Part shown: in pieces, positions 1-64,000 of the stretch | How positions within the stretch are numbered: position 1 is the first letter of the stretch | Layout: the number at the start of each line of letters is the position of its first letter | Origin: Minisyncoccota bacterium | Lineage (GTDB): Bacteria > Patescibacteriota > Minisyncoccia > Phycocordibacterales > UBA2100 | Length of the DNA stretch: 64,000 bases | Direction of reading: 5' to 3' | NCBI GenBank assembly: GCA_035559235.1 | Contig: DATMBM010000010.1 | Location: 20,257 to 84,256 of the forward strand | Translations under genes and position numbers: made by a program | Notes under the pieces: model-generated | The model's input: only the letters and a program-made list of their open reading frames with translations | Told to the model about the DNA's origin: nothing | The model's database searches: none

Positions 1-408
1 GTTGAGCGTAAGCAGCGTGAAGCCGACGACCATCGCCGATATGCCCGCCATCTGCGCGAGCGAAATCGAATATCCGAGCGCGACATCGACCGCGAGGAGA
101 AGCGGTATGGTAAGCGTGCGCAGGAACGCGAAGGTGCTCCTGTCGGCGGAGACGACGGCGTGCACGTTGACGATCGCAAGGACGATTTCCAATATGACGC
201 GTGCCGTAAACGTCGGGAGGCTCGCAAGTGAGAATATCCAGTTTCCGGTGTAGATGGCGATGCCGATAAGAAAAAAAGTTGCCCAGAAGGCGTGCAAAAA
301 TCCCATCCGGTACACGCTCTCGTGTTTGCGTTCGATCTCGTATTTGCCGAGTGAGGTACTGACCTCGGCAAAAAGCTGCGCAACGCCGATGAGAACGACG
401 CCAAACAT
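1..408 (-). CDS. hypothetical multi-TM membrane protein (5' part; gene runs off the window start)
   Basis: Reverse-strand ATG at 406-408 opens a frame that stays open to position 1 (136 codons, MFGVVLIGVAQLF...TLLTLN). It is strongly hydrophobic with several predicted TM helices. It starts 1 nt after the stop of the upstream minus-strand gene, suggesting an operon. It is absent from the ORF track because it has no stop inside the window. Confidence 0.4.
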   Translation of the reverse strand, partial: MFGVVLIGVAQLFAEVSTSLGKYEIERKHESVYRMGFLHAFWATFFLIGIAIYTGNWIFSLASLPTFTARVILEIVLAIVNVHAVVSADRSTFAFLRTLTIPLLLAVDVALGYSISLAQMAGISAMVVGFTLLTLN

Positions 409-409
409 T

Positions 410-769
410 TTATTTCCGTGCCTCGCGGACGCGCTGGAATTCCTTCTGCAACCGATCGAGCTCCTCGTCCGACATCTCTTCAAGGTCGATCATCTCTTCG
501 CGGGCGCCTCGGACGGATTTGATAAGTTCGTCGAGCTTCAGATGCATCGCCCTCGCGTCCCGGTTCTGCGTATTTTGGATAAGGAAGACCATAAGGAACG
601 TGAGGATCGTCGTGCCGGTGTTGATGACGAGTTGCCACGTATCCGAAAAGCCGAACAGGCGCCCGGAGAGCGCCCATACCGCGACGATCACGATCGCGGC
701 GCCGAAGGCCCATGGGGAACCGACGGCATCGCTCGAGACGAGGGCGATTTTGCGAAACAGCTCGCGCAT
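410..769 (-). CDS. low-affinity iron permease (Fet4-like, PF04120-type) family protein
   Basis: Motif block GSPWAFGAAIVIVAVWALSGRLFGFSDTWQLVINTGTTILTFLMVFLIQNTQNRDARAMHLKLDELI matches my memory of bacterial low-affinity iron permease family proteins. Start chosen at the internal Met (MRELFRKIA); the track ORF extends to 862. Confidence 0.6.
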   Translation of the reverse strand: MRELFRKIALVSSDAVGSPWAFGAAIVIVAVWALSGRLFGFSDTWQLVINTGTTILTFLMVFLIQNTQNRDARAMHLKLDELIKSVRGAREEMIDLEEMSDEELDRLQKEFQRVREARK

Positions 770-808
770 AGGTAGAAGTATATATCGATTCCGTGCTAGG
801 GTAGGGCG

Positions 809-1468
809 ATGCGCACAGCGGGAGATGTATACGTAAAATACAAGCTTCCCGAGATGTTGCAATTACATCAATTACGTGTCGCCGCAGTGGGGAAGATCAT
901 TGCGGATCGCGTTTTGGGAGTTAACAAGAGAGATATTATTCTGACCGGACTTTTCCATGACATGGGGAATATCCTGAAAATGGATTTGTCAGATACTGGA
1001 CCGCTAGTGCCATTCATGGAAGGGGAATCGGCGTATTGGCGGTCGGTGAAAGCGGAGTTTGAGCGGACATACGGTGTAAATGAGCACGTCGCGAGCATAT
1101 CGATTGGAAGAGAAATCGGACTTTCCGAGGCGGTACTCTCAATGATCAACAATATGCGTTTTACGCGGACGGAGTGGATTTACACTACGGCGCCTATAGA
1201 GATGAAAATTGCAAAGTATGCTGACTTGCGCGTGAGCCCATACGGCATTGTATCCATGCGTGACCGCCTCGAGGAGGCAAGCGTGCGCTATCGTGGGAAA
1301 AGCTTTGATTTCGGAGAGAAATATAATGCAGAACAACGGCAACGCATCAACGCGATATGTGTTGAGCTGGAAGCCTACGTATGTGCCAAGGCGGACATCG
1401 ATCCTAAAGACATTACCGACGCCATCGCCGCGCCTGTTATTGAGCAATTGCGCGACTATCGAGTCTAA
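809..1468 (+). CDS. HD-domain phosphohydrolase-like protein
   Basis: H...HD signature (HQLRVAAVGKII...GLFHDMGN). 219 aa ORF. The overlapping minus-strand ORF 1139..1600 is rejected as antisense. Confidence 0.55.
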   Translation: MRTAGDVYVKYKLPEMLQLHQLRVAAVGKIIADRVLGVNKRDIILTGLFHDMGNILKMDLSDTGPLVPFMEGESAYWRSVKAEFERTYGVNEHVASISIGREIGLSEAVLSMINNMRFTRTEWIYTTAPIEMKIAKYADLRVSPYGIVSMRDRLEEASVRYRGKSFDFGEKYNAEQRQRINAICVELEAYVCAKADIDPKDITDAIAAPVIEQLRDYRV

Positions 1469-1686
1469 AGCCGTCCCAGCTCCTTCAGGTCGCGATCGGG
1501 CAGATAGAGGATGAGGAGGCCGAGCGCGATTCCGCCAAGCGCCGTAATGACATGACTTCCGTTCAGGAAGGTCATGTCGAACCAGTCGAGCGTATACCAA
1601 ATGCCGCGCCAGATGAGGACAATGCCGATGACGACCGAGAGGCTGCGCACGAGGTAGCGAACCGGATGACGTTCAATGAAGCTCAC
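1465..1686 (-). CDS. small hydrophobic membrane protein (hypothetical)
   Basis: 73-aa ORF with two hydrophobic segments (VVIGIVLIWRGIWY; ITALGGIALGLLILYL). It fills the gap between the HD gene and the tRNA. No homology recognised. Confidence 0.3.
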   Translation of the reverse strand: MSFIERHPVRYLVRSLSVVIGIVLIWRGIWYTLDWFDMTFLNGSHVITALGGIALGLLILYLPDRDLKELGRL

Positions 1687-1733
1687 GCCATGATTTTATC
1701 ATGCAGATGATACATGCTAGTATCGGCTGCAAC

Positions 1734-1806
1734 GCCGACGTAGCTCAGCTGGTAGAGCAGCTCCATGGTAAGGAGCAGGTCGCCGGTTCAATCCCGGCCG
1801 TCGGCT
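1734..1806 (+). tRNA. tRNA-Thr (anticodon GGT)
   Basis: Cloverleaf read by hand. Acceptor GCCGACG/CGTCGGC; D-arm GCTC-AGCTGGTAG-AGC; anticodon stem GCTCC/GGAGC with loop ATGGTAA (anticodon GGT); T-arm GCCGG-TTCAATC-CCGGC; discriminator T. No encoded CCA. Confidence 0.8.
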
Positions 1807-2065
1807 CAAGAATCAAACTCAACTGCTTTTTTGGGGCAGAAATTTTGGCGGCGCTCCGCGCCGCGTAGGGGGGGAATGGCATTTCCTAAAGCAATGCGCG
1901 CGTGGATTGAGAGGTTCAATCAGAAGATTTTTGGAGGGAGGGAAGAATTTCTCGCCGGGGGTGTTTTTTATGAAAGGAGTGGGGCGGAAGAGGAGGCGAA
2001 GGCGGATACAATCAAAGACGTCGTGTGATCCTTCTGGTACACTTTCCCTATGGTTGCGCATACTC

Positions 2066-3055
2066 ATGCGATGTATGAAAAATAAAGCAGAGAGCACGCA
2101 AACAACACCATACTGGAAGATCGCGACCGTAGTACTGCTTGCTACAAACCTCATAACAGGCGCGTATGCGGTGATGCGGCAGGAAGTCAACCTCATGCGT
2201 GACGCCCCGTATCCGCTCATTGACCCGACACGAAACTTCATTCCGCAAGATGACTTCATCGTCAACCTTCAGCCCCTGCGCGAGGAGCTGCGCGCGAAGG
2301 CGCGGGAAATTGAAGAAGAGGGCGCGCGCGTCTCGCTCTACCTTGAGTTCCTCAACACCGGCGCGAACATCTCCATCAATCCGGACGTCTACATCTGGCC
2401 GGCGTCTCTCGCCAAAGTGCCGCTTGCAATGGCAGTCATGAAGAAGGTTGAACGCGGCGAGTGGGAGCTCACGGACAAGCTGGTGCTGATGGAGGTTGAC
2501 CGAGACATCCACTCGGGAGATGCGAACGACCCGCTCCTCGAGCACCCCCTCGGCACGCGCTTCACCATTGACGAGCTTCTGAAAGAACTTCTCGCCAACT
2601 CGGACAACACCGCCTACCGCATCCTCCTGCGCAACGTGCACAACGACGACGTGGACGAGGTGATTCAGGAACTCGGTCTCGGGGCCCTCTTTACGCCGGA
2701 GGGGAGGATGTCCGCAAAAGAGTATTCGCGCATCTTGCGCGCGCTCTACACCTCGAGCTTTCTTTCGCGCGAGCACTCGCAGATGCTCCTCTCCTATTTG
2801 GACGAATCTTCGTTTAACGACTTCCTCGCGCGGGAGATACCGCCTGATGTGCCGTTTCCGCACAAGTACGGCGAAAACCTCTCGCTCCGCGTTTTTGCTG
2901 ATTCCGGCATCGTCTATATACCGAAGCGCCCGTACCTTGTGAGCGTCATGGTTGAGTATCCGCCTTCGCGCTCGCAGGAAGAGAGCGCAGCGAAGGCGCG
3001 GGTGTTCATGGGCGCCGTATCGAAGAGCGCGTACGAGTATTTCTCGGCTCAATAA
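2066..3055 (+). CDS. class A beta-lactamase-like serine hydrolase (SxxK / SDN motifs), membrane-anchored
   Basis: ASLAKVP (SxxK) and ANSDNTAY (SDN) motifs. N-terminal TM helix after an internal Met (MRCMKNK...IATVVLLATNLITGAYAV). The upstream Arg-rich part of track ORF 1907 is treated as non-coding. The long antisense ORF 2048..3211 is rejected. Confidence 0.6.
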   Translation: MRCMKNKAESTQTTPYWKIATVVLLATNLITGAYAVMRQEVNLMRDAPYPLIDPTRNFIPQDDFIVNLQPLREELRAKAREIEEEGARVSLYLEFLNTGANISINPDVYIWPASLAKVPLAMAVMKKVERGEWELTDKLVLMEVDRDIHSGDANDPLLEHPLGTRFTIDELLKELLANSDNTAYRILLRNVHNDDVDEVIQELGLGALFTPEGRMSAKEYSRILRALYTSSFLSREHSQMLLSYLDESSFNDFLAREIPPDVPFPHKYGENLSLRVFADSGIVYIPKRPYLVSVMVEYPPSRSQEESAAKARVFMGAVSKSAYEYFSAQ

Positions 3056-3058
3056 TGT

Positions 3059-5596
3059 ATGAAGCGACTCCGAAAAATCACGAACAGCATCGTCAGTTCG
3101 GCGCTCATAACGCTTATCGTGTTCACGAACATTCCGCTCGGTCTTTTTGAGTACGCGGCGCAGAAGCTTGCCGACCGCGACGTCGTGGACGCGCTCTATC
3201 TCGCCGAACACGACCGTTCGGTCGTGGACCGCATGCGCCTTCCCCGCGCCGAGGCGGCCGTCACGCCGACCGGCGTTCTTGGATTTTCCGAAACGGCGGC
3301 GAATGACAACATGCAGTTCCTCTCCTACACCTCCCCTTCAACCTACACCCCCCGCGGCGACTCGGTGGATACGACGACCGTCGTCACCGACATCCAGCAC
3401 ATCAGGGGAGAGATGGCGCCGACGCGCGACGAAATGATATGGGGCCAGCTCGACGAGGACAGAACTCTGCACGTGACGCGCTGTGTCGGCGGCTGCGACG
3501 CCGCCGCCGACTGGTCGGAAGAACTTGAGATAGTAATCGATACCGCCGTGACGTCGGCGATTATCTGCGACGCGACGGCGGGCTCCTGCGAGCGCCCCTA
3601 CGACATCGCCTACGAGCAGCTTGGCGGCAGGGCGGTTGTCTTCTACGGCAAGACCGGGAGCGACGGTGTTATATTTTTCAGGATCTGGAACGGTACGTCG
3701 TGGTCCGGCGAGAGCAGTTTTACCTTCAAGACCACGAATCTTGCCGATACCGAGTGGGTGCGCGCCATCCCCGAAGGCGACAACCTCTCTCCCCGCCGCT
3801 CAAACCGCATTCTCATCATTGTGGAGGACGCGAATGAAGACATCCGCGCGATGATTTATGACAACGGCGCGATCAACGACCTCACGACCATCACCGACAC
3901 ATCGTTCACCTCCGATAACGCGCGCGACTTTGACGGCGCGTGGGAATCGCTCTCCGGTAACGCGCTCGTGGTATGGGGGGAAGGAACGACCGCGGTCACC
4001 AACCCATTCCGCTACAAGAGATACGTCAATAGCACCGACACGTGGGACTCCTCCGCCTCGAACGTCGGCACTGTCTATACCAACACGAACACGGCGCGCT
4101 GGGTGCGCCTTGCCTCCGACCTTCGCTCCGATAGGATAGGGGCGACGTTTGAGGGAAGCGGCGCCGATTACCGGCCCGGCCTCTGGAAAGCGGACGGCTC
4201 CACGGAGGGGTTTACCCTCGGCGTTGAGGACGCCACGACCGAGAGCATCCTCATGAACCAGACGGACGTCGCGTGGGAGCGCTACAACAGCGGCACCGGT
4301 TTCGCGCTCTTCGTGAACACTGACGCAAGCACCGCTGACGTCTCCGACTATCAGACCTTTACGGCAGGCACCGGATTCAATGGCTCTGCAATTGATATGC
4401 CCGGCGCGATGGGGGACGATGGCGCGATGTGGAAAATTTACCCGTCGCCGAACTCCGACGAAGTCATGGCGGTGGGCGTCGAATGGTCCGACGACCTCTG
4501 TTTTCAGAGATGGTCTGGGTCTGCGTGGGACGCGGACTGTACGACGACTGAATATTCAACGACGCTTCCGCCGGATACCGGGGTGGCGCATAACGAAGGA
4601 GCGGCGTTTGATTTCGTCTACCGGTGGTACTCACCGTGGTCGAGGAACTGGCGGTTTTACAGCGGCGCGGACACAGCGAACACACCGACCACGGCGCTTG
4701 CCTCGGAGAACACGGCGCCGACGGGTTTCGACGGCACCGCAGGCAATTTCCGCCTGCGGTTTTCGGTAGCGGAGCTCTCCAACATGGCGCAAACCGATGC
4801 GCGCAAGAAATTGCAGTACACGACGGGCAATCCGGACGATCCTGCCAGTACATGGACCGACGTGGGCGACGTGGGGAGCGGCGCGATATGGCGCTACCGC
4901 GACTGCAACGGCGGCAGTTCTGTCTGCGACGACAACACGACGCTTTCCGGCACCGTTCTATCCGGTTCGCCAACCGCGGGGTGGTGGGTGCAAGATAGCG
5001 ATGCTGCGGGCGGCACCAACATGGACCACTCAGCGCTTCAGGTGCGCGAGCTTGAGTTTTCAGTTGAAGCCAACGGTGCCGCCGCTGGGACCACGTACTA
5101 CTTCCGCATGTACGACACCGACATTCAGACGCCCGTCTTCCGCGAGCAGGACAACGATGGCTCGAACGACTGCGCGACGGCGGCATGTACGTACCCAAGT
5201 CTGACCACTGCCTCTGCTGCCGCCCCGACGGTAACGACCGGCTATGCGTCGAATATAAACGTGACGACGGCAACCTTGAACGGAACAATAGATAGCGGTT
5301 CAAGCATTACGCAACATGGATTTGCATATTCCACCAGCCCAACGCTTTCGACAGGTGTCTCTACCACAACGCTTGGTTCGGGTTCCATTGGTCCTTTCGG
5401 CCAAGGAATCTCCTCGCTTTCGGCTGACACAACGTATTACTTTCGCGCCTATGCAACCAACAGTGGCGGCACAGGGTTTGGCGAAATCCGCAGTTTCTTT
5501 ACCGGCAATGGAAGCATAACCCGGACGTTGCATCTTTTTGAAGGTGCGAAGGTGCACTTCACGAATGGGCGAATTATTCTATATCAGAATCAGTAG
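3059..5596 (+). CDS. large exported protein (845 aa) with N-terminal signal/anchor and C-terminal fibronectin-III-like repeats
   Basis: N-terminal hydrophobic segment SALITLIVFTNIPLGLF. The body is rich in T/S/G/D/W. Two C-terminal repeats end in TTYYFRxY...N..G.G.G, a pattern typical of FN3-like repeats in bacterial surface proteins. No catalytic motif recognised. Confidence 0.55.
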   Translation: MKRLRKITNSIVSSALITLIVFTNIPLGLFEYAAQKLADRDVVDALYLAEHDRSVVDRMRLPRAEAAVTPTGVLGFSETAANDNMQFLSYTSPSTYTPRGDSVDTTTVVTDIQHIRGEMAPTRDEMIWGQLDEDRTLHVTRCVGGCDAAADWSEELEIVIDTAVTSAIICDATAGSCERPYDIAYEQLGGRAVVFYGKTGSDGVIFFRIWNGTSWSGESSFTFKTTNLADTEWVRAIPEGDNLSPRRSNRILIIVEDANEDIRAMIYDNGAINDLTTITDTSFTSDNARDFDGAWESLSGNALVVWGEGTTAVTNPFRYKRYVNSTDTWDSSASNVGTVYTNTNTARWVRLASDLRSDRIGATFEGSGADYRPGLWKADGSTEGFTLGVEDATTESILMNQTDVAWERYNSGTGFALFVNTDASTADVSDYQTFTAGTGFNGSAIDMPGAMGDDGAMWKIYPSPNSDEVMAVGVEWSDDLCFQRWSGSAWDADCTTTEYSTTLPPDTGVAHNEGAAFDFVYRWYSPWSRNWRFYSGADTANTPTTALASENTAPTGFDGTAGNFRLRFSVAELSNMAQTDARKKLQYTTGNPDDPASTWTDVGDVGSGAIWRYRDCNGGSSVCDDNTTLSGTVLSGSPTAGWWVQDSDAAGGTNMDHSALQVRELEFSVEANGAAAGTTYYFRMYDTDIQTPVFREQDNDGSNDCATAACTYPSLTTASAAAPTVTTGYASNINVTTATLNGTIDSGSSITQHGFAYSTSPTLSTGVSTTTLGSGSIGPFGQGISSLSADTTYYFRAYATNSGGTGFGEIRSFFTGNGSITRTLHLFEGAKVHFTNGRIILYQNQ

Positions 5597-5597
5597 T

Positions 5598-6152
5598 ATG
5601 GCGCGATTGCTCGCTAGTGTTGCTGTGCTTGTGAGCACGGCGCTTCTCGGGGCGTATGTATACCATTCCACGTCGTCGTCCACATTCTTGACGACACGTG
5701 ACGCAAAGGAGGGTGCGACTATGCCGACTCTTGATGAAAGATTGCCTCCGCAGGGGTGGCTTTTGTATACGAATGAGAGGTATGGATTTTCACTTTTTTT
5801 TCCCGAGTATCTCTCGGTAAAAGAAAGAGATCACGGACAAAACTCAATGACAATCACTTTTGAGAATGTGGAGAGAGGAGAGGGATTTGAGATTTTCGTG
5901 GTGCCTTACATAGATGCGCACGTCAGTGAAGCGCGGTTTCGACAGGACGTCCCTTCGGGAGTGCGAGAAAACCCCGTTGACGTTATGGTTCACAACGTTC
6001 CTGCTGTCGCTTTTTTCAGCAAACATGACATTGGGGAAACCGCGGAGGTGTGGTTTGTCTATCGGGGTCATCTGTATGAAGTGGCAACGCTCAAGGAGCA
6101 CTCCGTATGGCTTGGCAACATTTTGCAAAGCTGGCAGTTTACGCAATACTGA
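5598..6152 (+). CDS. hypothetical exported protein
   Basis: Start chosen at MARLLASVAVLVSTALLGAYV (signal/anchor), 1 nt after the upstream stop. Track ORF 5538 overlaps the previous gene. No homology recognised. Confidence 0.45.
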   Translation: MARLLASVAVLVSTALLGAYVYHSTSSSTFLTTRDAKEGATMPTLDERLPPQGWLLYTNERYGFSLFFPEYLSVKERDHGQNSMTITFENVERGEGFEIFVVPYIDAHVSEARFRQDVPSGVRENPVDVMVHNVPAVAFFSKHDIGETAEVWFVYRGHLYEVATLKEHSVWLGNILQSWQFTQY

Positions 6153-6354
6153 CCACAACCGATGATATTCTGGAGATAAAGGAGTAGGTGGGATGAGAAG
6201 AAAAGTCCCACCGATGACGCGTTGCCAAAGCAGCATTTGAGTTCTTACGCAATCGGATCGTACGATGCTGGTGCCGCTTACAGCGCGCGCGGCGCGTGTG
6301 AAGTCGATCATTGAGTTAGCTAAAATAGATTCGAGCATGTATTAATAGAGACTT

Positions 6355-6672
6355 ATGAAGGCACTCAAGGTGTTTGTTACGGTTCCTCGGGAGCATGCGG
6401 ATGCTGTCCGCACGGCGATTGGAGACGCGGGCGGCGGACAGATTGGAAACTACTCGTTTTGTTCATTTAGTGTTGTCGGCATTGGGCGATTCAAACCTGA
6501 ACGCGGAGCGCATCCGTCCATCGGGGAGGTTGGCTCACTCGTGGCAGTTGAAGAGGAAAAAATAGAGTTTGTCTGTGATCCGGCGCTGCTCGAAGTGGTT
6601 GTCGAAGCGATACGTTCAGTTCATCCGTACGAAGAACCCGCGATAGATGCAATTTCCGTCGAAATATTCTAG
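6355..6672 (+). CDS. standalone PII-like domain protein related to the Nif3/YqfO insert domain
   Basis: 105 aa. IGNYSFCSF..GIGRFKPERGAHPSIGEVG...EFVCDPALLEVVVEAIRSVHPYEEPAIDA closely resembles, from memory, the ferredoxin-like insert of Bacillus YqfO/NIF3 proteins (GNYSHCTF...NPYIGE...HPYEEPAYD). Confidence 0.5.
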   Translation: MKALKVFVTVPREHADAVRTAIGDAGGGQIGNYSFCSFSVVGIGRFKPERGAHPSIGEVGSLVAVEEEKIEFVCDPALLEVVVEAIRSVHPYEEPAIDAISVEIF

Positions 6673-6683
6673 AATCAGCGCAC

Positions 6684-6756
6684 GCCACCTTAGCTCAGTT
6701 GGTAGAGCACATCTTTCGTAAAGATGGGGTCCCCGGTTCAATCCCGGGAGGTGGCT
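6684..6756 (+). tRNA. tRNA-Thr (anticodon CGT)
   Basis: Acceptor GCCACCT/AGGTGGC; D-arm GCTC-AGTTGGTA-GAGC; anticodon stem CATCT/AGATG with loop TTCGTAA (anticodon CGT); T-arm CCCGG-TTCAATC-CCGGG; discriminator T. Confidence 0.8.
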
Positions 6757-6760
6757 CCCG

Positions 6761-7666
6761 ATGCAAAAAGCAGATATTGAAAAGAAGATTATCGAGATAG
6801 AAGCGGCCATGGCCGCGCCTGATTTCTGGGCCGATAAGGACAAAGCTCAGATCGCGCTCAAGGAATACCAAGACCTCAAGCAAGCGCTTGCCGGAGCAGA
6901 CGGCTACGACAAAGGAGACGCCATCGTCTCAATTGTCTCCGGCGCCGGTGGCGACGACGCGGAAGATTTCTCCCGCATGTTGCTTGAGATGTACCAGAAA
7001 TATGCCGCGTCGCGAGGCTGGAAAGTGTCGATGCTCTCATCAAATCAGAATTCCATGGGTGGTTTTCGCAGCGTTTCGTTCGATGTCGCGGGCGCAGGTT
7101 CCTACGGCGCGCTCAGGCGCGAGGCGGGCGTGCATCGCTTGGTGCGCATGTCGCCCTTTAACGCCGCGGGAAAGCGCCAAACATCTTTTTCGCTCGTTGA
7201 AGTTTTGCCGCGGCTTCCCGATGTCGGAGAGGCGCACATCCCCGAAAGTGAACTCGAAGTGACGGTTGCGCGCTCCGGCGGTCCGGGCGGTCAGAATGTG
7301 AACAAGCGGGATACTGCGGTGCGCATGACGCACAAGCCCTCCGGCCTCACGGTGCACGTGACGAGTGAACGCAGTCAAGCGCAAAACAGGGAGAAAGCAA
7401 TAGAGATGCTTCGCGGCAAACTGTTCCAAATGAAGCAGGAGGCGCAAGAACGCGAATCGCGCGGTCTCTCCGCCGGCGCCTCTACTAAAATCGAATGGGG
7501 CAGCCAGATCCGTTCGTATGTCCTTCATCCGTACCAGCTCGTCAAAGATCATCGTACCGATCATGAGCGTCGTGACGTCGACCGGGTGCTCGAAGGGGAT
7601 ATCCAATCGTTTATCGACGCGGCAGCCGCGTTGACAGAGCGTACGGTGGGGTATAATGGCCACTAA
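6761..7666 (+). CDS. prfB: peptide chain release factor 2 (short form, no programmed frameshift)
   Basis: GGQ motif (SGGPGGQNVNK) and the RF2-specific SPF tripeptide (RMSPFNAAGKRQTSF). Single uninterrupted 301-aa ORF. Domain 1 is much shorter than in E. coli RF2. The ATG lies 4 nt after the tRNA-Thr 3' end. Confidence 0.85.
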   Translation: MQKADIEKKIIEIEAAMAAPDFWADKDKAQIALKEYQDLKQALAGADGYDKGDAIVSIVSGAGGDDAEDFSRMLLEMYQKYAASRGWKVSMLSSNQNSMGGFRSVSFDVAGAGSYGALRREAGVHRLVRMSPFNAAGKRQTSFSLVEVLPRLPDVGEAHIPESELEVTVARSGGPGGQNVNKRDTAVRMTHKPSGLTVHVTSERSQAQNREKAIEMLRGKLFQMKQEAQERESRGLSAGASTKIEWGSQIRSYVLHPYQLVKDHRTDHERRDVDRVLEGDIQSFIDAAAALTERTVGYNGH

Positions 7667-7714
7667 GGCTTCCGTTTTTTCCGTCACGGCTGAATGTCTG
7701 ATGCCTTTTTTCTC

Positions 7715-8395
7715 ATGATTTATTTCGATCGCGTGACGAAGCTCTACAACGGCGGCCCACCAGCCGTTGAAGACGTCACGCTTTCGATCGATCCCGGCGA
7801 ATTCGTCTCGATCGTGGGGCACAGCGGCGCGGGTAAGACGACACTCTTGAAAATGCTCTTCGCGGAGATATTCCCGACCGAAGGCAGCGTCTATTTCGGT
7901 TCGCGCGAAATCCCATCGCTCACCGCGCGGGAACTTTTGGAGCTGCGTCGCAATATCGGTACGATTTTCCAGGATTTCCGCCTCTTGCCGACGAAGACCG
8001 TGTACGAAAACGTTGCGTTCGCGATGGAAGTGTCCGGCAAGGACGACGAGGACATTCAGGCCGATGTGCCGCACGTGCTCGAGCTTGTCGGGCTCAGCGA
8101 CAAGATGTGGAATTTCCCGAAGCAGTTGAGCGGCGGCGAGCAGCAGCGCGTCGCTATCGCGCGCGCGATCGTCAACCAGCCCGATGTGCTGATCGCCGAC
8201 GAACCGACGGGGAACCTCGATCCGGTAAACGCGCTCGACGTCGTCGAAATCCTCAAGAAGATTAATAATTTGGGCACGACTGTGCTCCTCACGACGCATA
8301 ATAAAACGGTCGTCGATTCCGTCGGCCGGCGCGTGGTGACGCTCGAAAACGGGCGCGTCGTGCGCGATGTGAAGGAGGGAAAATATCATCTGTAA
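7715..8395 (+). CDS. ftsE: cell division ATP-binding protein FtsE
   Basis: ABC ATPase with Walker A GHSGAGKTT, signature LSGGEQQRV and Walker B VLIADEPTGNLD. Typical FtsE start MIYFDRVTKLY, and ftsX lies immediately downstream. Confidence 0.85.
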   Translation: MIYFDRVTKLYNGGPPAVEDVTLSIDPGEFVSIVGHSGAGKTTLLKMLFAEIFPTEGSVYFGSREIPSLTARELLELRRNIGTIFQDFRLLPTKTVYENVAFAMEVSGKDDEDIQADVPHVLELVGLSDKMWNFPKQLSGGEQQRVAIARAIVNQPDVLIADEPTGNLDPVNALDVVEILKKINNLGTTVLLTTHNKTVVDSVGRRVVTLENGRVVRDVKEGKYHL

Positions 8396-8400
8396 ACACT

Positions 8401-9324
8401 ATGGCACTGTGGACCACTACCAAACGAATTGCGCGCTACGGCCTGATCGGCTTTATCCGCAACGGTTTCGTCTCGCTCGCGGCGATCGTGATCATGACGA
8501 TCACACTGTTCGTCTCCGGCGTGCTCCTTATTAGCGGCGCCGCCCTACAGGCAACGCTTGAACAGCTCACGAGTAAGGTGGATGTGAACGTGTACTTCAC
8601 GACGACGGCGACCGAAGCGCAGGTTCTCGCAATACAGCGCGAATTGGAGCCGCTGCCGGAAGTCGCGCAGGTGACCTATACGTCGCGCGAGCAAGCGCTC
8701 GCCGAATTCCGCGAACGTCACAAGACCGACGCGTCGACGATCCGGGCCCTCGAGCAGCTCTCTGACAATCCGCTCGGCGCATCGCTCGCGATCCGCGCAA
8801 AAGAGACGTCCCAGTACGAATCGATCGCGCAATTCCTCGCCGCGAAGCAGCAGACTCCGGACGGCGCCATCATCAGCAAGGTGAATTTCTACCAAAACCG
8901 GACCGCGATTGAGCGCCTCACCTCGATCATCCAAACGGCACGTACGATTAGCGCCGTCGTCGCCCTCTTTCTGGCTGGGGCATCCGTCCTTATCGCGTTC
9001 AACACGATCCGCCTTGCGATTTACACGGCGCGCGACGAAATCGGCGTCATGAATCTCGTTGGCGCTTCGCATTGGTACGTTCGCGGGCCGTTTGTTATTG
9101 CCGGCATCCTCTACGGGGTTATCTCCGGCATCATCGTGCTCGCCGTCCTGTATCCACTTACCGCGTGGATCGGTCCCGCGTCGGAGCGCTTCTTCGGGAC
9201 CTTCAACGTATTCGACTATTACACGGGGAATTTCGCGTTCCTTTTCCTCGCGATCATGGGAACCGGCATCATTTTAGGCGCAATTTCGAGCTTTTTGGCG
9301 GTCAGACGCTATCTCCACACCTAA
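8401..9324 (+). CDS. ftsX: cell division permease-like protein FtsX
   Basis: FtsX topology: TM1, a large extracytoplasmic loop, then three C-terminal TMs. Its position right after ftsE supports the call. Confidence 0.8.
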   Translation: MALWTTTKRIARYGLIGFIRNGFVSLAAIVIMTITLFVSGVLLISGAALQATLEQLTSKVDVNVYFTTTATEAQVLAIQRELEPLPEVAQVTYTSREQALAEFRERHKTDASTIRALEQLSDNPLGASLAIRAKETSQYESIAQFLAAKQQTPDGAIISKVNFYQNRTAIERLTSIIQTARTISAVVALFLAGASVLIAFNTIRLAIYTARDEIGVMNLVGASHWYVRGPFVIAGILYGVISGIIVLAVLYPLTAWIGPASERFFGTFNVFDYYTGNFAFLFLAIMGTGIILGAISSFLAVRRYLHT

Positions 9325-9348
9325 TCGGGACTTGACCCCTCGGCCGCA

Positions 9349-11025
9349 GTGCTACTATCAAGACTCATGGCTCCTCGGCGTGCGCGGAAGAACAGCCATA
9401 AGTACATCTTCGTCATCGGAGGTGTGATGTCGGGCGTCGGCAAGGGCATCGCCACGGCAAGTATCGGGAAAATCCTCGCGGCGCGCGGACTCTCCGTCAA
9501 TCTCGTGAAGATCGATCCGTATCTCAACGTGGATGCGGGCACCATGAACCCCACCGAACACGGTGAGGTTTTCGTTTTGGATAGCGGCCTCGAGACCGAT
9601 CAGGACATGGGCAACTACGAACGCTTTTTGAACCGCGACCTGGGGCCGGAGGACTACATGACGTCAGGCATGATCTATAAATCGGTCATCGAACGCGAGC
9701 GCAATCTCGAATACGGAGGGAAATGCGTGGAGGCGGTGCCGCATGTTCGCGATGAAATAGTGAACCGCCTCAAAAAATCCGCACGGCTCGCGCAGTCCGA
9801 CGTCACCGTCGTCGAAATCGGCGGTACCCTGGGTGATTTTTCGAATGCACTCTTTATCGATGCCGCCCGCGTCATCCATCTCCAAAATCCTGCAGACGCT
9901 CTTTTCGTGATGGTCTCGTACATGCCGATTCCCGGAACGATCGGAGAGATGAAGACAAAGCCGACGCAGAATGCCGTTCGACAATTGAACGGATACGGCG
10001 TGCAGCCAGATATATTGATTGCGCGCGCGGCTGTCCCGCTTGACCAGAAGCGCAAGGAGAAACTCTCCGTCCAAGTGAACATCCCCGCTGAGCACATCAT
10101 TTCGGCTCCCGATGTCGACTCGATCTACGACGTGCCGATCAATTTCGAGCGCGACCACCTTTCGGACATCCTGCTCCGCGCGCTCGGCAAGCGCGTGACG
10201 CAGGGAAGCGAGATGAACGAATGGAAGAAATTTGCCGAGCACGCGCACAACGGGCGCAAGACGGTGAAAATCGGCATTGTCGGCAAGTATTTTGATACCG
10301 GCGATTTCGTCCTCTCGGACGCGTATCTCTCGGTGATCGAAGCGATCAAGTTTTCCGCCTACGAGGCCGGGGTGAAGCCGCAGATCAGCTGGTTGAATGC
10401 GAAAGACTACGAGAAAGATCCGGCGAAAGTGAAGGAACTGAAAGAATACGACGGCGTCATCGTGCCGGGCGGTTTCGGGGAGACGGGAATCGAAGGAAAG
10501 ATCGCCGCGATCAAATTTGCGCGCGAAAACAAGATCCCCTATTTCGGCCTCTGCTACGGGATGCAGCTCATGACGGTGGAATTTGCGCGTAATGTCGCCG
10601 GTCTGAAGGGCGCGCACACGACTGAAATCAATCCGAAAACGCCGCATCCGGTCATCATGATTTTACCCGAACAGGTTGAGAGGATGGCAAAGAAAGACTA
10701 TGGCGGCACGATGCGTCTCGGGGCGTATCCGTGCGTTCTCAAGGACGGGACGGTGGCTCGCGCAGCGTACGGCAAAAAGGAAGTGTCCGAGCGTCACCGC
10801 CACCGTTTTGAGGTGAACCCAGATTATATCGAACGGCTTGAGGACGCGGGATTGGTGTTTTCAGGGCAATCGCCCGACCGGCGGCTCATGGAAATCGCCG
10901 AACTGCCGAAATCTATGCATCCGTTCATGCTTGGCACCCAATTCCACCCGGAATTGCGCGCACGGCCGCTTGAGCCGCATCCTTTGTTTGACGCCTTTCT
11001 GCATGCGTCGATTGGCGGGAAATAA
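9349..11025 (+). CDS. pyrG: CTP synthase
   Basis: N-terminal KYIFVIGGVMSGVGKGIATASIG. The glutamine amidotransferase domain has GLCYGMQ (catalytic Cys) and HRHRFEVN. The true start may be the internal Met at 9367. Confidence 0.9.
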   Translation: MLLSRLMAPRRARKNSHKYIFVIGGVMSGVGKGIATASIGKILAARGLSVNLVKIDPYLNVDAGTMNPTEHGEVFVLDSGLETDQDMGNYERFLNRDLGPEDYMTSGMIYKSVIERERNLEYGGKCVEAVPHVRDEIVNRLKKSARLAQSDVTVVEIGGTLGDFSNALFIDAARVIHLQNPADALFVMVSYMPIPGTIGEMKTKPTQNAVRQLNGYGVQPDILIARAAVPLDQKRKEKLSVQVNIPAEHIISAPDVDSIYDVPINFERDHLSDILLRALGKRVTQGSEMNEWKKFAEHAHNGRKTVKIGIVGKYFDTGDFVLSDAYLSVIEAIKFSAYEAGVKPQISWLNAKDYEKDPAKVKELKEYDGVIVPGGFGETGIEGKIAAIKFARENKIPYFGLCYGMQLMTVEFARNVAGLKGAHTTEINPKTPHPVIMILPEQVERMAKKDYGGTMRLGAYPCVLKDGTVARAAYGKKEVSERHRHRFEVNPDYIERLEDAGLVFSGQSPDRRLMEIAELPKSMHPFMLGTQFHPELRARPLEPHPLFDAFLHASIGGK

Positions 11026-11032
11026 TCGCTCG

Positions 11033-11206
11033 CTAGATGGACGTCACGATCGCGCCGACTGTTGAAACGGCAAGCGCGATGATCGCGGCAATGAAGTACT
11101 CAAGATGGTCTCCCCATGAGACGAGGACCGCAAGTGCGCTCGCAAGCGTACCGCCGACCGATGCGATCCACAGGAACGAGAACAGGAGACGGAGGTTTTC
11201 GATCAT
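11033..11206 (-). CDS. small hydrophobic protein (57 aa, hypothetical)
   Basis: Reverse-strand ORF MIENLRLLFSFLWIASVGGTLASALAVLVSWGDHLEYFIAAIIALAVSTVGAIVTSI with two hydrophobic segments. It is below the track size cutoff. The overlapping plus-strand 68-aa ORF looks non-protein-like. Confidence 0.3.
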   Translation of the reverse strand: MIENLRLLFSFLWIASVGGTLASALAVLVSWGDHLEYFIAAIIALAVSTVGAIVTSI

Positions 11207-11249
11207 GTCGCCTATTGTGTGCCATTTTCCACCGGTGCGCTAGAGTAGT

Positions 11250-12179
11250 GTGGTGACGATACTGGGGGCATTCATCGTTGCCGTTGCGGCGTGGCTCATG
11301 CCGTTCTTTGCGGACGCGCCGGTAGTGCACCTCCTTCTTCCTGCGCGGGAGGAGCCGCTCAATGCGACGGTTCTCTTCGCGGGCGACATGATGTTCGATC
11401 GCACAATTCGCGCTGCGATGGCAGAAAAGGGGAGTGACCATGTTTTCTCGTGCATTGCGCCGGAGTTGCGGGACGCCGACCTGGTTGTCGCGAATCTTGA
11501 AGGCCCGGTAACGACCCACGATTCAATGAGTCTCGGAAGCGAGATCGGTTCGCTCGAGAACATGACTTTCACGTTTCCCACGACAACCGCGCACCTCCTC
11601 GCACGCTACAACATTCGAGTCGTCTCACTCGCGAACAATCACATCATGAATTTCGGGGACGACGGCCTCATGCAGACGAAGCGATGGCTCGCGGAGGCCG
11701 GTGTCCAGTACTTTGGCGCTCCCGATGATGTCGACCGAACCGCACGTGTCGATATCAAGGGAATTCCGTTTTCATTTATCGGCTGGAGCGATTGGGATAG
11801 CACGACGAAGGACGAAACCCTCGCGCAGATTCGTACGGAGCGAGCGCTTGGCCGCATCGTCGTTGTTTTTGCGCATTGGGGCGAGGAGTATGAGCCGCCG
11901 CCCGAGCGCGTGCGGGCGCTCGGGCGGCACTTTGTCGACGCAGGCGCAACGCTTGTTGTCGGCGCGCATCCCCACATCGTGCAGGAGCACGAAGTATACA
12001 ACGGCACGTATATCTTTTATTCGCTCGGCAATTTCGTGTTCGACCAGTATTGGAATGAAGATGTGCGCACCGGGCTTCTCGTGCGCGCGACATTTAACAA
12101 GTATGGCGTCACGGCAATCGACAGTCTGCCGATCGAACTCGGTCGCGACCGAAGAACGTGCCTCAAAGAAATTGAATAG
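11250..12179 (+). CDS. CapA-family (poly-gamma-glutamate synthesis-type) metallophosphatase protein
   Basis: Motifs GDMMFDR, NLEGP, LANNH, AHWGEEY and GAHPH are characteristic of the CapA/PgsA metallophosphoesterase family. GTG start with N-terminal hydrophobic anchor. Confidence 0.75.
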   Translation: MVTILGAFIVAVAAWLMPFFADAPVVHLLLPAREEPLNATVLFAGDMMFDRTIRAAMAEKGSDHVFSCIAPELRDADLVVANLEGPVTTHDSMSLGSEIGSLENMTFTFPTTTAHLLARYNIRVVSLANNHIMNFGDDGLMQTKRWLAEAGVQYFGAPDDVDRTARVDIKGIPFSFIGWSDWDSTTKDETLAQIRTERALGRIVVVFAHWGEEYEPPPERVRALGRHFVDAGATLVVGAHPHIVQEHEVYNGTYIFYSLGNFVFDQYWNEDVRTGLLVRATFNKYGVTAIDSLPIELGRDRRTCLKEIE

Positions 12180-12206
12180 AGGGCCGTTTTCAGCTATCCT
12201 GTGCGC

Positions 12207-12264
12207 AACTGCCGGATCGCCCGTCTCGCTGAGGCGAGCCGAGGCGGATCTAATGGTAGGACAT
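12207..12264 (+). repeat. truncated 5' copy of tRNA-Gln (26 nt of identity split by a 29-nt hairpin-containing insert); direct repeat of the intact tRNA-Gln 5' end
   Basis: 12207-12219 AACTGCCGGATCG and 12249-12264 TCTAATGGTAGGACAT are identical to 12507-12535 of the intact tRNA-Gln. The intervening 12220-12248 carries a CTCGC-TGAG-GCGAG hairpin. Confidence 0.55.
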
Positions 12265-12508
12265 GTATTTCGTCTACGTGCTAAAATCCGAACGCTCTCG
12301 AAAATCATACGTCGGTCATACCGACAATCTTGAGAAACGGTTGCTGGAGCACAACTTTGGCAAGAATACATCGACGAAACCATTTGCGCCGTGGGTGCGC
12401 GTGTATCACGAGGAATACAAAAGTCGAGAGGCGGCGGTGAAAAGAGAGAAATATTTGAAAAGTCGCGGCGATAGAAGATTCTTTAAAAACGTGGTATTTA
12501 GTACATAA
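12263..12508 (+). CDS. small GIY-YIG nuclease family protein
   Basis: MYFVYVLKS...YVGHTDNLEKRLLEHN is a GIY-YIG signature. 81 aa. The ATG overlaps the end of the tRNA-like fragment, and the stop lies 1 nt before the intact tRNA-Gln. Confidence 0.8.
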   Translation: MYFVYVLKSERSRKSYVGHTDNLEKRLLEHNFGKNTSTKPFAPWVRVYHEEYKSREAAVKREKYLKSRGDRRFFKNVVFST

Positions 12509-12509
12509 C

Positions 12510-12583
12510 TGCCGGATCGTCTAATGGTAGGACATCGCCCTCTGGAGGCGAGTATCTTGGTTCGAGTCCAAGTCCGGCAACCA
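12510..12583 (+). tRNA. tRNA-Gln (anticodon CTG), CCA encoded
   Basis: Acceptor TGCCGGA/TCCGGCA; 3-bp D-stem GTC-TAATGGTAG-GAC; anticodon stem TCGCC/GGCGA with loop CTCTGGA (anticodon CTG); T-arm CTTGG-TTCGAGT-CCAAG; discriminator A then CCA. Confidence 0.8.
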
Positions 12584-12663
12584 CCATATGCTAAGTCAGG
12601 TGACTGACACGCATAGGCATCTATTCTGAAAATGGCATACCTGCTGAGAGCAGTATCCAGAAC

Positions 12664-12690
12664 AAAAATCGCCCCGAAGGGCGATTTTTG
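12664..12690. terminator. bidirectional intrinsic terminator (A5-hairpin-T5)
   Basis: AAAAATCGCCC-CGAA-GGGCGATTTTT: a 7-bp GC-rich stem with a 4-nt loop, flanked by an A-run and a T-run. Confidence 0.55.
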
Positions 12691-12695
12691 TTAGG

Positions 12696-13640
12696 ATGAA
12701 AATCATGAAGAGTTATTACCGCGTGATGCTCGGTCGAAAGAGCGCCTACGCAGATGAGGCCTATAAAGGTAATTTCATTGCGGCCGGATTCATAAAAGAT
12801 AAAGATTTGACCGATCACTTGGTGGAGAATTGGCGGGACTTCAACCGCGAATTTGTACCTCTGTTTATTGAGCAGAATCCTGAGAAAACGAAAATCTCCG
12901 CAGGGCTCGCCTGCGGCATGTTGTGGACGGTTGCCAAGGGTATGCAGATTGGCGACATTGCTTTGTGTCCAGATGGTAAAGGTAACTACTATGTCGGCGA
13001 AGTGACCGGGAATTACGAGTATCACAAAGGAGAACCACTCCCACACCGACGCCCCGTTCGGTGGTTTACAAAAACCATTGCACGCGAAGAGATGAGTGAA
13101 GCGCTCCGGAATTCAACAGGTTCGATCGCTACCGTGAGCAACGTAACAAAGTATGCAAGTGAAATTGAAACGCTCCTTTCCGGAAACGCACCACTCACTA
13201 TCACCACTACCGATGAGACCATAGAAGACCCAACTATTTTTGGACTCGAAAAACACCTCGAAGATTTCCTGGTCTCAAATTGGAAGTCAACCGAGCTCGG
13301 GAAAAACTACGATATCTATGAGGAGGACGATGAAATAGTTGGACAACAATACCCAAGTGACACTGGCCCTATAGACATTCTTGCTATCAGTAAAGATAAG
13401 AAAACGATCCTTGTTGTCGAACTCAAAAAAGGACGTGTGAGCGACGTGGTCGTCGGCCAGTGCCAACGATACATGGGCTACGTGAAGGAAGAGCTTGCAG
13501 AAGATAACCAGGAAGTGCGGGGAGTCATCATTGGGTTTGAAGATGATGTTCGCATCCGCCGTGCGCTCTCGGTCACGAATAACATTGATTTCTATACGTA
13601 TAAGGTCAGCTTCAAGCTCGAGAAAATGAATGGGAAGTAG
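12696..13640 (+). CDS. two-domain nuclease: unknown N-terminal (possibly PUA/EVE-like) domain fused to a C-terminal NucS/DUF91-type PD-(D/E)xK nuclease domain
   Basis: C-terminal PIDILAISKDKKTILVVELKKGRVSDVVVGQCQRYMGYV matches the NucS C-terminal nuclease motif (iDllavD...lvviElKr....v.Ql.rY). The N-terminal ~180 aa is unrecognised; it has a GDIAL...YYVGEV beta-rich pattern. An AGGA element lies upstream, and the alternative start is at 12705. Confidence 0.6.
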   Translation: MKIMKSYYRVMLGRKSAYADEAYKGNFIAAGFIKDKDLTDHLVENWRDFNREFVPLFIEQNPEKTKISAGLACGMLWTVAKGMQIGDIALCPDGKGNYYVGEVTGNYEYHKGEPLPHRRPVRWFTKTIAREEMSEALRNSTGSIATVSNVTKYASEIETLLSGNAPLTITTTDETIEDPTIFGLEKHLEDFLVSNWKSTELGKNYDIYEEDDEIVGQQYPSDTGPIDILAISKDKKTILVVELKKGRVSDVVVGQCQRYMGYVKEELAEDNQEVRGVIIGFEDDVRIRRALSVTNNIDFYTYKVSFKLEKMNGK

Positions 13641-13647
13641 GACACAT

Positions 13648-14085
13648 ATGCAATTCGAATATCCCGAAGATCGGGAATTCTTCGCCAATCTTCTTACCGA
13701 TGGAGATCAGAAGAAGCTCTCGAAATTTAAAGACTACTTTGATTTCAGATCACCCAAAGTAAAACGTGAGGAGTATAACCTCATGCGTGACGCGCTATTC
13801 CAAAAAATCATTAAACGTGACGGATATGTCTGTAGACTTACCATTTCCCCGAGATGTTTGCGCGACCGCGAATTGCAAATTGACCACGTCATCCCGCTCT
13901 CTACCAACATAATCAACAAAACCACCCGTCGAATGAAGGCCCTGCCAGGAAAGAAGGTTGCCGCACAGAGCTTTGGCTCAAATTATCTAGGGAACCTCAT
14001 ATTTGCCTGTCGAGAGTGCAACAGAGAGAAATGGCACCGCTTCTTGGATCGGGAGACCCTGCAGAGGGTACTCAAGAGCATATAG
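13648..14085 (+). CDS. HNH endonuclease
   Basis: CRL...C...DHVIPLS...N...NL...CRECNREKWH is an HNH/zinc-finger signature. AGGA lies 5 nt upstream of the ATG. Starts 7 nt after the stop of the previous gene. Confidence 0.7.
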   Translation: MQFEYPEDREFFANLLTDGDQKKLSKFKDYFDFRSPKVKREEYNLMRDALFQKIIKRDGYVCRLTISPRCLRDRELQIDHVIPLSTNIINKTTRRMKALPGKKVAAQSFGSNYLGNLIFACRECNREKWHRFLDRETLQRVLKSI

Positions 14086-14095
14086 CCAGGGACGC

Positions 14096-14124
14096 TTGAC
14101 AGGGGGGTTTACATTTGATAACCT
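14096..14124 (+). promoter_or_regulatory. sigma70-like promoter (-35 TTGACA, 17-bp spacer, -10 TAACCT) for hsdM; predicted TSS at or near the ATG (leaderless)
   Basis: Perfect TTGACA at 14096-14101 and TAACCT at 14119-14124. The ATG of hsdM lies 7 nt downstream, with no Shine-Dalgarno in between. Confidence 0.4.
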
Positions 14125-14130
14125 TTCCCT

Positions 14131-15924
14131 ATGAAGAAACAGGACTATATCACTACGGCTGACCTGGCAAAGATGCTCGGGGTAAGCCGCGTCTCAGCTC
14201 TCAAGTGGATGAAGAAAGCAGAAAAAGAGCAAGGAATAAAGCTTGTAGAGCTTGGCAGGGGCTTTGTGATAGAGAAGGACTCCCTTCCCAAAGAGCTCAA
14301 GGAGCGGCTTGGAAAGGAGCGCAAGGAGGCCACAGAGAAGGCCATTCGCATAGGCACAAGCCATCATAAGGATATTGATTTCGAGAAAGAGCTTTGGAAC
14401 GCAGCTGATAAGCTCCGGGGAAATATAGACGCGTCCGAGTACAAGCACGTTGTTCTCGGGCTTCTCTTTTTAAAGTATGTCTCTGACGCTTTCTACATGC
14501 GACGTGCGGAGCTGGAACAACGGCTCGCTGATCCAAAGGATAAAGAATTCTATATTGCGGATGCGAAAAGCCGCTCGGTGATTTTGGAGAATCGCGATTC
14601 CTACCGCAGTGCCGGTGTCTTCTACATACCTGAAAAGGCACGATGGGAACACTTGCGTGAGCACGCATCACACTCTGACATTGGGAAATACATAGACGAC
14701 GCGATGACTGCGGTTGAGGAAGAGAACGCAAAACAGCTCAAGGGCGTCTTGCCGAAGATGTATACACGCACGCCGCTTGAGCGTCACGTACTTGGTGAAC
14801 TTGTGAATATTTTCTCTCGTATAAAGTTCAATCACGACATCGACCATGAGAAGGACATGCTCGGGCGCGTGTACGAATACTTTCTCGGACAGTTCGCTTC
14901 GGCAGAGGGCAAACGTGGTGGAGAGTTCTTCAGCCCTCGTTCGCTCGTCCGTCTTCTCATTGAAGTGTTGGAACCATACGAGAACGCACGAATTTTTGAT
15001 CCCGCGGCTGGTAGCGGCGGGATGTTCGTGCAAGCAAGCGCATTTCTGAAAGCTCGCGGCAAAGACGCCGCGCACCTCGGTGTATTTGGCCAAGAGAGCA
15101 ACACCACTACCTGGCGGCTCTGCAAGATGAACCTCGCGATTCGCGGCATCTTCGGGCAGATAGAACAGGGCAACACTTACTATGAGGACAAGTTCTCGGA
15201 CTTACGGGCAGACTTTGTGGCGGCAAATCCGCCGTTTAATGCTGAGTGGGATCCGAAGCGCTTGAGCGACAACGACCCACGCCTCAAGTACGGCACGCCA
15301 CCGTCCTCGAACGCGAACTTTATGTGGATTCAGCATTTCATTCACCATCTCGCTCCAAGCGGCATGGCGGGGTTCATTATGGCAAACGGTGCGCTTGCAG
15401 TCGGAGGTCGCGAAGGAGAGATTCGTAAAAATATTGTTGAGGCGGACCTAGTTGATGTCATCATCGCTTGTCCGCCGAAGCTCTTCTACAACGTCGCGCT
15501 TCCCGTGTCACTCTGGTTTGTGGCGAAGAACAAGAAGGGCGACCGCTTCCGTAACCGTACAGGAGAAACGCTCTTCATAGACGCGCGAGAGCAGTTTGAA
15601 CAAATCTCTCGCAAACAGGTCGTCTTTAATGACGAGCACATCAAGAAAATCACTGATGCTGTACGCGCATGGCGTGGTGAGAAAGGCGCGTCTGAGTACA
15701 AAGACATTCCCGGCTTTTGCAAAGCGGCAAAGCTAGAAGAAATCGCCAAAGCGGGCTATGTGCTCACACCAGGTCGCTATGTCGGCCTCGCCGACGAGGA
15801 GGACGATGGCGTGCCGTTTGAGGAGAAAATGCAAAAGCTCTCGGCAGAGCTCAAAGATGTGTTCAAAAAGGGCGGCGAGCTAGAAGCGCAGATCTTGGCG
15901 AATCTAAAGAAAATCAGTATATGA
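14131..15924 (+). CDS. hsdM: type I restriction-modification N6-adenine DNA methyltransferase subunit M, with an N-terminal HTH extension
   Basis: HsdM N-domain (LWNAADKLRGNIDASEYKHVVLGLLFLKYVSD), AdoMet motif I (FDPAAGSGGM) and motif IV (NPPFN). The first ~80 aa (ITTADLAKMLGVSRVSALKWMKK) looks like an Xis/MerR-type HTH. Confidence 0.9.
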   Translation: MKKQDYITTADLAKMLGVSRVSALKWMKKAEKEQGIKLVELGRGFVIEKDSLPKELKERLGKERKEATEKAIRIGTSHHKDIDFEKELWNAADKLRGNIDASEYKHVVLGLLFLKYVSDAFYMRRAELEQRLADPKDKEFYIADAKSRSVILENRDSYRSAGVFYIPEKARWEHLREHASHSDIGKYIDDAMTAVEEENAKQLKGVLPKMYTRTPLERHVLGELVNIFSRIKFNHDIDHEKDMLGRVYEYFLGQFASAEGKRGGEFFSPRSLVRLLIEVLEPYENARIFDPAAGSGGMFVQASAFLKARGKDAAHLGVFGQESNTTTWRLCKMNLAIRGIFGQIEQGNTYYEDKFSDLRADFVAANPPFNAEWDPKRLSDNDPRLKYGTPPSSNANFMWIQHFIHHLAPSGMAGFIMANGALAVGGREGEIRKNIVEADLVDVIIACPPKLFYNVALPVSLWFVAKNKKGDRFRNRTGETLFIDAREQFEQISRKQVVFNDEHIKKITDAVRAWRGEKGASEYKDIPGFCKAAKLEEIAKAGYVLTPGRYVGLADEEDDGVPFEEKMQKLSAELKDVFKKGGELEAQILANLKKISI

Positions 15925-16628
15925 GCAAGAAAGACGAATACATAAAAAGACTTGAGAGTATATTGGAAACCTACAGGGATTTCCAACGTAAAGCAAAATA
16001 TAATGACCTCAGTGATTTACCAAAAGAAGATAGAAAGTCCCTGGTGACAACTGCGCAAGCCTTCATTTTTCGGACCACGAGCGAAGAATCATTCTATGCG
16101 CGAGAATTAAAAAGAATCATTGCAGAAAAACCTGCGCTTCACTCACACACATCTGAAGTCATGGGAATAGTAGCGAGCTTGAAGAATGATCTCGAAAGCG
16201 GGGCTTTAGAGCTAGATGCAGATCAGAGGGAAAGCCTCGCTGATCCAGCTGGGGTAAATATTTTAGACCTTAAACTCAAACTTGGAGTCCTTGAATTTAT
16301 TGTAGCGGCGCTTTTTGCCCTGTGCTTTACGCTTATCTTCGCCATCATCAAAATACTCGGTCTCGAAATTTACTGGTCGGCACTGTGGCCATATCTACTA
16401 ATGTTCTTTGGCCTTGCGTTTTCTGGGATGTACATCGTACTGCCGACAATCCAGATATCTAGAAAAGTGGGCCCGAACGTAAAGGATATATACAACGAAT
16501 TTATATTAGAGTTCAGTGGAAAAAGTAAACTCGGGAAAATAAAAACAGTAGGTTCCATTCTCTTGGGTATTGCAGCGGTGATTTCGTTACTTGTGTCCCT
16601 TCTCCCTTACCTTGATAAATATTTATGA
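15921..16628 (+). CDS. hypothetical protein inserted between hsdM and hsdS: soluble N-terminal ~120-aa domain plus C-terminal 4-TM domain
   Basis: ATGA overlaps at both ends (15921-15924 and 16625-16628). AT-rich codon usage. Hydrophobic helices at FIVAALFALCFTLIFAIIKIL, YWSALWPYLLMFFGLAF, IVLPTI and SILLGIAAVISLLVSLL. No family recognised. Confidence 0.55.
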   Translation: MSKKDEYIKRLESILETYRDFQRKAKYNDLSDLPKEDRKSLVTTAQAFIFRTTSEESFYARELKRIIAEKPALHSHTSEVMGIVASLKNDLESGALELDADQRESLADPAGVNILDLKLKLGVLEFIVAALFALCFTLIFAIIKILGLEIYWSALWPYLLMFFGLAFSGMYIVLPTIQISRKVGPNVKDIYNEFILEFSGKSKLGKIKTVGSILLGIAAVISLLVSLLPYLDKYL

Positions 16629-17860
16629 CCACAAAAACCAAAACAACTTGGCGGACGGTGAGGTTGAGGGATGTTATACAGAACCCTCTTGGTGGGGACT
16701 GGGGCAAAGAATTACCTGACCCTCAATTTTCTGAAGAAGTTTACGCTATACGCGGAACTGATTTCTCGGCGTTGGAAACCGGAGACTTTTCCAAGGTAAA
16801 AACGCGCTTTATCAAAAAAACTAGCCTTGATAAGCGCCGTCTGGTTGAGGGTGACATAGTGATGGAAATTTCTGGTGGCAGTAAAGGTCAGCCGGTTGGT
16901 CGATCATTTATTATAACCTCGGGTTTGCTTACGAAGGCAGGGAAACCTCTTGTTTACTCGAATTTTTGTAGACGCCTTCGTGTATCAGACGACAATGATC
17001 CACGCTATCTTTTCTATTTCTTACAGAAGTTCTATTCTTCCCCAGAAGTACTAAGCTTCCAGACTCAATCAACTGGAATTAGTAATTTTCATTTCACCGC
17101 TTTTGTTGAGTATAAAGAGATTTTTGTGCCCAGGCTTGACGTACAGGTAGAAATTGGAAGAATTCTGGCGGCATTTGACGAGAAGATTGAGAACAACAAC
17201 CGCATCATCAAGACGCTTGAAGAAATGGCGCAGGCGATTTTTAAGAAGCAATTCGACGTTCCCGTCGATGATCTACCGGAAGGGTGGGAGGTGAAAAAAC
17301 TTGGAGAGTTAGGAAAAGTCGTCACAGGGAAAACTCCTAGTACAAAAGACAAAGAGAACTTTGGTACAGATTATCCTTTTATCACCATACCCGATCTACA
17401 GAATGGAGTATTCGTTATTAAGACAGAGAGATTTTTATCAGATCGTGGAGCGAATACTATGCGCGCCTCCAAACTCCCCGCAGGGGCAATTTGTGTGAGC
17501 TGCATCGCGACTATTGGTTTGGTGGGAATTGTTACACGAGAGAGCTTTACAAACCAGCAAATCAACAGCATTATTCCGCGCTCCAAAATTCTTCAACCTT
17601 TCATCTTCTTACTCTTGCAAAAAATGAAGGGCAGTCTTCAATCCCATGCTTCTGGAGGTACGGCTGCTCCAATCATCAGCAAAAGTGCTTTTGAGAAGAT
17701 TGAGATAGTTTTCCCAACGGAGAAAGTACTGAAGGATTTTTATGAAGTAGTAAATCCGATGTTTGACAAAGTTTTGGCAATTCTAGAAGAGAACCAAAAA
17801 CTTGCCGCTACGCGCGACCTCCTCTTGCCGCGTCTAATGAGTGGAAAAATACGAGTATGA
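16625..17860 (+). CDS. hsdS: type I restriction-modification specificity subunit S (two target-recognition domains)
   Basis: Conserved HsdS central and C-terminal coiled-coil spacers (RILAAFDEKIENNNRIIKTLEEMAQAIFKKQF; VLAILEENQKLAATRDLLLPRLMSGKI) flank two variable TRDs. Confidence 0.85.
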   Translation: MTTKTKTTWRTVRLRDVIQNPLGGDWGKELPDPQFSEEVYAIRGTDFSALETGDFSKVKTRFIKKTSLDKRRLVEGDIVMEISGGSKGQPVGRSFIITSGLLTKAGKPLVYSNFCRRLRVSDDNDPRYLFYFLQKFYSSPEVLSFQTQSTGISNFHFTAFVEYKEIFVPRLDVQVEIGRILAAFDEKIENNNRIIKTLEEMAQAIFKKQFDVPVDDLPEGWEVKKLGELGKVVTGKTPSTKDKENFGTDYPFITIPDLQNGVFVIKTERFLSDRGANTMRASKLPAGAICVSCIATIGLVGIVTRESFTNQQINSIIPRSKILQPFIFLLLQKMKGSLQSHASGGTAAPIISKSAFEKIEIVFPTEKVLKDFYEVVNPMFDKVLAILEENQKLAATRDLLLPRLMSGKIRV

Positions 17861-26716: not shown

Positions 26717-26900
26717 ACAATTACGTTTATTGGATAACGGTCCGCGAAGGCGGACCACTGCATGGTACAGCATAGACTCTTTTTCATGAAGGTTGTGTGA
26801 TTGTAGAATGTGTATCGTGTACACACGGCAATTCATGCGTTCTTTATACGCGTATGTCTAGCCTTGAACGATGGCACGAGATGTCGCTCGCGAAATAGAG

Positions 26901-27689
26901 ATGAATACCGGTGAGAAAATGCCGGTCATCGGCTTTGGCACCTGGAACCTTGCCGGAAGGGCCGAGCAGCCGGTCTTGTGGGCGCTTGAGGCGGGGTATC
27001 GGCACATCGACACCGCGAAGATTTACGATACCGAGACGGATATCGGCCGAGCCGTCAAAAAATCAGGCGTTCCGCGCGAAGAGATTTTCATCACGACAAA
27101 GTTGTGGGACGACGACCAGGGCTACGAGCGCGCGATCCGCGCGATCGACGCCTCACTGGATCGACTCGGCATGGACTACGTGGACTTGTACCTGATCCAT
27201 TGGCCCAATACGGACGAGCCTGGAGGGAAGGATGTCCGCGCCGAGACATGGCGCGCGATGGAACACATTTTCCGCGCGGGCAAGGCCAGGACGATCGGCG
27301 TCTCGAACTACGAGCGTTCACACCTTGCCGAAATGGAGCTGTACGCGGAGATGCCGCCGGCGGTCAACCAAGTTGAGATGCACCCCTTCAAGGTCCCGAA
27401 CGACACGGTCGAGTACTGCCACGAACATGGCATCATCGTCGTCAACTACAGCCCGCTCACGCGAACACAGTACTTCGGCGACGAGACGCTAAACGCAATC
27501 GAAAAGAAGCATGGAAAGACCGTCCCGCAGGTCCTTCTGCGATGGGGTGTATAGCAGGGCCATGCCGTCATACCTAAGTCGGGGAAGAAGGCGCACATCG
27601 AGGAAAATATCGCGATTTTCGATTTTGAACTGGATGACGAAGATATGGAAAGGCTCGCAACGCTCGACGAGGACCGATCGGTGACCTAG
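26901..27689 (+). pseudogene. aldo/keto reductase interrupted by an in-frame TAG (27552-27554); possible nonsense mutation, sequencing error or readthrough
   Basis: AKR motifs throughout (MPVIGFGTW, HIDTAKIY, DLYLIHWP, IGVSNY). The frame continues after the TAG with the conserved C-terminus LRWGV*QGHAVIPKSGKKAHIEENIAIFDFEL. The stop sits where a Gln/Arg codon is expected, consistent with a CAG-to-TAG change. Confidence 0.7.
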
Positions 27690-27762
27690 GCAGCTGAGCT
27701 TGCACGTTGCGCGGGGGTTGGTACTGTGAGCTGAGAACACCATACATCACGAGGAGGTGATC

Positions 27763-28032
27763 ATGGGCAAGGTTCGGAAGGCGCGAGGTACGACGTTCGT
27801 CGTATCCAAGGAAGCGTTAGCGAAACTCGGATGCGGCAAAGTGGCTTACGTAAAGGAAATGACCGCTGAGCAACTGCGGGAGATGTATCCGAACATCGGC
27901 GGGGTTCCGGTTCGTGGCGTCTTGTACGTCCTTCAGTCGGCCGACGGATATCCGATTGTGGTATCCGATGAGCGGCGGAGGTCGATCAACCACGCCCTCA
28001 GGGACGACCTTGAGCTCGCATCGCTCCATTGA
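27763..28032 (+). CDS. small conserved hypothetical protein (DUF1150-like)
   Basis: Strongest SD in the window (GAGGAGGTGA) lies 4 nt upstream of the ATG. ...VAYVKEMTAEQLREMYPNIGGVPVRGVLYVLQSADGYPIVVSDERRRSINHALRDDLELASLH resembles DUF1150 proteins from memory. Confidence 0.5.
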   Translation: MGKVRKARGTTFVVSKEALAKLGCGKVAYVKEMTAEQLREMYPNIGGVPVRGVLYVLQSADGYPIVVSDERRRSINHALRDDLELASLH

Positions 28033-28137
28033 TCCTCCGCGTGGCGCTACAAGTGAAGCGCCGAACACTGTTCGGCGCTTCGAATTACGAAACATGTCTG
28101 AAGCGTTGGCTAGCGCGTCGCGTGATATACTTCCCGT

Positions 28138-28638
28138 ATGAATAGTGACTGGCGGAACGGACTGATCGCACTTGCGGTCCTCGTCGTCGGGATCGGTGGT
28201 TTCTTCGTGTATCAAAATTTCTTTAGCGGCGAGACGCCGCAGGAAAATGGCGAAGTTGCGGGCGAAACGGAAGATTTCTCAAACACTCCGGACGGCACGC
28301 CCGAATCGATTGACGTCCGCCTCAACGAAACGCAAAGTGTCTTGGGCGTGCGCGTCAATCCGGTAGAAGTCGTCGAAGATAGCCGCTGCCCGGCGGATGT
28401 CGAGTGCATTCAAGCAGGCACGGTGCGCGTCCGCGCACTTGTCACGGGGCGCGGCCAAGCGGAGGCGTCGGAAATCATGTTCGAGCTGGACACGCCGATG
28501 ACCGTCGGAGACGATACCGTCACTTTGATCGCGGTCTCACCGGAGCCGCAATCTGAAGGTACGATTTCCCCCGAGAACTACCTCTTTACATTCATGGTCG
28601 TCAAAGGCGGCGCATTGGTTGAATTCAACAAGGGCTAA
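28138..28638 (+). CDS. membrane-anchored hypothetical protein
   Basis: N-terminal TM (LIALAVLVVGIGGFFVY) followed by an acidic extracytoplasmic domain. No homology recognised. Confidence 0.45.
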   Translation: MNSDWRNGLIALAVLVVGIGGFFVYQNFFSGETPQENGEVAGETEDFSNTPDGTPESIDVRLNETQSVLGVRVNPVEVVEDSRCPADVECIQAGTVRVRALVTGRGQAEASEIMFELDTPMTVGDDTVTLIAVSPEPQSEGTISPENYLFTFMVVKGGALVEFNKG

Positions 28639-28773
28639 ATGACTTTTCTATTGGCGTTGTGGGAGGCAAACGGTATGCCTCCCGCACGAATGCGTATATA
28701 CCGCTCTTTGACCTACTCCCTGCCTGTCTCACGCTTGGCTTTTTGACGAATCCGGATTAATATTGTCAAACCT

Positions 28774-28794
28774 GCCTCGCGACCGAGGCTTTTT
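28774..28794 (+). terminator. terminator-like hairpin GCCTCG-CGAC-CGAGGC followed by TTTTT, ending 2 nt before the typA start codon
   Basis: 6-bp stem, 4-nt loop and 5 Ts, read from the sequence. It could terminate the upstream gene or act as an attenuator. Confidence 0.35.
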
Positions 28795-28796
28795 AT

Positions 28797-30590
28797 ATGG
28801 AAATCAGAAATATTGCGATTATCGCCCACGTTGACCACGGAAAGACGACCCTGACGGATGCAATTCTGCGTCAGACGGGTGCGGCACAAGAAGGCGTGAC
28901 GATGGACAGTAACAAGCTGGAACAAGAGCGCGGCATCACCATCTACGCGAAAAACGCGGCGGTGATGTATAGGGATACGAAAATCAATATCGTCGACACG
29001 CCGGGGCACGCGGATTTCGGTTCGGAAGTCGAGCGTGTCTTGCGATCGATCGATAGTGTGCTTCTCGTCGTCGACGCACAGGAAGGCCCGATGCCGCAGA
29101 CGCGCTTCGTCCTCAAGAAATCTCTCGAACTCGGGCTGAAACCGATTGTCGTCATCAATAAAATCGACAAGCCGGCGGCAGACCCGCATCGCGCGGAAGA
29201 ACAAGTCTTGGAACTCTTTTTGGAACTTGGCGCCTCGAATGAGCAGGCGGAATTTCCCGTCGTGTATGCGATCGGGAAACTTGGCATTGCGAAACGGAAG
29301 CTCGACGAGGAATCGAAGGATCTGACACCGCTCCTTGACGCGATTTTGGAAAAGGTGCCGTCCGCCTCGGCTTCGCCTCAGCGAGACGGGGTTGCCGTGC
29401 GCGCACAACCATTTAATCTCGCCTACGACAACTTTCTCGGCCGTCTCGCCGTCGTGCGTGTGTATAAGGGCACATTGAAAACGGGCGCAAGCATCTTTGT
29501 AAAAAAGCCGTCGGGGGAAGTCCGCGCAGGGAAGATCACGAAAATGTTTACCTTCGAAGGCCTGAAGCGCGTCGAGGCGCAAGAAGTCCCGCCGGGCGAC
29601 ATCGCGCTCATTGCCGGCATTCCCGATATCGAAATCGGGGAAACGGTGACGACCGACAAGGATGCGGAGCCCTTGCCCGCCATCGCCGTCGACGAACCGA
29701 CGATTACCCTCAATTTCCTCGTGAATAATTCGCCGTTTGGCGGACGCGAGGGGAAGTTTGTCACCTCGCGCCAGCTGCGCGACCGGCTCGAAAAAGAATT
29801 GGAAATCAACGTGGGACTACGCGTCGATTTCGAGAACCCCGACAATTTTAAAGTCTCCGGTCGGGGGGAATTGCACATCGCGATCCTTTTGGAAAACATG
29901 CGGCGCGAAGGATATGAGATGCAGGTCTCGCAGCCGCAGGTGATTGTGCGCGAAGAAAACGGCATAAAGACGGAACCGTTCGAGGAAGTCGTCATCGATA
30001 TCCCGTCACGATATCAGGGCGCGATCATTGAGCGACTCGGCATGCGCGGCTTTGTGATGCAGAATCTCGTGGTTCACGGCGATACGGTGCGCCTGATTTT
30101 TGAAGGTCCGACCCGCGGGCTCCTCGGTTACCGCAACCAATTCATCATCGATACCAAGGGCGAGGGCATCATTGCCGCGCGCGTCATAGGCTTCAAGCCG
30201 TTTGCGGGAGACATCAGGAAGCGACCGCAGGGCTCGATGATTTCGATGGCGACCGGGAAGGCGCTCGGCTTTTCTCTGTGGAATTTGCAGGATCGCGGCC
30301 GACTCTATATCGGCCCGGCGACCGAGGTGTACGAAGGGCAGGTGATTGGGGACACGTCGAAAGGCGAGGAGATGACGGTGAATCCGACGAAGGGGAAGAA
30401 CCTCACCAACGTCCGCGCGTCCGGAAGCGACGAGGCGATCCAGCTCATCCCGCCGTATGAATTGACGATCGAACGAGGGCTTGAACTTATGCAAAAGGAC
30501 GAATACCTGGAAGTGACGCCGCAGTCGGTGCGCCTCCGCAAAATCCACCTTACGGAAACTGACCGCGCGCGTGCTGCGCGAAAAGAGTAG
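28797..30590 (+). CDS. typA: translational GTPase TypA/BipA
   Basis: G1 AHVDHGKTT; G3 DTPGHADF; G4 NKID; 597 aa; EF-G-like C-terminal domains. Confidence 0.9.
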   Translation: MEIRNIAIIAHVDHGKTTLTDAILRQTGAAQEGVTMDSNKLEQERGITIYAKNAAVMYRDTKINIVDTPGHADFGSEVERVLRSIDSVLLVVDAQEGPMPQTRFVLKKSLELGLKPIVVINKIDKPAADPHRAEEQVLELFLELGASNEQAEFPVVYAIGKLGIAKRKLDEESKDLTPLLDAILEKVPSASASPQRDGVAVRAQPFNLAYDNFLGRLAVVRVYKGTLKTGASIFVKKPSGEVRAGKITKMFTFEGLKRVEAQEVPPGDIALIAGIPDIEIGETVTTDKDAEPLPAIAVDEPTITLNFLVNNSPFGGREGKFVTSRQLRDRLEKELEINVGLRVDFENPDNFKVSGRGELHIAILLENMRREGYEMQVSQPQVIVREENGIKTEPFEEVVIDIPSRYQGAIIERLGMRGFVMQNLVVHGDTVRLIFEGPTRGLLGYRNQFIIDTKGEGIIAARVIGFKPFAGDIRKRPQGSMISMATGKALGFSLWNLQDRGRLYIGPATEVYEGQVIGDTSKGEEMTVNPTKGKNLTNVRASGSDEAIQLIPPYELTIERGLELMQKDEYLEVTPQSVRLRKIHLTETDRARAARKE

Positions 30591-30619
30591 CCGACCAAGA
30601 TCCTGTTACAATAGCCGGG

Positions 30620-31879
30620 ATGCCGGAAATTGCGGAGATCGTCGAACTCGTGTCGAACTACAGCCTTCTTTTTATCGCCGGAGGCGCGGTCGTGCTCGCG
30701 CTCGTAAGCGCGTACGCAGGCGGACTGATCGTGACGCGGACGGAGGGGACGAATTACGTGACAGGCGAAATCGACGCGCTCGCGGAGCGGATGAAAGAGG
30801 CCGAGCAGATCGGCCATTTCGGCAGCTTCCTGTGGGATTTTGAGGACCCGAAGCAGTCATTCTGGACGCCGCAATTGTTTGCGCTGTTTGAGACTGAATA
30901 CAATACCCCGCCGACACCCGAGCAGTTTCTTGCGTTTGCGGAGACGAGAGAACGAGAAAGGGTTGCGGATGCCTGGAAGAAAATATTGGTCACGTCGGGC
31001 CCGTTCTCCCTCACGTTCGCGGCGGTCTCACACAAGGGGCGGCATATGTACGTGCGCGTGCAGGGCAAGATGACGCCGAAGCGTGACGGCCTTGCGCCGA
31101 AGCGTATCGAGGGCGTCATCACGGACGTCACGCGCGAAATGGAGGTGGATAAAGCCAAGACCGAGTTCGTCTCGCTCGCCTCGCACCAATTGAAAACCCC
31201 GCTTACTTCCATCAGCTGGCTCGCCGAGTCGCTCATGCGCGGGACGAAGGGAGCGCTCCAGGACGACCAGCGCACCTATGTCGCCAACATCCAGGACGCG
31301 GCAAGCCGCATGATCGCGATGGTGAATGATCTGCTCAACGTTTCGCGCATCGAACTCGACACGCTCGCCATACGGCCTGAAGAACTGGATGCGTGCGGAT
31401 TGATGACGAGCGTTATCGACGAGCAGAAGCATGCCGCCGACGCGAAAAAGATCTCCCTTGATTTCACCTGTGCACCGAATCTTCCGCATCTCACGGCCGA
31501 CAAACAACTGTTGCGGATGATCTTCCAGAACCTTCTTTCGAACGCTATCAAGTACACGCCTGAAGGCGGTAACGTTACGTGCGACATGTCCCTTGCCGAG
31601 GCGGGACGCGAAGTCGTCTTTTTAAGCGTCAAGGATTCCGGTATCGGCATTCCAAAAGACGAACAGCCGCGCATTTTCGAGAAGCTCCATCGTGCATCCA
31701 ACGCGCAGAACCTCGTCCCCGACGGCACCGGCCTCGGGCTCTACCTCGTAAAAACCATCCTGGACCGCGTCGGAGGCGGTATCAGCTTCGAATCGGTTGA
31801 AGGCCAGGGCACGACGTTCTTCGTCACGATCCCGTTTACCTGGAAGGCGCGTGGGGACAAGCCGCTCGCGGGCGTCTAA
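30620..31879 (+). CDS. sensor histidine kinase (N-terminal TM, sensor/PAS-like region, HisKA + HATPase_c)
   Basis: H-box SHQLKTPLTSI; N-box LLSNAIKYT; G1 DSGIGIP; G2 GTGLGL. Confidence 0.8.
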   Translation: MPEIAEIVELVSNYSLLFIAGGAVVLALVSAYAGGLIVTRTEGTNYVTGEIDALAERMKEAEQIGHFGSFLWDFEDPKQSFWTPQLFALFETEYNTPPTPEQFLAFAETRERERVADAWKKILVTSGPFSLTFAAVSHKGRHMYVRVQGKMTPKRDGLAPKRIEGVITDVTREMEVDKAKTEFVSLASHQLKTPLTSISWLAESLMRGTKGALQDDQRTYVANIQDAASRMIAMVNDLLNVSRIELDTLAIRPEELDACGLMTSVIDEQKHAADAKKISLDFTCAPNLPHLTADKQLLRMIFQNLLSNAIKYTPEGGNVTCDMSLAEAGREVVFLSVKDSGIGIPKDEQPRIFEKLHRASNAQNLVPDGTGLGLYLVKTILDRVGGGISFESVEGQGTTFFVTIPFTWKARGDKPLAGV

Positions 31880-31898
31880 CGCACGCTATACTCACGGC

Positions 31899-32282
31899 AT
31901 GGCAGACAAAAAAACGGTACTGGTGGTGGAAGACGAAGCTCCGGCGGTGCTCGCGCTTGGCGACGTGCTGAAGGGTGAGGGGTTTGAGGTTTTGACCGCA
32001 CGCACCGGCAAAGAAGGCCTCGCAACCGCGATCGTGAAGCATCCCGATATGATCCTTGCCGATCTGAAGATGCCGGAAATGGGCGGGCTCGAGATGGTGC
32101 GCGAATTGCGGAACGATACGTGGGGGAAAGACGTGCCCGTCATGATCCTCACAAACGTCTCCGACGGGACGGTCGTCGAAGAGGCGCAAGAAGCGGGCGC
32201 CATCGAATATTTCATCAAGGGCGACATGCACATGGAGGACATCATCGCGCGCATCCGCGCGCGGCTTGGCATGGAGAAGTAG
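31899..32282 (+). CDS. single-domain response regulator (CheY-like receiver)
   Basis: TVLVVEDE, phosphoacceptor Asp context MILADLKMP, and a conserved Lys in the C-terminal region. Start chosen at MADKK; the upstream Arg-rich part of track ORF 31797 overlaps the kinase gene. Confidence 0.75.
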   Translation: MADKKTVLVVEDEAPAVLALGDVLKGEGFEVLTARTGKEGLATAIVKHPDMILADLKMPEMGGLEMVRELRNDTWGKDVPVMILTNVSDGTVVEEAQEAGAIEYFIKGDMHMEDIIARIRARLGMEK

Positions 32283-32309
32283 GCGCGCCTTTTTTGTATG
32301 ATACGTCCC

Positions 32310-32799
32310 ATGCATCCGTGGGACGTGACGGTGGATGAGGCGGCGCAGATCCAACGTGCATTGCGCGGAAATCCGACTTGAAAAGCTTTTGGCTGCGCCG
32401 AAGACGATTGCGGGCGTCGACGTGTCCAGCAACCGATTCTCAAACGAATTGTATGCCGGCGTCGTCGTGCTGTCGTTCCCGGATCTCGCTGAAACTGGGC
32501 GCGCATTGGCGAAAGCGACGACGAACTTTTCGTATGTGCCAGGTTTCCTGTCATTTCGCGAAATCCCGGTGCTGTTGAAGGCGTTTAAGAAATTGAAGAC
32601 GAAGCCGGATGTGCTTTTTGTGGACGGACAAGGCATCGCGCACCCGCGACGGATGGGAATCGCGTCGCACCTTGGGTTGGTGCTGGATACGCCATCGATC
32701 GGTGTCGCGAAACGTGTTTTGTATGGTGTCGGCCGCGAGCCTGCGGCCGCGGCAGGTACCGCGTTTCTGTGCCGACTTGCCGCGCGCACGACGTGGTGA
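32310..32799 (+). pseudogene. nfi: endonuclease V (nfi) remnant: N-terminal frameshift near 32375 and loss of ~70 C-terminal residues
   Basis: Frame 0: MHPWDVTVDEAAQIQRALRGNPT*. Frame +1 continues EIRLEKLLAAPKTIAGVDVSS...YVPGFLSFREIPVLL...PDVLFVDGQGIAHPRRMGIASHLG...IGVAKRV, which are EndoV motifs. The ORF then ends ~70 aa early, and the next gene starts 57 nt later. Confidence 0.6.
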
Positions 32800-32855
32800 A
32801 CGCCTTTCGCCGCGGTGAAATATTCTGACTGGCGCCGCGTTGGTAGGATACTGCT

Positions 32856-33476
32856 ATGCGCATTCTCGCGACCATCGTTCTCCTCCTCGTCGTTGCCGCG
32901 GGTGTGTGGTTCTATTTCGAAACGCAAGACCAAGGCGCGCACATACCGGACATGAACATGAGCGAGCCGACGAATTTCAACGAAGTCGGCGTCCTTCGTT
33001 TCCCGCCCGTCACCAGCGGGCAGTCGCAGGGGAAGTTTGAATACGACGGCGGGGCGGGCACGACGACGCTCGCGATCGAGATGGACACGCTCTCCGTCTG
33101 TGCGGCAGAAAACGGTGCGACACCGTGCGTCGCGATGAGTATCACGTTCGACCAGGTTTTTGATGGGCGTGCAGCGCTTATCGAGGGTACGCGGGAGGGG
33201 AATACGATCTTGGTGCGTAAAATGCGTATTACACGCGCCGGCGAGGAACTCCGGTCGTTCGAGCCGGGCGACACGTTTATTTCGTGGTATCACGCCATGG
33301 AACTTTTGAAGAATTGCGAGGTAAAAATGGCGATGCAGACGCACGCGCTCGATGTCTACCTTACGCTTAAAGACGGGCGGCGCGTCCGTGCCGTCGAGCC
33401 GACGATCGACGAGATGTTCCGTGTCATAAACGCGACGCGCGGTGCCTGCGGCACCTTCCCAGTCGCGACGGAGTAG
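32856..33476 (+). CDS. secreted hypothetical protein
   Basis: Signal peptide MRILATIVLLLVVAAGVWFY. No homology recognised. Confidence 0.45.
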   Translation: MRILATIVLLLVVAAGVWFYFETQDQGAHIPDMNMSEPTNFNEVGVLRFPPVTSGQSQGKFEYDGGAGTTTLAIEMDTLSVCAAENGATPCVAMSITFDQVFDGRAALIEGTREGNTILVRKMRITRAGEELRSFEPGDTFISWYHAMELLKNCEVKMAMQTHALDVYLTLKDGRRVRAVEPTIDEMFRVINATRGACGTFPVATE

Positions 33477-33533
33477 GCAGGATATTCACATTTTTCTCAC
33501 CCTCGTGCGCTGGAATGGCGCTATAGTAAGCGT

Positions 33534-34052
33534 ATGGCAGGACCAATGACACCACAGAAACGCCGCGCGATCGCGCGGAAAAATATCAAGAAAGCGCAGG
33601 CGCGCTGGAAAGCCATGTCGCACCGCGAACGCGCGCTTGCGCAGCCGCAGGGCCGCGGCCGCAAAAAGCCGGGCTCGACCGGCAAGGGGCACTTCTATCG
33701 CATCATGGTTCGTCCCAAGAGCGAGTTCGTGACCTTCCGTGTGCAGGATGTCGGCGGGAAGGGCGGCCTCGAGCGCCTGGCCGGCAAGCGATCGAGCGGA
33801 TCGTGGGATACGGTCTCATGGCTGATTGAAAAGAAAGACGCAAAGGTGATGTCGAACGGACAGTTGCGCGTGACCGGCGCGAAAGCCCGTAGTGTCCTAA
33901 AAAACATCCGCGGCCCCATCATGCACGTGAAAGGCGATATTTTCCAGGCCCACTCGCGCCGGAATATCCCCGAGGCAGAGAAGCCGACCGCGGCGATGCG
34001 ACGCGCGCAGCGCAAAAACATCAAGAAGGCGCATCGGTCTCGCTGGGGATAG
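33534..34052 (+). CDS. basic hypothetical protein with repeated N- and C-terminal KRRAIARKNIKKAQARW-like motif
   Basis: RRAIARKNIKKAQARW at the N-terminus and RRAQRKNIKKAHRSRW at the C-terminus. Lys/Arg-rich throughout. Confidence 0.4.
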   Translation: MAGPMTPQKRRAIARKNIKKAQARWKAMSHRERALAQPQGRGRKKPGSTGKGHFYRIMVRPKSEFVTFRVQDVGGKGGLERLAGKRSSGSWDTVSWLIEKKDAKVMSNGQLRVTGAKARSVLKNIRGPIMHVKGDIFQAHSRRNIPEAEKPTAAMRRAQRKNIKKAHRSRWG

Positions 34053-34084
34053 CAGCTTCTTCATAATCCGGTATACTACCGCGC

Positions 34085-34777
34085 ATGGATCTCGTGCGCG
34101 GCAATACCGATCTGGAGGCGCTCAACCAGCAATTGAACGATCCGCAGCTCCTTGCGGAATACAAGCGGCCGTATGACGACTACCAGACCGCAGCGCTTCC
34201 GCGCCTGTTGGGGCACTTTCTCGTATGGGCGGGGAACCTGGTGTACGGAGAAGAACCGTCGTATCTGAAATTCCGCGCGGTCGAAGTGATCGCGCGCGTC
34301 CCGTATCATTCATGGGCTTCGGCTGCGTACACGCTTCTCACGCTCTATTATAGAGATGAGAAGCGGGCGATGGCGCTTGCAAACGTTTCGAAGTATTCGC
34401 GCATCGCGCAAGATAACGAAACGATGCATGTCGTCGTTATCTCGCACTTCGCCGCGCAAGAAGGCCGCGCAGGATATTTCCGCCATACGTTCGTCCCGAT
34501 GTTCTTCGCGTTCTTTTATTTTTGGTGGGGTTATTTTTTGTACCTTATCAATCCGCGCTACTCGTACGAGCTTAACTACATGTTTGAAAATCATGCCTTC
34601 GAGCAATACAACCGGTTCTTGGCTGAGCGCGGCGAGGAGCTGAAGCGGAAGCCCGCCGAGAGTGAATTTCTAACGTGGTACGGCCGCAATCCGCGCAACC
34701 AATACGAGTTTTTCCTTTCGGTGCGCAACGATGAGATCATCCACCGCAATACGTCAATCAGAGAAATCGACGCTTAG
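34085..34777 (+). CDS. alternative oxidase (AOX/PTOX-like di-iron carboxylate ubiquinol oxidase) homolog
   Basis: Four di-iron helices are recognisable: E in RAVEVIARVPY, NETMHV (ExxH), ENHAFEQY and RNDEIIHRN (ExxH). The LAEYKRPY start resembles AOX proteins. Confidence 0.6.
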   Translation: MDLVRGNTDLEALNQQLNDPQLLAEYKRPYDDYQTAALPRLLGHFLVWAGNLVYGEEPSYLKFRAVEVIARVPYHSWASAAYTLLTLYYRDEKRAMALANVSKYSRIAQDNETMHVVVISHFAAQEGRAGYFRHTFVPMFFAFFYFWWGYFLYLINPRYSYELNYMFENHAFEQYNRFLAERGEELKRKPAESEFLTWYGRNPRNQYEFFLSVRNDEIIHRNTSIREIDA

Positions 34778-34799
34778 ACTGTCGCCCATGTATCACTTT

Positions 34800-35404
34800 C
34801 TATACCATGGTATAGAAAGTGATACATTGTTTATTTTGCCGACAAGAGTGTTTATTCCACAAGTTCGGCAGAGACGATGAGGCGATGTGTGTAGGTGCCG
34901 AGGGTCCGGCTAAAGCGCCTGCGCAGGTGATGAGCATCAAGCCGCGAGCCTCCCGTTCATGCACGATTTCAGCCATCGGCACATCATGGAGCGCATAGAC
35001 GCGCGAATCAGTAATGACAAAATGGAGTGTCTCGCCACCTGCGGTCTCGACCGTTATTTCATCGCCGACATTTGCCCGGTGCAATTTTTTGAACGCGCGT
35101 ACACATGTGCGTCCATGATTGCGTTGCCTAAATCCCCTGGGACGGCGCCATACTGATACCAGCCGACGTTGCGCGTCGAGCCATCCGGGACGTCGATTTC
35201 ACCCTTACCGTTAATTCCAACGTTTTGTATCGGAGCAGTCAGGCCAATTGACGGAATCGCGATGCGTGCGGGGTATTCCGAAGGATCGTGTACATAGTCG
35301 TCGGCGAATGCCGAAGCAAGAGCGATGACGGGTTCGACGCCGACGTTAAAATGCGGCGTTCCGAGAATCGCCGCGACCATGAGAGCGACACATGATTTCC
35401 GCAT
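34800..35404 (-). pseudogene. sortase paralog split by a frameshift near 35085-35095
   Basis: ORF 35054..35404 (ARIAIPSIGLTAPIQNVGINGKGEIDVPDGSTRNVGWYQYGAVPGDLGNAIMDAHV) and ORF 34800..35084 (VGDEITVETAGGETLHFVITDSRVYALHDVP...LMLITCAGA) align consecutively to the intact sortase at 53652..54269. That alignment includes the H and the L-I-T-C catalytic region. The join is at a T6/A6 run. Confidence 0.6.
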
Positions 35405-35481
35405 GAAGCATTGTCAGTATATCCAAACGACGGCTCAAACAAAAGGTTTTTCATTCATGAACTTCATGATACGATGCATGC

Positions 35482-36431
35482 ATGCTCAAGTATGTCGCTG
35501 CTCTCGTCATTGTAATTGCCGCCGTAGTCGGCGGGTTTTTGCGCTTAATTCCTATATCTACGATGAGAAGCAGGCTGGGGAAACGGACTATCGCGATGTT
35601 ACATTCGCAATAGACGGCCAGTTGATGACTCGGGCAACTCCCGGCGTCACGTATTTCGGGAGAGGGTGTCGGCGGCGATGTCGCGGTCGGCGGCGGAGTA
35701 CTGACCATAACGGCACCGGTTACCGGCGACCTGAAATTCGGCGGCGGGGAAGTGCGGATTGATGCGCCGATTGGCGGAACGTCGAGATCATGGCGGATAG
35801 AGTTACGCTCGGCCCGCGGGCAGTCATCAGCGGGGATTTGACCTACACGGCGCCGCAGGAGGCGACGATGGAAGAAGGCGCACTGGTGCGTGGCGAGATC
35901 AACTTTGAACGTCGCGAGGGCAGAAGCGATGTCGATGTCGCCGGAGCCGCCGCGGGCTTTATCACGCTCTTGCTCGTTGCAAAATTGTTGATGTCGATTG
36001 TCGGGGCATTTGCAATCGGATACTTATTCCATCGCTATTCCCGTGAATTGGTCGCAACGGCCGCGACGCAGCCGCTTTTGGAGATCGGCCGCGGCGCCGT
36101 CTTCCTCATCGTTGTGCCGGTCGCCTCGATTATCGTGCTCGTCACGATTATCGGCATGCCGCTCGGTATCCTCGGCCTTCTCATATACGTAGCCTCGCTC
36201 CTTTTCGTCTCGCTCGCCGCGCCTATCGTTGCGGGATCGATCGTGCACAAGTGGATCTGGAAACCAGCTGGATACGAAGTTAATTGGAAAACGATTCTCC
36301 TTGGCGTCGCAGTGCATTTTGTCCTCGGCCTTATTCCGTTCCTCGGATGGCTCGTCAACTTCGGCATCATGCTGCTTACGCTAGGCGCGGCCGTGCGCAT
36401 CCAATGGGGCATTGCGAAAGAGTGGCGGTAA
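35482..36431 (+). pseudogene. bactofilin-like (beta-helix repeat) protein with N-terminal anchor and C-terminal 4-TM domain; needs three frameshifts to read through
   Basis: Frame 1 encodes MLKYVAALVIVIAAVVGG (anchor, from 35482). Frame 0 encodes DVTFAIDGQLMTRATPGVTYFG. Frame 1 encodes GVGGDVAVGGGVLTITAPVTGDLKFGGGEVRIDAPIGG. Frame 0 from about 35775 encodes NVEIMADRVTLGPRAVISGDLTYTAP...EGALVRGEINFE plus a 4-TM C-terminus (track ORF 35790..36431). The repeats read as one protein only if the frames are joined. Confidence 0.4.
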
Positions 36432-36473
36432 CGGTATGACAACATCGTGAGCGCGATGCGGTAAAATAGCATC

Positions 36474-36959
36474 ATGCGACGGCGCGTCATTCTTTCGCTT
36501 TTGTTGGCACTCCTGGTCGGCGGGTTCCTTTTGACTGCGGCACTCCTTGGTATGGGAGAAGGGGGGACGGAGCGCCTTGGATTCATCGATGGCGTCACGA
36601 CCAACGGAAATTACGGTGTTATTTTTGACGAAGCCGAATGGCTTACTGGAGCAGAAGGCGAAGACGCCGCTATCGAGGCGGGCCTCTGCACCGAGGCGAC
36701 GCGCTCCAGCTGTCTTCCAAACGACTACATCATCAGGAATACGTCGGGAGCGACCCGTGTCTATGAATTCGCAAACGACGTCGTGATCACGATGCAGACG
36801 CTACGTATGGAGCAGGAAGGTGTGCGCCCGACGGTGATTTCCCGGCAGGAATTCGAGCAGCTCATAAATAATCCCAGTCAGCACTGGCGTGACCTGCCGT
36901 ACCGGATCACCATTCACAATGGCCTTGTGCGCAAAGTTGATGAAGTCTACGTGCCATAA
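36474..36959 (+). CDS. secreted hypothetical protein
   Basis: Signal peptide MRRRVILSLLLALLVGGFLLTAALLG. No homology recognised. Confidence 0.45.
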   Translation: MRRRVILSLLLALLVGGFLLTAALLGMGEGGTERLGFIDGVTTNGNYGVIFDEAEWLTGAEGEDAAIEAGLCTEATRSSCLPNDYIIRNTSGATRVYEFANDVVITMQTLRMEQEGVRPTVISRQEFEQLINNPSQHWRDLPYRITIHNGLVRKVDEVYVP

Positions 36960-37022
36960 ACTTCATCATTTCTTGGTCCATTTTCGACAATGGTGTAAGG
37001 TAAGAAGCGCGACCTCGTCCAT

Positions 37023-38228
37023 ATGTACATGCAAAACACACGCACCGCGTTTTCTGCTATCGCAGGAGCGGCGCTCTTCGTCTGCGCGTTCATGCCTTTA
37101 CACGCTGACGCCGCAGTGATTTCAAAACCCTTCGAGATTTCAGGCTGGATCCCGTACTGGCGCGCAGCAACCGGTACGGCAGATATCATGCCGCATTTGG
37201 AGACATTCACCGAGGTGAATCCGTTTGGGTATACCGTCACCGAAAACGGAAATCTCAACGACGCCGCGCTTATCCTTATGGAGCCGTGGACGACGCTGCA
37301 GAAGGAGGCAAAGGCGAAAGGGGTACGCTACATCCCGACGGTCATGTGGTCGAATGCGGAAGCGATGCACACGGTCTTGAGCGACCCGAAGAAGCGCGCC
37401 GCACATATCAAGCAGATCGTCGACGAGGTCTACACGCACGGATTCGACGGGATCGACATTGACTACGAGGGCAAGTACTTGAAAACAAAACCGCACTTCT
37501 CGAAATTCCTGGAAGAACTCTACGCGGCAATGGGCGACAAGTGGGTGATGTGCACGATCGAGAGCCGCACGCCGCTTTCCGATCGCTACCACGGCACAAC
37601 GCCTCCGGCGGACGCGGGAGAATACGTAAACGATTTCGCGGTGATCAACAAGTACTGCGATCGTGTCCGGTTCATGACATATGACCAGCGCAATGTGGAC
37701 CAGAAACGCGAATCCGAGGTGACAGAGCCGTATGCGCCCGTCGCCGATACCGTATGGGTTGAGAAGACTATCCGCGAGGCGATGAAATCGATTCCCGCGC
37801 GCAAAATCGTCCTCGGCATTCCGACGTATGGGTACGAATGGGAAGTGCGCACCTATGCAAACAATCAGCACACCTACGACCTCCTCTGGACGTTCAATCC
37901 GCAGTATGGATGGGATCTCGCGAACGAATACAACATAACACCGGGCCGCAACGCCGGTGGCGAATTGGGATTCACGTACTTCCCAAAGGATGGACCGCTC
38001 TCGCTGCCGCGTCCCGCGACGGCATGGCCGTTCAACCTTGTCGCATCAGCCGCGTCCGCGCTCACTACGGCGCAAAACACGAACATGGCGTATCGCATGG
38101 TCACGTGGCAGGACGCGCAAGCTATCGGCGACAAGGTCGCGCTCGCAAAGAAATTAGGCATCCGCGGCGTCGCCGTTTTCAAGATTGACGGAGGCGAAGA
38201 TCCCAAGATGTGGGATGTGTTGAAATAA
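37023..38228 (+). CDS. secreted glycoside hydrolase family 18 (chitinase/peptidoglycan-hydrolase-like) protein
   Basis: GH18 catalytic motif FDGIDIDYE (DxxDxDxE). Signal peptide MYMQNTRTAFSAIAGAALFVCAFMPLHA. Confidence 0.8.
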   Translation: MYMQNTRTAFSAIAGAALFVCAFMPLHADAAVISKPFEISGWIPYWRAATGTADIMPHLETFTEVNPFGYTVTENGNLNDAALILMEPWTTLQKEAKAKGVRYIPTVMWSNAEAMHTVLSDPKKRAAHIKQIVDEVYTHGFDGIDIDYEGKYLKTKPHFSKFLEELYAAMGDKWVMCTIESRTPLSDRYHGTTPPADAGEYVNDFAVINKYCDRVRFMTYDQRNVDQKRESEVTEPYAPVADTVWVEKTIREAMKSIPARKIVLGIPTYGYEWEVRTYANNQHTYDLLWTFNPQYGWDLANEYNITPGRNAGGELGFTYFPKDGPLSLPRPATAWPFNLVASAASALTTAQNTNMAYRMVTWQDAQAIGDKVALAKKLGIRGVAVFKIDGGEDPKMWDVLK

Positions 38229-38250
38229 TTGCGCGTAACCGCCTAGGATC

Positions 38251-38273
38251 TCCGCGCATGCCGCGGATTTTTT
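38251..38273 (+). terminator. intrinsic terminator after the GH18 gene (TCCGCG-CATGC-CGCGGA + T6)
   Basis: 6-bp GC stem, 5-nt loop, then six Ts. Lies 23 nt after the stop. Confidence 0.6.
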
Positions 38274-38333
38274 GTTGAGAAATGGCATCGGCTTCACCGC
38301 TTTGTCATGCGCTGACGCTACCATTGGCGTCAT

Positions 38334-38732
38334 ATGAAAACACGTACTAAAGCAACGCTCGGCGCGGCGGCTGCGGCAACAGGCGCCGCTCTCGCCGCTG
38401 CCTATTATCTCTACGGGTCTGAAGACGCCGCGAAGCATCGGCGGCAATTGAAGAAGTGGGCACGGGACGCGGAACGCGAGATCGTGCAGGCGGCTCGCAA
38501 AGCGAAAAACAAGGTGCTGACCGACCGTAATGTCCGTGCACTCATAACCGAGGCGGCGCACCGGTACCGCATGACCAAGGATCTCGATCCGAAGGACGTG
38601 CGTGACTTTGTCGCGAGGATGCAGAGCCGCTGGTATGCCGTCCGCGAGGCGCTGGAAGAGGAGGGAACGAAGGGGAAACGTGCAAAGCGCGGCAGGCAAC
38701 GACGAGTGCGAACGGCGAAAAAGTCCCGATAA
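38334..38732 (+). CDS. basic hypothetical protein with N-terminal Ala-rich anchor
   Basis: 132 aa. TLGAAAAATGAALAAAYYLY hydrophobic segment, then a Lys/Arg-rich region. Confidence 0.4.
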   Translation: MKTRTKATLGAAAAATGAALAAAYYLYGSEDAAKHRRQLKKWARDAEREIVQAARKAKNKVLTDRNVRALITEAAHRYRMTKDLDPKDVRDFVARMQSRWYAVREALEEEGTKGKRAKRGRQRRVRTAKKSR

Positions 38733-38820
38733 TTGGCCGCGACGCATTGTGCAATCCAGACTTTGATTGCAAAGTGCGATATTCACTTGCGGCACATGGA
38801 GGGTACGAGACAATGGTGGT

Positions 38821-40275
38821 ATGCAGGTATTGCCGAAACGACTGAACGGATGGAAAGCGATAGCGGGGGAGATGCGATCCTTTCGAAAACGAGCGGCCCA
38901 AGCGCTGCCGCGACTGGGCACTTATGCCTACTATGCGTTTGTCGCGGCTGTCGGTGCGAGCCTGATTTGGCTCGCGTCCGTTTTTGGTAGCACAAGCTCG
39001 TTTAGTGAAGTCAGACCGGCACTCCAGGCATCCCTCGGCTCGTTCGCGGCGTTTTTTAGCGGCGTTCCGCCACAACAACAAACGGCGCCAGTCACGGTCA
39101 CGGCGCCCGGTCAGGCGATCGCGCTCAACGAATTGGAAATCAAATCGGCCGTCTCGGGACGCGTGGTTTCGATACTCGCGCAGGGGCAGTCTGTCGAAGA
39201 AGGCGATATCGTGGCGCGGCTAAACGACGCGGAAGCGCGTGCCGAACTCAAGAGCGCGGAGGCGTCACTCGCCGCGGCGCAACGAACGCTGGAGCAGGCG
39301 CGAAGCGGCACCGCTGAAGCAAGCGCCGACTCTGCAGAACTCACGGCGGCACGCGATCAGGCGTTTACCGCCCTTTCAAACACGCATGTCAACTTGGCGT
39401 GGATCATGCCGACGCTTACGGACGTCGTTAACGGGCGCGACGTCAGGCAATCGGTGGGAAATATATACGCGTACGCGGATATGGTGTCAGCGCAGTATCC
39501 CGAGATCAGCGGTCCGCGCGAAGCGGCAGCAGACCAGGTGCGCCGTGCAAAGAGCAGTTATGAGGGAATAGTTCAGCGATATCGTGCTATCTCCCGTGCG
39601 TCGTCGCAGGCGGAAATGGAGGGCGTAATCCAGGGGACGTACGAAACGTTGAAAGTGACAGCCGATGCGCTGAAGAGCGTGTCGGATTTTCTTGCGATCG
39701 TGAGAGAGCAGTTCGACGAACAGGGGCAACCGCAACTTGAAAGTATGGCGACACATCAAGGCGCCATTTCAGACGCCTTGGTGACGACCAACGACAGCCT
39801 CGACGAACTGGCGAATGCGACCGAAAATCTGCGCATTGCGCAATCCGGACCGGCGCAGGCCGCACCTGATATCGGCAGCCTGGAAGTCGCGGTTGCGGAG
39901 CGCGAAGCGGCTCTAGCCGCGGCGCGTGCCCGCGTCGAGGCGCATACCGTGAAGGCTCCCATTGCGGGTACGATTGCATCCCCGGTCCGGTCGGGAAATT
40001 CAGTCGTCCCCGGCGAGATTCTGGCGACGATCATGACCAAGGAGTTGGCGGCGCGCATTGCGCTTTCCGAAGCGGATGTCGGGCACGTGCAAGAGGGCGA
40101 TGCTGTTACCGTCACGTTCGACGGCGTCGACGGAGTGTCTCTCCCGGGAGTCGTGCTCGCGGTCGATCCTGTTGCGACCGTCCAAGACGGCGTGGTGCGA
40201 TTTTATGCGATTGTCAGTTACCAGCAGCACGAGCGTGTGCGACCGGGCATGACGGTAACCGCCCGCATCGAGTAG
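38821..40275 (+). CDS. HlyD-family membrane-fusion / efflux periplasmic adaptor protein
   Basis: N-terminal TM, a lipoyl/beta-barrel half (IKSAVSGRVVSILAQGQSVEEGDIVARL), a long coiled-coil, and a C-terminal TVKAPIAGTI...GEILATI barrel. Start chosen at MQVLPKRL. Confidence 0.6.
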   Translation: MQVLPKRLNGWKAIAGEMRSFRKRAAQALPRLGTYAYYAFVAAVGASLIWLASVFGSTSSFSEVRPALQASLGSFAAFFSGVPPQQQTAPVTVTAPGQAIALNELEIKSAVSGRVVSILAQGQSVEEGDIVARLNDAEARAELKSAEASLAAAQRTLEQARSGTAEASADSAELTAARDQAFTALSNTHVNLAWIMPTLTDVVNGRDVRQSVGNIYAYADMVSAQYPEISGPREAAADQVRRAKSSYEGIVQRYRAISRASSQAEMEGVIQGTYETLKVTADALKSVSDFLAIVREQFDEQGQPQLESMATHQGAISDALVTTNDSLDELANATENLRIAQSGPAQAAPDIGSLEVAVAEREAALAAARARVEAHTVKAPIAGTIASPVRSGNSVVPGEILATIMTKELAARIALSEADVGHVQEGDAVTVTFDGVDGVSLPGVVLAVDPVATVQDGVVRFYAIVSYQQHERVRPGMTVTARIE

Positions 40276-40287
40276 TACGGGGTCATG

Positions 40288-41613
40288 CTAGCGGCCGATA
40301 CCGCGATACACGACGCCTGCGTCGATGAATTGCCGCTTGTTCAGGCAGTTTTTCCCGTCGATGACTACGGAAATGCCGTTCTCGAGAAAATGGCGCGGCG
40401 TCAATTCTTTGAATGCACGATGCGCGGTCGCGACTATCGCGCCGAGAGAACCCCGGAGCGTCTCTTCTAATGACGGATGGTGCGAGTGTTCAGGAATGTA
40501 CGGATCGTAGACCGCGGGCGTCGCGCCGCGTACGCGGAGTTCCTCGATGATGCGATGCGACGGACTCTCGCGCATGTCGTCGATGTCCGCCTTGTATGCC
40601 AGGCCAAGGACGGCGATCCGTGCGCCCTGAAGCGCAAGGTTGCGACCGCGAAGCGTACGCTCAAGCAAATCAACCGTGAAGACCGGCATGTGGTTGTTAA
40701 TCTTGCGCGCGAGCGAAAGAAATTCGTGGTCGAACCCGTTCCGTTTTCCTTCGGCGATCAAGTAGTACGGGTCCACGGGAATGCAGTGACCGCCGACGCC
40801 GCACGAGGGATAGTGCGGCATAAACGCGAAGGGCTTTGTCGATGCCGCCTCGATCACGTGCACGATATCGATGCCGAGCCGGTCGAATGAAAGCGCCAGC
40901 TCGTTCACGAAGGCAATGTTGATGTCGCGAAACGTATTCTCGACGATTTTCACTGCCTCGGCTTCTTTGAGGCCGTGCATCGGCTTGATCGCGCCCGTGA
41001 TGATGGACGAATAGAAATCGACCGTGCGCTCCAGGCCGCGCGGCGTGTACGAACCGGCAACGCGATGGATATTCTCGACATGCCAGTCCTTGTCGCCCGG
41101 GTTCACGCGCTCGGGGCAGTGCGAGAGATCGAAATCGATTCCGGCCTTCATGCCGGCGCGCTCGAGGATGGGGAGAACGACGGTTTCGCATATCCCCGGG
41201 TTCACCGTAGATTCAATGACGACCAGCGATCCTGGTGCAAGGTGCGGCGCTATCCCTTCGCACGCACCAATGAGCGGCTCGAGGTCCGGCGAATGGTCGT
41301 CACGCACCGGTGTCGGCACGCAGACGACGACAATCTCGCATTCCCGCACGCGGGAGAAGTCCGTGTATGAGGTGAGCGATGTTTCGCGCAAATCCGCCGC
41401 GATCCGTTCGTCAAAGAAGGGTGATTCTCCGGCATTGATTGAGGCAACGCGCTTCTCGTTGATGTCGATGCCGCGCACGCGATGCCCCTTGCGTGCGGCA
41501 AGAAGCGCGAGCGGCAGCCCGACGTATCCCAATCCAACGACAGCGACGTCATAGGTGCGTCTGTGCACGGTCGGCGCCAGGGTGGCAACAGCATTGTCTG
41601 ATGTCTCCTGCAT
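40288..41613 (-). CDS. nucleotide-sugar dehydrogenase (UDP-glucose / UDP-ManNAc dehydrogenase family)
   Basis: N-terminal Rossmann fold VAVVGLGYVGLPLA and catalytic-Cys context GGHCIPVDP. 441 aa. Confidence 0.85.
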   Translation of the reverse strand: MQETSDNAVATLAPTVHRRTYDVAVVGLGYVGLPLALLAARKGHRVRGIDINEKRVASINAGESPFFDERIAADLRETSLTSYTDFSRVRECEIVVVCVPTPVRDDHSPDLEPLIGACEGIAPHLAPGSLVVIESTVNPGICETVVLPILERAGMKAGIDFDLSHCPERVNPGDKDWHVENIHRVAGSYTPRGLERTVDFYSSIITGAIKPMHGLKEAEAVKIVENTFRDINIAFVNELALSFDRLGIDIVHVIEAASTKPFAFMPHYPSCGVGGHCIPVDPYYLIAEGKRNGFDHEFLSLARKINNHMPVFTVDLLERTLRGRNLALQGARIAVLGLAYKADIDDMRESPSHRIIEELRVRGATPAVYDPYIPEHSHHPSLEETLRGSLGAIVATAHRAFKELTPRHFLENGISVVIDGKNCLNKRQFIDAGVVYRGIGR

Positions 41614-41756
41614 TCAAGCCGCCAGTTTCCCTGAAGCCGAAGCTTGCGCGAAATTGTACCACGACGGGAAGGAGTGCAAGGTGTTCAGACGCACAATCAC
41701 GATGTATAATGCGCCTGCTTCGCAAGGGAAACGGGGCACGTGCCACAACTGTTTCC

Positions 41757-42464
41757 ATGCTCGATCTCACTCGAAAAAGGCTACTCGTTGTCGCTCCGCA
41801 TCCGGACGATGAGATTTTTGGCTGTGGCGGCCTTATCCAGCGCGTCAAGGCGGAGGGCGGGAAAGTATACGTGCTCTATCTCACGGTCGGCGCAACAAAG
41901 GATTTCTCGAAAAAAGGGAGTTCCGGACCGGATGAGCGCATCCGAGAGATACGTCGTGTCGTAAAGCGCATGCGCATCGACGGCTTCCATATCGCGTTTC
42001 CGGGGGACGAATACATGTTACAGCTCGACCATATGCCACAGCGCACGCTCATCAACGAAATTGAGCGCGGACGCTTATCGCTCGAGACCTTGAAGCCGCA
42101 GGTCCTTGCGTTTCCCTCGTTTGCCGATTACAACCAGGACCACCGCGCCGCAAACGAGGCGTGCATCGCCGCAACGCGCCCGGTCAACGGCTCCTTCAAG
42201 CACACACCGCGCATGCTGCTTGAATACGAGCTGCCGTACACGGGCTGGAGTCCGACGTCCGGGCGCGAGCCGAATTTTTTCCTGCCGCTTGATGACGCGG
42301 CGCTTTCCGCGAAGCGGGAGGCCTTGAAGCTCTATGCGTCGCAGATGAAAACAAAAAAGGGGCCTATTTCGGTTTATGCCTCCGAGCAACTTGCCAAGAT
42401 GCGCGGCGTTCTCTCGGGCGTCGACGCCGCGGAGGCGTATGTGCTGCGCCGCCTTCTCGTCTAA
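41757..42464 (+). CDS. PIG-L/LmbE-family N-acetylglucosaminyl deacetylase
   Basis: VVAPHPDDEIFGCGG signature. Start chosen at MLDLTRK; the upstream part of track ORF 41493 is Arg-rich non-coding. Confidence 0.75.
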   Translation: MLDLTRKRLLVVAPHPDDEIFGCGGLIQRVKAEGGKVYVLYLTVGATKDFSKKGSSGPDERIREIRRVVKRMRIDGFHIAFPGDEYMLQLDHMPQRTLINEIERGRLSLETLKPQVLAFPSFADYNQDHRAANEACIAATRPVNGSFKHTPRMLLEYELPYTGWSPTSGREPNFFLPLDDAALSAKREALKLYASQMKTKKGPISVYASEQLAKMRGVLSGVDAAEAYVLRRLLV

Positions 42465-42470
42465 CCTGTT

Positions 42471-43313
42471 ATGAGCACGCGACTCGTCGGATACCAACCG
42501 CAGTATTTTCCAAGATTGCACTACTATGCACGCATTCTGAATGCCGACATCTTTAAGATTTCGGATAATCTGCAATATGTGCGACGTCACGCGTATCCAT
42601 CGTCCGACGGAACGAGGCATAACGGCCCGTCCTATCAGGCGCACTCACCGATAAAAACTTCGCAAGGGATGTACCTCTTGGACGTACCCACGAGCCACGT
42701 ACTGCCGCAGCGTGAGCGCATGATGAATACGGTGAGCTTGGATTACTCGAAAGAGTGGCCGCGCAAACATATACGGATTCTCGAGCTGAATTATGGAAGG
42801 GCGCCGTTCTTCAAGAAGCTCATGCCCGGCATCACCGCGCTTCTGAATCAACCGTACGAAAATTTGGCTGCGTGCACCATTGCGAGCATGGTTTGGGGGC
42901 TCGCGGTTCTTTTCGAATTTCCCGTCGCACTGTTCGAGTCCGTGCCCGCCGAACTCGTCGCAATGTTTTCACATCACGGATTTCGCCTGAAGAAAATTGT
43001 GAGAATGTCCGAAGAAGAACTACACCCGGCGGACAAGACGAGCGGAGAAGACGTCAATAGCTGGATAGTGCATCAATGCCGCGCGCTCGGCGCAACCGAA
43101 TATTACTTTGGGGGCACGGCGGGAGCGGCGTATCTCGATCTCGAGCGCATCGCCCGTTCTGGCATTACGCTCGTACAGCAGAACTGGCACTGCGAAGAAT
43201 ACCCGCAGCAGTTCCCGCGGCACGGCTTCATGCCAAACCTCTCCATTCTTGATTTACTGATGAATGTTTCTCCGGCAGCGGCGCGGGCGATTCTCGCGAC
43301 GCCCAACCAATAG
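42471..43313 (+). CDS. WbqC-like family protein (paralog 1)
   Basis: N-terminal GYQPQYFPRLHYYARI resembles the QPxYFP..GYF motif I recall for the WbqC-like family. The two paralogs are clearly related to each other along their full length. Confidence 0.5.
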   Translation: MSTRLVGYQPQYFPRLHYYARILNADIFKISDNLQYVRRHAYPSSDGTRHNGPSYQAHSPIKTSQGMYLLDVPTSHVLPQRERMMNTVSLDYSKEWPRKHIRILELNYGRAPFFKKLMPGITALLNQPYENLAACTIASMVWGLAVLFEFPVALFESVPAELVAMFSHHGFRLKKIVRMSEEELHPADKTSGEDVNSWIVHQCRALGATEYYFGGTAGAAYLDLERIARSGITLVQQNWHCEEYPQQFPRHGFMPNLSILDLLMNVSPAAARAILATPNQ

Positions 43314-43340
43314 TATGGAGCATCTTTTTTTTCTAGAGGT

Positions 43341-43359
43341 TGCGAATTTTGAATTCGCA
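43341..43359. repeat. perfect palindrome TGCGAATT-TTG-AATTCGCA between the two WbqC-like paralogs
   Basis: 8-bp arms read from the sequence. Lies 10 nt upstream of the paralog-2 start codon. Confidence 0.55.
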
Positions 43360-43368
43360 CACGTGCTT

Positions 43369-44220
43369 ATGGCGCTTTCAATTCGACTTACCGGTTACCA
43401 GCCGCAGTATTTTCCCCGATTACACTACTTCGCGCGCATCCTTGATTCCGATATTTTTACCATCTCCGATTATTTACAATATGTGCGAAAGCACACCTAT
43501 CCGAATCCTGACGGCACGACGCATCGCGGCGTCTCGTATCAGGCTCATACGCCCATAAAGACGGCGCAAGGAGCGTTCATGCTCGACATTCCCGTCAAAA
43601 AAGGGGGAGAGCAGGGTCGGCAGAGCCTGAATGAAGCCGAAATCGACTACGCCTCAGCGTGGCAGCAGAAAAACATCAATAGCATTCACCACAACTACCA
43701 CCGGGCCACAAACTACTCCGCGGTTTTCCCGTCGCTCTCGCTCGTGATGATGCAGCGGTACGGCTCGCTCGCCGAGTGCACCATCGAGTCGATGCTCTGG
43801 GCGCTGAGCATGATCCTCGAAGTGCCGTGCTATCGACCAAAAGGACCGACGCTCGCGCAGATTAACGATGCACTGGCGCAAAGTCCCTTTCGCCTGAGGC
43901 GCATCGTGCGAATGTCGGAGACACCGATTCTTCCGGCCGACAAGGAGAAGCGGGACGCCAACGATTGGCTGGTGGAGACGTGCGCGTACTTTAACGCCGA
44001 TGAATACTATTTCGGCGGGACGAGCGCGGCTGCCTACATGGACTTTTCGCGGTTTGAGAAGGCGGGCATTGCGCTCGTGCGGCAGCAGTGGACGTGCGCG
44101 CCGTATCGGCAGCAGCATGGTGAGTTCATTCCGAACCTTTCCATTATCGATCTCCTCATGAACGTGCCGGTTGCAGAGGCGCGCGAGATTCTTCACCCAA
44201 AGAGTGCCGCGGAACGCTAA
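43369..44220 (+). CDS. WbqC-like family protein (paralog 2)
   Basis: MALSIRLTGYQPQYFPRLHYFARILDSDIFTISDYLQYVRKHTYP parallels paralog 1 residue by residue. Confidence 0.5.
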   Translation: MALSIRLTGYQPQYFPRLHYFARILDSDIFTISDYLQYVRKHTYPNPDGTTHRGVSYQAHTPIKTAQGAFMLDIPVKKGGEQGRQSLNEAEIDYASAWQQKNINSIHHNYHRATNYSAVFPSLSLVMMQRYGSLAECTIESMLWALSMILEVPCYRPKGPTLAQINDALAQSPFRLRRIVRMSETPILPADKEKRDANDWLVETCAYFNADEYYFGGTSAAAYMDFSRFEKAGIALVRQQWTCAPYRQQHGEFIPNLSIIDLLMNVPVAEAREILHPKSAAER

Positions 44221-44229
44221 GATGCGCCT

Positions 44230-45351
44230 ATGCTGAAGTATGTTGGCGTCGCAGCAGTGCTTGTGCTTGGTGCGATGATAATCTTCCAAAATTTTCGCGT
44301 GCAGCCCGAGCCGGTTGCCGCGCCCGCGCGCGAAGAGGTACGAGAAGCCGCGGAGGAGCGGGTGCCAAGTGCTCGCGAGCAGGCGCACGAACGCACGGGA
44401 GCGACGCTCGTATTTGGTGCAATTCCTTACTGGGACCAGGCCCGCGCGACCGCAATGTTTAAAAAACATGTGGAAGATATCGACGCGGTCGCACTGTTTT
44501 GGTACCGCCTTAATCGAGATGGTTCTATCGGAAAGTATCAAAACGCCCGCGAGGACCAGTCGCTCATCGAGTTTGCGCATCAGCACGGCGTCGCCGTGTA
44601 TGCGCTGGTCGCGAATTTGCCGGAGAGCGGGGATTGGGATCGGGAGCGTGTCGCTGCCGCCATCGGAACACCCGAGGCGCGCGCAGCGCACATTCAGTCG
44701 CTTGTTGCGCTCGCGCGCGAAAAAAATTTTGACGGCATCAATATTGACTACGAATTTTTGAGTGACGCACAGACCGATGACTTTACGACGTTCATCAACG
44801 AGCTTGGCGCGGCACTCCGCGCCGAAGGGAAAAAACTTAAAGTCGCTATTCACGCGCAGCGACCAGGCTCCGAGACCCGCGGACAAGACATTGCAGCACT
44901 CACCGGCGCGGATTATCTCGCGTTTATGACGTACGACCAGCATTGGGAGACGTCTGACCCGGGCGCGAACGCCGAAATTGGGTGGACGCGCGAAGTCTTG
45001 GAACATGCAGCACGACTCGGCGTGCCGATGAACAAGATCCTCCTCGGCATTCCGCTCGATGGCTACAATTGGCGTGGGGAGGACGGTGATTGGGAAGAAG
45101 CCGAGGGAGTCGATTACGTAAGCGCACTCGAACTTGCTGATGCCGAAGGTGCGACCGTCCGCTATGACGAAAGCGTCGAAGCGCCGTATTTCACGTTTGG
45201 AAACAGCGATGGCAGCGAGAACGAAGTATGGTTTGAAAATGTGCAGAGTTTTCGGCCCAAGTACGAACTTGCGAAAGAATTCGGCCTCGCGGGCGTCGCA
45301 TTGTGGAAATTCGGCGCGGAAGATGAGCGGATTTATGATGTGATTGAGTAG
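44230..45351 (+). CDS. secreted glycoside hydrolase family 18 protein (second copy)
   Basis: NFDGINIDYEF (DxxDxDxE). N-terminal anchor MLKYVGVAAVLVLGAMII. The antisense 614-aa ORF 43654..45498 is rejected. Confidence 0.8.
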   Translation: MLKYVGVAAVLVLGAMIIFQNFRVQPEPVAAPAREEVREAAEERVPSAREQAHERTGATLVFGAIPYWDQARATAMFKKHVEDIDAVALFWYRLNRDGSIGKYQNAREDQSLIEFAHQHGVAVYALVANLPESGDWDRERVAAAIGTPEARAAHIQSLVALAREKNFDGINIDYEFLSDAQTDDFTTFINELGAALRAEGKKLKVAIHAQRPGSETRGQDIAALTGADYLAFMTYDQHWETSDPGANAEIGWTREVLEHAARLGVPMNKILLGIPLDGYNWRGEDGDWEEAEGVDYVSALELADAEGATVRYDESVEAPYFTFGNSDGSENEVWFENVQSFRPKYELAKEFGLAGVALWKFGAEDERIYDVIE

Positions 45352-45394
45352 CTTTCCATTTTTCGCAATATAGTAATATCGTAGCGCAGGCAGA

Positions 45395-45673
45395 TTAACG
45401 AGCACGTCCGATCCCCCCGAAGACGCCGATCGTCGCATCCACGGTGGATTTCGCGGCATTGAGATCGAACACGTCGGCACTGTGCGTGGCGCATTCAACG
45501 CCCATTGATTCGATCGTGCGCTTTGCGTTCTCGAGGCGTGGGATCGATACGTCGCACAGCATAATCTTCATGCCCGTGCGCGCCAGTGCTTCAGCACAAC
45601 CGAAGCCGATACCCGGACGGCCTTCTTCAAGGCCAGATCCTGTAACGAGCGCAACGTTTCCTTTGAGTTCCAT
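45395..45673 (-). pseudogene. N-terminal fragment of a short-chain dehydrogenase/reductase (Rossmann fold only)
   Basis: KGNVALVTGSG...GIGFGCAEALARTG (TGxxxGIG). It ends at ...FGGIGRAR*, exactly where the SDR NNAG motif would follow. No continuation in any frame. Confidence 0.4.
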
Positions 45674-45774
45674 GGTAGATGCTCCTATAGGTTTTCCCCA
45701 GCGGCACTATACCTACATTGCCACTCACACGCAATGAAGAGGGCGGGAACCCTGGTGGTTCCCGCCCGACGCGC

Positions 45775-46464
45775 CTACGCGCGATGTTGTGCAATAAGAT
45801 CTTTCACGGCAGTCTTGAACTCCGGCAATTTTTCCTTGATGTCGAAGATGCCGCGGAGGATTGTGCCGACCGGTTCCGGATCGCCGGGCGGAGGTTCGAA
45901 GATCACCACGTCGGCAGCCCTTTGATCTGGATGGCACACATCCGATTGCTCGCCGACGAGACGGATTTTGCCAAAAAGCCCCAGCTCCTCCAAGATATGT
46001 TCGCCATGCCCGATGCATCGTGAGATGAACGGTGGATCGGCGACTAGGACGATTTCGCTGATGCCCGCATCCCGGCAAAATGGAATGGCGTACCGAAGTT
46101 CGCCAATCGTGTTCTTGGGCTCGAGCATCGGCTTCGCAATCCGCCGGATCCGGTTCTTGAGGCGCCACCGATTGAGCTTCGATAGACGCTCAAGTCCGTC
46201 AAATTCGAAGAGCTTAGAGAAGTTGTCCAGTATGTACTGGATCGTGTACTCCGATTCCTTGAGTTCACGCCCGCGATACTCTTTCGATGTTGCACCAGAC
46301 CCAAAGAGCAAGTGTGATGCGTGCGGATACTTATCAGCGTACAGCTGAATCGCCCGTGAGGCACGACCGAGTAGTTTCGGCGGTTTGCCGAAAATCATGT
46401 CTTCCCAATCTTTCGCGCGGAGCGACAGACCATGTGCCACAAGCGCCGTCTCTCTAGTAGGCAT
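45775..46464 (-). CDS. DUF218 (YdcF/ElyC/SanA-like) domain protein
   Basis: The pattern HASHLLFSGGATS ... NTIGELRYA ... EIVLVADPPFISRC fits DUF218 (SGG..., NT.eN, lVTs.fHm.R) from memory. Start chosen at MPTRETALVAHG. Confidence 0.45.
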   Translation of the reverse strand: MPTRETALVAHGLSLRAKDWEDMIFGKPPKLLGRASRAIQLYADKYPHASHLLFGSGATSKEYRGRELKESEYTIQYILDNFSKLFEFDGLERLSKLNRWRLKNRIRRIAKPMLEPKNTIGELRYAIPFCRDAGISEIVLVADPPFISRCIGHGEHILEELGLFGKIRLVGEQSDVCHPDQRAADVVIFEPPPGDPEPVGTILRGIFDIKEKLPEFKTAVKDLIAQHRA

Positions 46465-46542
46465 TTCGCATTCTCCGTAATGTCGCCTGACGAGGTTCGA
46501 CAGGACTTGCGGCACCCTATCACGTGAGATTGCTGCAGGCAA

Positions 46543-48267
46543 TTACGACGCCTTTTCAGCGTAGGCGATGCGTGCAGGGCTTTTCCAGCGACCGTCGGCA
46601 CTCGGGGGCACGAAAAGACCGGTGATCATGGTGCGCATGAACACAATGGCCTCAAGGTAGCGAAGCGGGAAGAATCCGAAGGCGTACACGAGAAGCAATG
46701 GCTTCCGTTCAAGCACAGTGATGAAAATGGTTATTAGGTAGTCGAGAACGAACACGGATACGATAATCGTGTAGAGGGTCATATTGGATACAAGGAATTC
46801 TCCCGGGATCGGAGCGTCAAAGATTTTGGTTGCGCCGTACAGCAAGAGGAGGAAGGGAAGAGCAAGCGATATGAGCGATGCAATGATGAGTTCGACCGCG
46901 AAAATCGCCATGGTCGTCCAAAAAAAGCTGAACCAAATGCCGTGTCTCCGTACGGTCTGCCAGAACCCGAGGTACCAGCGACTGATCTGTCGGTGAAAAT
47001 CGTGGAGGGAATATGGCTCCTGATCGATGACAATCGCGTACGGGCAATAAGCAATCTTACCCAGGCGCTTATGATGCACTTCGAACGTCATGTTGAAATC
47101 CTCGATGATGAGATCGGGAACATCGATATCGATTTTTCGCAGTACGCTCGTGCGGTAGATGCTGCTGCCCCCCGGAATAATCGGTGTTACGTTCATCGGG
47201 CGCCATGTCTGGCCGTACCGGATCGTAAATTGAAGTACGCGCCATAGTTGGACTCGGTACGCCGTAAAAAGCATGTCCCAGCGCGGAAGATAGTGTGTAG
47301 GCCAGTGCGGCACGGCGCGGCCGACAATTGCCGCCGTCTCGGGGTCGTCGAACTGCGGGAGCGTCCGTTTGAAATAATCAGGAGCGATTTTGAGATCGGC
47401 ATCCATGATGAGAACCGCCTTGTAGCGTTCGTACAAATTATGCGTTTTCAGCATATAGGTAAGCGCTCGTGCTTTGCCTCGGTTTGGCTGGATATCTTCG
47501 GCTGTACACCCGAGTGACCGGGCGATTTTGACCGTATCATCCGTTGAACCGTCGCTCGCGATATAAATGTGTTTCGCGGACGTGTTTTGGAGAATCGACA
47601 TGACAGTGCTTTCGATCGTAAGTGCTTCATTGTGCGCCGCTATAAGGACGGCAACTTCTTCAGGCTGAACACGGGCCGCTTTCGCTTTCGCCTTACGCGC
47701 GCTTGCTCGTTCGCGCTCAAGCGCGTTTAAGGCATATGCCATGTGGCCGCCGAGAAACGACGCGAGGACTGTGACAATGATCCACACACCTTCCCAAAAC
47801 AAGGCCTCACCGGTAAAAACGAACTCAATCCCGGCGAGAACCAAGAGCACAATGCCTGATACGATTGAACCGAATCCGACAAGCCCGGCGACCGCATACG
47901 GATTGTCGATATAGATGCGCGTCGCAAGATAGCTGCCAAGCGTCGTGCAACCGAGCCAGATGATGAGAAGGGCGAGGGCAAGTGAGAGAAATGTCTCTTC
48001 GGTCGTAAGCATCGCGTCGAACGGGCCGAACGTCAAAAGGAAAAGGAGAAAAAGCGAAAGACTAACGCCAACTCCACCGAGGCATGCGACCGTGAGATGC
48101 AAGAGGGATCGCCCATGGTGCGATTCTCGCAATTCATGAATGGTCTCGAAGACAAATCGAAGGCACCCCATGAGGATCCAAAACGGGTAGCTGATGCCGA
48201 ACATCTGGAAAACCCCGAACATACGGCTATCCTGCGAGTTGCGCAGACAAAACGCAAACCGGCGCAC
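46543..48267 (-). CDS. processive family-2 glycosyltransferase (cellulose/chitin-synthase-like) with N- and C-terminal TM domains
   Basis: GT2 core (VAVLIAAHNEALTIESTV, IASDGSTDDT, IMDADL) and the QxxRW motif (QISRWYLGFWQ). Multiple TM helices on both sides. Confidence 0.75.
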   Translation of the reverse strand: MRRFAFCLRNSQDSRMFGVFQMFGISYPFWILMGCLRFVFETIHELRESHHGRSLLHLTVACLGGVGVSLSLFLLFLLTFGPFDAMLTTEETFLSLALALLIIWLGCTTLGSYLATRIYIDNPYAVAGLVGFGSIVSGIVLLVLAGIEFVFTGEALFWEGVWIIVTVLASFLGGHMAYALNALERERASARKAKAKAARVQPEEVAVLIAAHNEALTIESTVMSILQNTSAKHIYIASDGSTDDTVKIARSLGCTAEDIQPNRGKARALTYMLKTHNLYERYKAVLIMDADLKIAPDYFKRTLPQFDDPETAAIVGRAVPHWPTHYLPRWDMLFTAYRVQLWRVLQFTIRYGQTWRPMNVTPIIPGGSSIYRTSVLRKIDIDVPDLIIEDFNMTFEVHHKRLGKIAYCPYAIVIDQEPYSLHDFHRQISRWYLGFWQTVRRHGIWFSFFWTTMAIFAVELIIASLISLALPFLLLLYGATKIFDAPIPGEFLVSNMTLYTIIVSVFVLDYLITIFITVLERKPLLLVYAFGFFPLRYLEAIVFMRTMITGLFVPPSADGRWKSPARIAYAEKAS

Positions 48268-48300
48268 CTGCGCGCAACAACCTCCGGGGGTTGTTGATTT

Positions 48301-49329
48301 TCATACGACTGGGGCAAGTTTGATTGCCGGGGCGTCTTCAAGCACTTCTTCACGAGTCCGTTCGTCAGAAGCTTGCGCGACTACTGAGCTTACTGTCTCA
48401 ATGTGAAGGCCGATCATCTTCTGCAGGCCAATCGTAATTTCGACCTCTTGTTGCCAGCCGAGCTGTTTGGCTTTCTCAATCGACGGCTTGCGGTGCCGAT
48501 GATCCTCAATAAAGTGCGGCACGTACTCAATGCCCTCGTCGTGCGAAGTCAATTCGATGACGAGTTCGGCAAGCTCGCGCACCGTCATCGGATGCTCGCT
48601 GCCGATGTTGTACGCCTCGCCGGGGAGGCCTTTGTCCATGACCAACCGAATCCCGCGCACGAGGTCGTCGACATACAGGTGTGTGCGCGTTTGCGAGCCG
48701 TCGCCGTAGACGCGCAGCGGCTCCTTCCGCAGGACGCTCGAAATGAACTGCGGGATGACCCGTCGGTCCGAAAGCGACATGCCGGGGCCGTAGGTATTGA
48801 AGACGCGCACGACTCGCGCGTCGAGTCCGTGGTAGCGGACGTACGCCGCCAAGCAGCTTTCCGAAAAACGCTTACCTTCCTCATAGGCGCTCCTGATTCC
48901 CATCGGGTGCACGTTGCCGGTATAGTCCTCATCTTGAGGCGTTCGCTCAGGCTGTCCGTAAATTTCCGCGGTTGATGTGAACACCATCTTTGCCTCATGT
49001 TGCTTGGCGAGTTCCAACACGTTGAACATACCGTACGAGCACGCATGCAGCATCTCTGTGGCAAGGCGTGTCAGGTTCGGGACGCCCGTCGGGCAGGCGA
49101 GGTGGTAGATGTAATCGAGCCGCGTCGGGAATAATTGCGCGAGCGCTGGATTCGCGATGTCGAACTCGTAAAAAATAAAGTTGTCGTGCTGCGAGAGCGC
49201 AGCAACATTGTTTCGGTTGCCGGTGACAAGATTGTCGACGCAGTGGACGATGTGTCCTTCGTCGAGTAGTGATTTGCAAAGGTTGGAGCCGATGAATCCG
49301 GCCCCTCCGGTGACAAGGATAGATGCCAT
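48301..49329 (-). CDS. NAD-dependent epimerase/dehydratase, UDP-glucuronate decarboxylase (UXS)-like
   Basis: ILVTGGAGFIGSNL (Rossmann) and catalytic YEEGKRFSE (YxxxK). Start chosen at MASILVTGG. The upstream part of the track ORF is Arg/Gly-rich. Confidence 0.8.
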   Translation of the reverse strand: MASILVTGGAGFIGSNLCKSLLDEGHIVHCVDNLVTGNRNNVAALSQHDNFIFYEFDIANPALAQLFPTRLDYIYHLACPTGVPNLTRLATEMLHACSYGMFNVLELAKQHEAKMVFTSTAEIYGQPERTPQDEDYTGNVHPMGIRSAYEEGKRFSESCLAAYVRYHGLDARVVRVFNTYGPGMSLSDRRVIPQFISSVLRKEPLRVYGDGSQTRTHLYVDDLVRGIRLVMDKGLPGEAYNIGSEHPMTVRELAELVIELTSHDEGIEYVPHFIEDHRHRKPSIEKAKQLGWQQEVEITIGLQKMIGLHIETVSSVVAQASDERTREEVLEDAPAIKLAPVV

Positions 49330-49594
49330 AGTGGACGTATCCGGATGTCCCGATCCGCCTCCGCGTGCGCGGCCCCGCAGCATCAACGAGAAATGCGTGT
49401 CACGAGGACGCAGATTCTCGTACAGTGCTGTATCGGATTGCTTGGCTGATTCCCCCATATCATTCTAGTCGAAACTCGTCTAAAAGTCTTGCGCGCGCGG
49501 TGTGGATAGTCTCACTGTGTGGGTACCATCATGATGACGTAATGAACGCGCGCCAATAGCGGCGGATGGACAGAAATGCGGTATCATTGCATGT

Positions 49595-52312
49595 GTGAAT
49601 ACGTGGTACACGAAATCGATACCCGCGGTGCTTGAGGCGCTTCGAACGGCCGAGACAGGATTGACTGAGGACGAAGCGCGGCGGCGCCTCCAAGAGGCGG
49701 GACCAAACACGTTGCCCGAGCCGGAAGTAGAAAGTTATGTCGCGATATTCCTCCGGCAATTCAAAAGCCCGCTCATCTACATTCTTTTTGCCGCGGCGCT
49801 TTGCGTGTATTGGCTTGGTGACACCGCGGACTCGCTCGTGATCCTCGCGGTCCTCCTTTTCAATGCAGTTGTCGGTGCCATCCAGGAGGGGCGTGCGCAA
49901 AACACGCTGCGGGCGCTGCGCTCGTTTTCCGAAACGACGGCGACGGTGCTGCGCCTTGCCGGCAAGGGAGGATCTGCGGAAGAAAAAATCATTTCCGACG
50001 CAGGCGTTGTCCCGGGTGACATCATCATCCTGCGTGAAGGGGAAAAGGTTCCGGCGGATGCGCGCGTGATCGTCGCGCGCAACCTTGCCACGGACGAAGC
50101 GGCGCTTACCGGCGAGAGCGAGCCGGTCGTCAAAGGGACTGCGCCGCTTCTCAAGCCCGATCTACCCGTCGCCGAACAAAAGGCGATGGTGTTCAAAGGC
50201 ACTCATATCGTCGCCGGCTTCGGACACGCTGTCGTCGTCGCGACGGGGTCGCGCACGGAAATCGGCGCGATCGCACGCGAAATTTCCGGTGTGAAGGACG
50301 AGATCCCGCTGCAGCGGGACATACGAAAACTCTCGCGGGTCATCATCGGCGTCGTCGTCGCGATGAGCGTCATCCTCTTTTTTATCGGGCGGGCGATCGG
50401 CCACAGCGCGCAAGAGATGTTTGCGACCGTCGTGACGCTTTCGGTGTCCGTCATCCCTGAGGGACTTCCGGTCGTCATGACGATCGTGCTTGCGACGGGC
50501 GTGTGGCGTATGTCGAAGCGCAACGCCCTCGTCAAACGATTGCAGGCAGTCGAAGCGCTTGGCCAGGCGCGCGTCATCGCGACGGATAAGACCGGCACAA
50601 TTACCAAAAATGAAATGGTCGTGCAGCGCGTCTATGCCGGCGGCGAGACGTACGACGTCTCCGGCGTCGGGTACGAGCCTGAGGGAGCCGTCCATAAAGA
50701 CGGCGTCCGCATCGCCGCGAGCGAGCACGCCGATCTCCTCGAGGCGGCGCGCATCGCCGCCCTCGCCGCGAGCGCGCGCATCATCTATTCGGAAGAAGAA
50801 CGGCGCTGGTCCGTCGCTGGTGATCCGACCGAGGCGGCGCTCCAGGTGTTTGCACGCAAAGCGCAGCTCAGTCGCGACGAACTGGAAGCCGAGCATCCGC
50901 TCCTTGCTGAAATCCCGTTCGATTCATCCCGCAAGTACAAGGCGATGCTCCACAAGGACAAGCGCGGCGGACGGCTGTCGGTCGTCGGCGCGCCTGAGGT
51001 GGTGCTGACGCTTTCCTCATCCGTCGTGCGCGCGGGTAAGAAAATGGCGCTCACGAAGGCGATGCGAGAGGAGATCGAGGGCACCATTCAGCATTTCTCG
51101 CGCCAGGGACTGCGCGTCGTCGCGCTCGCGCGCGCGAATGCAGCGGCAACGAACACGCTGGCCGAAAACGACATCCACGGACTCACCTTTGTCGCGCTCA
51201 TCGGCATGAAGGACGGGCTTCGCGAGGGCGTGCACGACGCGCTCGCGCAAGCGCGCGACGCCGGGCTTCGCGTCGTCATGATTACGGGCGATCATGCCGT
51301 GACCGCGCGCGCGATAGCGCAGGAAGCCGGCATTTTCAAAGTGGGCGAGAAAACGCTGACCGGCGACGAGATCGATTCTCTTTCCGACGAAGAGCTCGCG
51401 CGCGCCGTTGAGCGCGTCTCGGTGTTCGCACGAGTGACACCCGCACACAAATTACGCATCGTGAGCGCGTACAAGGCGCGCGGCGAAATCATCGCGATGA
51501 CGGGAGATGGGGTGAATGACGCGCCGTCGCTGGTCGCCGCGGACCTCGGCGTCGGTATGGGGAAGATCGGCACGGAAGTCGCGAAGGAAGCATCTGATAT
51601 TGTCCTCCTCGACGATAATTTCTATTCGATCGTCGCGGCCATCGAAGAAGGCCGCAACATTTACAAGACCATCAAGAAGGTCATTTTGTATTTGTTTTCG
51701 ACATCGGTGGGCGAGGTGCTCACCATCGCAGGCGCGCTGTTCGTGTCGCTGCCTTTGCCGCTTTTGCCTGCGCAAATCATCTGGCTCAATCTTGTGACAG
51801 ATGGTTTCTTGACTATCGCGCTCGGCATGGAGCCGAAGGATCAGAACCTGCTGTCGGAAGAGTTTGGCAAGGCGGAACGGTCGCTTGTCGATCGCCTCAC
51901 GTTTACGCGCATGGTGGTGATGGGCGTGCCGATGGCGCTCGGCACACTTTTCCTTTTCAGCCTGTACCTCGACGACATGGCGAAGGCGCTCACAGTTTCT
52001 CTCACGGCGCTTGCCGTCTTCCAGTGGGTGAACGCGTGGAACTGCAGGAGTGAGAAAGAATCGGTGTTTACGACAAATCCGATTTCCAATATCTACCTCG
52101 TCGCGGCGCTCTTTGTGGTGATCGCACTGCAACTGGTCGCTGTCTATAATCCGTTTGCGCAAACGCTTCTCCACACGACGGCGCTCACGTGGTTCGACTG
52201 GCTCCTCATCGTCCCCGTCGCATTTACGGTGCTCTTTGCCGAGGAAGCGCGCAAATGGATCACGCGCCGCGTTGATTCCATTGCCATTCCGGGTGTGTTG
52301 GCACGGTCTTAA
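49595..52312 (+). CDS. P-type cation-transporting ATPase (type II, Ca2+/Mg2+-like)
   Basis: Phosphorylation site DKTGTITKN, hinge GDGVNDAPSL, TGES-like TGESEPV, and 10 predicted TM. GTG start. Confidence 0.9.
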   Translation: MNTWYTKSIPAVLEALRTAETGLTEDEARRRLQEAGPNTLPEPEVESYVAIFLRQFKSPLIYILFAAALCVYWLGDTADSLVILAVLLFNAVVGAIQEGRAQNTLRALRSFSETTATVLRLAGKGGSAEEKIISDAGVVPGDIIILREGEKVPADARVIVARNLATDEAALTGESEPVVKGTAPLLKPDLPVAEQKAMVFKGTHIVAGFGHAVVVATGSRTEIGAIAREISGVKDEIPLQRDIRKLSRVIIGVVVAMSVILFFIGRAIGHSAQEMFATVVTLSVSVIPEGLPVVMTIVLATGVWRMSKRNALVKRLQAVEALGQARVIATDKTGTITKNEMVVQRVYAGGETYDVSGVGYEPEGAVHKDGVRIAASEHADLLEAARIAALAASARIIYSEEERRWSVAGDPTEAALQVFARKAQLSRDELEAEHPLLAEIPFDSSRKYKAMLHKDKRGGRLSVVGAPEVVLTLSSSVVRAGKKMALTKAMREEIEGTIQHFSRQGLRVVALARANAAATNTLAENDIHGLTFVALIGMKDGLREGVHDALAQARDAGLRVVMITGDHAVTARAIAQEAGIFKVGEKTLTGDEIDSLSDEELARAVERVSVFARVTPAHKLRIVSAYKARGEIIAMTGDGVNDAPSLVAADLGVGMGKIGTEVAKEASDIVLLDDNFYSIVAAIEEGRNIYKTIKKVILYLFSTSVGEVLTIAGALFVSLPLPLLPAQIIWLNLVTDGFLTIALGMEPKDQNLLSEEFGKAERSLVDRLTFTRMVVMGVPMALGTLFLFSLYLDDMAKALTVSLTALAVFQWVNAWNCRSEKESVFTTNPISNIYLVAALFVVIALQLVAVYNPFAQTLLHTTALTWFDWLLIVPVAFTVLFAEEARKWITRRVDSIAIPGVLARS

Positions 52313-52468
52313 TTGTTCTTTCATACGGCGCTGCTAGCATCAGATGCGAGTCGACGTTAGCAGAAGCTAATACCGTCCTCGTTATGGATAACGAAAACGA
52401 CGGCCGCAGCGACCAAGGTGAAGACCAGACGTAGCTGCGCCTCGACAGCCTGAACATACGCGCCCGTT

Positions 52469-52497
52469 GCCACAGCGCCCCTTCGGGGCGTTGTGGC
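52469..52497. other. very stable GC-rich hairpin (12-13 bp stem, UUCG-containing loop) in a 277-nt intergenic region
   Basis: GCCACAGCGCCCC-TTCG-GGGCGTTGTGGC with one G-U wobble. No flanking T-run on either strand. Confidence 0.5.
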
Positions 52498-52588
52498 ACA
52501 GTATCGTGAGGCGCATCTACGGCTGGCTCCGCGCTCGGCAGTTTGATACAATCTTCGTATACGCGTACGACTCTCAATCGGAATTCTT

Positions 52589-53221
52589 GTGTGCCTGCTT
52601 CTGGTACCTGTGCTGAGCGCGGCGCAGGAGCTGCGCATCGTCGAGGGCCCGTCGGTCACAGTCGATGATCCGGAAGCGTACCGGGCGTACTACGGCAAGC
52701 TCGCGGGCGAAGAGCATGTGTACCACATCGAGTCGGCAGACCCGTTCCGTCTTTCTGTCGTGATTTTGACGCCGAACGTCGAAGGGGCACGCACCGATTT
52801 TTCCGCCGCCGTGTACGACAAGATCGACACTGACGAGCCGGTGATCGTACTCGACGGGACGGTATCCGAATGGCAGTGGTTCTTCGATACTGCGGGACGC
52901 GATGAATATCTTGCCGGGCCGGTATTGCGGGGCGGTCTCCCACAGGGCGCCTACGAGGTCCGCGTTTCTAATCCCGATAACCAAGGCGCATACGTGCTCG
53001 TCCTCGGCGAAGACAGCTGGTTTTCCAATTCGGGCCTCATCAGCCGCTATAGCGCCCTGCCCACCATCAAGACGGAATTCTTCGGAAAGCCTGCCTCGCA
53101 GGCATACGTGACGCCGCTCCTTATGTGGCCGGTTATTGCGCTCCTGATCGTCATCACAATCATAGTTTTTGCGCTCTACATTGTCCGCAGACGCCGCGCT
53201 CCGGCAGAGATCGCGATATAG
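52589..53221 (+). CDS. hypothetical exported protein with C-terminal TM anchor
   Basis: GTG start. N-terminal hydrophobic segment. C-terminal LLMWPVIALLIVITIIVFALYIVRRRR anchor. Confidence 0.45.
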   Translation: MCLLLVPVLSAAQELRIVEGPSVTVDDPEAYRAYYGKLAGEEHVYHIESADPFRLSVVILTPNVEGARTDFSAAVYDKIDTDEPVIVLDGTVSEWQWFFDTAGRDEYLAGPVLRGGLPQGAYEVRVSNPDNQGAYVLVLGEDSWFSNSGLISRYSALPTIKTEFFGKPASQAYVTPLLMWPVIALLIVITIIVFALYIVRRRRAPAEIAI

Positions 53222-53371
53222 GCACGGCGGCGCTGCGCACTCTTTCACCTCCATTTCACCGGTAAGAACCGATACTGGAAGCGGTCCGCCTCGGCTCGCG
53301 AGGCGAGACGGGTCGAGTTGAGGAGCTTAATCATCGCCCCCGAGCGCAGCGGTGCAACGGGGTACCATAGT

Positions 53372-53599
53372 ATGGTAAAGAAATACCTTGCAAGCCTTTG
53401 GGCTGCTGCGCTCTGGATGTTCGCTGGCGTCGCGAGCGCACAGACGACAAGTCCGACAACGACCGCGACAACGACGCCTGGCGTCCCGGACACGGGAGCA
53501 GGAGACGTCGTCATGAACAGCGTCGTTCTCGGAGCTGTGGCGATCATCGCAATCGGTGCGGCTGCGTACCTCTACTACATGAGGAGCCCGAACGGATAG
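53372..53599 (+). CDS. minimal sortase-substrate-like protein (signal peptide, ~20-aa Thr-rich mature region, VPDTG sorting motif, TM helix, basic tail)
   Basis: MVKKYLASLWAAALWMFAGVASA | QTTSPTTTATTTPG | VPDTG | AGDVVMNSVVLGAVAIIAIGAAAYLYY | MRSPNG. Lies 52 nt upstream of the intact sortase gene. Confidence 0.5.
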   Translation: MVKKYLASLWAAALWMFAGVASAQTTSPTTTATTTPGVPDTGAGDVVMNSVVLGAVAIIAIGAAAYLYYMRSPNG

Positions 53600-53651
53600 T
53601 TGTGCAGAATCGCGGGCGTCTGCGTAAGGCAGACGCCCGCCGGTTGTCTGT

Positions 53652-54269
53652 ATGTATATGATACGTTGGACACTCAACGTCGCACTTGTCGTCATACTCA
53701 CGGCAGCTGCTGCGGTATTTACATTCGTTTTTATCCGCACGTTTTTCTATTTGCCGGACGAGGAAATTCGCGCGCCGCCCGGAGAAACGCTCGAAGAGGC
53801 AGTCGATCCGACGCAGCATCCGGCGCGGCTCGTCATTCCCGCGATTGGCGTCGATGCAGACGTACAACATGTCGGCATCAACGAAGCGGGGAACATGGCG
53901 ACGCCGAGCAATTTTGAAGATGTCGGTTGGTACAAATACGGTGTTGCGCCCGGCGGAAGAGGGAGTGCGGTGATCGCCGGACATGTCGACAACAGCCTCG
54001 GGTTGCCCGGCGTCTTCAAGCGGCTCAATGAACTCAAGTCGGGCGACGATATTTTCGTCGAATCGGCAAGCGGCGAGCGGCAGCACTTCGTCATCGTCTC
54101 AACTCGCTCATATCCCTACGACGACGTGCCGGTCGACGTCGTCTTCAACCCCCAAGGTTCCGCGCGCCTCAATCTCATCACGTGTGAGGGCCGGTGGCTT
54201 TCTGAAAACCGGACATACGACCAACGGCTCGTCGTGTTTGCGCGCCTTGCAAACGAAACCGAAACCTAA
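53652..54269 (+). CDS. sortase (intact paralog)
   Basis: N-terminal TM anchor, then the sortase fold with catalytic His (AGHVD), L-I-T-C catalytic Cys context (NLITCEGRW) and a downstream Arg. Confidence 0.75.
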   Translation: MYMIRWTLNVALVVILTAAAAVFTFVFIRTFFYLPDEEIRAPPGETLEEAVDPTQHPARLVIPAIGVDADVQHVGINEAGNMATPSNFEDVGWYKYGVAPGGRGSAVIAGHVDNSLGLPGVFKRLNELKSGDDIFVESASGERQHFVIVSTRSYPYDDVPVDVVFNPQGSARLNLITCEGRWLSENRTYDQRLVVFARLANETET

Positions 54270-54345
54270 GCCTAAACGATCAGCACGATACATTACAGCA
54301 CGTATTTCATCTCGCCGTCATCTGACGGTACGGTATACTGAGCTC

Positions 54346-55119
54346 ATGCTTAAATACGTCGGTTTTGCGCTCGTCGCGATCATCCTCGTCTTGAGCGGCT
54401 ACCACCTCATCTTGTCGCAACAGCAGCCCGTCCCTTCTGGCGGCGAAGAAATGGCCGTGCGGGGCGAATTTGTGAACTATTTTGAAAATCGCCAAGGGTA
54501 TTACGCGGAGCCCGTTGCGGGCGGAAACTACCCCGGCGTTATCATGGTGCACGAATGGTGGGGTTTGAACGACAACATCGCAGGGATGGCGGAAGAGCTG
54601 GCCGCGCAAGGATATCGCGTACTTGCCGTTGACCTATTTGGCACGGTCGCGGCAACCTCAAGCGAAGCGCAGCGGCAAGTCGCGGCGCTCGACCAGGCGA
54701 AGGCCATCGAAAACATGAAGACCGCTGAGCGATACTTGCGCGACAGGGGATCTCAAAGGATCGCGTCGTTGGGCTGGTGCTTCGGCGGCGCGCAGTCGTT
54801 GCAACTCGCACTCTCGGAAAGCGAGGAACTCGATGCGACGGTGATTTACTACGGCACGCTGACGGACGATCGCAATCGACTCCAAAATATCTCGTGGCCG
54901 GTGCTTGGGGTCTTTGGCGCGGAGGACCAGTCGATTTCAACTTCGTCAGTGACGGCATTTGAAAACGCGCTCAACGAGCTGGGAATCGAAAATGAAATAT
55001 ACGTCTATCCGGGAGTCGGTCATGCGTTCGCCAACCCGTCGAACCCGAACTACGCGCCGCGCGAGACGGCCGATGCGTGGGCGAAGACCTTGGCATTTCT
55101 TGAGCAGCATTTGAAGTAA
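54346..55119 (+). CDS. dienelactone hydrolase family protein (membrane-anchored)
   Basis: GVIMVHEWWGLN, nucleophile elbow GWCFGG and GHAF (His). N-terminal anchor MLKYVGFALVAIILVL. Confidence 0.75.
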   Translation: MLKYVGFALVAIILVLSGYHLILSQQQPVPSGGEEMAVRGEFVNYFENRQGYYAEPVAGGNYPGVIMVHEWWGLNDNIAGMAEELAAQGYRVLAVDLFGTVAATSSEAQRQVAALDQAKAIENMKTAERYLRDRGSQRIASLGWCFGGAQSLQLALSESEELDATVIYYGTLTDDRNRLQNISWPVLGVFGAEDQSISTSSVTAFENALNELGIENEIYVYPGVGHAFANPSNPNYAPRETADAWAKTLAFLEQHLK

Positions 55120-55120
55120 C

Positions 55121-64000: not shown

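Follow-up and report, generated by a model that had tools for sequence, protein, structure and literature searches.

Why should a gene for a GIY-YIG nuclease sit inside a tRNA-Gln gene, with the beginning of that same tRNA on both of its sides? This question is raised by a locus at positions 12207-12583 of the window, by which we mean the whole 64-kb stretch of DNA analysed here, which comes from a metagenome-assembled genome (MAG). An earlier note on this DNA had read the locus as a selfish insertion that resembles the target-site duplication of homing endonucleases. From the evidence set out below, it appears rather likely that the window locus is one copy of a large and undescribed family of small selfish cassettes residing inside tRNA genes, each made up of an Ssn-like nuclease and a cognate hairpin.

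Anatomy of the locus and its nuclease

The structural observations of the earlier note, namely a 26-nt tRNA-Gln 5′ repeat on both sides of the ORF, a 29-nt hairpin insert in the upstream copy, and an ATG that overlaps the repeat with a TAA 1 nt from the tRNA, were all borne out at the level of coordinates. Upstream, the trinucleotide AAC and tRNA-Gln positions 1-10 (12207-12219, plus strand) form an exact 13-nt direct repeat of 12507-12519, with AACTGCCGGATCG occurring at both places at a spacing of 300, while tRNA-Gln positions 11-26 (12249-12264, plus strand) form an exact 16-nt direct repeat of 12520-12535, with TCTAATGGTAGGACAT at both places at a spacing of 271 (repeat finder). Jointly, the two parts amount to AAC plus tRNA positions 1-26, and the downstream copy, continuous at 12507-12535, supplies the first 26 nt of an intact tRNA-Gln (12510-12583, plus strand; anticodon CTG, CCA encoded; ARAGORN; Rfam tRNA 61.1 bits). 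By our own estimate, a 1-kb stretch would contain by chance ~0.01 pairs of identical 13-mers and ~1e-4 pairs of identical 16-mers. The two halves of the upstream repeat are parted by a 29-nt GC-rich palindromic hairpin of type II (CCCGTCTCGCTGAGGCGAGCCGAGGCGGA; 12220-12248, plus strand) that interrupts the partial copy at the junction of tRNA positions 10 and 11; as RNA, the segment 12200-12270 folds at -29.5 kcal/mol (z -2.3), and the 29-nt insert alone, folded as DNA, gives a modest 8-pair stem of -6.8 kcal/mol. The single-domain GIY-YIG ORF of 81 aa (12263-12508, plus strand; Pfam PF01541) takes the A and T of its start codon from the final two bases of the upstream repeat (GGACAT followed by G), and its stop codon TAA (12506-12508) is followed by a single C (12509) and then by the tRNA-Gln.

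This ORF is the sole gene of the ~300-bp unit, in which neither a site-specific recombinase nor a HUH (Y1) transposase was found; a duplication of the integrase att type was ruled out by the absence of a recombinase. When the fragment and hairpin were compared with Rfam 15, no curated family was returned and the tRNA alone matched (at a permissive E-value in the window and at gathering scores in 12 related loci). A group I intron was also rejected, given the lack of an Rfam match, an insert that is almost wholly ORF and an intact tRNA.

The 81-aa product was matched by PF01541 (GIY-YIG) at 56 bits (curated cut-off 22.6, E 5e-15), and residues Y5, Y16, R26, H30 and E62, invariant across an alignment of 29 sequences, correspond to the expected catalytic set of two Tyr, Arg, His and Glu. 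An AlphaFold model (pLDDT 86.5; elements E2-9, E15-20, H23-32, E44-52 and H55-66) predicts the beta-beta-alpha-beta-alpha fold of the GIY-YIG superfamily, and fold and profile matches were obtained to UPF0213 (E 3e-13), Slx1 (TM 0.61-0.69) and the catalytic domain of I-TevI. The protein consists of the catalytic domain throughout, with no residues beyond it and no DNA-binding domain; the match to TIGR01453 covered residues 2-31 only, far under the cut-off. It is 100% identical to a protein from a ‘Candidatus Paceibacterota’ MAG, and an exact-sequence search of a contig index gave no match. NCBIfam, PADLOC and PHROGs returned weak matches only and no meaningful family for the protein, for which reason an identity as a defence-system or phage protein was dropped.

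The relationship to the Ssn nucleases emerged from the family profile. The Ssn enzymes, GIY-YIG proteins of 94 aa and a single domain, restrict their cleavage to single-stranded DNA beside the hairpin repeats flanking their own genes (Chenal et al., Nat Commun 2025; PMC11893778), and these single-strand-specific nucleases correspond to CDD family cd10448. In Azospirillum, a homologue that shares 41% identity with the window protein across 65 aa has the published Ssn repeat consensus on either side of its gene, and the one match in a search of a plasmid collection was this Ssn-type comparator. With the family profile, the SRM-flanked Azospirillum GIY-YIG protein scored 63.6 bits, above the solved UPF0213 proteins at 52.8 bits. 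By these comparisons, the window protein appears closest to the UPF0213, Slx1 and Ssn-type single-domain nucleases and not to a classical two-domain homing endonuclease, and it is treated here as a putative nuclease related to the Ssn nucleases.

Recurrence at tRNA genes and the hairpin repeat

A genome scan with a profile built from a 12-sequence alignment yielded a set of 81 loci (80 relatives and the window), of which 67 have a same-strand tRNA adjoining the ORF, with 13 amino-acid types represented. The intact same-strand tRNA lies downstream in 56/81 loci, with its start between -39 and +78 nt relative to the ORF stop (between -39 and +34 in 54 loci), and just upstream of the ORF in 11/81, where the fragment is a 3′ one; in the remaining loci, a tRNA was found within 1.5 kb (6), the contig end cut the locus (5) or there was no tRNA (3). 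The 5′ location, which had been singled out as an oddity of the window, therefore belongs to the more frequent of the two forms in which the arrangement regularly occurs (56 loci versus 11 with a 3′ fragment). In nearly all loci with a downstream tRNA, the 5′ part of that very tRNA is repeated upstream of the ORF, and mirror-image 3′ versions of the arrangement exist; the duplicated segments are 26-46 nt long. Against 200 shuffles, the repeat was never equalled at 45 of 53 loci, and at the other 8 it was equalled in at most 4 of 200. The hosts span Bacteroidota, Patescibacteria, Omnitrophota, Ignavibacteria and Scalindua. The closest relatives of the window protein are all at tRNA-Gln, and cross-phylum protein pairs of up to 71% identity occur at the same tRNA-Leu(CAA). 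Some of the cross-phylum cases are short contigs from metagenome bins and are possibly misassigned.

The family is large, with 9,526 protein clusters recovered by profile at E <= 1e-10 and at least 560 matches to the profile in species-representative genomes; just 3 relatives were found on viral contigs, so the family is not carried chiefly by phages. No paper in the searched literature links GIY-YIG or Ssn proteins to tRNA genes. The layout at many tRNA genes across several phyla thus seems to be previously undescribed and suggests a selfish DNA element of a new kind. One might think of an assembly artefact or of chance similarity, since the source is a MAG and contigs often break close to such loci. 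The exact 13-nt and 16-nt repeats are collinear, however, and the same architecture recurs in more than 60 independent assemblies, isolate genomes included, which excludes an assembly artefact; the probability that we leave to this explanation is negligible.

The hairpin recurs with the gene. All close relatives of the window protein carry the type II pattern, CCCG(C/T)CTCG..CGAGGCGG, and the other types in the family are CCTGCCTGCCGGCAGGCAGG and CCCGCCCG..TTCGGGCGGG. By pattern search, the window hairpin is present in 3 copies per 64 kb against 0 expected; the second copy (29361-29390, minus strand) falls within a plus-strand gene for a TypA/BipA-like GTPase, whose product has 3 extra residues at VPSASASPQRDG when aligned with E. 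coli BipA, and the third (53285-53312, minus strand) is intergenic. In ~55 cases, the hairpin is a precise insertion by which tRNA bases were neither lost nor gained, and the window locus is of the same kind. Nearly every partial tRNA copy holds a hairpin and some hold two, confined to one side of the gene. Insertion is most frequent between tRNA positions 22 and 23 (17 loci), the sites in tRNA-Gln vary (after position 7, 9, 10, 12 or 18-19), and the orientation of type II hairpins is not constant; given this variable position and orientation, a single fixed cut site is not supported. The hairpin was also considered as a terminator and rejected, as no T run follows it and termination there would silence the tRNA.

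Hairpin and protein are paired, as the hairpin type equals that of the nearest protein neighbour in 57/59 loci, a value reached by 0/2000 permutations. The type follows the nuclease clade and not the tRNA type or the host, and the 20-mer CCTGCCTGCCGGCAGGCAGG accompanies this gene family in Bacteroidota as well as in Patescibacteria. Although the family hairpins do not fit the published NTS/SRM consensus CGTCATTCCCGCGMAVGCGGGAATCYRG, the commonest of them and the Azospirillum repeat each form an 8-pair stem with a 4-nt loop. The hairpin could in principle be a passive repeat of the REP, MITE or RPE kind that gathers in dispensable DNA such as a dead tRNA fragment, with no functional link to the nuclease and with the ORF as an unrelated hitch-hiker on tRNA promoters. 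Its copies away from the ORF, one within typA and the other between genes, would fit such an origin, as would its differing position and orientation within the fragment and the existence of hairpin-split tRNA copies with no neighbouring ORF (L030, L078, L083 and L085). A passive repeat would not be expected to track the nuclease clade across tRNAs and phyla, to accompany the gene family as one 20-mer in two phyla or to occupy nearly every partial copy, and the enzyme-repeat precedent of the Ssn system favours a link (PMC11893778); we regard the passive reading as quite unlikely. On the sequence evidence, the hairpin appears to be both a conserved partner of the nuclease and a dispersed repeat. 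Of the earlier reading, an insertion that entered a tRNA gene while an intact tRNA was retained stands; the hairpin as a mere interruption does not.

Empty sites, transcription and a proposed way of working

The identical tRNA-Gln was found in ~31 distinct contexts. Of these, ~25 are plain, other GIY-YIG lineages occupy 2, and ORF-less duplicates occur in 3, the hairpin being present in 2 of these 3 (remnants upstream of tRNA-Gln were called by exact seeds and inspection). Among the plain contexts, L086 is an empty site whose synteny includes an upstream CapA-like gene. The empty sites for which the earlier note proposed a comparison of related genomes are thus at hand, and the arrangement is not a universally conserved tRNA leader, most contexts of the identical tRNA-Gln being empty. 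Elsewhere in the family, tandem arrays hold identical, diverged and frameshifted copies. A Leeuwenhoekiella element (P0011) occupies one site, with the same upstream genes in 10/10 places listed (24 contigs read), and at these 10 places the identical protein was not found at different tRNA genes; this single site suggests that cassette activity may be rare.

Presence and absence at an identical tRNA gene is also what a classical homing endonuclease would leave, by cutting the double-stranded, uninterrupted tRNA gene so that repair copies the ORF in; the repeat would then be a target-site duplication and the hairpin a later and unrelated event. The intact GIY-YIG catalytic domain agrees with such an origin, related proteins do occur at the same tRNA type (the closest relatives, for example, all at tRNA-Gln), and T4 SegB, a GIY-YIG homing endonuclease whose gene lies in a cluster of tRNA genes, offers a precedent (PMC2330249). 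An 81-aa protein with no DNA-binding domain is poorly suited to this role, however, and the intact tRNA, the presumed target, still adjoins the gene. The repeats of 26-46 nt far exceed the 2-nt overhangs of SegB (PMC2330249), and together with the mirror 3′ versions and the tandem arrays they are unlike a staggered-cut duplication, so that the comparison with homing-endonuclease target-site duplication made in the earlier note could not be upheld. A homing origin would also leave the conserved, protein-covarying hairpin unexplained, and units of hairpin and fragment exist with no ORF; we consider it unlikely.

The cassette appears to be transcribed from the tRNA's own promoter. A probable native tRNA-Gln promoter was read from the sequence at 12172-12200 (plus strand), with TTGAAT (12172-12177), a 17-nt spacer and TATCCT (12195-12200), the latter element ending 9 nt ahead of the partial tRNA copy. 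A matching layout, TTGAAA-N17-TA(T/A)TCT, lies 8-10 nt before tRNA position 1 in plain tRNA-Gln loci (L086, L093, L103, L108, L115, L116 and L119), and in the syntenic empty site L086, CGTTTTTCAGCTATTCTTGCCACACAT followed by TGCCGG aligns to CGTTTTCAGCTATCCTGTGCGCAAC followed by TGCCGG of the window. A generic sigma-70 scan did not flag the proposed promoter at 12172-12200. In Bacteroidota, TAnnTTTG was found upstream of the first fragment in 18/32 loci, as against 1/32 upstream of the intact tRNA. Downstream, a perfect 14-bp hairpin with a T run (12661-12692, plus strand; inverted repeat I1) probably terminates the transcription unit of the tRNA, and an equivalent hairpin follows tRNA-Gln in L089, L095 and L100. 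With the promoter placed upstream of the partial copy, the ORF and the tRNA probably share a transcript. In many loci, tRNA bases supply the ORF stop, which is a TAG at positions 8-10 in 15 of them and a TAG of the D-loop in 12 of them.

Such strict co-orientation and tight coupling with tRNA genes could instead reflect a host function in tRNA biology (quality control, processing or defence), in which the nuclease acts on RNA or on tRNA genes and the tRNA-like leader and hairpin regulate the operon. The constant upstream genes of the Leeuwenhoekiella element would agree with this, and an earlier hint of RNA roles comes from a GIY-YIG domain fused to a TrmH-like tRNA methyltransferase (PMC1564403). 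A host function sits poorly, however, with the sporadic distribution among contexts of the identical tRNA-Gln, the frameshifted copies in tandem arrays, the use of 13 tRNA types, the weak matches to defence and phage families, and an ORF GC of ~46% against 55-60% in the genes upstream; moreover, SsnA is inactive on RNA (PMC11893778). We judge this explanation very unlikely.

Under the selfish-cassette model that we prefer, the first part of the cassette would be an ~80-codon gene for a bare GIY-YIG domain related to the Ssn single-strand-specific nucleases, and the second a GC-rich palindromic hairpin whose sequence type is paired with the nuclease lineage. The cassette would split a tRNA gene, with the split-off part present twice so that one intact tRNA adjoins the ORF, and the leftover partial copy (in the window, tRNA-Gln positions 1-26) would bear a precisely inserted hairpin. 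The native tRNA promoter would give a single RNA that spans the fragment, the hairpin, the ORF and the tRNA, and from this RNA RNase P would free the tRNA, while the upstream RNA would serve as the nuclease mRNA. When DNA becomes single-stranded during replication, heavy transcription or DNA uptake, the nuclease would bind its own hairpin and nick nearby, by analogy with the Ssn enzymes, and a nick inside the repeated tRNA sequence could set off recombination or template switching between tRNA copies, giving rise to tandem arrays, the spread of the hairpin to other sites and the conversion of empty tRNA alleles. A hydrolytic nuclease cannot join DNA, and host recombination would therefore have to do the remainder. 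The flanking conserved tRNA sequence may act as portable homology for entry into the same tRNA gene of distant hosts, and the hairpin may serve to break up a direct repeat that, if unbroken, would delete the ORF. We infer every one of these mechanistic steps, cassette movement included.

A broader proposal is offered tentatively and is somewhat less probable than even. It would make these cassettes a transposase-free class of mobile elements, with autonomous forms (nuclease gene and hairpin) and non-autonomous forms (hairpin and tRNA fragment), that targets tRNA genes across phyla. Its Ssn-like nuclease would nick hairpin-bearing single-stranded DNA, and with tRNA sequence as homology arms it would convert empty alleles, amplify into arrays and cross phyla, each time restoring one functional tRNA and making use of its promoter. 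Should the model be correct, it would provide a concrete selfish life cycle for the recently found Ssn-type nucleases and a route for element movement that needs neither transposase nor integrase. The family accounts for pseudo-tRNA fragments and for 93-nt ‘tRNA-???’ ARAGORN calls, and it would also account for N-terminally extended or fused gene calls and for frequent contig breaks beside tRNA genes in Bacteroidota and Patescibacteria. It brings three new candidate hairpin specificities for single-stranded DNA nucleases, which the Ssn authors present as tools, and it makes the role and spread of hairpin repeats such as NTS and RPE testable.

Comparison with known systems

The cassette resembles tRNA-targeting integrative elements in that its insertion splits a tRNA gene and an intact gene is preserved by means of a duplicated segment. 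Those elements are of kilobase scale, rely on a recombinase of the tyrosine or serine type and as a rule duplicate the 3′ end, whereas the tRNA-embedded cassette is ~300 bp long, has no recombinase, duplicates mostly the 5′ end and leaves a copy that is split by a hairpin. IS200/IS605, REP-RAYT and the Rickettsia palindromic elements are hairpin-centred, cause no target-site duplication and come in autonomous and non-autonomous forms, and their palindromes can enter coding genes; the cassette hairpin likewise inserts precisely with no duplication and has a copy inside typA. These elements use HUH transposases with covalent intermediates, while the GIY-YIG hydrolase of the cassette cannot transfer strands.

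With the T4 Seg enzymes and intron-encoded I-TevI, the family shares the GIY-YIG catalytic fold and a selfish pattern of presence and absence. Those enzymes are two-domain cutters of double-stranded DNA with a DNA-binding domain, whereas the window protein is a catalytic domain only; they also do not lie inside a tRNA gene and have neither a tRNA duplication nor a cognate hairpin. The UPF0213 proteins (BH0048 and EF2693) and the Slx1 nuclease domain represent the same minimal domain and provide the closest solved structures and sequences; we know of no function for the UPF0213 proteins, and Slx1 acts with Slx4 on branched DNA in eukaryotes.

The Ssn systems offer the fullest comparison. They differ in that the tRNA-embedded family has hairpins of other sequences, outside the SRM consensus, that lie on one side and always within the partial tRNA copy, in contrast to both sides at Ssn loci; in that window-type genes lie inside a tRNA gene for which a duplication compensates; and in that the family proteins are shorter and have no C-terminal KKW...NP.W.DL tail of the Azospirillum protein. 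The Ssn paper nowhere mentions tRNA (PMC11893778). Both nevertheless combine a single-domain GIY-YIG protein of 80-100 aa with a GC-rich hairpin repeat that adjoins the gene and has additional copies scattered through the genome, and in both the hairpin appears cognate to the enzyme, co-varying with the protein in the tRNA-embedded family (57/59).

The tRNA-Gln locus and its empty sites

The GIY-YIG ORF (12263-12508; 81 aa; Pfam GIY-YIG, E 5e-15) is flanked, as an earlier note had described, by exact direct repeats of 13 nt (AACTGCCGGATCG, 12207-12219 and 12507-12519) and 16 nt (TCTAATGGTAGGACAT, 12249-12264 and 12520-12535). Downstream, the two parts are contiguous and comprise the leader bases AAC plus positions 1-26 of an intact tRNA-Gln(CTG) (12510-12583; Rfam, 61 bits); upstream, they are parted by the 29-nt insert CCCGTCTCGCTGAGGCGAGCCGAGGCGGA (12220-12248), which does fold into a hairpin. 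The gene boundaries also read as that note had them, with the A and T of the ATG start codon forming the final bases of the upstream repeat and a single base separating the TAA stop from the tRNA. Collinear exact 13-mers and 16-mers within 1 kb cannot be attributed to chance, and an assembly artefact, which the note had considered, is excluded because the same layout recurs at many relatives' loci. GC content is ~46% in the ORF and 55-60% in the genes upstream.

The surroundings hold further features. A perfect 13-bp GC-rich inverted repeat (GCCGCCCGAGCGC..GCGCTCGGGCGGC, 11897-11928) lies within the CapA-like gene just upstream. At 12619-12692, a ~45-nt conserved element (CTATTCYGAAAATKGCATACCTGCTGAGNGCAGTATCCAGA) and a terminator hairpin follow the tRNA-Gln, as they do at metagenome loci L100, L095, L089 and L110; the element, for which Rfam yields no match, may be a small RNA. 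Directly 3' of the tRNA-Gln, a lower-GC block (12696-15924, 44-50%) carries genes for a NucS/PD-(D/E)XK-like protein and an HNH protein, together with an ORF whose translation, by eye, resembles a type I restriction-modification methylase; the block may have integrated as an island on that side of the tRNA.

A metagenome scan using the first 43 nt of the tRNA-Gln as query returned 46 loci in ~31 distinct upstream contexts, ~25 of which carry a plain tRNA-Gln with no insert. These include a syntenic empty site (L086) with a CapA-like gene upstream at 59% identity. A universally conserved tRNA leader, the reading by which the earlier note could have been overturned, does not hold across these contexts, and on such comparisons the window arrangement is best read as an insertion, not an ancestral leader. 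Two loci carry other GIY-YIG lineages at tRNA-Gln, with the hairpin after position 9 or 7 (L112, L117), and the L117 ORF contains an in-frame stop. Hairpin-split 5' fragments without an ORF occur at L083 (identical to L089) and L085. At L094, a 30-nt 5' tRNA duplicate with a 59-nt spacer lies 89 nt upstream of the tRNA-Gln with neither hairpin nor ORF; ORF loss may have left it as a remnant, or it may have arisen by a different kind of event.

The probable promoter sits upstream of the partial copy. The promoter-proximal sequence of the syntenic empty site aligns to the window sequence immediately before this copy, and the motif TTGAAA-N17-TA(T/A)TCT, common to plain tRNA-Gln loci 8-10 nt before tRNA position 1, has a window counterpart, TTGAAT-N17-TATCCT, whose end lies 9 nt upstream of that copy. 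Among 32 Bacteroidota loci, that phylum's promoter motif, TAnnTTTG, precedes the first fragment at 18 and the intact tRNA at 1. The original tRNA promoter would thus now drive fragment, hairpin, ORF and tRNA, presumably as one transcript.

tRNA association across the family

A genome scan identified 80 loci encoding relatives (45-60% identity) in Bacteroidota, Patescibacteria, Omnitrophota, Ignavibacteria and Scalindua; counting the window, the set numbers 81 loci, and the tRNAs involved are of 13 amino-acid types. In 56 of the 81 (type A), an intact same-strand tRNA starts -39 to +78 nt from the ORF stop (-39 to +34 nt in 54 of these), and the first ~20 nt of the same tRNA recur 40-110 nt upstream of the ATG. 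This repeat was scored against 200 shuffles, none of which was as high in 45 of 53 loci, with at most 4 of 200 in the other 8. Type B (11/81) is the mirror image, with an intact tRNA just upstream of the ORF and a 3' tRNA fragment after it. The remaining loci have a tRNA within 1.5 kb (n = 6, mostly arrays), are cut by contig ends (n = 5) or lack a tRNA (n = 3). The ORF stop is often drawn from tRNA bases, namely the TAG of positions 8-10 (15 loci) or a D-loop TAG (12 loci). A second, more Ssn-like single-domain GIY-YIG gene (C-terminus ..KGW.REKK..) also adjoins tRNA genes in Patescibacteria loci (L002, 2432-2680; L020, 2487-2789; L062, 530-787, its stop overlapping tRNA-Ile by 10 nt; L006, 945-1196, minus strand), and the tRNA association may reach beyond the family studied here.

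Tandem arrays hold three ORFs with a 315-nt period (L003), three units each (L028 and L043, the latter with two intact ORFs) or five ORFs (L046), and in L027 full-length hairpin-split tRNA-Leu copies lie between the ORFs; array copies are identical, 82-93% identical or frameshifted. At L030 and L078, such full-length split copies stand with no ORF beside them and are called by ARAGORN as 93-nt 'tRNA-???'. Protein pairs across phyla reach 71% identity, several at the same tRNA-Leu(CAA). Such features point towards a selfish element. A host tRNA-related function fits poorly with these arrays and decayed copies and with the sporadic distribution. High activity is argued against by one Leeuwenhoekiella protein, whose upstream genes were the same in each of the 10 places listed, among 24 contigs.

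The hairpin as a cassette component

A GC-rich palindrome interrupts the partial tRNA copy in nearly every family locus, and in ~55 cases the tRNA sequence resumes beyond it without loss or duplication of a base. The site is most often between tRNA positions 22 and 23 (17 loci), with others at 7, 9-11, 14-15, 18-21, 24, 30-32, 46, 57 and 65, and some copies carry two hairpins. Three types were distinguished: CCTGCCTGCCGGCAGGCAGG; CCCGCCCG...TTCGGGCGGG; and CCCG(C/T)CTCG...CGAGGCGG, the last found in the window and all its closest relatives at tRNA-Gln. Rfam has no family matching the tRNA fragment or the hairpin. Hairpin type tracks the protein tree, and neither the host nor the identity of the tRNA: of 59 classifiable loci, 57 share their hairpin type with the nearest neighbour by protein (0 of 2000 permutations as high). 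The CCCGCCCG type is paired with Ala, Asp, Val and Arg tRNAs in Flavobacteria, a Patescibacteria bin and Scalindua, and the CCTGCC type with Arg, Leu, Asn, Met and Phe tRNAs in Bacteroidota and Patescibacteria. A passive repeat merely settling in dead DNA leaves this co-variation unaccounted for. The hairpin is a component of the cassette, not damage, so that the earlier proposal of a selfish insertion stands as regards the insertion and its empty sites but not in treating the hairpin as a mere interruption.

The window hairpin is present in three copies within 64 kb, with none expected. The second, near-identical copy (29361-29390, minus strand) lies inside the typA/bipA GTPase ORF (28797-30590, plus strand) and encodes ..VPSASASPQRDG..; because the protein exceeds E. 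coli BipA by only 3 residues at this point of the alignment, the repeat appears to have replaced a surface loop or altered its shape, a situation resembling Rickettsia palindromic elements. The third (53285-53312, minus strand) is intergenic, between ORFs 52589-53221 and 53318-53599. A G-T pair is retained in all three; on the opposite strand it would read as an A-C mismatch, which suggests that one strand matters.

The nuclease, its proposed mechanism and known systems

The window protein, identical to one from a 'Candidatus Paceibacterota' genome bin, is a complete yet bare catalytic domain, with Y5, Y16, R26, H30 and E62 invariant among 29 relatives and a confident AlphaFold model (pLDDT 86.5). 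Among proteins of solved structure, it comes closest to UPF0213 proteins and the nuclease domain of Slx1, with the catalytic domain of I-TevI next in line. The family profile matches 9,526 protein clusters at E <= 1e-10, many called as fusions or N-terminally extended. Among database gene calls (library matches P0062-P0211), many span 100-214 aa and either contain the domain twice or have it begin at residue 20-60, which suggests that start codons were assigned within the hairpin or the tRNA fragment, or that arrays were read through. Several relatives' contigs in the genome scan end ~100 nt or less from the GIY-YIG gene.

A classical double-strand homing endonuclease would account for the presence/absence polymorphism, but the window protein has no DNA-binding domain, and the surviving target and hairpin pairing are also left unexplained. 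We instead propose that the tRNA promoter expresses the nuclease, with RNase P parting mRNA from tRNA, and that the enzyme would recognise its own hairpin in single-stranded DNA and nick close by. One fixed cut site is argued against because hairpin position and orientation vary. Nicks in repeated tRNA sequence could then lead to recombination or template switching, yielding arrays, hairpin spread and conversion of empty alleles, with conserved tRNA sequence providing homology in new hosts; by breaking up the direct repeat, the hairpin may also guard against deletion of the ORF. A weak point is that a GIY-YIG protein is a hydrolase, and joining DNA requires host recombination.

The window holds a single representative of a large and stereotyped family of cassettes embedded in tRNA genes, each combining an Ssn-like nuclease with its own hairpin, and the finding is real and of wider interest than the single-locus view first taken. 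The family is apparently undescribed: full-text literature searches turned up no account of GIY-YIG genes lying within tRNA genes, and the Ssn paper (PMC11893778) does not mention tRNA. The closest described system is Ssn, whose 94-aa single-domain GIY-YIG proteins bind and cut only single-stranded DNA beside NTS/SRM hairpin repeats, which flank the ssn genes and are scattered through the genome (PMC11893778). The single plasmid match of the window protein, an Azospirillum gene between sufB and sufC, has CGTCATCCCCGCGAAGGCGGGGATCCAG on both sides, fitting the published NTS/SRM consensus with one compensated pair. Its protein scores 63.6 bits against the family profile, above UPF0213 structures; by this measure the tRNA-embedded family thus appears to be a relative of Ssn-type enzymes, with hairpins that differ from those of Ssn.

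Follow-up and report, generated by a model that had tools for sequence, protein, structure and literature searches.

Modification-dependent restriction typically uses McrB, GmrSD or PD-(D/E)xK proteins as effectors, coupled to domains that read a modified base; EVE-like relatives of the reader discussed below recognize 5mC or 5hmC, and YTH-like ones m6A. In E. coli K-12, mrr and mcrBC lie beside hsdRMS, together known as the hsd-mrr-mcrBC immigration control region. The fusion of a PUA-like reader to a nuclease, as well as the association of EVE-like modules with type I restriction-modification (R-M) loci, are known in kind (Lutz 2019; Bell 2020; Pastor 2021), and for EVE-like domains that are tied to type I R-M and fused to either PD-(D/E)xK nucleases or McrB, a role in restricting modified DNA has been predicted (Bell et al. 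2020, PMC7641849). An enzyme with this architecture is VcaM4I, specific for 5mC/5hmC, in which a reader (residues 1-147) is followed by a linker and a nuclease (residues 179-309), with a Tyr and a Trp residue (Y130/W82) sandwiching the flipped base (PMC7897488). From another direction, the criterion that defined the PDC families was that they lie embedded in loci of the type I R-M, BREX and DISARM systems (Payne et al., bioRxiv 10.1101/2024.01.29.577857). PDC-S02, having the Pfam domain pair DUF8426 and NucS_C, is already catalogued as a candidate defence family; in the only published test of PDC-S02, one representative placed in E. coli B failed to protect it against T4, T5 or T7 (10.1101/2024.09.26.614923).

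We here analyzed a 64,000-nt stretch of DNA from a Minisyncoccota bacterium (the window), in which two adjacent genes, here called gene A and the HNH gene, stand directly 5' of a complete type I R-M operon on the same strand. An earlier sequence-only reading had described both open reading frames and the downstream operon, and the ORF list, the sequence itself and Pfam scans of HsdM, HsdS and HsdR all agreed with that description. The features of the locus were as follows.

12510..12583, plus strand: tRNA-Gln(CTG), found by ARAGORN, at the left edge of an approximately 10-kb low-GC island holding the whole cassette
12664..12690, plus strand: perfect hairpin AAAAATCGCCC-CGAA-GGGCGATTTTT, read off the sequence, between tRNA-Gln and the gene A ribosome-binding site and within the gene A leader
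12696..13640, plus strand: gene A open reading frame, 314 aa, with the likely true start at 12705
12696..13184, plus strand: N-terminal domain of gene A, aa 1-163, Pfam DUF8426, a predicted EVE/YTH-like PUA-superfamily reader with a two-helix insertion at aa 46-82
13185..13247, plus strand: inter-domain linker of gene A, aa 164-184, with pLDDT below 50 over residues 164-184 in the full-length model
13248..13640, plus strand: C-terminal predicted NucS-type PD-(D/E)xK nuclease domain of gene A, aa 185-314, with D227, E242 and K244, and also Q255 and Y259
13374-13376, 13419-13421 and 13425-13427, plus strand: putative catalytic codons of gene A for D227, E242 and K244, respectively
13648..14085, plus strand: putative standalone HNH endonuclease, 145 aa (Pfam HNH 1.1e-6; PHROG HNH families)
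14131..15924, plus strand: HsdM, type I m6A methyltransferase subunit (Pfam N6_Mtase 5e-104, HsdM_N 3e-28)
15921..16628, plus strand: gene for a 235-aa protein of unassigned function (ORF list), between hsdM and hsdS with 4-nt overlaps
16625..17860, plus strand: HsdS specificity subunit (Pfam Methylase_S 1.2e-40, in two stretches)
17857..18585, plus strand: DUF3800 gene between hsdS and hsdR (Pfam DUF3800 8e-12; PADLOC DUF3800_VII 2.7e-6)
18719..21757, plus strand: HsdR restriction/translocase subunit (Pfam HSDR_N, SWI2_SNF2, T1R_D3-like and T1RH-like_C)

The R-M array thus runs in the order HsdM, 235-aa protein, HsdS, DUF3800 protein and HsdR, with the junctions being 4-nt overlaps or short gaps. 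The HsdM_N match begins at residue 85 of HsdM, corresponding to an extra N-terminal extension of about 80 aa, and the 235-aa protein gave no match in Pfam, PADLOC, NCBIfam or PHROGs. Gene A ends with a TAG at 13638-13640, followed by the seven bases GACACAT and then the ATG of the HNH gene at 13648, and an AGGA at 13639-13642 lies 5 nt 5' of that ATG, so that both the gap and the separate Shine-Dalgarno site of the HNH gene were as first described. An overlapping ATG at 13630 is a second candidate start of the HNH gene; an NCBI entry 100% identical to the HNH protein has the same start as used here, MQFEYPEDREF. Translation of gene A probably begins at the ATG at 12705 (M4), because the homologues begin with MKNYYR aligned with M4, and this ATG is found 9 nt after an AGGA at 12692-12695.

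With regards to the family of gene A, the PADLOC PDC-S02 HMM (PDLC04799) matched residues 4-309 of 314 with an E-value of 3.1e-161, covering positions 1-306 of the 308 in the profile, and gene A is thus a full-length member of this single-gene candidate family. Relatives numbered more than 8000 in a large protein database, in both Bacteria and Archaea, with 65-83% identity among the nearest approximately 200 that were examined. The novelty that had been proposed for the 314-aa protein family could therefore not be upheld. All of the best 120 homologues (73-98% identical) carried PF28530 together with NucS_C (PF01939) in precomputed Pfam annotation, where PF28530 is DUF8426 according to a gene-context look-up. 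A literature search for 'DUF8426' found no paper, and a preprint on END nucleases concerned a different family, being iEndoIII fusions. What is modestly new herein is the fold-level annotation of DUF8426 together with its conservation pattern.

The relatives were found in at least 443 cases in a set of contigs with one genome per species, at 63-79% identity, with carriers including Nitrosopumilus, Methanosarcinales, Nanoarchaeota, many CPR lineages, Gamma- and Deltaproteobacteria, Bacteroidota and Planctomycetota. Across Bacteria and Archaea this gives a patchy pattern that resembles HGT, and the GC content of the gene ranged from 28 to 57% among the relatives compared. Comparing the gene in the window to 78 relatives, we found the synonymous sites to be saturated, with a third-position identity of about 35%, at a dN of 0.12-0.30, so that the gene has been under long-term purifying selection and encodes a functional protein. 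Gene A hence encodes an old and widely transferred protein under strong purifying selection, and for a defence nuclease it is unusual to keep 65-80% identity from one phylum to another. In 2.9 million viral contigs we found only three relatives; a phage origin of the family was therefore dropped, and the family can be considered as essentially cellular.

The C-terminal part of gene A, which had been recognized as NucS-C-like from the sequence, matched Pfam NucS_C over residues 203-280 with 32.3 bits against a gathering score of 24. When aligned to NucS of P. abyssi (2vld), residues D227, E242 and K244 of gene A fell opposite D160, E174 and K176, and this triad was invariant among the homologues, as was the Q/Y motif (Q255, Y259). 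The domain is thus a predicted NucS-type PD-(D/E)xK nuclease with its catalytic triad intact. Could gene A then be a genuine NucS/EndoMS mismatch repair enzyme, or some other housekeeping nuclease? The Pfam match would agree with that, as would the 'endonuclease NucS' label found in RefSeq and in some MAG annotations, and NucS/EndoMS indeed has the nuclease fold and the D/E/K triad in common with gene A. However, the NCBIfam equivalogs for NucS gave only 43.5 bits (NF003270, cut-off 216) and 25 bits (NF002876, cut-off 252), with the similarity limited to the C-terminal part, and the N-terminal domain is entirely different, having been swapped for DUF8426. Furthermore, gene A is found in a low-GC island with R-M genes, with a patchy and HGT-like distribution in its family, which is a context of defence and not of repair. 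With the equivalog scores being that far below the cut-offs, and with a different N-terminal domain, we regard the housekeeping explanation as ruled out, leaving it hardly any chance of being correct. On plasmid-borne copies the RefSeq label is 'endonuclease NucS domain-containing protein', and the JGI label on homologues is 'restriction system protein'.

The first approximately 180 residues had been said to match nothing. This held for residues 1-180 as a single sequence searched in local copies of Pfam, NCBIfam and PDB sequences, but not for the newer Pfam release, where the domain is DUF8426 (PF28530), a model that is absent from the local Pfam copy. The local copy would include the EVE and DCD models, and these do not detect DUF8426. 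A profile built from an N-domain alignment of 37 sequences (34-56% identity) also showed no similarity to EVE, YTH or other families in local Pfam and PDB sequences, including none to VcaM4I-type EVE domains at the level of sequence. Residues 1-168 gave 1103 matches among 1.8 billion cluster representatives. A structural model of only the N-terminal domain, made from a diverse alignment, had a pLDDT of 96.3 and a pTM of 0.89; it superseded an AF2 model of full-length gene A that was mediocre, with a pLDDT of 76. The best single match of the N-domain model was VcaM4I's DNA-binding EVE domain; also among the matches listed were two other EVE proteins, THYN1 in complex with 5mC DNA, ASCH, and the N-terminal McrB domains of S. 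marinus and T. gammatolerans. The hint of a PUA/EVE-like reader that had been drawn from a beta-strand pattern was thus borne out by the model, and we predict DUF8426 to be an EVE/YTH-like modified-base reader of the PUA superfamily. This fold assignment is one of structure prediction, because the profile searches gave no sequence similarity.

Within the predicted reader, Y107, R119 and W123 were invariant in the diverse set, with F49, D87 and H117 being nearly so. An equivalence between these conserved residues and the Tyr/Trp pocket of VcaM4I is only suggestive in the model. The order of reader, linker and nuclease in VcaM4I is mirrored by gene A, but the two readers are only about 14% identical, that of gene A has the additional two-helix insertion at aa 46-82, and the nuclease is of the HNH type in the VcaM4I/TspA15I group (EVE-HNH, PDB 6yex) and of the predicted NucS-type PD-(D/E)xK fold in gene A.

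We also scanned ten long DUF8426-bearing proteins for partner domains. An AAA_5 domain of the McrB type was found in four of them (one of these also with MrcB_N and DUF4357), GmrSD_N/C in two (one with RAMA, DUF4357 and DNA_binding_1) and an HSDR_N-type nuclease in one, with the remainder carrying DUF900, CBS or MORN. McrB and PD-(D/E)xK are likewise fusion partners of the EVE/ASCH/DCD domains that occur together with type I R-M, also as standalone proteins (Bell, Wolf & Koonin 2020, PMC7641849), and the predicted logic is shared, in that a PUA-like reader tied to type I R-M would extend restriction to modified DNA. DUF8426 seems to act as an exchangeable specificity module, similarly to EVE, YTH, SRA or MrcB_N. 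A YTH- or ASCH-like domain could alternatively read a modified base in RNA, such as m6A or a tRNA modification, with the nuclease cleaving the RNA. We give this explanation a very slim chance, since the nucleases nearest to it in fold (NucS, restriction enzymes, HamA and Shedu) are DNA enzymes, the fusions to McrB and GmrSD as well as the type I R-M context are themes of DNA restriction, and the best match of the N-domain is an EVE domain that binds DNA. DNA would thereby be the probable substrate of gene A.

The genomic company of gene A was surveyed in the loci of 80 relatives, including flanks of at most 6 kb in either direction. Homologues of HsdM, HsdS or HsdR were found within 6 kb in 38 of the 80 loci, in all 38 cases on the same strand as gene A, with gene A commonly positioned between hsdS and hsdR, and also seen directly upstream of hsdM as in the window, between hsdM and hsdS, or after hsdR. 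A 4-nt overlap with the preceding gene was seen in at least nine loci. When nearest neighbours of at least 100 aa were analyzed by Pfam, HsdR domains were found in 13 of 67 downstream and Methylase_S in 12 of 70 upstream, and an annotated plasmid of Acinetobacter pittii carries the order hsdM-hsdS-gene A-Abi-hsdR, with its gene A being 60% identical. The context of gene A is exactly the 'guilt-by-embedding' pattern of Payne et al., and with regards to domain pair and type I R-M embedding there is no structural difference between gene A and PDC-S02. The window differs from the PDC-S02 habit of residing inside the operon, as gene A here heads it, upstream of hsdM and with the additional HNH gene intervening.

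The position between hsdS and hsdR is also that of PrrC in its operon, which raises the possibility of a PrrC-like guard, where the type I complex would hold gene A inactive until a phage anti-restriction protein (Ocr/Stp/ArdA-like) frees it as an abortive-infection nuclease, with the EVE-like domain having a regulatory or docking role. Payne et al. (10.1101/2024.01.29.577857) have discussed both PrrC as a precedent and the logic of embedding, the complete co-orientation (38/38) and the often overlapping stop and start codons fit well with a guard, and it would account for the lack of protection when one PDC-S02 gene was transferred by itself to E. coli B. Type I genes were, however, missing within 6 kb in about half of the relatives, and the position in the operon varied (before hsdM, M/S, S/R or after hsdR). 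The Hsd proteins near gene A relatives were moreover only 25-40% identical, while gene A itself kept 65-80%, which argues against a conserved protein-protein interface, and the fusions of the N-domain to McrB and GmrSD point to reading of DNA modifications. We therefore consider a guard function to be rather improbable.

The second gene of the pair had a Pfam HNH match of 1.1e-6 (cut-off 21.4 bits), and its product contains a D79-H80 motif, N116, N125 and H130, as well as two pairs of Cys residues (C62/C70 and C121/C124). All 16 homologues in the alignment kept D79-H80, N116/N125/H130 and the CxxC at C121/C124, this being a tiny family with 16 homologues in the database. The protein is thus a member of the HNH superfamily, with a beta-beta-alpha-Me motif having a catalytic His and zinc-binding Cys pairs. 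The sequence-only reading had regarded gene A and the HNH gene as one two-gene nuclease system, and the 7 nt between them, the shared strand and the own Shine-Dalgarno sequence of the HNH gene could be seen in that light, together with the conservation of the pair in a sister contig (98% identity for gene A, 85% for HNH). An obligate restriction system with two nuclease folds acting upon one substrate was nonetheless largely refuted by the distribution of the two genes. Using tblastn with the HNH protein of the window, none of the 80 gene A loci gave a match, an HMM of all 16 family members gave none at E<=10 against six-frame ORFs of the same loci, and Pfam scans of nearest gene A neighbours showed no HNH among the 25 most frequent families.

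The sister contig was the only other place where the pair was found, and as it has the same junction of tRNA-Gln, hairpin and gene A, in addition to the identities given above, it represents one event and not an independent co-occurrence. The cross-genome comparison proposed in the sequence-only reading thereby came close to showing two genes that never co-occur elsewhere. Conversely, the HNH family occurred without gene A in three of four surveyed contexts. One homologue, from another lineage than the window, lies immediately upstream of the gene for an HsdM of 597 aa, which shares with HsdM of the window 61% identity as well as the N-terminal extension; a second lies upstream of a KAP-NTPase and GmrSD, with a serine recombinase and a methyltransferase as neighbours; and the context of the third was uninformative. 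It is thus highly improbable that the two genes form one obligate system. The HNH gene is a separate small nuclease gene, associated with the hsdM module and with positions at the head of further defence cassettes, and in relation to gene A it is an unrelated passenger, neither a subunit nor a conserved partner.

Between about 12 and 22 kb the GC content of the window drops to 43-51%, from 55-60%, and because this drop begins right after tRNA-Gln, we conclude that the whole array is an approximately 10-kb horizontally acquired island beside that tRNA, with gene A at its head. Neither an integrase nor convincing att-type direct repeats bounding the island were found. The sole repeat found was a 5' fragment of tRNA-Gln around a GIY-YIG gene. 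The hairpin at 12664..12690, whose stem is kept in the sister contig with a different loop, is probably the terminator of the tRNA; a consensus terminator scan did not report it.

Since the NucS-type PD-(D/E)xK nuclease appears intact and is joined to a predicted reader, modification-dependent restriction is the best reading of gene A taken alone, whereby this part of the sequence-only proposal was sustained. Specifically, gene A probably encodes a type IV (modification-dependent) restriction endonuclease that works as one polypeptide and needs no NTP, within the PDC-S02 (DUF8426-NucS_C) family. The N-terminal EVE/YTH-like beta-barrel would bind DNA and flip a modified base into a conserved pocket, for which Y107, H117, R119 and W123 are the candidate residues, and the PD-(D/E)xK domain (D227, E242, K244), joined to the reader through the flexible linker, would cut nearby. 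The nuclease domain probably dimerises, as do NucS and other two-domain type IV enzymes. With a predicted modified-base reader and a tethered nuclease, gene A would target phage DNA whose modifications evade the co-encoded type I system, with the two activities serving as complementary arms, comparable to mrr and mcrBC next to hsdRMS in E. coli K-12.

PUA-domain type IV enzymes are usually found away from methyltransferases, with VcaM4I-type genes being rarely near them (Lutz et al. 2019, PMC6765204), whereas the gene A family, against that trend, habitually resides beside type I R-M and so adjoins an m6A methyltransferase. The adjacent type I m6A methyltransferase fits with a type IV role only if the reader ignores its mark or the sequence context thereof, and it argues against indiscriminate reading of m6A, while being compatible with m6A reading that is limited by context. 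A related coexistence is that of Mrr with EcoKI. Mrr of E. coli resembles the enzyme predicted for gene A in being a type IV nuclease of the PD-(D/E)xK kind whose N-terminal domain reads DNA and which has a type I R-M neighbour; the N-terminal domain of Mrr is however a winged helix, compared to the PUA-like barrel predicted for gene A, and in Pfam the catalytic domain of gene A matches NucS_C and not Mrr_cat.

A more far-reaching idea, which we consider possible but unlikely, is that DUF8426, which keeps 65-80% identity between Archaea, CPR bacteria and Proteobacteria although synonymous sites are saturated, forms a branch of its own in the PUA superfamily, one that evolves very slowly. It might read a DNA mark, or a mark together with its context, outside those of the characterised type IV enzymes, or be coupled to the type I R-M complex that often surrounds it through a hand-off, either physical or functional. 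If so, its reading would constitute a new specificity class, or a new mode of coupled type I/type IV restriction.

The gene A copy in the window is an ordinary member of its family, and the label 'endonuclease NucS' on genes of this family is misleading for genome annotation. If gene A works as predicted, DUF8426 and PDC-S02, which is among the most abundant PADLOC candidates, would gain a concrete mechanism in which an EVE/YTH-like reader that flips bases drives a nuclease of the NucS type, and the enzyme would be a PD-(D/E)xK counterpart to the EVE-HNH enzymes, possibly of use in epigenetic mapping as a new modification-specific nuclease. It would also explain why these genes ride inside type I R-M operons, with the type I system acting against unmodified DNA and gene A against modified DNA.

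Gene A, which encodes the DUF8426–NucS_C protein, lies in an island of about 10 kb having a GC content of 43–51%, as compared with 55–60% in its flanks (window 12000–22300). The island starts immediately 3' of a tRNA-Gln gene and contains gene A, the small standalone HNH endonuclease gene and the type I R-M operon, within which two further genes are embedded, as well as a 175-aa ORF. Searches for an integrase and for a bounding repeat found neither. The features of the island and its left border, apart from gene A, the HNH gene and the hsd genes, were as follows.

12263–12508: GIY-YIG nuclease ORF, 81 aa (Pfam, 5e-15)
12510–12583: intact tRNA-Gln
15921–16628: gene for a 235-aa protein, embedded in the type I operon, no family match
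17857–18585: gene for a DUF3800 protein, embedded in the type I operon (PADLOC DUF3800_VII, 2.7e-6)
21763–22290: 175-aa ORF, without Pfam match

The GIY-YIG ORF was found to be exactly flanked by a partial duplicate of the tRNA-Gln 5'-end on one side and the intact tRNA-Gln on the other (region 12210–12583), with the partial duplicate reading, in order, TGCCGGATCG, a 29-nt insert and TCTAATGGTAGGACAT. It thus looks like a small mobile gene that was inserted at tRNA-Gln with target duplication. A GC-rich, perfect hairpin bordered by runs of A and of T (12664–12690) lies only about 5 nt 5' of the Shine–Dalgarno sequence of gene A; in the sister contig (L081, approximately 7320–7350) its stem is conserved while the loop differs (CGAA versus TTCG). 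This hairpin could be the tRNA terminator, also gating expression of gene A.

In the contexts of HNH homologues (L082–L088), HNH-family members occurred as the first gene of defence cargo, being followed by either a KAP NTPase and GmrSD or by HsdM-PIN_12-HsdS-AAA_15, with a diverging module of a serine recombinase and a ParB/N6_N4 methyltransferase on the opposite side. Because of this arrangement, the small HNH may be a marker of the cargo boundary in an integrative element. The HsdM encoded downstream of HNH in the window carries an N-terminal extension of about 80 aa (residues 1–84, window 14131–14380) before its HsdM_N domain; as judged by eye, the extension looks like a helix-turn-helix (…TTADLAKMLGVSRVSALKWMKK…). 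This extension is also kept in the 61% identical HsdM of L085, likewise encoded downstream of an HNH homologue. The genes for the 235-aa and DUF3800 proteins are embedded in the operon with 4-nt overlaps. Weak DUF3800 homologues (about 24% identity, tblastn) also adjoin gene A relatives at two loci, L010 and L046.

Across Archaea, CPR bacteria and Proteobacteria, members of the gene A family showed 63–79% amino-acid identity (L001–L080 compared with window 12696–13640), with synonymous sites being saturated between the window gene and these relatives. The GC content of the relatives' genes spans 28–57%, reflecting that their base composition has ameliorated. Protein evolution this slow is odd for a defence nuclease.

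Follow-up and report, generated by a model that had tools for sequence, protein, structure and literature searches.

[quoted passage not shown] 2024, 10.1101/2024.01.29.577857). We regard Ronin from E. coli ECOR55 as the closest studied analog of the gene described here. It comprises RonA, a 61-aa transmembrane (TM) toxin that HsdMS neutralizes; Ocr, ArdA, and Aop1 act as triggers, upon which the cells stop growing but do not lyse (Silas et al., bioRxiv 10.1101/2023.04.06.535777). A different type of effector is found in EcoprrI, in which PrrC (and similarly RloC), the paradigm of an embedded effector, is an anticodon nuclease encoded within a Type I R-M operon. It is kept latent by the R-M complex and is unleashed by a phage anti-restriction peptide (10.1101/2024.01.29.577857; 10.1101/2023.04.06.535777).

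The window, i.e., the whole stretch of 64,000 nt from a Minisyncoccota bacterium that was analyzed, contains an intact Type I R-M operon with the gene order hsdM-X-hsdS-DUF3800-hsdR. Gene X (orf235) is nested, lies on the same strand as its neighbors, and is not part of the mobilome, and it is thus an embedded gene. The proposal of the earlier note that a membrane protein is translationally coupled within an R-M operon was thereby borne out. The features of the locus are compiled in the table.

Features of the hsd operon and its upstream region (positions within the window)
Feature	Positions	Strand	Description and matches
Upstream defense-candidate pair	12696..14085	+	PDC-S02 PD-(D/E)XK protein (12696-13640) and HNH protein (13630-14085)
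hsdM, Type I methyltransferase	14131..15924	+	Pfam N6_Mtase 5e-104, HsdM_N 3.4e-28; PADLOC MTase_I 1e-160
Gene X (orf235)	15921..16628	+	Two-module membrane protein, 235 aa, ATG start, ATGA overlap at either end
N-domain of X, aa 1-113 (bundle to about aa 105)	15921..16259	+	AlphaFold2 four-helix bundle, cytoplasmic
C-domain of X, aa 114-235	16260..16625	+	Three TM helices and conserved K/R-rich cytoplasmic loop ISRKVGPNVKDIYNEFILEFSGKSKLGKIKT
hsdS, specificity subunit	16625..17860	+	Pfam Methylase_S 1.2e-40; PADLOC Specificity_I 2.4e-78
DUF3800 gene, between hsdS and hsdR	17857..18585	+	Pfam DUF3800 8.2e-12; PADLOC DUF3800_VII 2.7e-6
hsdR, restriction subunit, full length	18719..21757	+	Pfam HSDR_N, SWI2_SNF2, T1R_D3-like, T1RH-like_C over residues 4-1000; PADLOC REase_I 1.7e-258
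Second membrane protein, 175 aa	21763..22290	+	ORF with several hydrophobic segments; starts 6 nt past the hsdR stop

The operon lies in a low-GC island that adjoins a tRNA-Gln gene and also includes PDC-S02, HNH, and DUF3800 genes. A copy of the tRNA-Gln 3′-end (att site) was not found at the far end of the island. The upstream pair matched PADLOC PDC-S02 (3.1e-161) and the Pfam families NucS_C, YhcG_C, and HNH. The hsdM product carries an N-terminal extension of about 80 aa with a weak helix-turn-helix match (Pfam HTH_17, 0.0088). A DUF3800 homolog with 42% identity occupies the same slot in two related loci (L005 and L022), and a conserved stem-loop lies between hsdR and the preceding hsdM-X-hsdS-DUF3800 block. 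The second membrane protein had no family match in Pfam, PADLOC, NCBIfam, or PHROGs.

As in Ronin, a gene for a small membrane protein lies in close linkage with hsdM and hsdS. The Ronin model, in which HsdMS restrains a membrane toxin and anti-restriction proteins release it, is the mechanism that the earlier note had guessed. The two proteins differ considerably in a comparison made by description only: RonA has 61 aa with one TM helix and lacks a soluble domain, whereas X has 235 aa with a four-helix bundle and three TM helices. In addition, hsdR is missing from Ronin, which functions as a decoy, whereas the operon of X includes a full-length hsdR and thus does not have the organization of a decoy. 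The hosts differ as well, E. coli for Ronin and Patescibacteria for X. With PrrC, X shares the position as an accessory gene inside a Type I hsd operon and the combination of a regulatory N-terminal with an effector C-terminal part, the latter by analogy. However, PrrC is composed of an ABC-ATPase-type N-domain and a HEPN-type RNase, neither of which was found in X with Pfam, NCBIfam, and PADLOC, and the PrrC effector targets tRNA, whereas the proposed target of X is the membrane.

The overlaps of X with both neighbors, which the earlier note had described, were confirmed from the sequence. At the hsdM/X junction, agtatATGAgcaag at 15921-15924 includes the hsdM stop codon TGA within the ATGA, and at the X/hsdS junction, tatttATGAccaca at 16625-16628 combines the X stop codon and the hsdS start codon. 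An identical ATGA overlap joins hsdS and DUF3800 at 17857. Therefore, coupling spans the whole hsdM-X-hsdS-DUF3800 block, and the idea that it is specific to X was rejected. The lower GC content of X compared with hsdM was likewise verified (41.2% with a GC3 of 41.9% versus 51.9% with a GC3 of 60.2%). However, hsdS (43.3%), DUF3800 (43.6%), and the embedded genes of the loci L001, L005, and L014 are as AT-rich as X, which makes it less convincing to regard X as an alien gene within the operon on account of its base composition. TM-rich coding sequences are T-rich anyway.

X is a real gene under selection and is composed of two separable modules. That X is more than a chance ORF follows from its orthologs, which occupy this operon position in four further contigs, from the substitution pattern of its C-domain, and from an AlphaFold2 model with a mean pLDDT of 89.3. 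The C-domain has 87% amino acid identity to the ortholog at L001 with a pN of 0.07 and a pS of 0.80, showing that it is under strong purifying selection, while the synonymous sites are saturated between the two orthologs.

The earlier note had assigned four TM helices to the C-terminal half. Hydropathy and the AlphaFold2 model agreed in yielding only three, at residues of about 114/124-146, 152-178, and 203/210-231. The remaining short helix (187-199) is amphipathic and lies inside the K/R-rich loop, which contains 7 K+R. According to the positive-inside rule, the N-domain and the loop 179-209 are cytoplasmic, and only about 5 residues and a 4-residue tail are exposed to the outside. The C-domain also occurs free-standing in proteins of about 120 aa (P0007, P0008, P0010, P0015, P0016, P0022, P0035, P0037, P0061, and P0074), and it was found almost exclusively in Patescibacteria-type metagenomes.

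The soluble N-terminal part described in the earlier note was confirmed, with a length of about 113 aa. In the AlphaFold2 model it forms a bundle of four helices (3-24, 35-52, 58-69, and 73-93), which is followed by a low-confidence linker (94-113). In contrast to the C-domain, the N-domain of X has only 15–19% amino acid identity to that of L001, and nucleotide similarity is nil across 15932-16277, whereas the flanking hsdM 3′-end and C-domain are 76–78% identical. The N-domains of the four full-length lineages with X between hsdM and hsdS fall into three subtypes, while HsdM and HsdR remain 75–81% identical. Across these related operons, the N-module is exchanged as a cassette between the three subtypes, while the hsdM-X-hsdS slot is kept.

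The search for a named family yielded uniformly negative results, in agreement with the statement in the earlier note that the family was not recognized. X had no significant match in Pfam, NCBIfam, PADLOC, or PHROGs, and a DUF4661 match (E 0.015) was rejected as a hydrophobic-segment artifact. A structure comparison with the PDB by Foldseek returned no match below E = 1, and PDB sequence profiles yielded only noise with the N-domain as well as with the C-domain, for which no Pfam or PDB relatives were found. A relationship of the three-TM module to known pore-formers, holins, or TM effectors of defense systems was undetectable. The best Pfam matches were far below threshold, e.g., Phage_holin_3_6 had E-values of 0.013-0.26, far below the gathering score, and PHROGs, PADLOC, and phage/viral collections contained no match to X. 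A word-indexed search of 5.8 billion proteins returned X itself and two relatives only. The alignment of full-length X was also used for pattern scans, which revealed no relatives in GTDB genomes, JGI metagenomes, or IMG/VR, and a scan of metagenomes with the C-domain retrieved only the already known P0004 and P0005 loci, while viral scans were negative. Tblastn of X against the PLSDB plasmids gave no match, nor did tblastn of X, a free-standing C-domain protein, and an N-domain-HEPN protein against the INPHARED phages. A phage holin origin of X thus gained no support.

In contrast to the lack of a named family, remote relatives of the N-domain were discovered. A HMMER profile search of 1.84 billion representatives yielded 92 matches, which fell into N-domain-only and C-domain-only sets. 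In about 75 other clusters, the N-domain is combined with a HEPN, TIR, REase, SLFN, or single-TM module. The partners were HEPN_RiboL-PSP (10), HEPN (7), DUF4145 (5), Hypoth_Ymh (3), DpnII-MboI (2), CAP12-PCTIR_TIR (1), and SLFN_AlbA_2 (1), and about 10 members end in one C-terminal TM helix. The N-domains of the HEPN/DUF4145 proteins (about 220 aa, e.g., RefSeq WP_179989177.1, annotated as "DUF4145 domain-containing protein", from Acinetobacter towneri pGX3-1) and of PDC-S35 are homologous to that of X (HMM i-Evalues 6e-15 to 1e-28). However, the C-terminal module of these proteins is either a TIR domain or a soluble RNase with an RNxAAHG motif, whereas X ends in the three-TM module. PDC-S35 is a PADLOC candidate that is matched over the full length by P0020 (N-domain and TIR, 3.8e-68). 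X itself has no PADLOC match and shares only the N-domain with PDC-S35, via the profile link to P0020. X lacks the Rx4-6H motif that is conserved in the HEPN/DUF4145 superfamily, and hhalign of the N-domain profile with the HEPN-tail profile gave a probability of 28% that covered overlapping linker residues only.

The genomic context of the relatives was not uniform. As the earlier note had suggested surveying, the full-length form recurs inside hsd operons: in four of the five full-length lineages with context (L001, L002, L005, and L022), it is located between hsdM and hsdS with the ATGA overlaps kept, and hsdR is also full length in L001, L005, and L022. Because the HsdM and HsdR proteins are so similar, these four three-TM operons represent one operon lineage and not four independent associations. 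The remaining lineage (P0005, 17 contigs) is located outside of a Type I operon and adjoins a Tsp45I-type Type II R-M system and a Fic/RhuM gene. Other N-module proteins are found at the same slot following HsdM proteins with 68% (L014-17), 43% (L019), and 25% (L010-13) identity to the HsdM of the window, and P0013, of the N-domain-HEPN/DUF4145 type, is encoded immediately 5′ of hsdS in a Type I operon. Most N-domain-HEPN relatives, however, are solitary genes away from R-M loci. This argues against the N-domain as an obligate R-M-docking module and indicates that the R-M link may be co-location rather than functional coupling. The earlier note had named homologs found mostly outside R-M loci and having a defined unrelated function as an observation that would speak against it; the first part applies to the N-domain-HEPN forms, but none of the homologs has an unrelated defined function.

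We tentatively propose that X is a self-contained sensor-effector protein for abortive infection with a membrane effector, which is embedded in and co-expressed with the Type I R-M operon. On the strength of the domain comparisons and analogies this appears quite possible, though short of probable. The N-domain is common to proteins with HEPN/DUF4145, CAP12/Pycsar TIR, DpnII-MboI REase, or Schlafen C-terminal halves, so that in X the "effector slot" is taken by the three-TM module. The N-module would be the sensing or regulatory part that silences X until a phage-derived cue is met. Upon activation, the three-TM module would oligomerize or rearrange and compromise the cytoplasmic membrane, and the resulting depolarization or leakage would stop the infected cell before phage release. 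Embedding would ensure co-transfer and co-expression with the R-M system, and X could act as a second line if restriction is evaded. We infer membrane toxicity from architectural position alone, and the TM module could equally be an anchor. The likeness to abortive-infection effectors, which the earlier note had seen, is thus strengthened by the occurrence of the N-domain in suicide and defense effectors and by the precedent of RonA, but the mostly solitary occurrence of the N-domain-HEPN relatives speaks against it. CBASS 2TM/4TM effectors, Pycsar PycTM, and phage holins offer a further parallel, i.e., small multi-TM modules that are swappable with nuclease or TIR effectors and are presumed membrane-damaging killers. 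However, X has no sequence or fold relationship to their TM modules. It also lacks a nucleotide-signal sensor domain, and activation would have to pass via the fused four-helix bundle.

A more specific version is that X guards the R-M complex like RonA or PrrC, so that HsdM and HsdS hold X inactive and an anti-restriction protein releases it. By analogy with these systems, it may account for roughly half of the likelihood that we give to the abortive-infection proposal. In its most extended form, the idea would be that the four-helix bundle is a sensor or adaptor of wide distribution and defines a family of single-chain defense proteins, in which it can be combined with different effectors (HEPN, TIR, REase-fold, Schlafen, one or three TM helices). 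The membrane versions of Patescibacteria would guard a fully functional Type I R-M system, and a phage anti-restriction protein that disables HsdM/HsdS would elicit depolarization by the three TM helices, as in Ronin but with HsdR kept. The rapid exchange of N-subtypes would then track the diversity of anti-restriction proteins in phages. We consider it rather unlikely that this combination holds in its entirety.

The main rival to the abortive-infection reading is that X is a non-toxic membrane tether, the cytoplasmic N-domain of which binds either the methyltransferase or the restriction complex, while the TM module anchors it at the inner membrane, possibly near DNA-entry sites. Episymbiotic Patescibacteria depend on DNA uptake, and EcoKI has been reported to be associated with the cytoplasmic membrane. 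With the exception of P0005, all membrane-anchored N-domain proteins with usable context directly follow hsdM, including not only the three-TM forms but also one-TM forms with a Gly-rich linker (P0107 and P0099), whereas the soluble HEPN forms mostly stand alone. A flexible Gly-rich linker with one TM helix resembles an anchor, and tight ATGA or TAAnATG coupling to hsdM would fit a partner of the complex. Nevertheless, three N-domain subtypes with 15–19% identity would not be expected for docking on the surface of a conserved HsdM (75–80% identical), and genes with no R-M system in the vicinity encode this N-domain in fusion with HEPN, TIR, and REase modules. Furthermore, the conservation of the three-TM module and of its cytoplasmic loop goes far beyond what a passive anchor requires, and the module also exists as a free-standing protein. 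Taken together, we regard a tether as unlikely, but as deserving serious consideration.

It is less plausible that X is a non-suicidal protein of the superinfection-exclusion type, which blocks phage DNA entry or a membrane step and resides in the R-M operon only for co-transfer or co-expression. X is indeed a small multi-TM protein within a defense island, and a second, unrelated membrane protein is encoded after hsdR. Genes embedded in R-M systems are commonly independent defenses, e.g., TgvAB in a Type I R-M system of V. cholerae (PMC11411939; survey 10.1101/2024.01.29.577857). However, the large variable N-domain and the conserved loop are cytoplasmic according to the positive-inside rule, so that X has little surface on the outside to meet an incoming phage, and the sharing of the N-domain with intracellular nuclease and TIR effectors points to intracellular sensing. 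This function is therefore improbable.

A role as regulator or addiction element appears to be still more improbable. X would then govern how HsdR is assembled or how active it is while the operon becomes established (restriction alleviation), or it would be a toxin that, once no longer controlled, kills segregants and thereby stabilizes the island. The translationally coupled position between hsdM and hsdS and 5′ of hsdR would be suitable, and the stem-loop before hsdR hints at differential expression. RonA of the Ronin system is lethal upon overexpression, and HsdMS neutralizes it, a behavior that is formally toxin-antitoxin-like (10.1101/2023.04.06.535777). On the other hand, X has no DNA-binding or protease-adaptor signature, and a housekeeping protein that regulates a conserved enzyme would not be expected to have a hypervariable N-domain. 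Moreover, a gene of this kind is absent from many Type I operons that are closely related. Lastly, the notion that X is a spurious or decaying ORF without function has nothing in its favor except the missing annotation ("hypothetical protein" in the source MAG) and is refuted by the strong purifying selection on the C-domain, the confident AlphaFold2 fold, and the operon position and start/stop overlaps conserved in several contigs.

In summary, X is a conserved, unnamed two-part membrane protein of a tiny groundwater-type bacterium. Because its N-domain also occurs in known cell-killing modules of phage defense, X may well serve as a second antiviral weapon that is directed against the cell membrane. 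As a tether, by contrast, X would represent the first subunit of a Type I enzyme that is dedicated to membrane localization. To our knowledge, Ronin is the only case studied so far in which a membrane suicide effector is connected to Type I restriction, and if the abortive-infection reading is true, X would be a second, structurally unrelated one. Its presence in an operon that has kept the nuclease would then mean that the combination of R-M and an abortive back-up in one transcription unit is a general design and not a curiosity of E. coli. As far as we know, phage defense of the Patescibacteria (CPR) is almost unstudied experimentally. The N-domain would deserve a name of its own, as it is the common element of HEPN, TIR, nuclease, and membrane effectors; it may serve as a handle for further single-gene defenses and is a concrete candidate for the sensing of infection in such proteins.

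Gene X (orf235) lies between hsdM and hsdS in an operon with the order hsdM-X-hsdS-DUF3800-hsdR. Direct reading of the sequence confirmed that X shares the 4 nt ATGA with the hsdM stop at one end and with the hsdS start at the other, as the earlier note had claimed. X is also more AT-rich than hsdM, again as proposed, with a GC content of 41.2% (GC3 41.9%) versus 51.9% (GC3 60.2%). An ATGA overlap is, however, also present at the hsdS/DUF3800 junction, and hsdS (43.3% GC) and the DUF3800 gene (43.6%) are as AT-rich as X; therefore, neither trait sets X apart within its operon. In two related loci (L001 and L002), the overlaps at the start and the stop of X are both kept; a third (L005) keeps the one with hsdS. 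The C-terminal 116 codons of X and of its ortholog in L001 encode proteins with 87% identity, and selection was evident from a pS of 0.80 (synonymous sites saturated) and a pN of 0.07. These data mark X as a real gene.

Positions of the features of the island and of related loci on other contigs
Feature	Sequence	Positions	Details
Low-GC island	window	~12.2-22.3 kb	42-52% GC, ~57% outside
Perfect 16-nt direct repeat TCTAATGGTAGGACAT, first copy	window	12249-12264
Same repeat, second copy	window	12520-12535	inside tRNA-Gln
Putative GIY-YIG element	window	12249-12583
GIY-YIG ORF	window	12263-12508	81 aa, bracketed by the repeat copies
tRNA-Gln(CTG)	window	12510-12583	left edge of low-GC island
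Overlapping gene pair upstream of hsdM	window	12696-14085	314 aa and 151 aa
HsdM N-terminal extension	window	14131-14370	~80 aa
ATGA, hsdM stop and X start	window	15921-15924
X	window	15921..16628 (+)	235 aa, ATG start, ORF listing
ATGA, X stop and hsdS start	window	16625-16628
DUF3800 gene	window	17857-18585	ATGA-joined to hsdS
Gap between DUF3800 gene and hsdR	window	18586-18718
Hairpin core in this gap	window	18603-18656	
Second multi-TM protein	window	21763-22290	175 aa, start 6 nt past hsdR stop
Equivalent of the DUF3800-hsdR gap	L005	7036-7092
ORF MQYSVVNYKTVKENYDFRIDSEYYQQKIEGVIEK	L006	7884-7988	34 aa, directly upstream of P0005
P0005	L006	8001-8729
One-TM sister gene	L014	~5754-6362
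One-TM sister gene	L019	7001-7618

The architecture of X was analyzed by Kyte-Doolittle hydropathy and an AlphaFold2 model (39-sequence alignment, mean pLDDT 89.3), which concurred. The soluble N-terminal part that had been postulated was recovered as a four-helix bundle (helices 3-24, 35-52, 58-69, and 73-93), a type of fold for which structural matches are uninformative, followed by a poorly ordered linker (94-113). Instead of the four TM helices claimed, the C-terminal part contains three long hydrophobic helices (114/124-146, 152-178/183, and 203/210-234) and a short amphipathic helix (187-199) within a loop bearing seven Lys/Arg. The TM1-TM2 loop has no Lys/Arg, and therefore, according to the positive-inside rule, the N-domain and the conserved loop are cytoplasmic.

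A word-indexed search with X retrieved only an identical protein, annotated as hypothetical in a Candidatus Paceibacterota MAG, and two relatives. When 1.84 billion representatives were searched exhaustively with an HMMER profile, 92 proteins were recovered, which split cleanly into a C-domain and an N-domain set. The C-domain set (about 20 clusters, named members from Patescibacteria MAGs) includes six full-length X-like clusters (P0001-P0006), about ten proteins of ~120 aa in which the three-TM module stands on its own, and two clusters with other N-termini (P0009 and P0032, the latter Gly-rich). In the N-domain set (about 75 clusters), Pfam identified the C-terminal parts as HEPN_RiboL-PSP (10 members), HEPN (7), DUF4145 (5), Hypoth_Ymh (3), REase_DpnII-MboI (2), CAP12/Pycsar TIR (1), and Schlafen AlbA_2 (1). 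A ~120-aa tail bearing the motif IRNxAAHG is present in about 25 members, and about ten others have a single TM helix at the C-terminus, in several cases preceded by a Gly-rich linker. Short proteins with only the N-domain are mostly truncated N + HEPN genes. The N-domain also occurs in RefSeq "DUF4145 domain-containing" proteins of Acinetobacter plasmids and in a hypothetical protein of a Hymenobacter plasmid. The TIR fusion (P0020) matched PDC-S35, a candidate phage-defence model of PADLOC, along its entire length (3.8e-68). This match and the HEPN, TIR, REase, and Schlafen partners show the N-domain to be a module without a name that is shared by defence/toxin proteins, either recognised or candidate ones. 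The three-TM module of X occupies the same position as the effectors of these relatives. Among holins and known TM effectors, no relative of the three-TM module could be detected.

A comparison of the window with L001 revealed nucleotide identities of 76% through hsdM to 15931 and of 78% again from 16278, the start of the C-domain, whereas nothing was alignable at the nucleotide level across 15932-16277. The two N-domains share only 15-19% protein identity. Three N-domain subtypes were found, "DLSDLP" (window), "THTPNPPNVIGFPTL" (L001), and "KNECKNEI...YRR" (L002, L005), and all three also occur fused to HEPN or single-TM tails. The lack of alignment between aligned flanks, together with the three subtypes, shows that the N-module is exchanged as a cassette, similarly to the target-recognition domains of the neighbouring hsdS. 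Such swapping is expected for a part caught up in an arms race, but not for one docking on a conserved enzyme surface.

The genomic contexts form a small sample with many matches on short contigs. The full-length clusters P0002 (L001; hsdM-X-hsdS-orf93-hsdR), P0003 (L002; hsdM-X-hsdS), and P0004 (L005, L022; hsdM-X-hsdS-OLD nuclease-DUF3800-hsdR) lie in operons with HsdM 74-80% and HsdR 78-81% identical to those of the window, and these operons represent one lineage with X as a stable component. Only P0005 (17 contigs) departs from this pattern, residing beside a Tsp45I-type Type II R-M system and a Fic/RhuM gene. By eye, the 34-aa ORF preceding it resembles the N-terminal start of an HsdS-type specificity subunit and may be a remnant of an earlier hsd context. 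P0107 (21 contigs), with an N-domain, a Gly-rich linker, and one TM, directly follows an hsdM 68% identical to that of the window, and P0099 (Minisyncoccia), of the same architecture, one 43% identical. P0013 (N + HEPN; 20 contigs) immediately precedes hsdS, and the HsdM of its operon has only 25% identity to that of the window. Other N + HEPN genes are solitary (P0095, P0114, P0019, and plasmid examples). In Type I systems that are distant from one another, N-domain proteins repeatedly hold the slot after hsdM/before hsdS. The versions bound to the membrane are the most faithful to it; the N-domain itself requires no R-M neighbour. The one-TM proteins (P0099, P0100, P0105, P0107, P0108, and P0017) share a sister architecture of N-domain, GGxGGxGGRGGDGG run, conserved "PH(R/K)QYW", and C-terminal TM; in other Patescibacteria operons (L014-L017, L019) it directly follows hsdM and precedes another unannotated gene and then hsdS.

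The genes flanking X form a bona fide Type I system, with domain matches for hsdM (N6_Mtase, 5e-104; HsdM_N, 3e-28), hsdS (Methylase_S, 1e-40), and a full-length hsdR (HSDR_N, SWI2_SNF2, T1R_D3, T1RH-like_C). The N-terminal extension of HsdM has a weak helix-turn-helix match (HTH_17, E 0.0088), is conserved in the L001, L005, and L022 orthologs, whose alignments begin at residue 1, and may be a built-in autoregulator. The embedded DUF3800 gene (PADLOC DUF3800_VII) has a 42% identical homolog in the same slot of L005 and L022; these two loci also contain an embedded OLD-family ATPase-TOPRIM gene. The only sizeable intergenic gap of the operon, between DUF3800 and hsdR, folds into a GC-rich branched hairpin (MFE -43.5 kcal/mol, z -2.3) without an Rfam match. 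Its outer stem is kept in L005 with five pairs changed on both sides (two sequences compared), and the hairpin could serve as an attenuator, a terminator, or a processing site separating hsdR expression from hsdM-X-hsdS-DUF3800. The second multi-TM protein is unrelated to X, gave nothing above noise in Pfam, PADLOC, NCBIfam, and PHROGs, and has no homolog at the corresponding position of L001. Upstream of hsdM, the first gene of the overlapping pair encodes a PD-(D/E)XK protein matching PADLOC PDC-S02 almost end to end (E 3e-161), and the second an HNH protein; therefore, at least three candidate defences are stacked around the Type I system. At the left edge, beside a tRNA-associated defence island, a small GIY-YIG element seems to have inserted at or within the tRNA gene, duplicating its target; the far end of the island yielded no copy of the tRNA-Gln 3′ end.

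All functional statements on X derive from sequence, predicted structure, and neighbourhood. The data show the modular build of X, its topology, the selection acting on it, and its contexts, and from these we infer a toxic effector, its trigger, and possible contacts to HsdM or HsdS. Its anatomy and the comparative data are best, if tentatively, explained by a single-chain sensor-effector protein of the abortive-infection kind. The cytoplasmic four-helix bundle would sense or regulate, the three-TM module, once released, would damage the membrane, and embedding in the hsd operon would ensure inheritance and expression together with restriction. Roughly half of this tentative weight would fall to a version in which X guards the R-M system. 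Obligate docking on HsdM is disfavoured because the N-domains are swapped and HEPN relatives are solitary. The main alternative, that X tethers the R-M complex to the membrane without being toxic, is rather unlikely. Its support comes from the membrane-anchored N-domain forms being strictly hsdM-adjacent (the P0005 lineage excepted) and from the one-TM variants, which look like linker plus anchor.

A sensor-effector role of X would have precedents. In Ronin and PrrC/EcoprrI, the R-M complex restrains a suicide effector until a phage anti-restriction protein intervenes (10.1101/2023.04.06.535777, 10.1101/2024.01.29.577857). RonA, a TM toxin of 61 aa, kills when present by itself; HsdMS neutralises it, and its triggers are Ocr, ArdA, or Aop1 (bioRxiv 10.1101/2023.04.06.535777). 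X is alike in concept but probably outside both families: with 235 aa, a four-helix bundle, and three TM helices it differs from RonA in size and architecture, its operon has hsdR, against a defining Ronin feature, and it lacks the ATPase and HEPN domains that define PrrC. With DUF4145/HEPN proteins and PDC-S35 it shares the N-domain, but not their effector domains. In Type I R-M, BREX, DISARM, and Hma systems, embedded genes are often independent defences, and more than half of them are unexplained (Payne et al., 10.1101/2024.01.29.577857); V. cholerae TgvAB is one such defence (PMC11411939). X is therefore classified as a putative defence gene embedded in an R-M operon and carrying a putative membrane effector. 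It is built from two undescribed domains, and its full-length form, about six clusters among the 1.84 billion representatives, has so far been found only in Patescibacteria-type metagenomes.

Follow-up and report, generated by a model that had tools for sequence, protein, structure and literature searches.

In this ultra-small Paceibacterota/CPR bacterium, a sortase gene and the short gene directly upstream of it probably form a dedicated two-gene module, in which an almost cargo-less substrate would provide a short Thr-rich peptide for anchoring to peptidoglycan. In the proposed pathway, the 75-aa precursor would be exported through Sec and lose its signal peptide after Ala23, with the C-terminal helix and basic tail holding it in the membrane. 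The neighboring sortase, with Cys178 as nucleophile and His111 and Arg192 completing the triad, would cut VPDTG between Thr and Gly and move the 18-residue QTTSPTTTATTTPGVPDT onto a free amine of a peptidoglycan precursor; G42 and residues 43–75 would remain in the membrane. The wall would thereby become covered in short Thr-rich peptides, plausibly O-glycosylated and with an N-terminus predicted to be pyroglutamylated. The hairpin between the two genes would permit a large excess of substrate over enzyme, fitting a bulk surface component. A preliminary description of the locus had proposed either a wall-anchored or a pilin-like peptide. The wall-anchored reading is the better supported, given that both the small ORF and the pairing of its sorting signal with a sortase are conserved. 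Features of the module are collected in Table 1; positions refer to the window, by which we mean the whole 64,000-nucleotide stretch of DNA analyzed.

Table 1. Features of the substrate–sortase locus.
Feature	Positions	Strand	Basis
Mini-substrate precursor gene, 75 aa	53372..53599 (stop codon included)	+	ORF, homologues, dN/dS
Predicted signal peptide, residues 1–23, MVKKYLASLWAAALWMFAGVASA	53372..53440	+	AXA rule, conserved site
Predicted mature product, residues 24–41, QTTSPTTTATTTPGVPDT	53441..53494	+	sequence
Putative sortase recognition pentapeptide VPDTG, residues 38–42	53483..53497	+	position-specific conservation
Sorting-signal remainder, residues 43–75	53498..53596	+	sequence, homologue conservation
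GC-rich hairpin, 12-bp perfect stem GCGGGCGTCTGC, loop GTAAG	53612..53640	+	folding energy, conserved equivalents
Membrane-anchored sortase, 205 aa	53652..54269	+	Pfam, invariant triad, AF2 model

A short, conserved gene for a probable substrate

The mini-substrate ORF starts at an ATG, ends at TAG (53597–53599) and translates, in order, as MVKKYLASLWAAALWMFAGVASA, QTTSPTTTATTTPGVPDT and GAGDVVMNSVVLGAVAIIAIGAAAYLYYMRSPNG. The arrangement described earlier (signal peptide, short Thr-rich part, VPDTG, transmembrane helix, basic tail) was borne out, with a mature part of 18 aa instead of the ~20 first noted and a tail that carries one Arg. By inspection, the N-terminus is a standard Sec signal peptide, comprising an n-region (KK), a 15-residue h-region and ASA followed by Gln, and from the AXA rule signal peptidase I would cut between A23 and Q24. 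Residues G19, S22, A23 and Q24 are invariant among 20 homologues, and Gln occupies the +1 position in 153 of 161 family members. An unrelated neighboring protein also has Gln after its signal peptide, and this residue may merely reflect a local signal-peptidase preference.

The predicted mature product contains 10 Thr and neither Lys nor Cys. VPDTG lies within an extended conserved motif, TTTPG-VPDTG-AGD, with T41–G42 as the predicted scissile bond. The 33 residues that follow consist of an AGDVVMN spacer with a conserved Asn, a hydrophobic membrane helix of ~21 residues, a YLYY motif and the tail MRSPNG. Two features of this layout, the single-Arg tail and Val instead of Leu at motif position 1, count against the main reading. 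Peptide forms of the VPDTG region that are candidate sortase targets are TTTPGVPDTGAGD and TTTPGVPDTGAGDV. No other ORF in the 64-kb window has the same layout; the search covered these 64 kb of the genome, and unlinked substrates may lie elsewhere. A scan of the + strand around the mini-substrate gene for sigma-70 promoters and terminators found none. A perfect palindrome of 15 nt that overlaps the start codon (TACCATAGTATGGTA, 53363–53377) was considered as an operator and dropped, as it is not conserved in relatives.

At normal thresholds, the protein matched no Pfam or NCBIfam model. The LPXTG_anchor model TIGR01167 gave 12.5 bits (E = 0.19), under its cut-off of 15.9, which also counts against the main reading; the same model picks up 18 of 20 relatives at E <= 10, with a lowest value of 0.0013. 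Conservation of the small ORF, on which the earlier proposal depended, proved strong. Against the closest homologue, dN/dS is 0.18 at dS 0.63. A word-index search returned 19 homologues with an invariant core (...ASAQ / TTTPG.P.TG.GD / YL), and a profile search returned 209 clusters (50% identity) at E <= 1e-3, nearly all 60–100 aa long and matched end to end. By these sequence measures, the ORF is a genuine gene kept by purifying selection, not a product of chance. Two family members are named 'LPXTG-motif cell wall-anchored protein' in IMG. The exact protein is absent from a collection of 15 billion sequences, although this collection does contain the two proteins encoded on either side of it in the MAG, and the annotators of this genome probably left the gene uncalled.

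Across the family, the mature part has a median length of 18 aa (range, 10–79 aa), is 38% Thr and is of low complexity; Lys occurs in none of the mature parts of 135 short members. The motif residues P, T and G are conserved at 98–100% over 166 sequences, and some members carry internal duplications of the PGxPxTG unit. Toward the C-terminus, G44, D45, N49, the YLY motif and R71 are as conserved as the rest of the precursor.

These data bear on whether the protein is a sortase substrate at all. It could instead be a small membrane protein with an incidental xPxTG, or the decaying remnant of a larger surface protein, and both the TIGR01167 score and the absence of the exact protein from the sequence collection could be read that way. 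The near-complete conservation of P, T and G, the intact signal peptide, the dN/dS value, the more than 200 clusters with the same short architecture and the sortase found beside every family member looked up (see below) are what such a protein would not be expected to show. We regard this explanation as scarcely credible and, as judged from the conservation data, largely refuted already.

The sortase and its probable dedicated partner

The downstream gene had been described as an intact sortase beginning 52 nt after the small gene, and both points stand. Its product matches Pfam PF04203 (peptidase C60) over residues 60–199 at 77.3 bits (cut-off, 26.6). The catalytic residues His111 (53982–53984, in GHVD), Cys178 (54183–54185, in LITCEG, a TLxTC-type Cys) and Arg192 (54225–54227, in YDQRLVV) are invariant in 27 homologues. 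An N-terminal transmembrane helix spans residues ~2–32, and the AF2 model (pLDDT 87.1) likewise places a helix at residues 2–32. The model has the beta-barrel fold of sortases; when it was compared with the PDB using Foldseek, all 50 top matches listed were sortases, with E values down to 1e-9, and none of these was a class F structure. Judged by sequence and modeled fold, the enzyme is catalytically competent. A second sortase copy in the window (34800–35404, − strand) is frameshifted, so the copy in Table 1 is aptly called intact.

With NCBIfam models, the sortase scored 139.7 bits for class F (NF033748), 40.7 for class E, 28.1 for class D and 16.7 for class C; the class F score is under the cut-off of 166 yet is the best of the classes, and the enzyme is, on these sequence scores, class F-like. 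A phmmer search of the PDB gave no match, and a profile search gave weak class D/C/E matches with no class F structure among them, so that sequence alone assigns no structural class. NCBI record HWO07387.1 is this sortase, named 'class F sortase' and started at the second ATG (53658). Because of this different start codon, an exact-sequence look-up in the contig index came back empty, and the record was found via P0020/HWO07387.1.

The class assignment also speaks to the pilin-like peptide of the preliminary description, a proposal that found no support. Here, a fiber or mucin-like chain would be built by head-to-tail polymerization of the peptides via their N-terminal amines, as the apparent substrate excess, the nearly invariant N-terminal Gln and the duplicated PGxPxTG units might suggest. 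However, the short members have no Lys to act as a pilin-type isopeptide nucleophile, and the sortase scores far below the class C cut-off of 160 bits and far above its class C score with the class F model. An N-terminal Gln is moreover prone to cyclize, which would block the amine, and Gln in this position is shared with the unrelated neighbor protein. Polymerization of this kind is therefore, in our estimate, most improbable.

The pairing of the two genes, which had been proposed as a check on the idea, was found in relatives from both directions. For all seven mini-substrates looked up, a sortase gene lies 2–143 nt downstream, while the flanking genes otherwise differ. From the sortase side, counting only loci with enough upstream DNA, ~65 of roughly 80 related loci show, upstream and on the same strand, a gene whose product ends in xPxTG, GG..N, a transmembrane helix and a basic tail. 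These upstream substrates comprise 28 mini, 8 long T/S/G-rich, 14 Cys-rich repeat, 7 other globular and 7 undetermined proteins. The ~20% of related sortases that have no adjacent substrate count against the main reading. The concern that the sortase might match a different motif on other substrates was not borne out, as the same extended signal, PG-xPxTG-xGG...N, is carried directly upstream at about 80% of related loci. Its cargo ranges from none (10–30 residues, the commonest class) up to Cys-rich or roughly 1000-residue proteins. In one MAG, RYN_395, a mini-substrate pair (L021) and a large-cargo pair (L077) occur separately, which favors a one-to-one relation between a sortase and the substrate encoded next to it.

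Comparison of mini and cargo-bearing substrates separates the sorting signal from the peptide. Both kinds share P(−2) and G(−1) at about 79–92%, P, T and G of the motif at 96–100%, G(+6) at 81–100% and N(+12) at 54–71%. Thr at −3, by contrast, is found in 93% of mini substrates vs 35% of cargo substrates, so the Thr run appears to be retained for a reason other than recognition. Together with the high Thr content of the mature part, this indicates that the Thr-rich stretch is conserved independently of the sorting motif.

All-against-all ORF clustering of 84 loci revealed no third conserved neighbor beyond lineage-specific synteny. A 210-aa membrane protein encoded upstream (52589–53221) was considered as a third component and set aside; it has no sorting motif and is conserved in the closest relatives only. 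A MASE1 or hybrid histidine kinase adjoins the sortase in 16 of the 84 loci and is absent from this one. In Streptococcus gordonii, cleaved sorting-signal peptides are sensed by a histidine kinase, and by analogy the functional part here could be the precursor itself or its membrane-retained remnant (GAGDVV...YLYYMRSPNG), with a role in regulation, as a decoy or a priming substrate for the sortase, or as a membrane signal of sortase activity. The kinases and the conserved C-terminal residues would fit such a role. Nevertheless, most loci lack the kinase, conservation of the remnant is already predicted by sortase recognition and membrane retention, and the Thr run conserved specifically in mini substrates is left unexplained. 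We consider a functional remnant improbable.

Proposed expression, modification and acceptor

The spacer between the genes is occupied by a strong hairpin (dG −37.3 kcal/mol, z = −5.1), whose extended helix (~53602–53651) abuts the sortase start codon. It does not satisfy the T-run rule of the terminator scan and has no canonical U-tract, the latter counting against the main reading; no Rfam family matched within 52300–54500. The hairpin is a feature specific to this spacer: among 61 related loci, 50 have an equivalent with dG <= −15, and the median is −24 kcal/mol in the substrate–sortase spacer vs −11.8 kcal/mol after the sortase stop (p = 3.5e-9). From its folding and conservation, the hairpin is likely an attenuator/terminator or an mRNA stabilizer, and its strength relative to the post-sortase hairpins suggests production of the substrate in excess of the enzyme. 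Any such influence on expression is predicted from folding energies.

O-Glycosylation of the Thr-rich peptide is plausible. Across the 84 loci, the pair has no glycosyltransferase as a consistent neighbor, which counts against this part of the main reading. Glycan-synthesis genes do lie at 37–49 kb in the window, 4–16 kb upstream of the pair with unrelated genes between, and GT2 or epimerase genes are near the pair in some relatives.

Cleavage of VPDTG by the neighboring sortase, and peptidoglycan as the acceptor, are predicted parts of the main reading. The sortase could also process the precursor for another purpose, either releasing the peptide as a secreted or signaling molecule or ligating it to a different envelope component, for which surface proteins, S-layer components and lipid-linked glycans are examples. 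The product has the size of a peptide hormone, and the order of small precursor gene, hairpin and processing-enzyme gene resembles that of operons for ribosomally made peptides. In addition, the acceptors of class F sortases are unknown (PMC13251363). A low-complexity mature part whose length varies freely from 10 to 79 aa is nonetheless unlike a specific signal; the same sorting signal is found on large surface-type proteins, for which wall anchoring is the parsimonious assumption; and the 84 loci revealed neither a partner nor an acceptor gene that is conserved. We therefore view a release or alternative-acceptor route as unlikely, and retain anchoring to peptidoglycan as the main reading.

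The size of the peptide does count against the main reading. An 18-residue peptide is too short to cross a thick wall, so a display role is not obvious. An abundant Thr-rich (glyco)peptide of 10–18 residues might instead serve as a bulk envelope building block with no protein to display, either capping a large share of the peptidoglycan stem peptides as short 'bristles' or present as head-to-tail units. This is a speculative extension to which we give a small chance.

Relation to known sortase systems

Like the LPXTG proteins of Gram-positive bacteria modeled by TIGR01167, the mini-substrate has a signal peptide, xPxTG, a hydrophobic helix and a basic tail. It differs in lacking a passenger domain, with a mature part that is as short as 10 aa in the family, in having V/T/A/I and not L at position 1, and in a motif extended to TTTPG-xPxTG-xGG...N. 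The best-scoring class for the sortase, class F, includes Propionibacterium acnes SrtF and Actinoplanes missouriensis SrtF1–4. Class F sortases have no assigned physiological role, and in Actinoplanes, srtF1 and srtF4 adjoin genes whose products combine a signal peptide, transmembrane helix and basic tail and are suspected dedicated substrates (PMC13251363). Unlike those cases, the host here is a CPR bacterium and not an actinobacterium, and the adjacent substrate has a clear xPxTG and no cargo.

Dedicated one-sortase/one-substrate pairs are known from the class GN ('marine') sortase TIGR03784 with its adjacent target and from SrtB with IsdC. The present pair resembles them in its adjacent, co-inherited genes and private motif variant, with several pairs per genome possible. 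Their substrates, however, are sizeable functional proteins (vWA-domain or heme-binding), whereas the commonest here is a low-complexity peptide of 10–30 residues.

For a glycan reaching the wall on a sortase substrate, a model is offered by SrtA, the housekeeping sortase of Actinomyces oris, together with GspA, a glycosylated substrate of that enzyme (Wu et al. 2014, cited in PMC11623550). As in that system, the key substrate would be a glycoprotein and not an adhesin. GspA is reportedly a full-length protein whose glycosylation by an LCP enzyme has been demonstrated experimentally; by comparison, no LCP gene is linked to the present pair, and glycosylation is suggested by sequence. Archaeosortase, with its PGF-CTERM substrates, acts on large S-layer proteins that have Thr-rich O-glycosylated linkers and receive a lipid anchor. 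Both systems place a Thr-rich stretch immediately ahead of a C-terminal sorting signal that a dedicated transpeptidase removes or, in the present case, would remove, although the present sortase belongs to an unrelated enzyme family and the archaeosortase anchor and substrates differ as stated.

A sortase family occurs in more than half of CPR genomes (PMC6744442), and the envelope of CPR organisms is essentially uncharacterized (PMC5220378). A literature search on sortase substrates of CPR/Patescibacteria/Parcubacteria and on small Thr-rich LPXTG proteins returned general mentions only, and the cargo-less substrate is probably an undescribed, widespread twist on a well-known sortase system. 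Sortases are known for hanging functional proteins on the wall, and yet the commonest partner of this large CPR sortase clade is a signal with next to no passenger. The more than 200 conserved clusters and the probable over-expression relative to the enzyme point to modification of the wall by a short gene-encoded peptide. Our analysis also draws attention to a class of short genes that mostly go without a name in annotation pipelines or probably escape them, and the compact extended motif TTTPG-xPxTG-xGG may find use in sortase-mediated ligation. Should the bulk-peptide reading hold true, ultra-small CPR cells would gain a gene-encoded peptide that takes the place of teichoic acids or of other secondary wall polymers, and class F-type sortases would gain their first physiological role.

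The mini-substrate and its family

The 75-residue precursor comprises the signal peptide MVKKYLASLWAAALWMFAGVASA, the predicted Thr-rich mature peptide QTTSPTTTATTTPGVPDT and the remainder of the sorting signal, GAGDVVMNSVVLGAVAIIAIGAAAYLYYMRSPNG, and is encoded in a window of 55.6% G+C. Its N-terminus reads as a classic Sec signal peptide (KK, then a hydrophobic core, then ASA/Q), followed by an 18-residue Thr-rich stretch ending VPDT/G, ~21 hydrophobic residues and a short one-Arg tail. The preliminary description of the ORF, signal peptide, VPDTG, helix and 52-nt spacing to the sortase gene proved accurate in every detail. It had also suggested looking for other sorting-signal proteins, and a six-frame regex scan of the 64-kb window returned no second ORF with this layout. 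The mini-substrate scores just under the cut-off of the LPXTG_anchor model. Both the 75-aa and a 93-aa version are absent from a 15-billion-protein collection; because the two flanking proteins of the same MAG, the sortase (HWO07387.1) and a dienelactone hydrolase (HWO07388.1), are present there, annotation probably overlooked the gene.

A word-index search retrieved 19 homologues of 64-90 aa that align end to end, with G19, S22-A23-Q24, T33-T34-T35-P36-G37, P39, T41-G42, G44-D45 and Y66-L67 invariant. The dN/dS ratio is 0.18 (dS 0.63) against L004, the related sortase locus that is the closest DNA homologue, and 0.08-0.36 for the remaining pairs. A profile built from 20 mini-substrate sequences and searched against 1.84 billion cluster representatives matched 209 proteins at E ≤ 1e-3 (35 at E ≤ 1e-10), nearly all of them 60-100 aa long and sharing the mini-substrate architecture. 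A second profile, confined to the sorting signals of small and large substrates, again returned just 52-86 aa proteins. Sequence comparison thus indicates that the mini-substrate gene is genuine and part of a large family. This family of minimal sortase substrates is widespread in Paceibacterota and largely unannotated: most relatives are nameless or listed as "hypothetical", and IMG gives two the name "LPXTG-motif cell wall-anchored protein".

Across 161 parsable members, the median precursor length is 79 aa, and the predicted mature part (AXA/Q up to xPxT) has a median of 18 aa and a minimum of 10 (QTTTPGVPNT). Mature residues are 38% Thr, with no Cys in any of the 161, and Lys is absent from all 135 members whose mature part is ≤30 aa. 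The consensus of the 161 is T-T-T-P-G-[VTAI]-P-[NSD]-T-G-A-G-[GD]-D...N, although part of this conservation arises by construction, as members were retrieved with the profile of the family itself. T/S/G low-complexity expansions are common. Some members (P0184, P0231, P0263, P0276 and L015 3555-3827) hold a second, internal PG-xPxTG unit within the Thr-rich region, e.g. ...TPGVPNTGTTGS...TTTPGVPNTGAGGD, which suggests that tandem duplication of the motif region is how the low-complexity passenger lengthens. The 151-aa P0154 fuses a mini-substrate N-terminus (to the TM helix) in frame to a sortase from GHVDNGLGL onwards, probably through a deletion or assembly artefact.

Upstream of the gene, a 15-nt palindrome overlapping its start codon is not conserved in the related loci L004, L001, L005 or L008. 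A block ~70-110 nt upstream (..TTCA..ATAA.CAAAAGCGGTCGAGA..) is conserved in part and may be the promoter region. The preceding gene encodes a 210-aa membrane protein that starts with a short signal peptide (..SAAQ/ELR) and ends in a TM helix and an RRRR tail; the ~155-residue domain between them conserves AYRAYYGKL and FFDTAGRDEYLAGP. The protein lacks xPxTG, and only in the closest relatives (L001-L005) does it precede the mini-substrate.

Features of the window (positions in nt)
Feature	Position	Strand	Remarks
NucS/PDDEXK-like nuclease gene	12696-13640		Upstream of type I restriction-modification system
Type I restriction-modification system	14131-21757	+	HsdM, HsdS, DUF3800 protein, HsdR
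AOX-like protein	34085-34777	+	230 aa; Pfam AOX (alternative oxidase), E = 9e-10
Perfect palindrome, ~40 nt	~34787-34826		TGTATCACTTTCTATACCAT/ATGGTATAGAAAGTGATACA; found by eye
Second sortase paralogue	34800-35404	-	Split over at least 3 reading frames
Cell-envelope glycan cluster	37023-49458		Two GH18, HlyD-like, UDP-glucose dehydrogenase, PIG-L deacetylase, two WbqC, GT2, NAD-dependent epimerase
Membrane protein, 210 aa	52589-53221	+	No Pfam or NCBIfam match
Perfect palindrome, 15 nt	53363-53377		TACCATAgTATGGTA
Mini-substrate gene	53372-53599	+	75 residues
Spacer stem	53612-53640		Perfect, GC-rich, 12 bp
Sortase gene	53652-54269	+	Starts 52 nt downstream of mini-substrate gene

The adjoining sortase and the conserved pairing

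The sortase matches HWO07387.1, "class F sortase [Candidatus Paceibacterota bacterium]", at 100% identity, which places the DNA in a CPR/Patescibacteria MAG. The protein belongs to the sortase family (77.3 bits against Pfam Sortase). The class F model fits best among the sortase class models, at 139.7 bits, under its curated cut-off of 166. His111, Cys178 and Arg192 are invariant across 27 sortase homologues, and AF2 models the protein with confidence (pLDDT 87), giving it an N-terminal membrane helix; the top structural matches are all sortases. A head-to-tail polymer is improbable, given the lack of Lys in the peptide and a sortase outside class C; the same two features disfavor the pilin-like role raised in the preliminary description.

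The second sortase in the window shares 44-47% identity with the intact copy. It carries one frameshift near 35093-35102 and another after LITCAG, the latter leaving the TYTHRLIV segment with the catalytic Arg out of frame, and no sorting-signal ORF adjoins it. It is probably a pseudogene, possibly an assembly error. The palindrome between it and the convergent AOX-like gene is possibly a bidirectional terminator. The AOX-like gene itself is unusual for a CPR bacterium, since these organisms are generally regarded as lacking respiratory components.

All seven mini-substrates that we looked up (P0015, P0001, P0013, P0297, P0309, P0017 and P0296) have a Pfam-Sortase gene 2-143 nt downstream, in neighborhoods that are otherwise unlike (GSDH/GluDH, DoxX/IMPDH, recombinase/FtsH, or PAP2 together with a MASE1 kinase). 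From the other side, a search with the sortase alignment, covering a single genome for each GTDB species, turned up at least 586 relatives, of which the top 80 were retained, almost all labeled Paceibacterota, Kaiser-, Adler-, Nomura-, Taylorbacteria or "Patescibacteria". In ~65 of the ~80 loci with enough upstream DNA, the same-strand gene directly upstream ends in xPxTG, GG..N, a TM helix and a basic tail. These substrates are mini (≤45 aa, Thr-rich; 28 loci), long T/S/G low-complexity (8), Cys-rich repeat cargo (14), other globular cargo (7) or of undetermined N-terminus (7), and some of the reading frames reach ~1000 residues. When all ORFs of 84 loci were clustered, no third gene proved conserved; the conserved unit is the substrate-sortase pairing. 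One MAG, RYN_395, carries a mini pair (L021) as well as a pair with large cargo (L077), which fits one sortase per neighboring substrate. Conservation and sortase linkage of this strength support the proposed sortase-substrate relationship and make it improbable that the mini-substrate is a decayed remnant or not a substrate.

With the first residue of xPxTG counted as position 0, P(-2), G(-1), P, T, G, G(+6) and N(+12) occur in both mini and cargo-bearing substrates and are presumably what the sortase reads. Position 0 is V/T/A in mini and L in cargo-bearing substrates, and Thr(-3) is conserved in 93% of the former versus 35% of the latter. These positions define a predicted extended recognition motif for the minimal sortase substrates of Paceibacterota, and the Thr run of the mini substrates appears to be conserved beyond recognition needs.

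The spacer hairpin

The extended helix of the spacer stem reaches the sortase start codon (ΔG = -37.3 kcal/mol; z = -5.1 versus shuffles). It fails the T-run rule for a canonical terminator and has no Rfam match. Of 61 related loci, 50 have an equivalent hairpin after the substrate stop codon (ΔG ≤ -15; median z = -4.7), many with U-tracts. These hairpins are much stronger than those after the sortase stop (median -24.0 versus -11.8 kcal/mol; Wilcoxon p = 3.5e-9) and also stronger than windows taken from within the sortase gene (-16.7 kcal/mol; p = 9e-6). The conserved hairpin is a probable expression-control element of the pair, and would give more substrate than enzyme through attenuation or mRNA stabilization. 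Such an excess is the pattern of structural subunits and peptide precursors encoded ahead of their processing genes.

A proposed cargo-less sortase pathway

The evidence best supports the canonical sortase pathway, itself established (PMC8225981; PMC13251363), acting on a cargo-less substrate. The precursor would be exported via Sec, cut by signal peptidase between A23 and Q24, and kept in the membrane by its C-terminal helix. Cys178 would then capture T41 as a thioacyl and transfer it onto an amine of a peptidoglycan precursor, placing QTTSPTTTATTTPGVPDT on the wall. Rival outcomes are that the peptide is set free or that it is passed to an acceptor other than peptidoglycan. Alternatively, the membrane remnant or precursor may act as a signal or decoy. 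In 16 of 84 loci (e.g. L031, L036, L050, L051 and L056, ~4530-6690, minus strand; L091, 3420-5213, minus strand), a hybrid or MASE1 sensor histidine kinase lies directly behind the sortase in convergent orientation, an arrangement that could reflect lineage synteny or link sortase activity to signaling.

For the wall-attached peptide, we favor an O-glycosylated, hydrophilic "bristle", given the Thr run kept beyond recognition needs and the frequent T/S/G expansions; glycosylation, pyroglutamate formation and the acceptor's identity are all features that we infer. The glycan cluster lies 4-16 kb upstream of the pair with a P-type ATPase in between. Linkage is not tight, and ORF clustering of 84 loci found no glycosyltransferase traveling with the pair.

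As far as its sequence tells, the pair works like the Gram-positive LPXTG system, and it resembles dedicated sortase-substrate pairs. A sortase family occurs in more than half of CPR genomes (PMC6744442). No physiological role is known for class F sortases; an Actinoplanes quadruple srtF mutant is without phenotype, and srtF1 and srtF4 adjoin uncharacterized genes encoding a signal peptide, TM helix and basic tail (PMC13251363). Our search of open-access papers and bioRxiv turned up no earlier account of Thr-rich sortase substrates that lack cargo, or of this pair in CPR bacteria. The biochemistry itself is conventional; what is unexpected is a sortase whose usual job would be attaching ~10-20 residues to the wall. 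In this light, the mini-substrate/sortase pair gives a tangible entry point to CPR envelopes and class F-type sortases.
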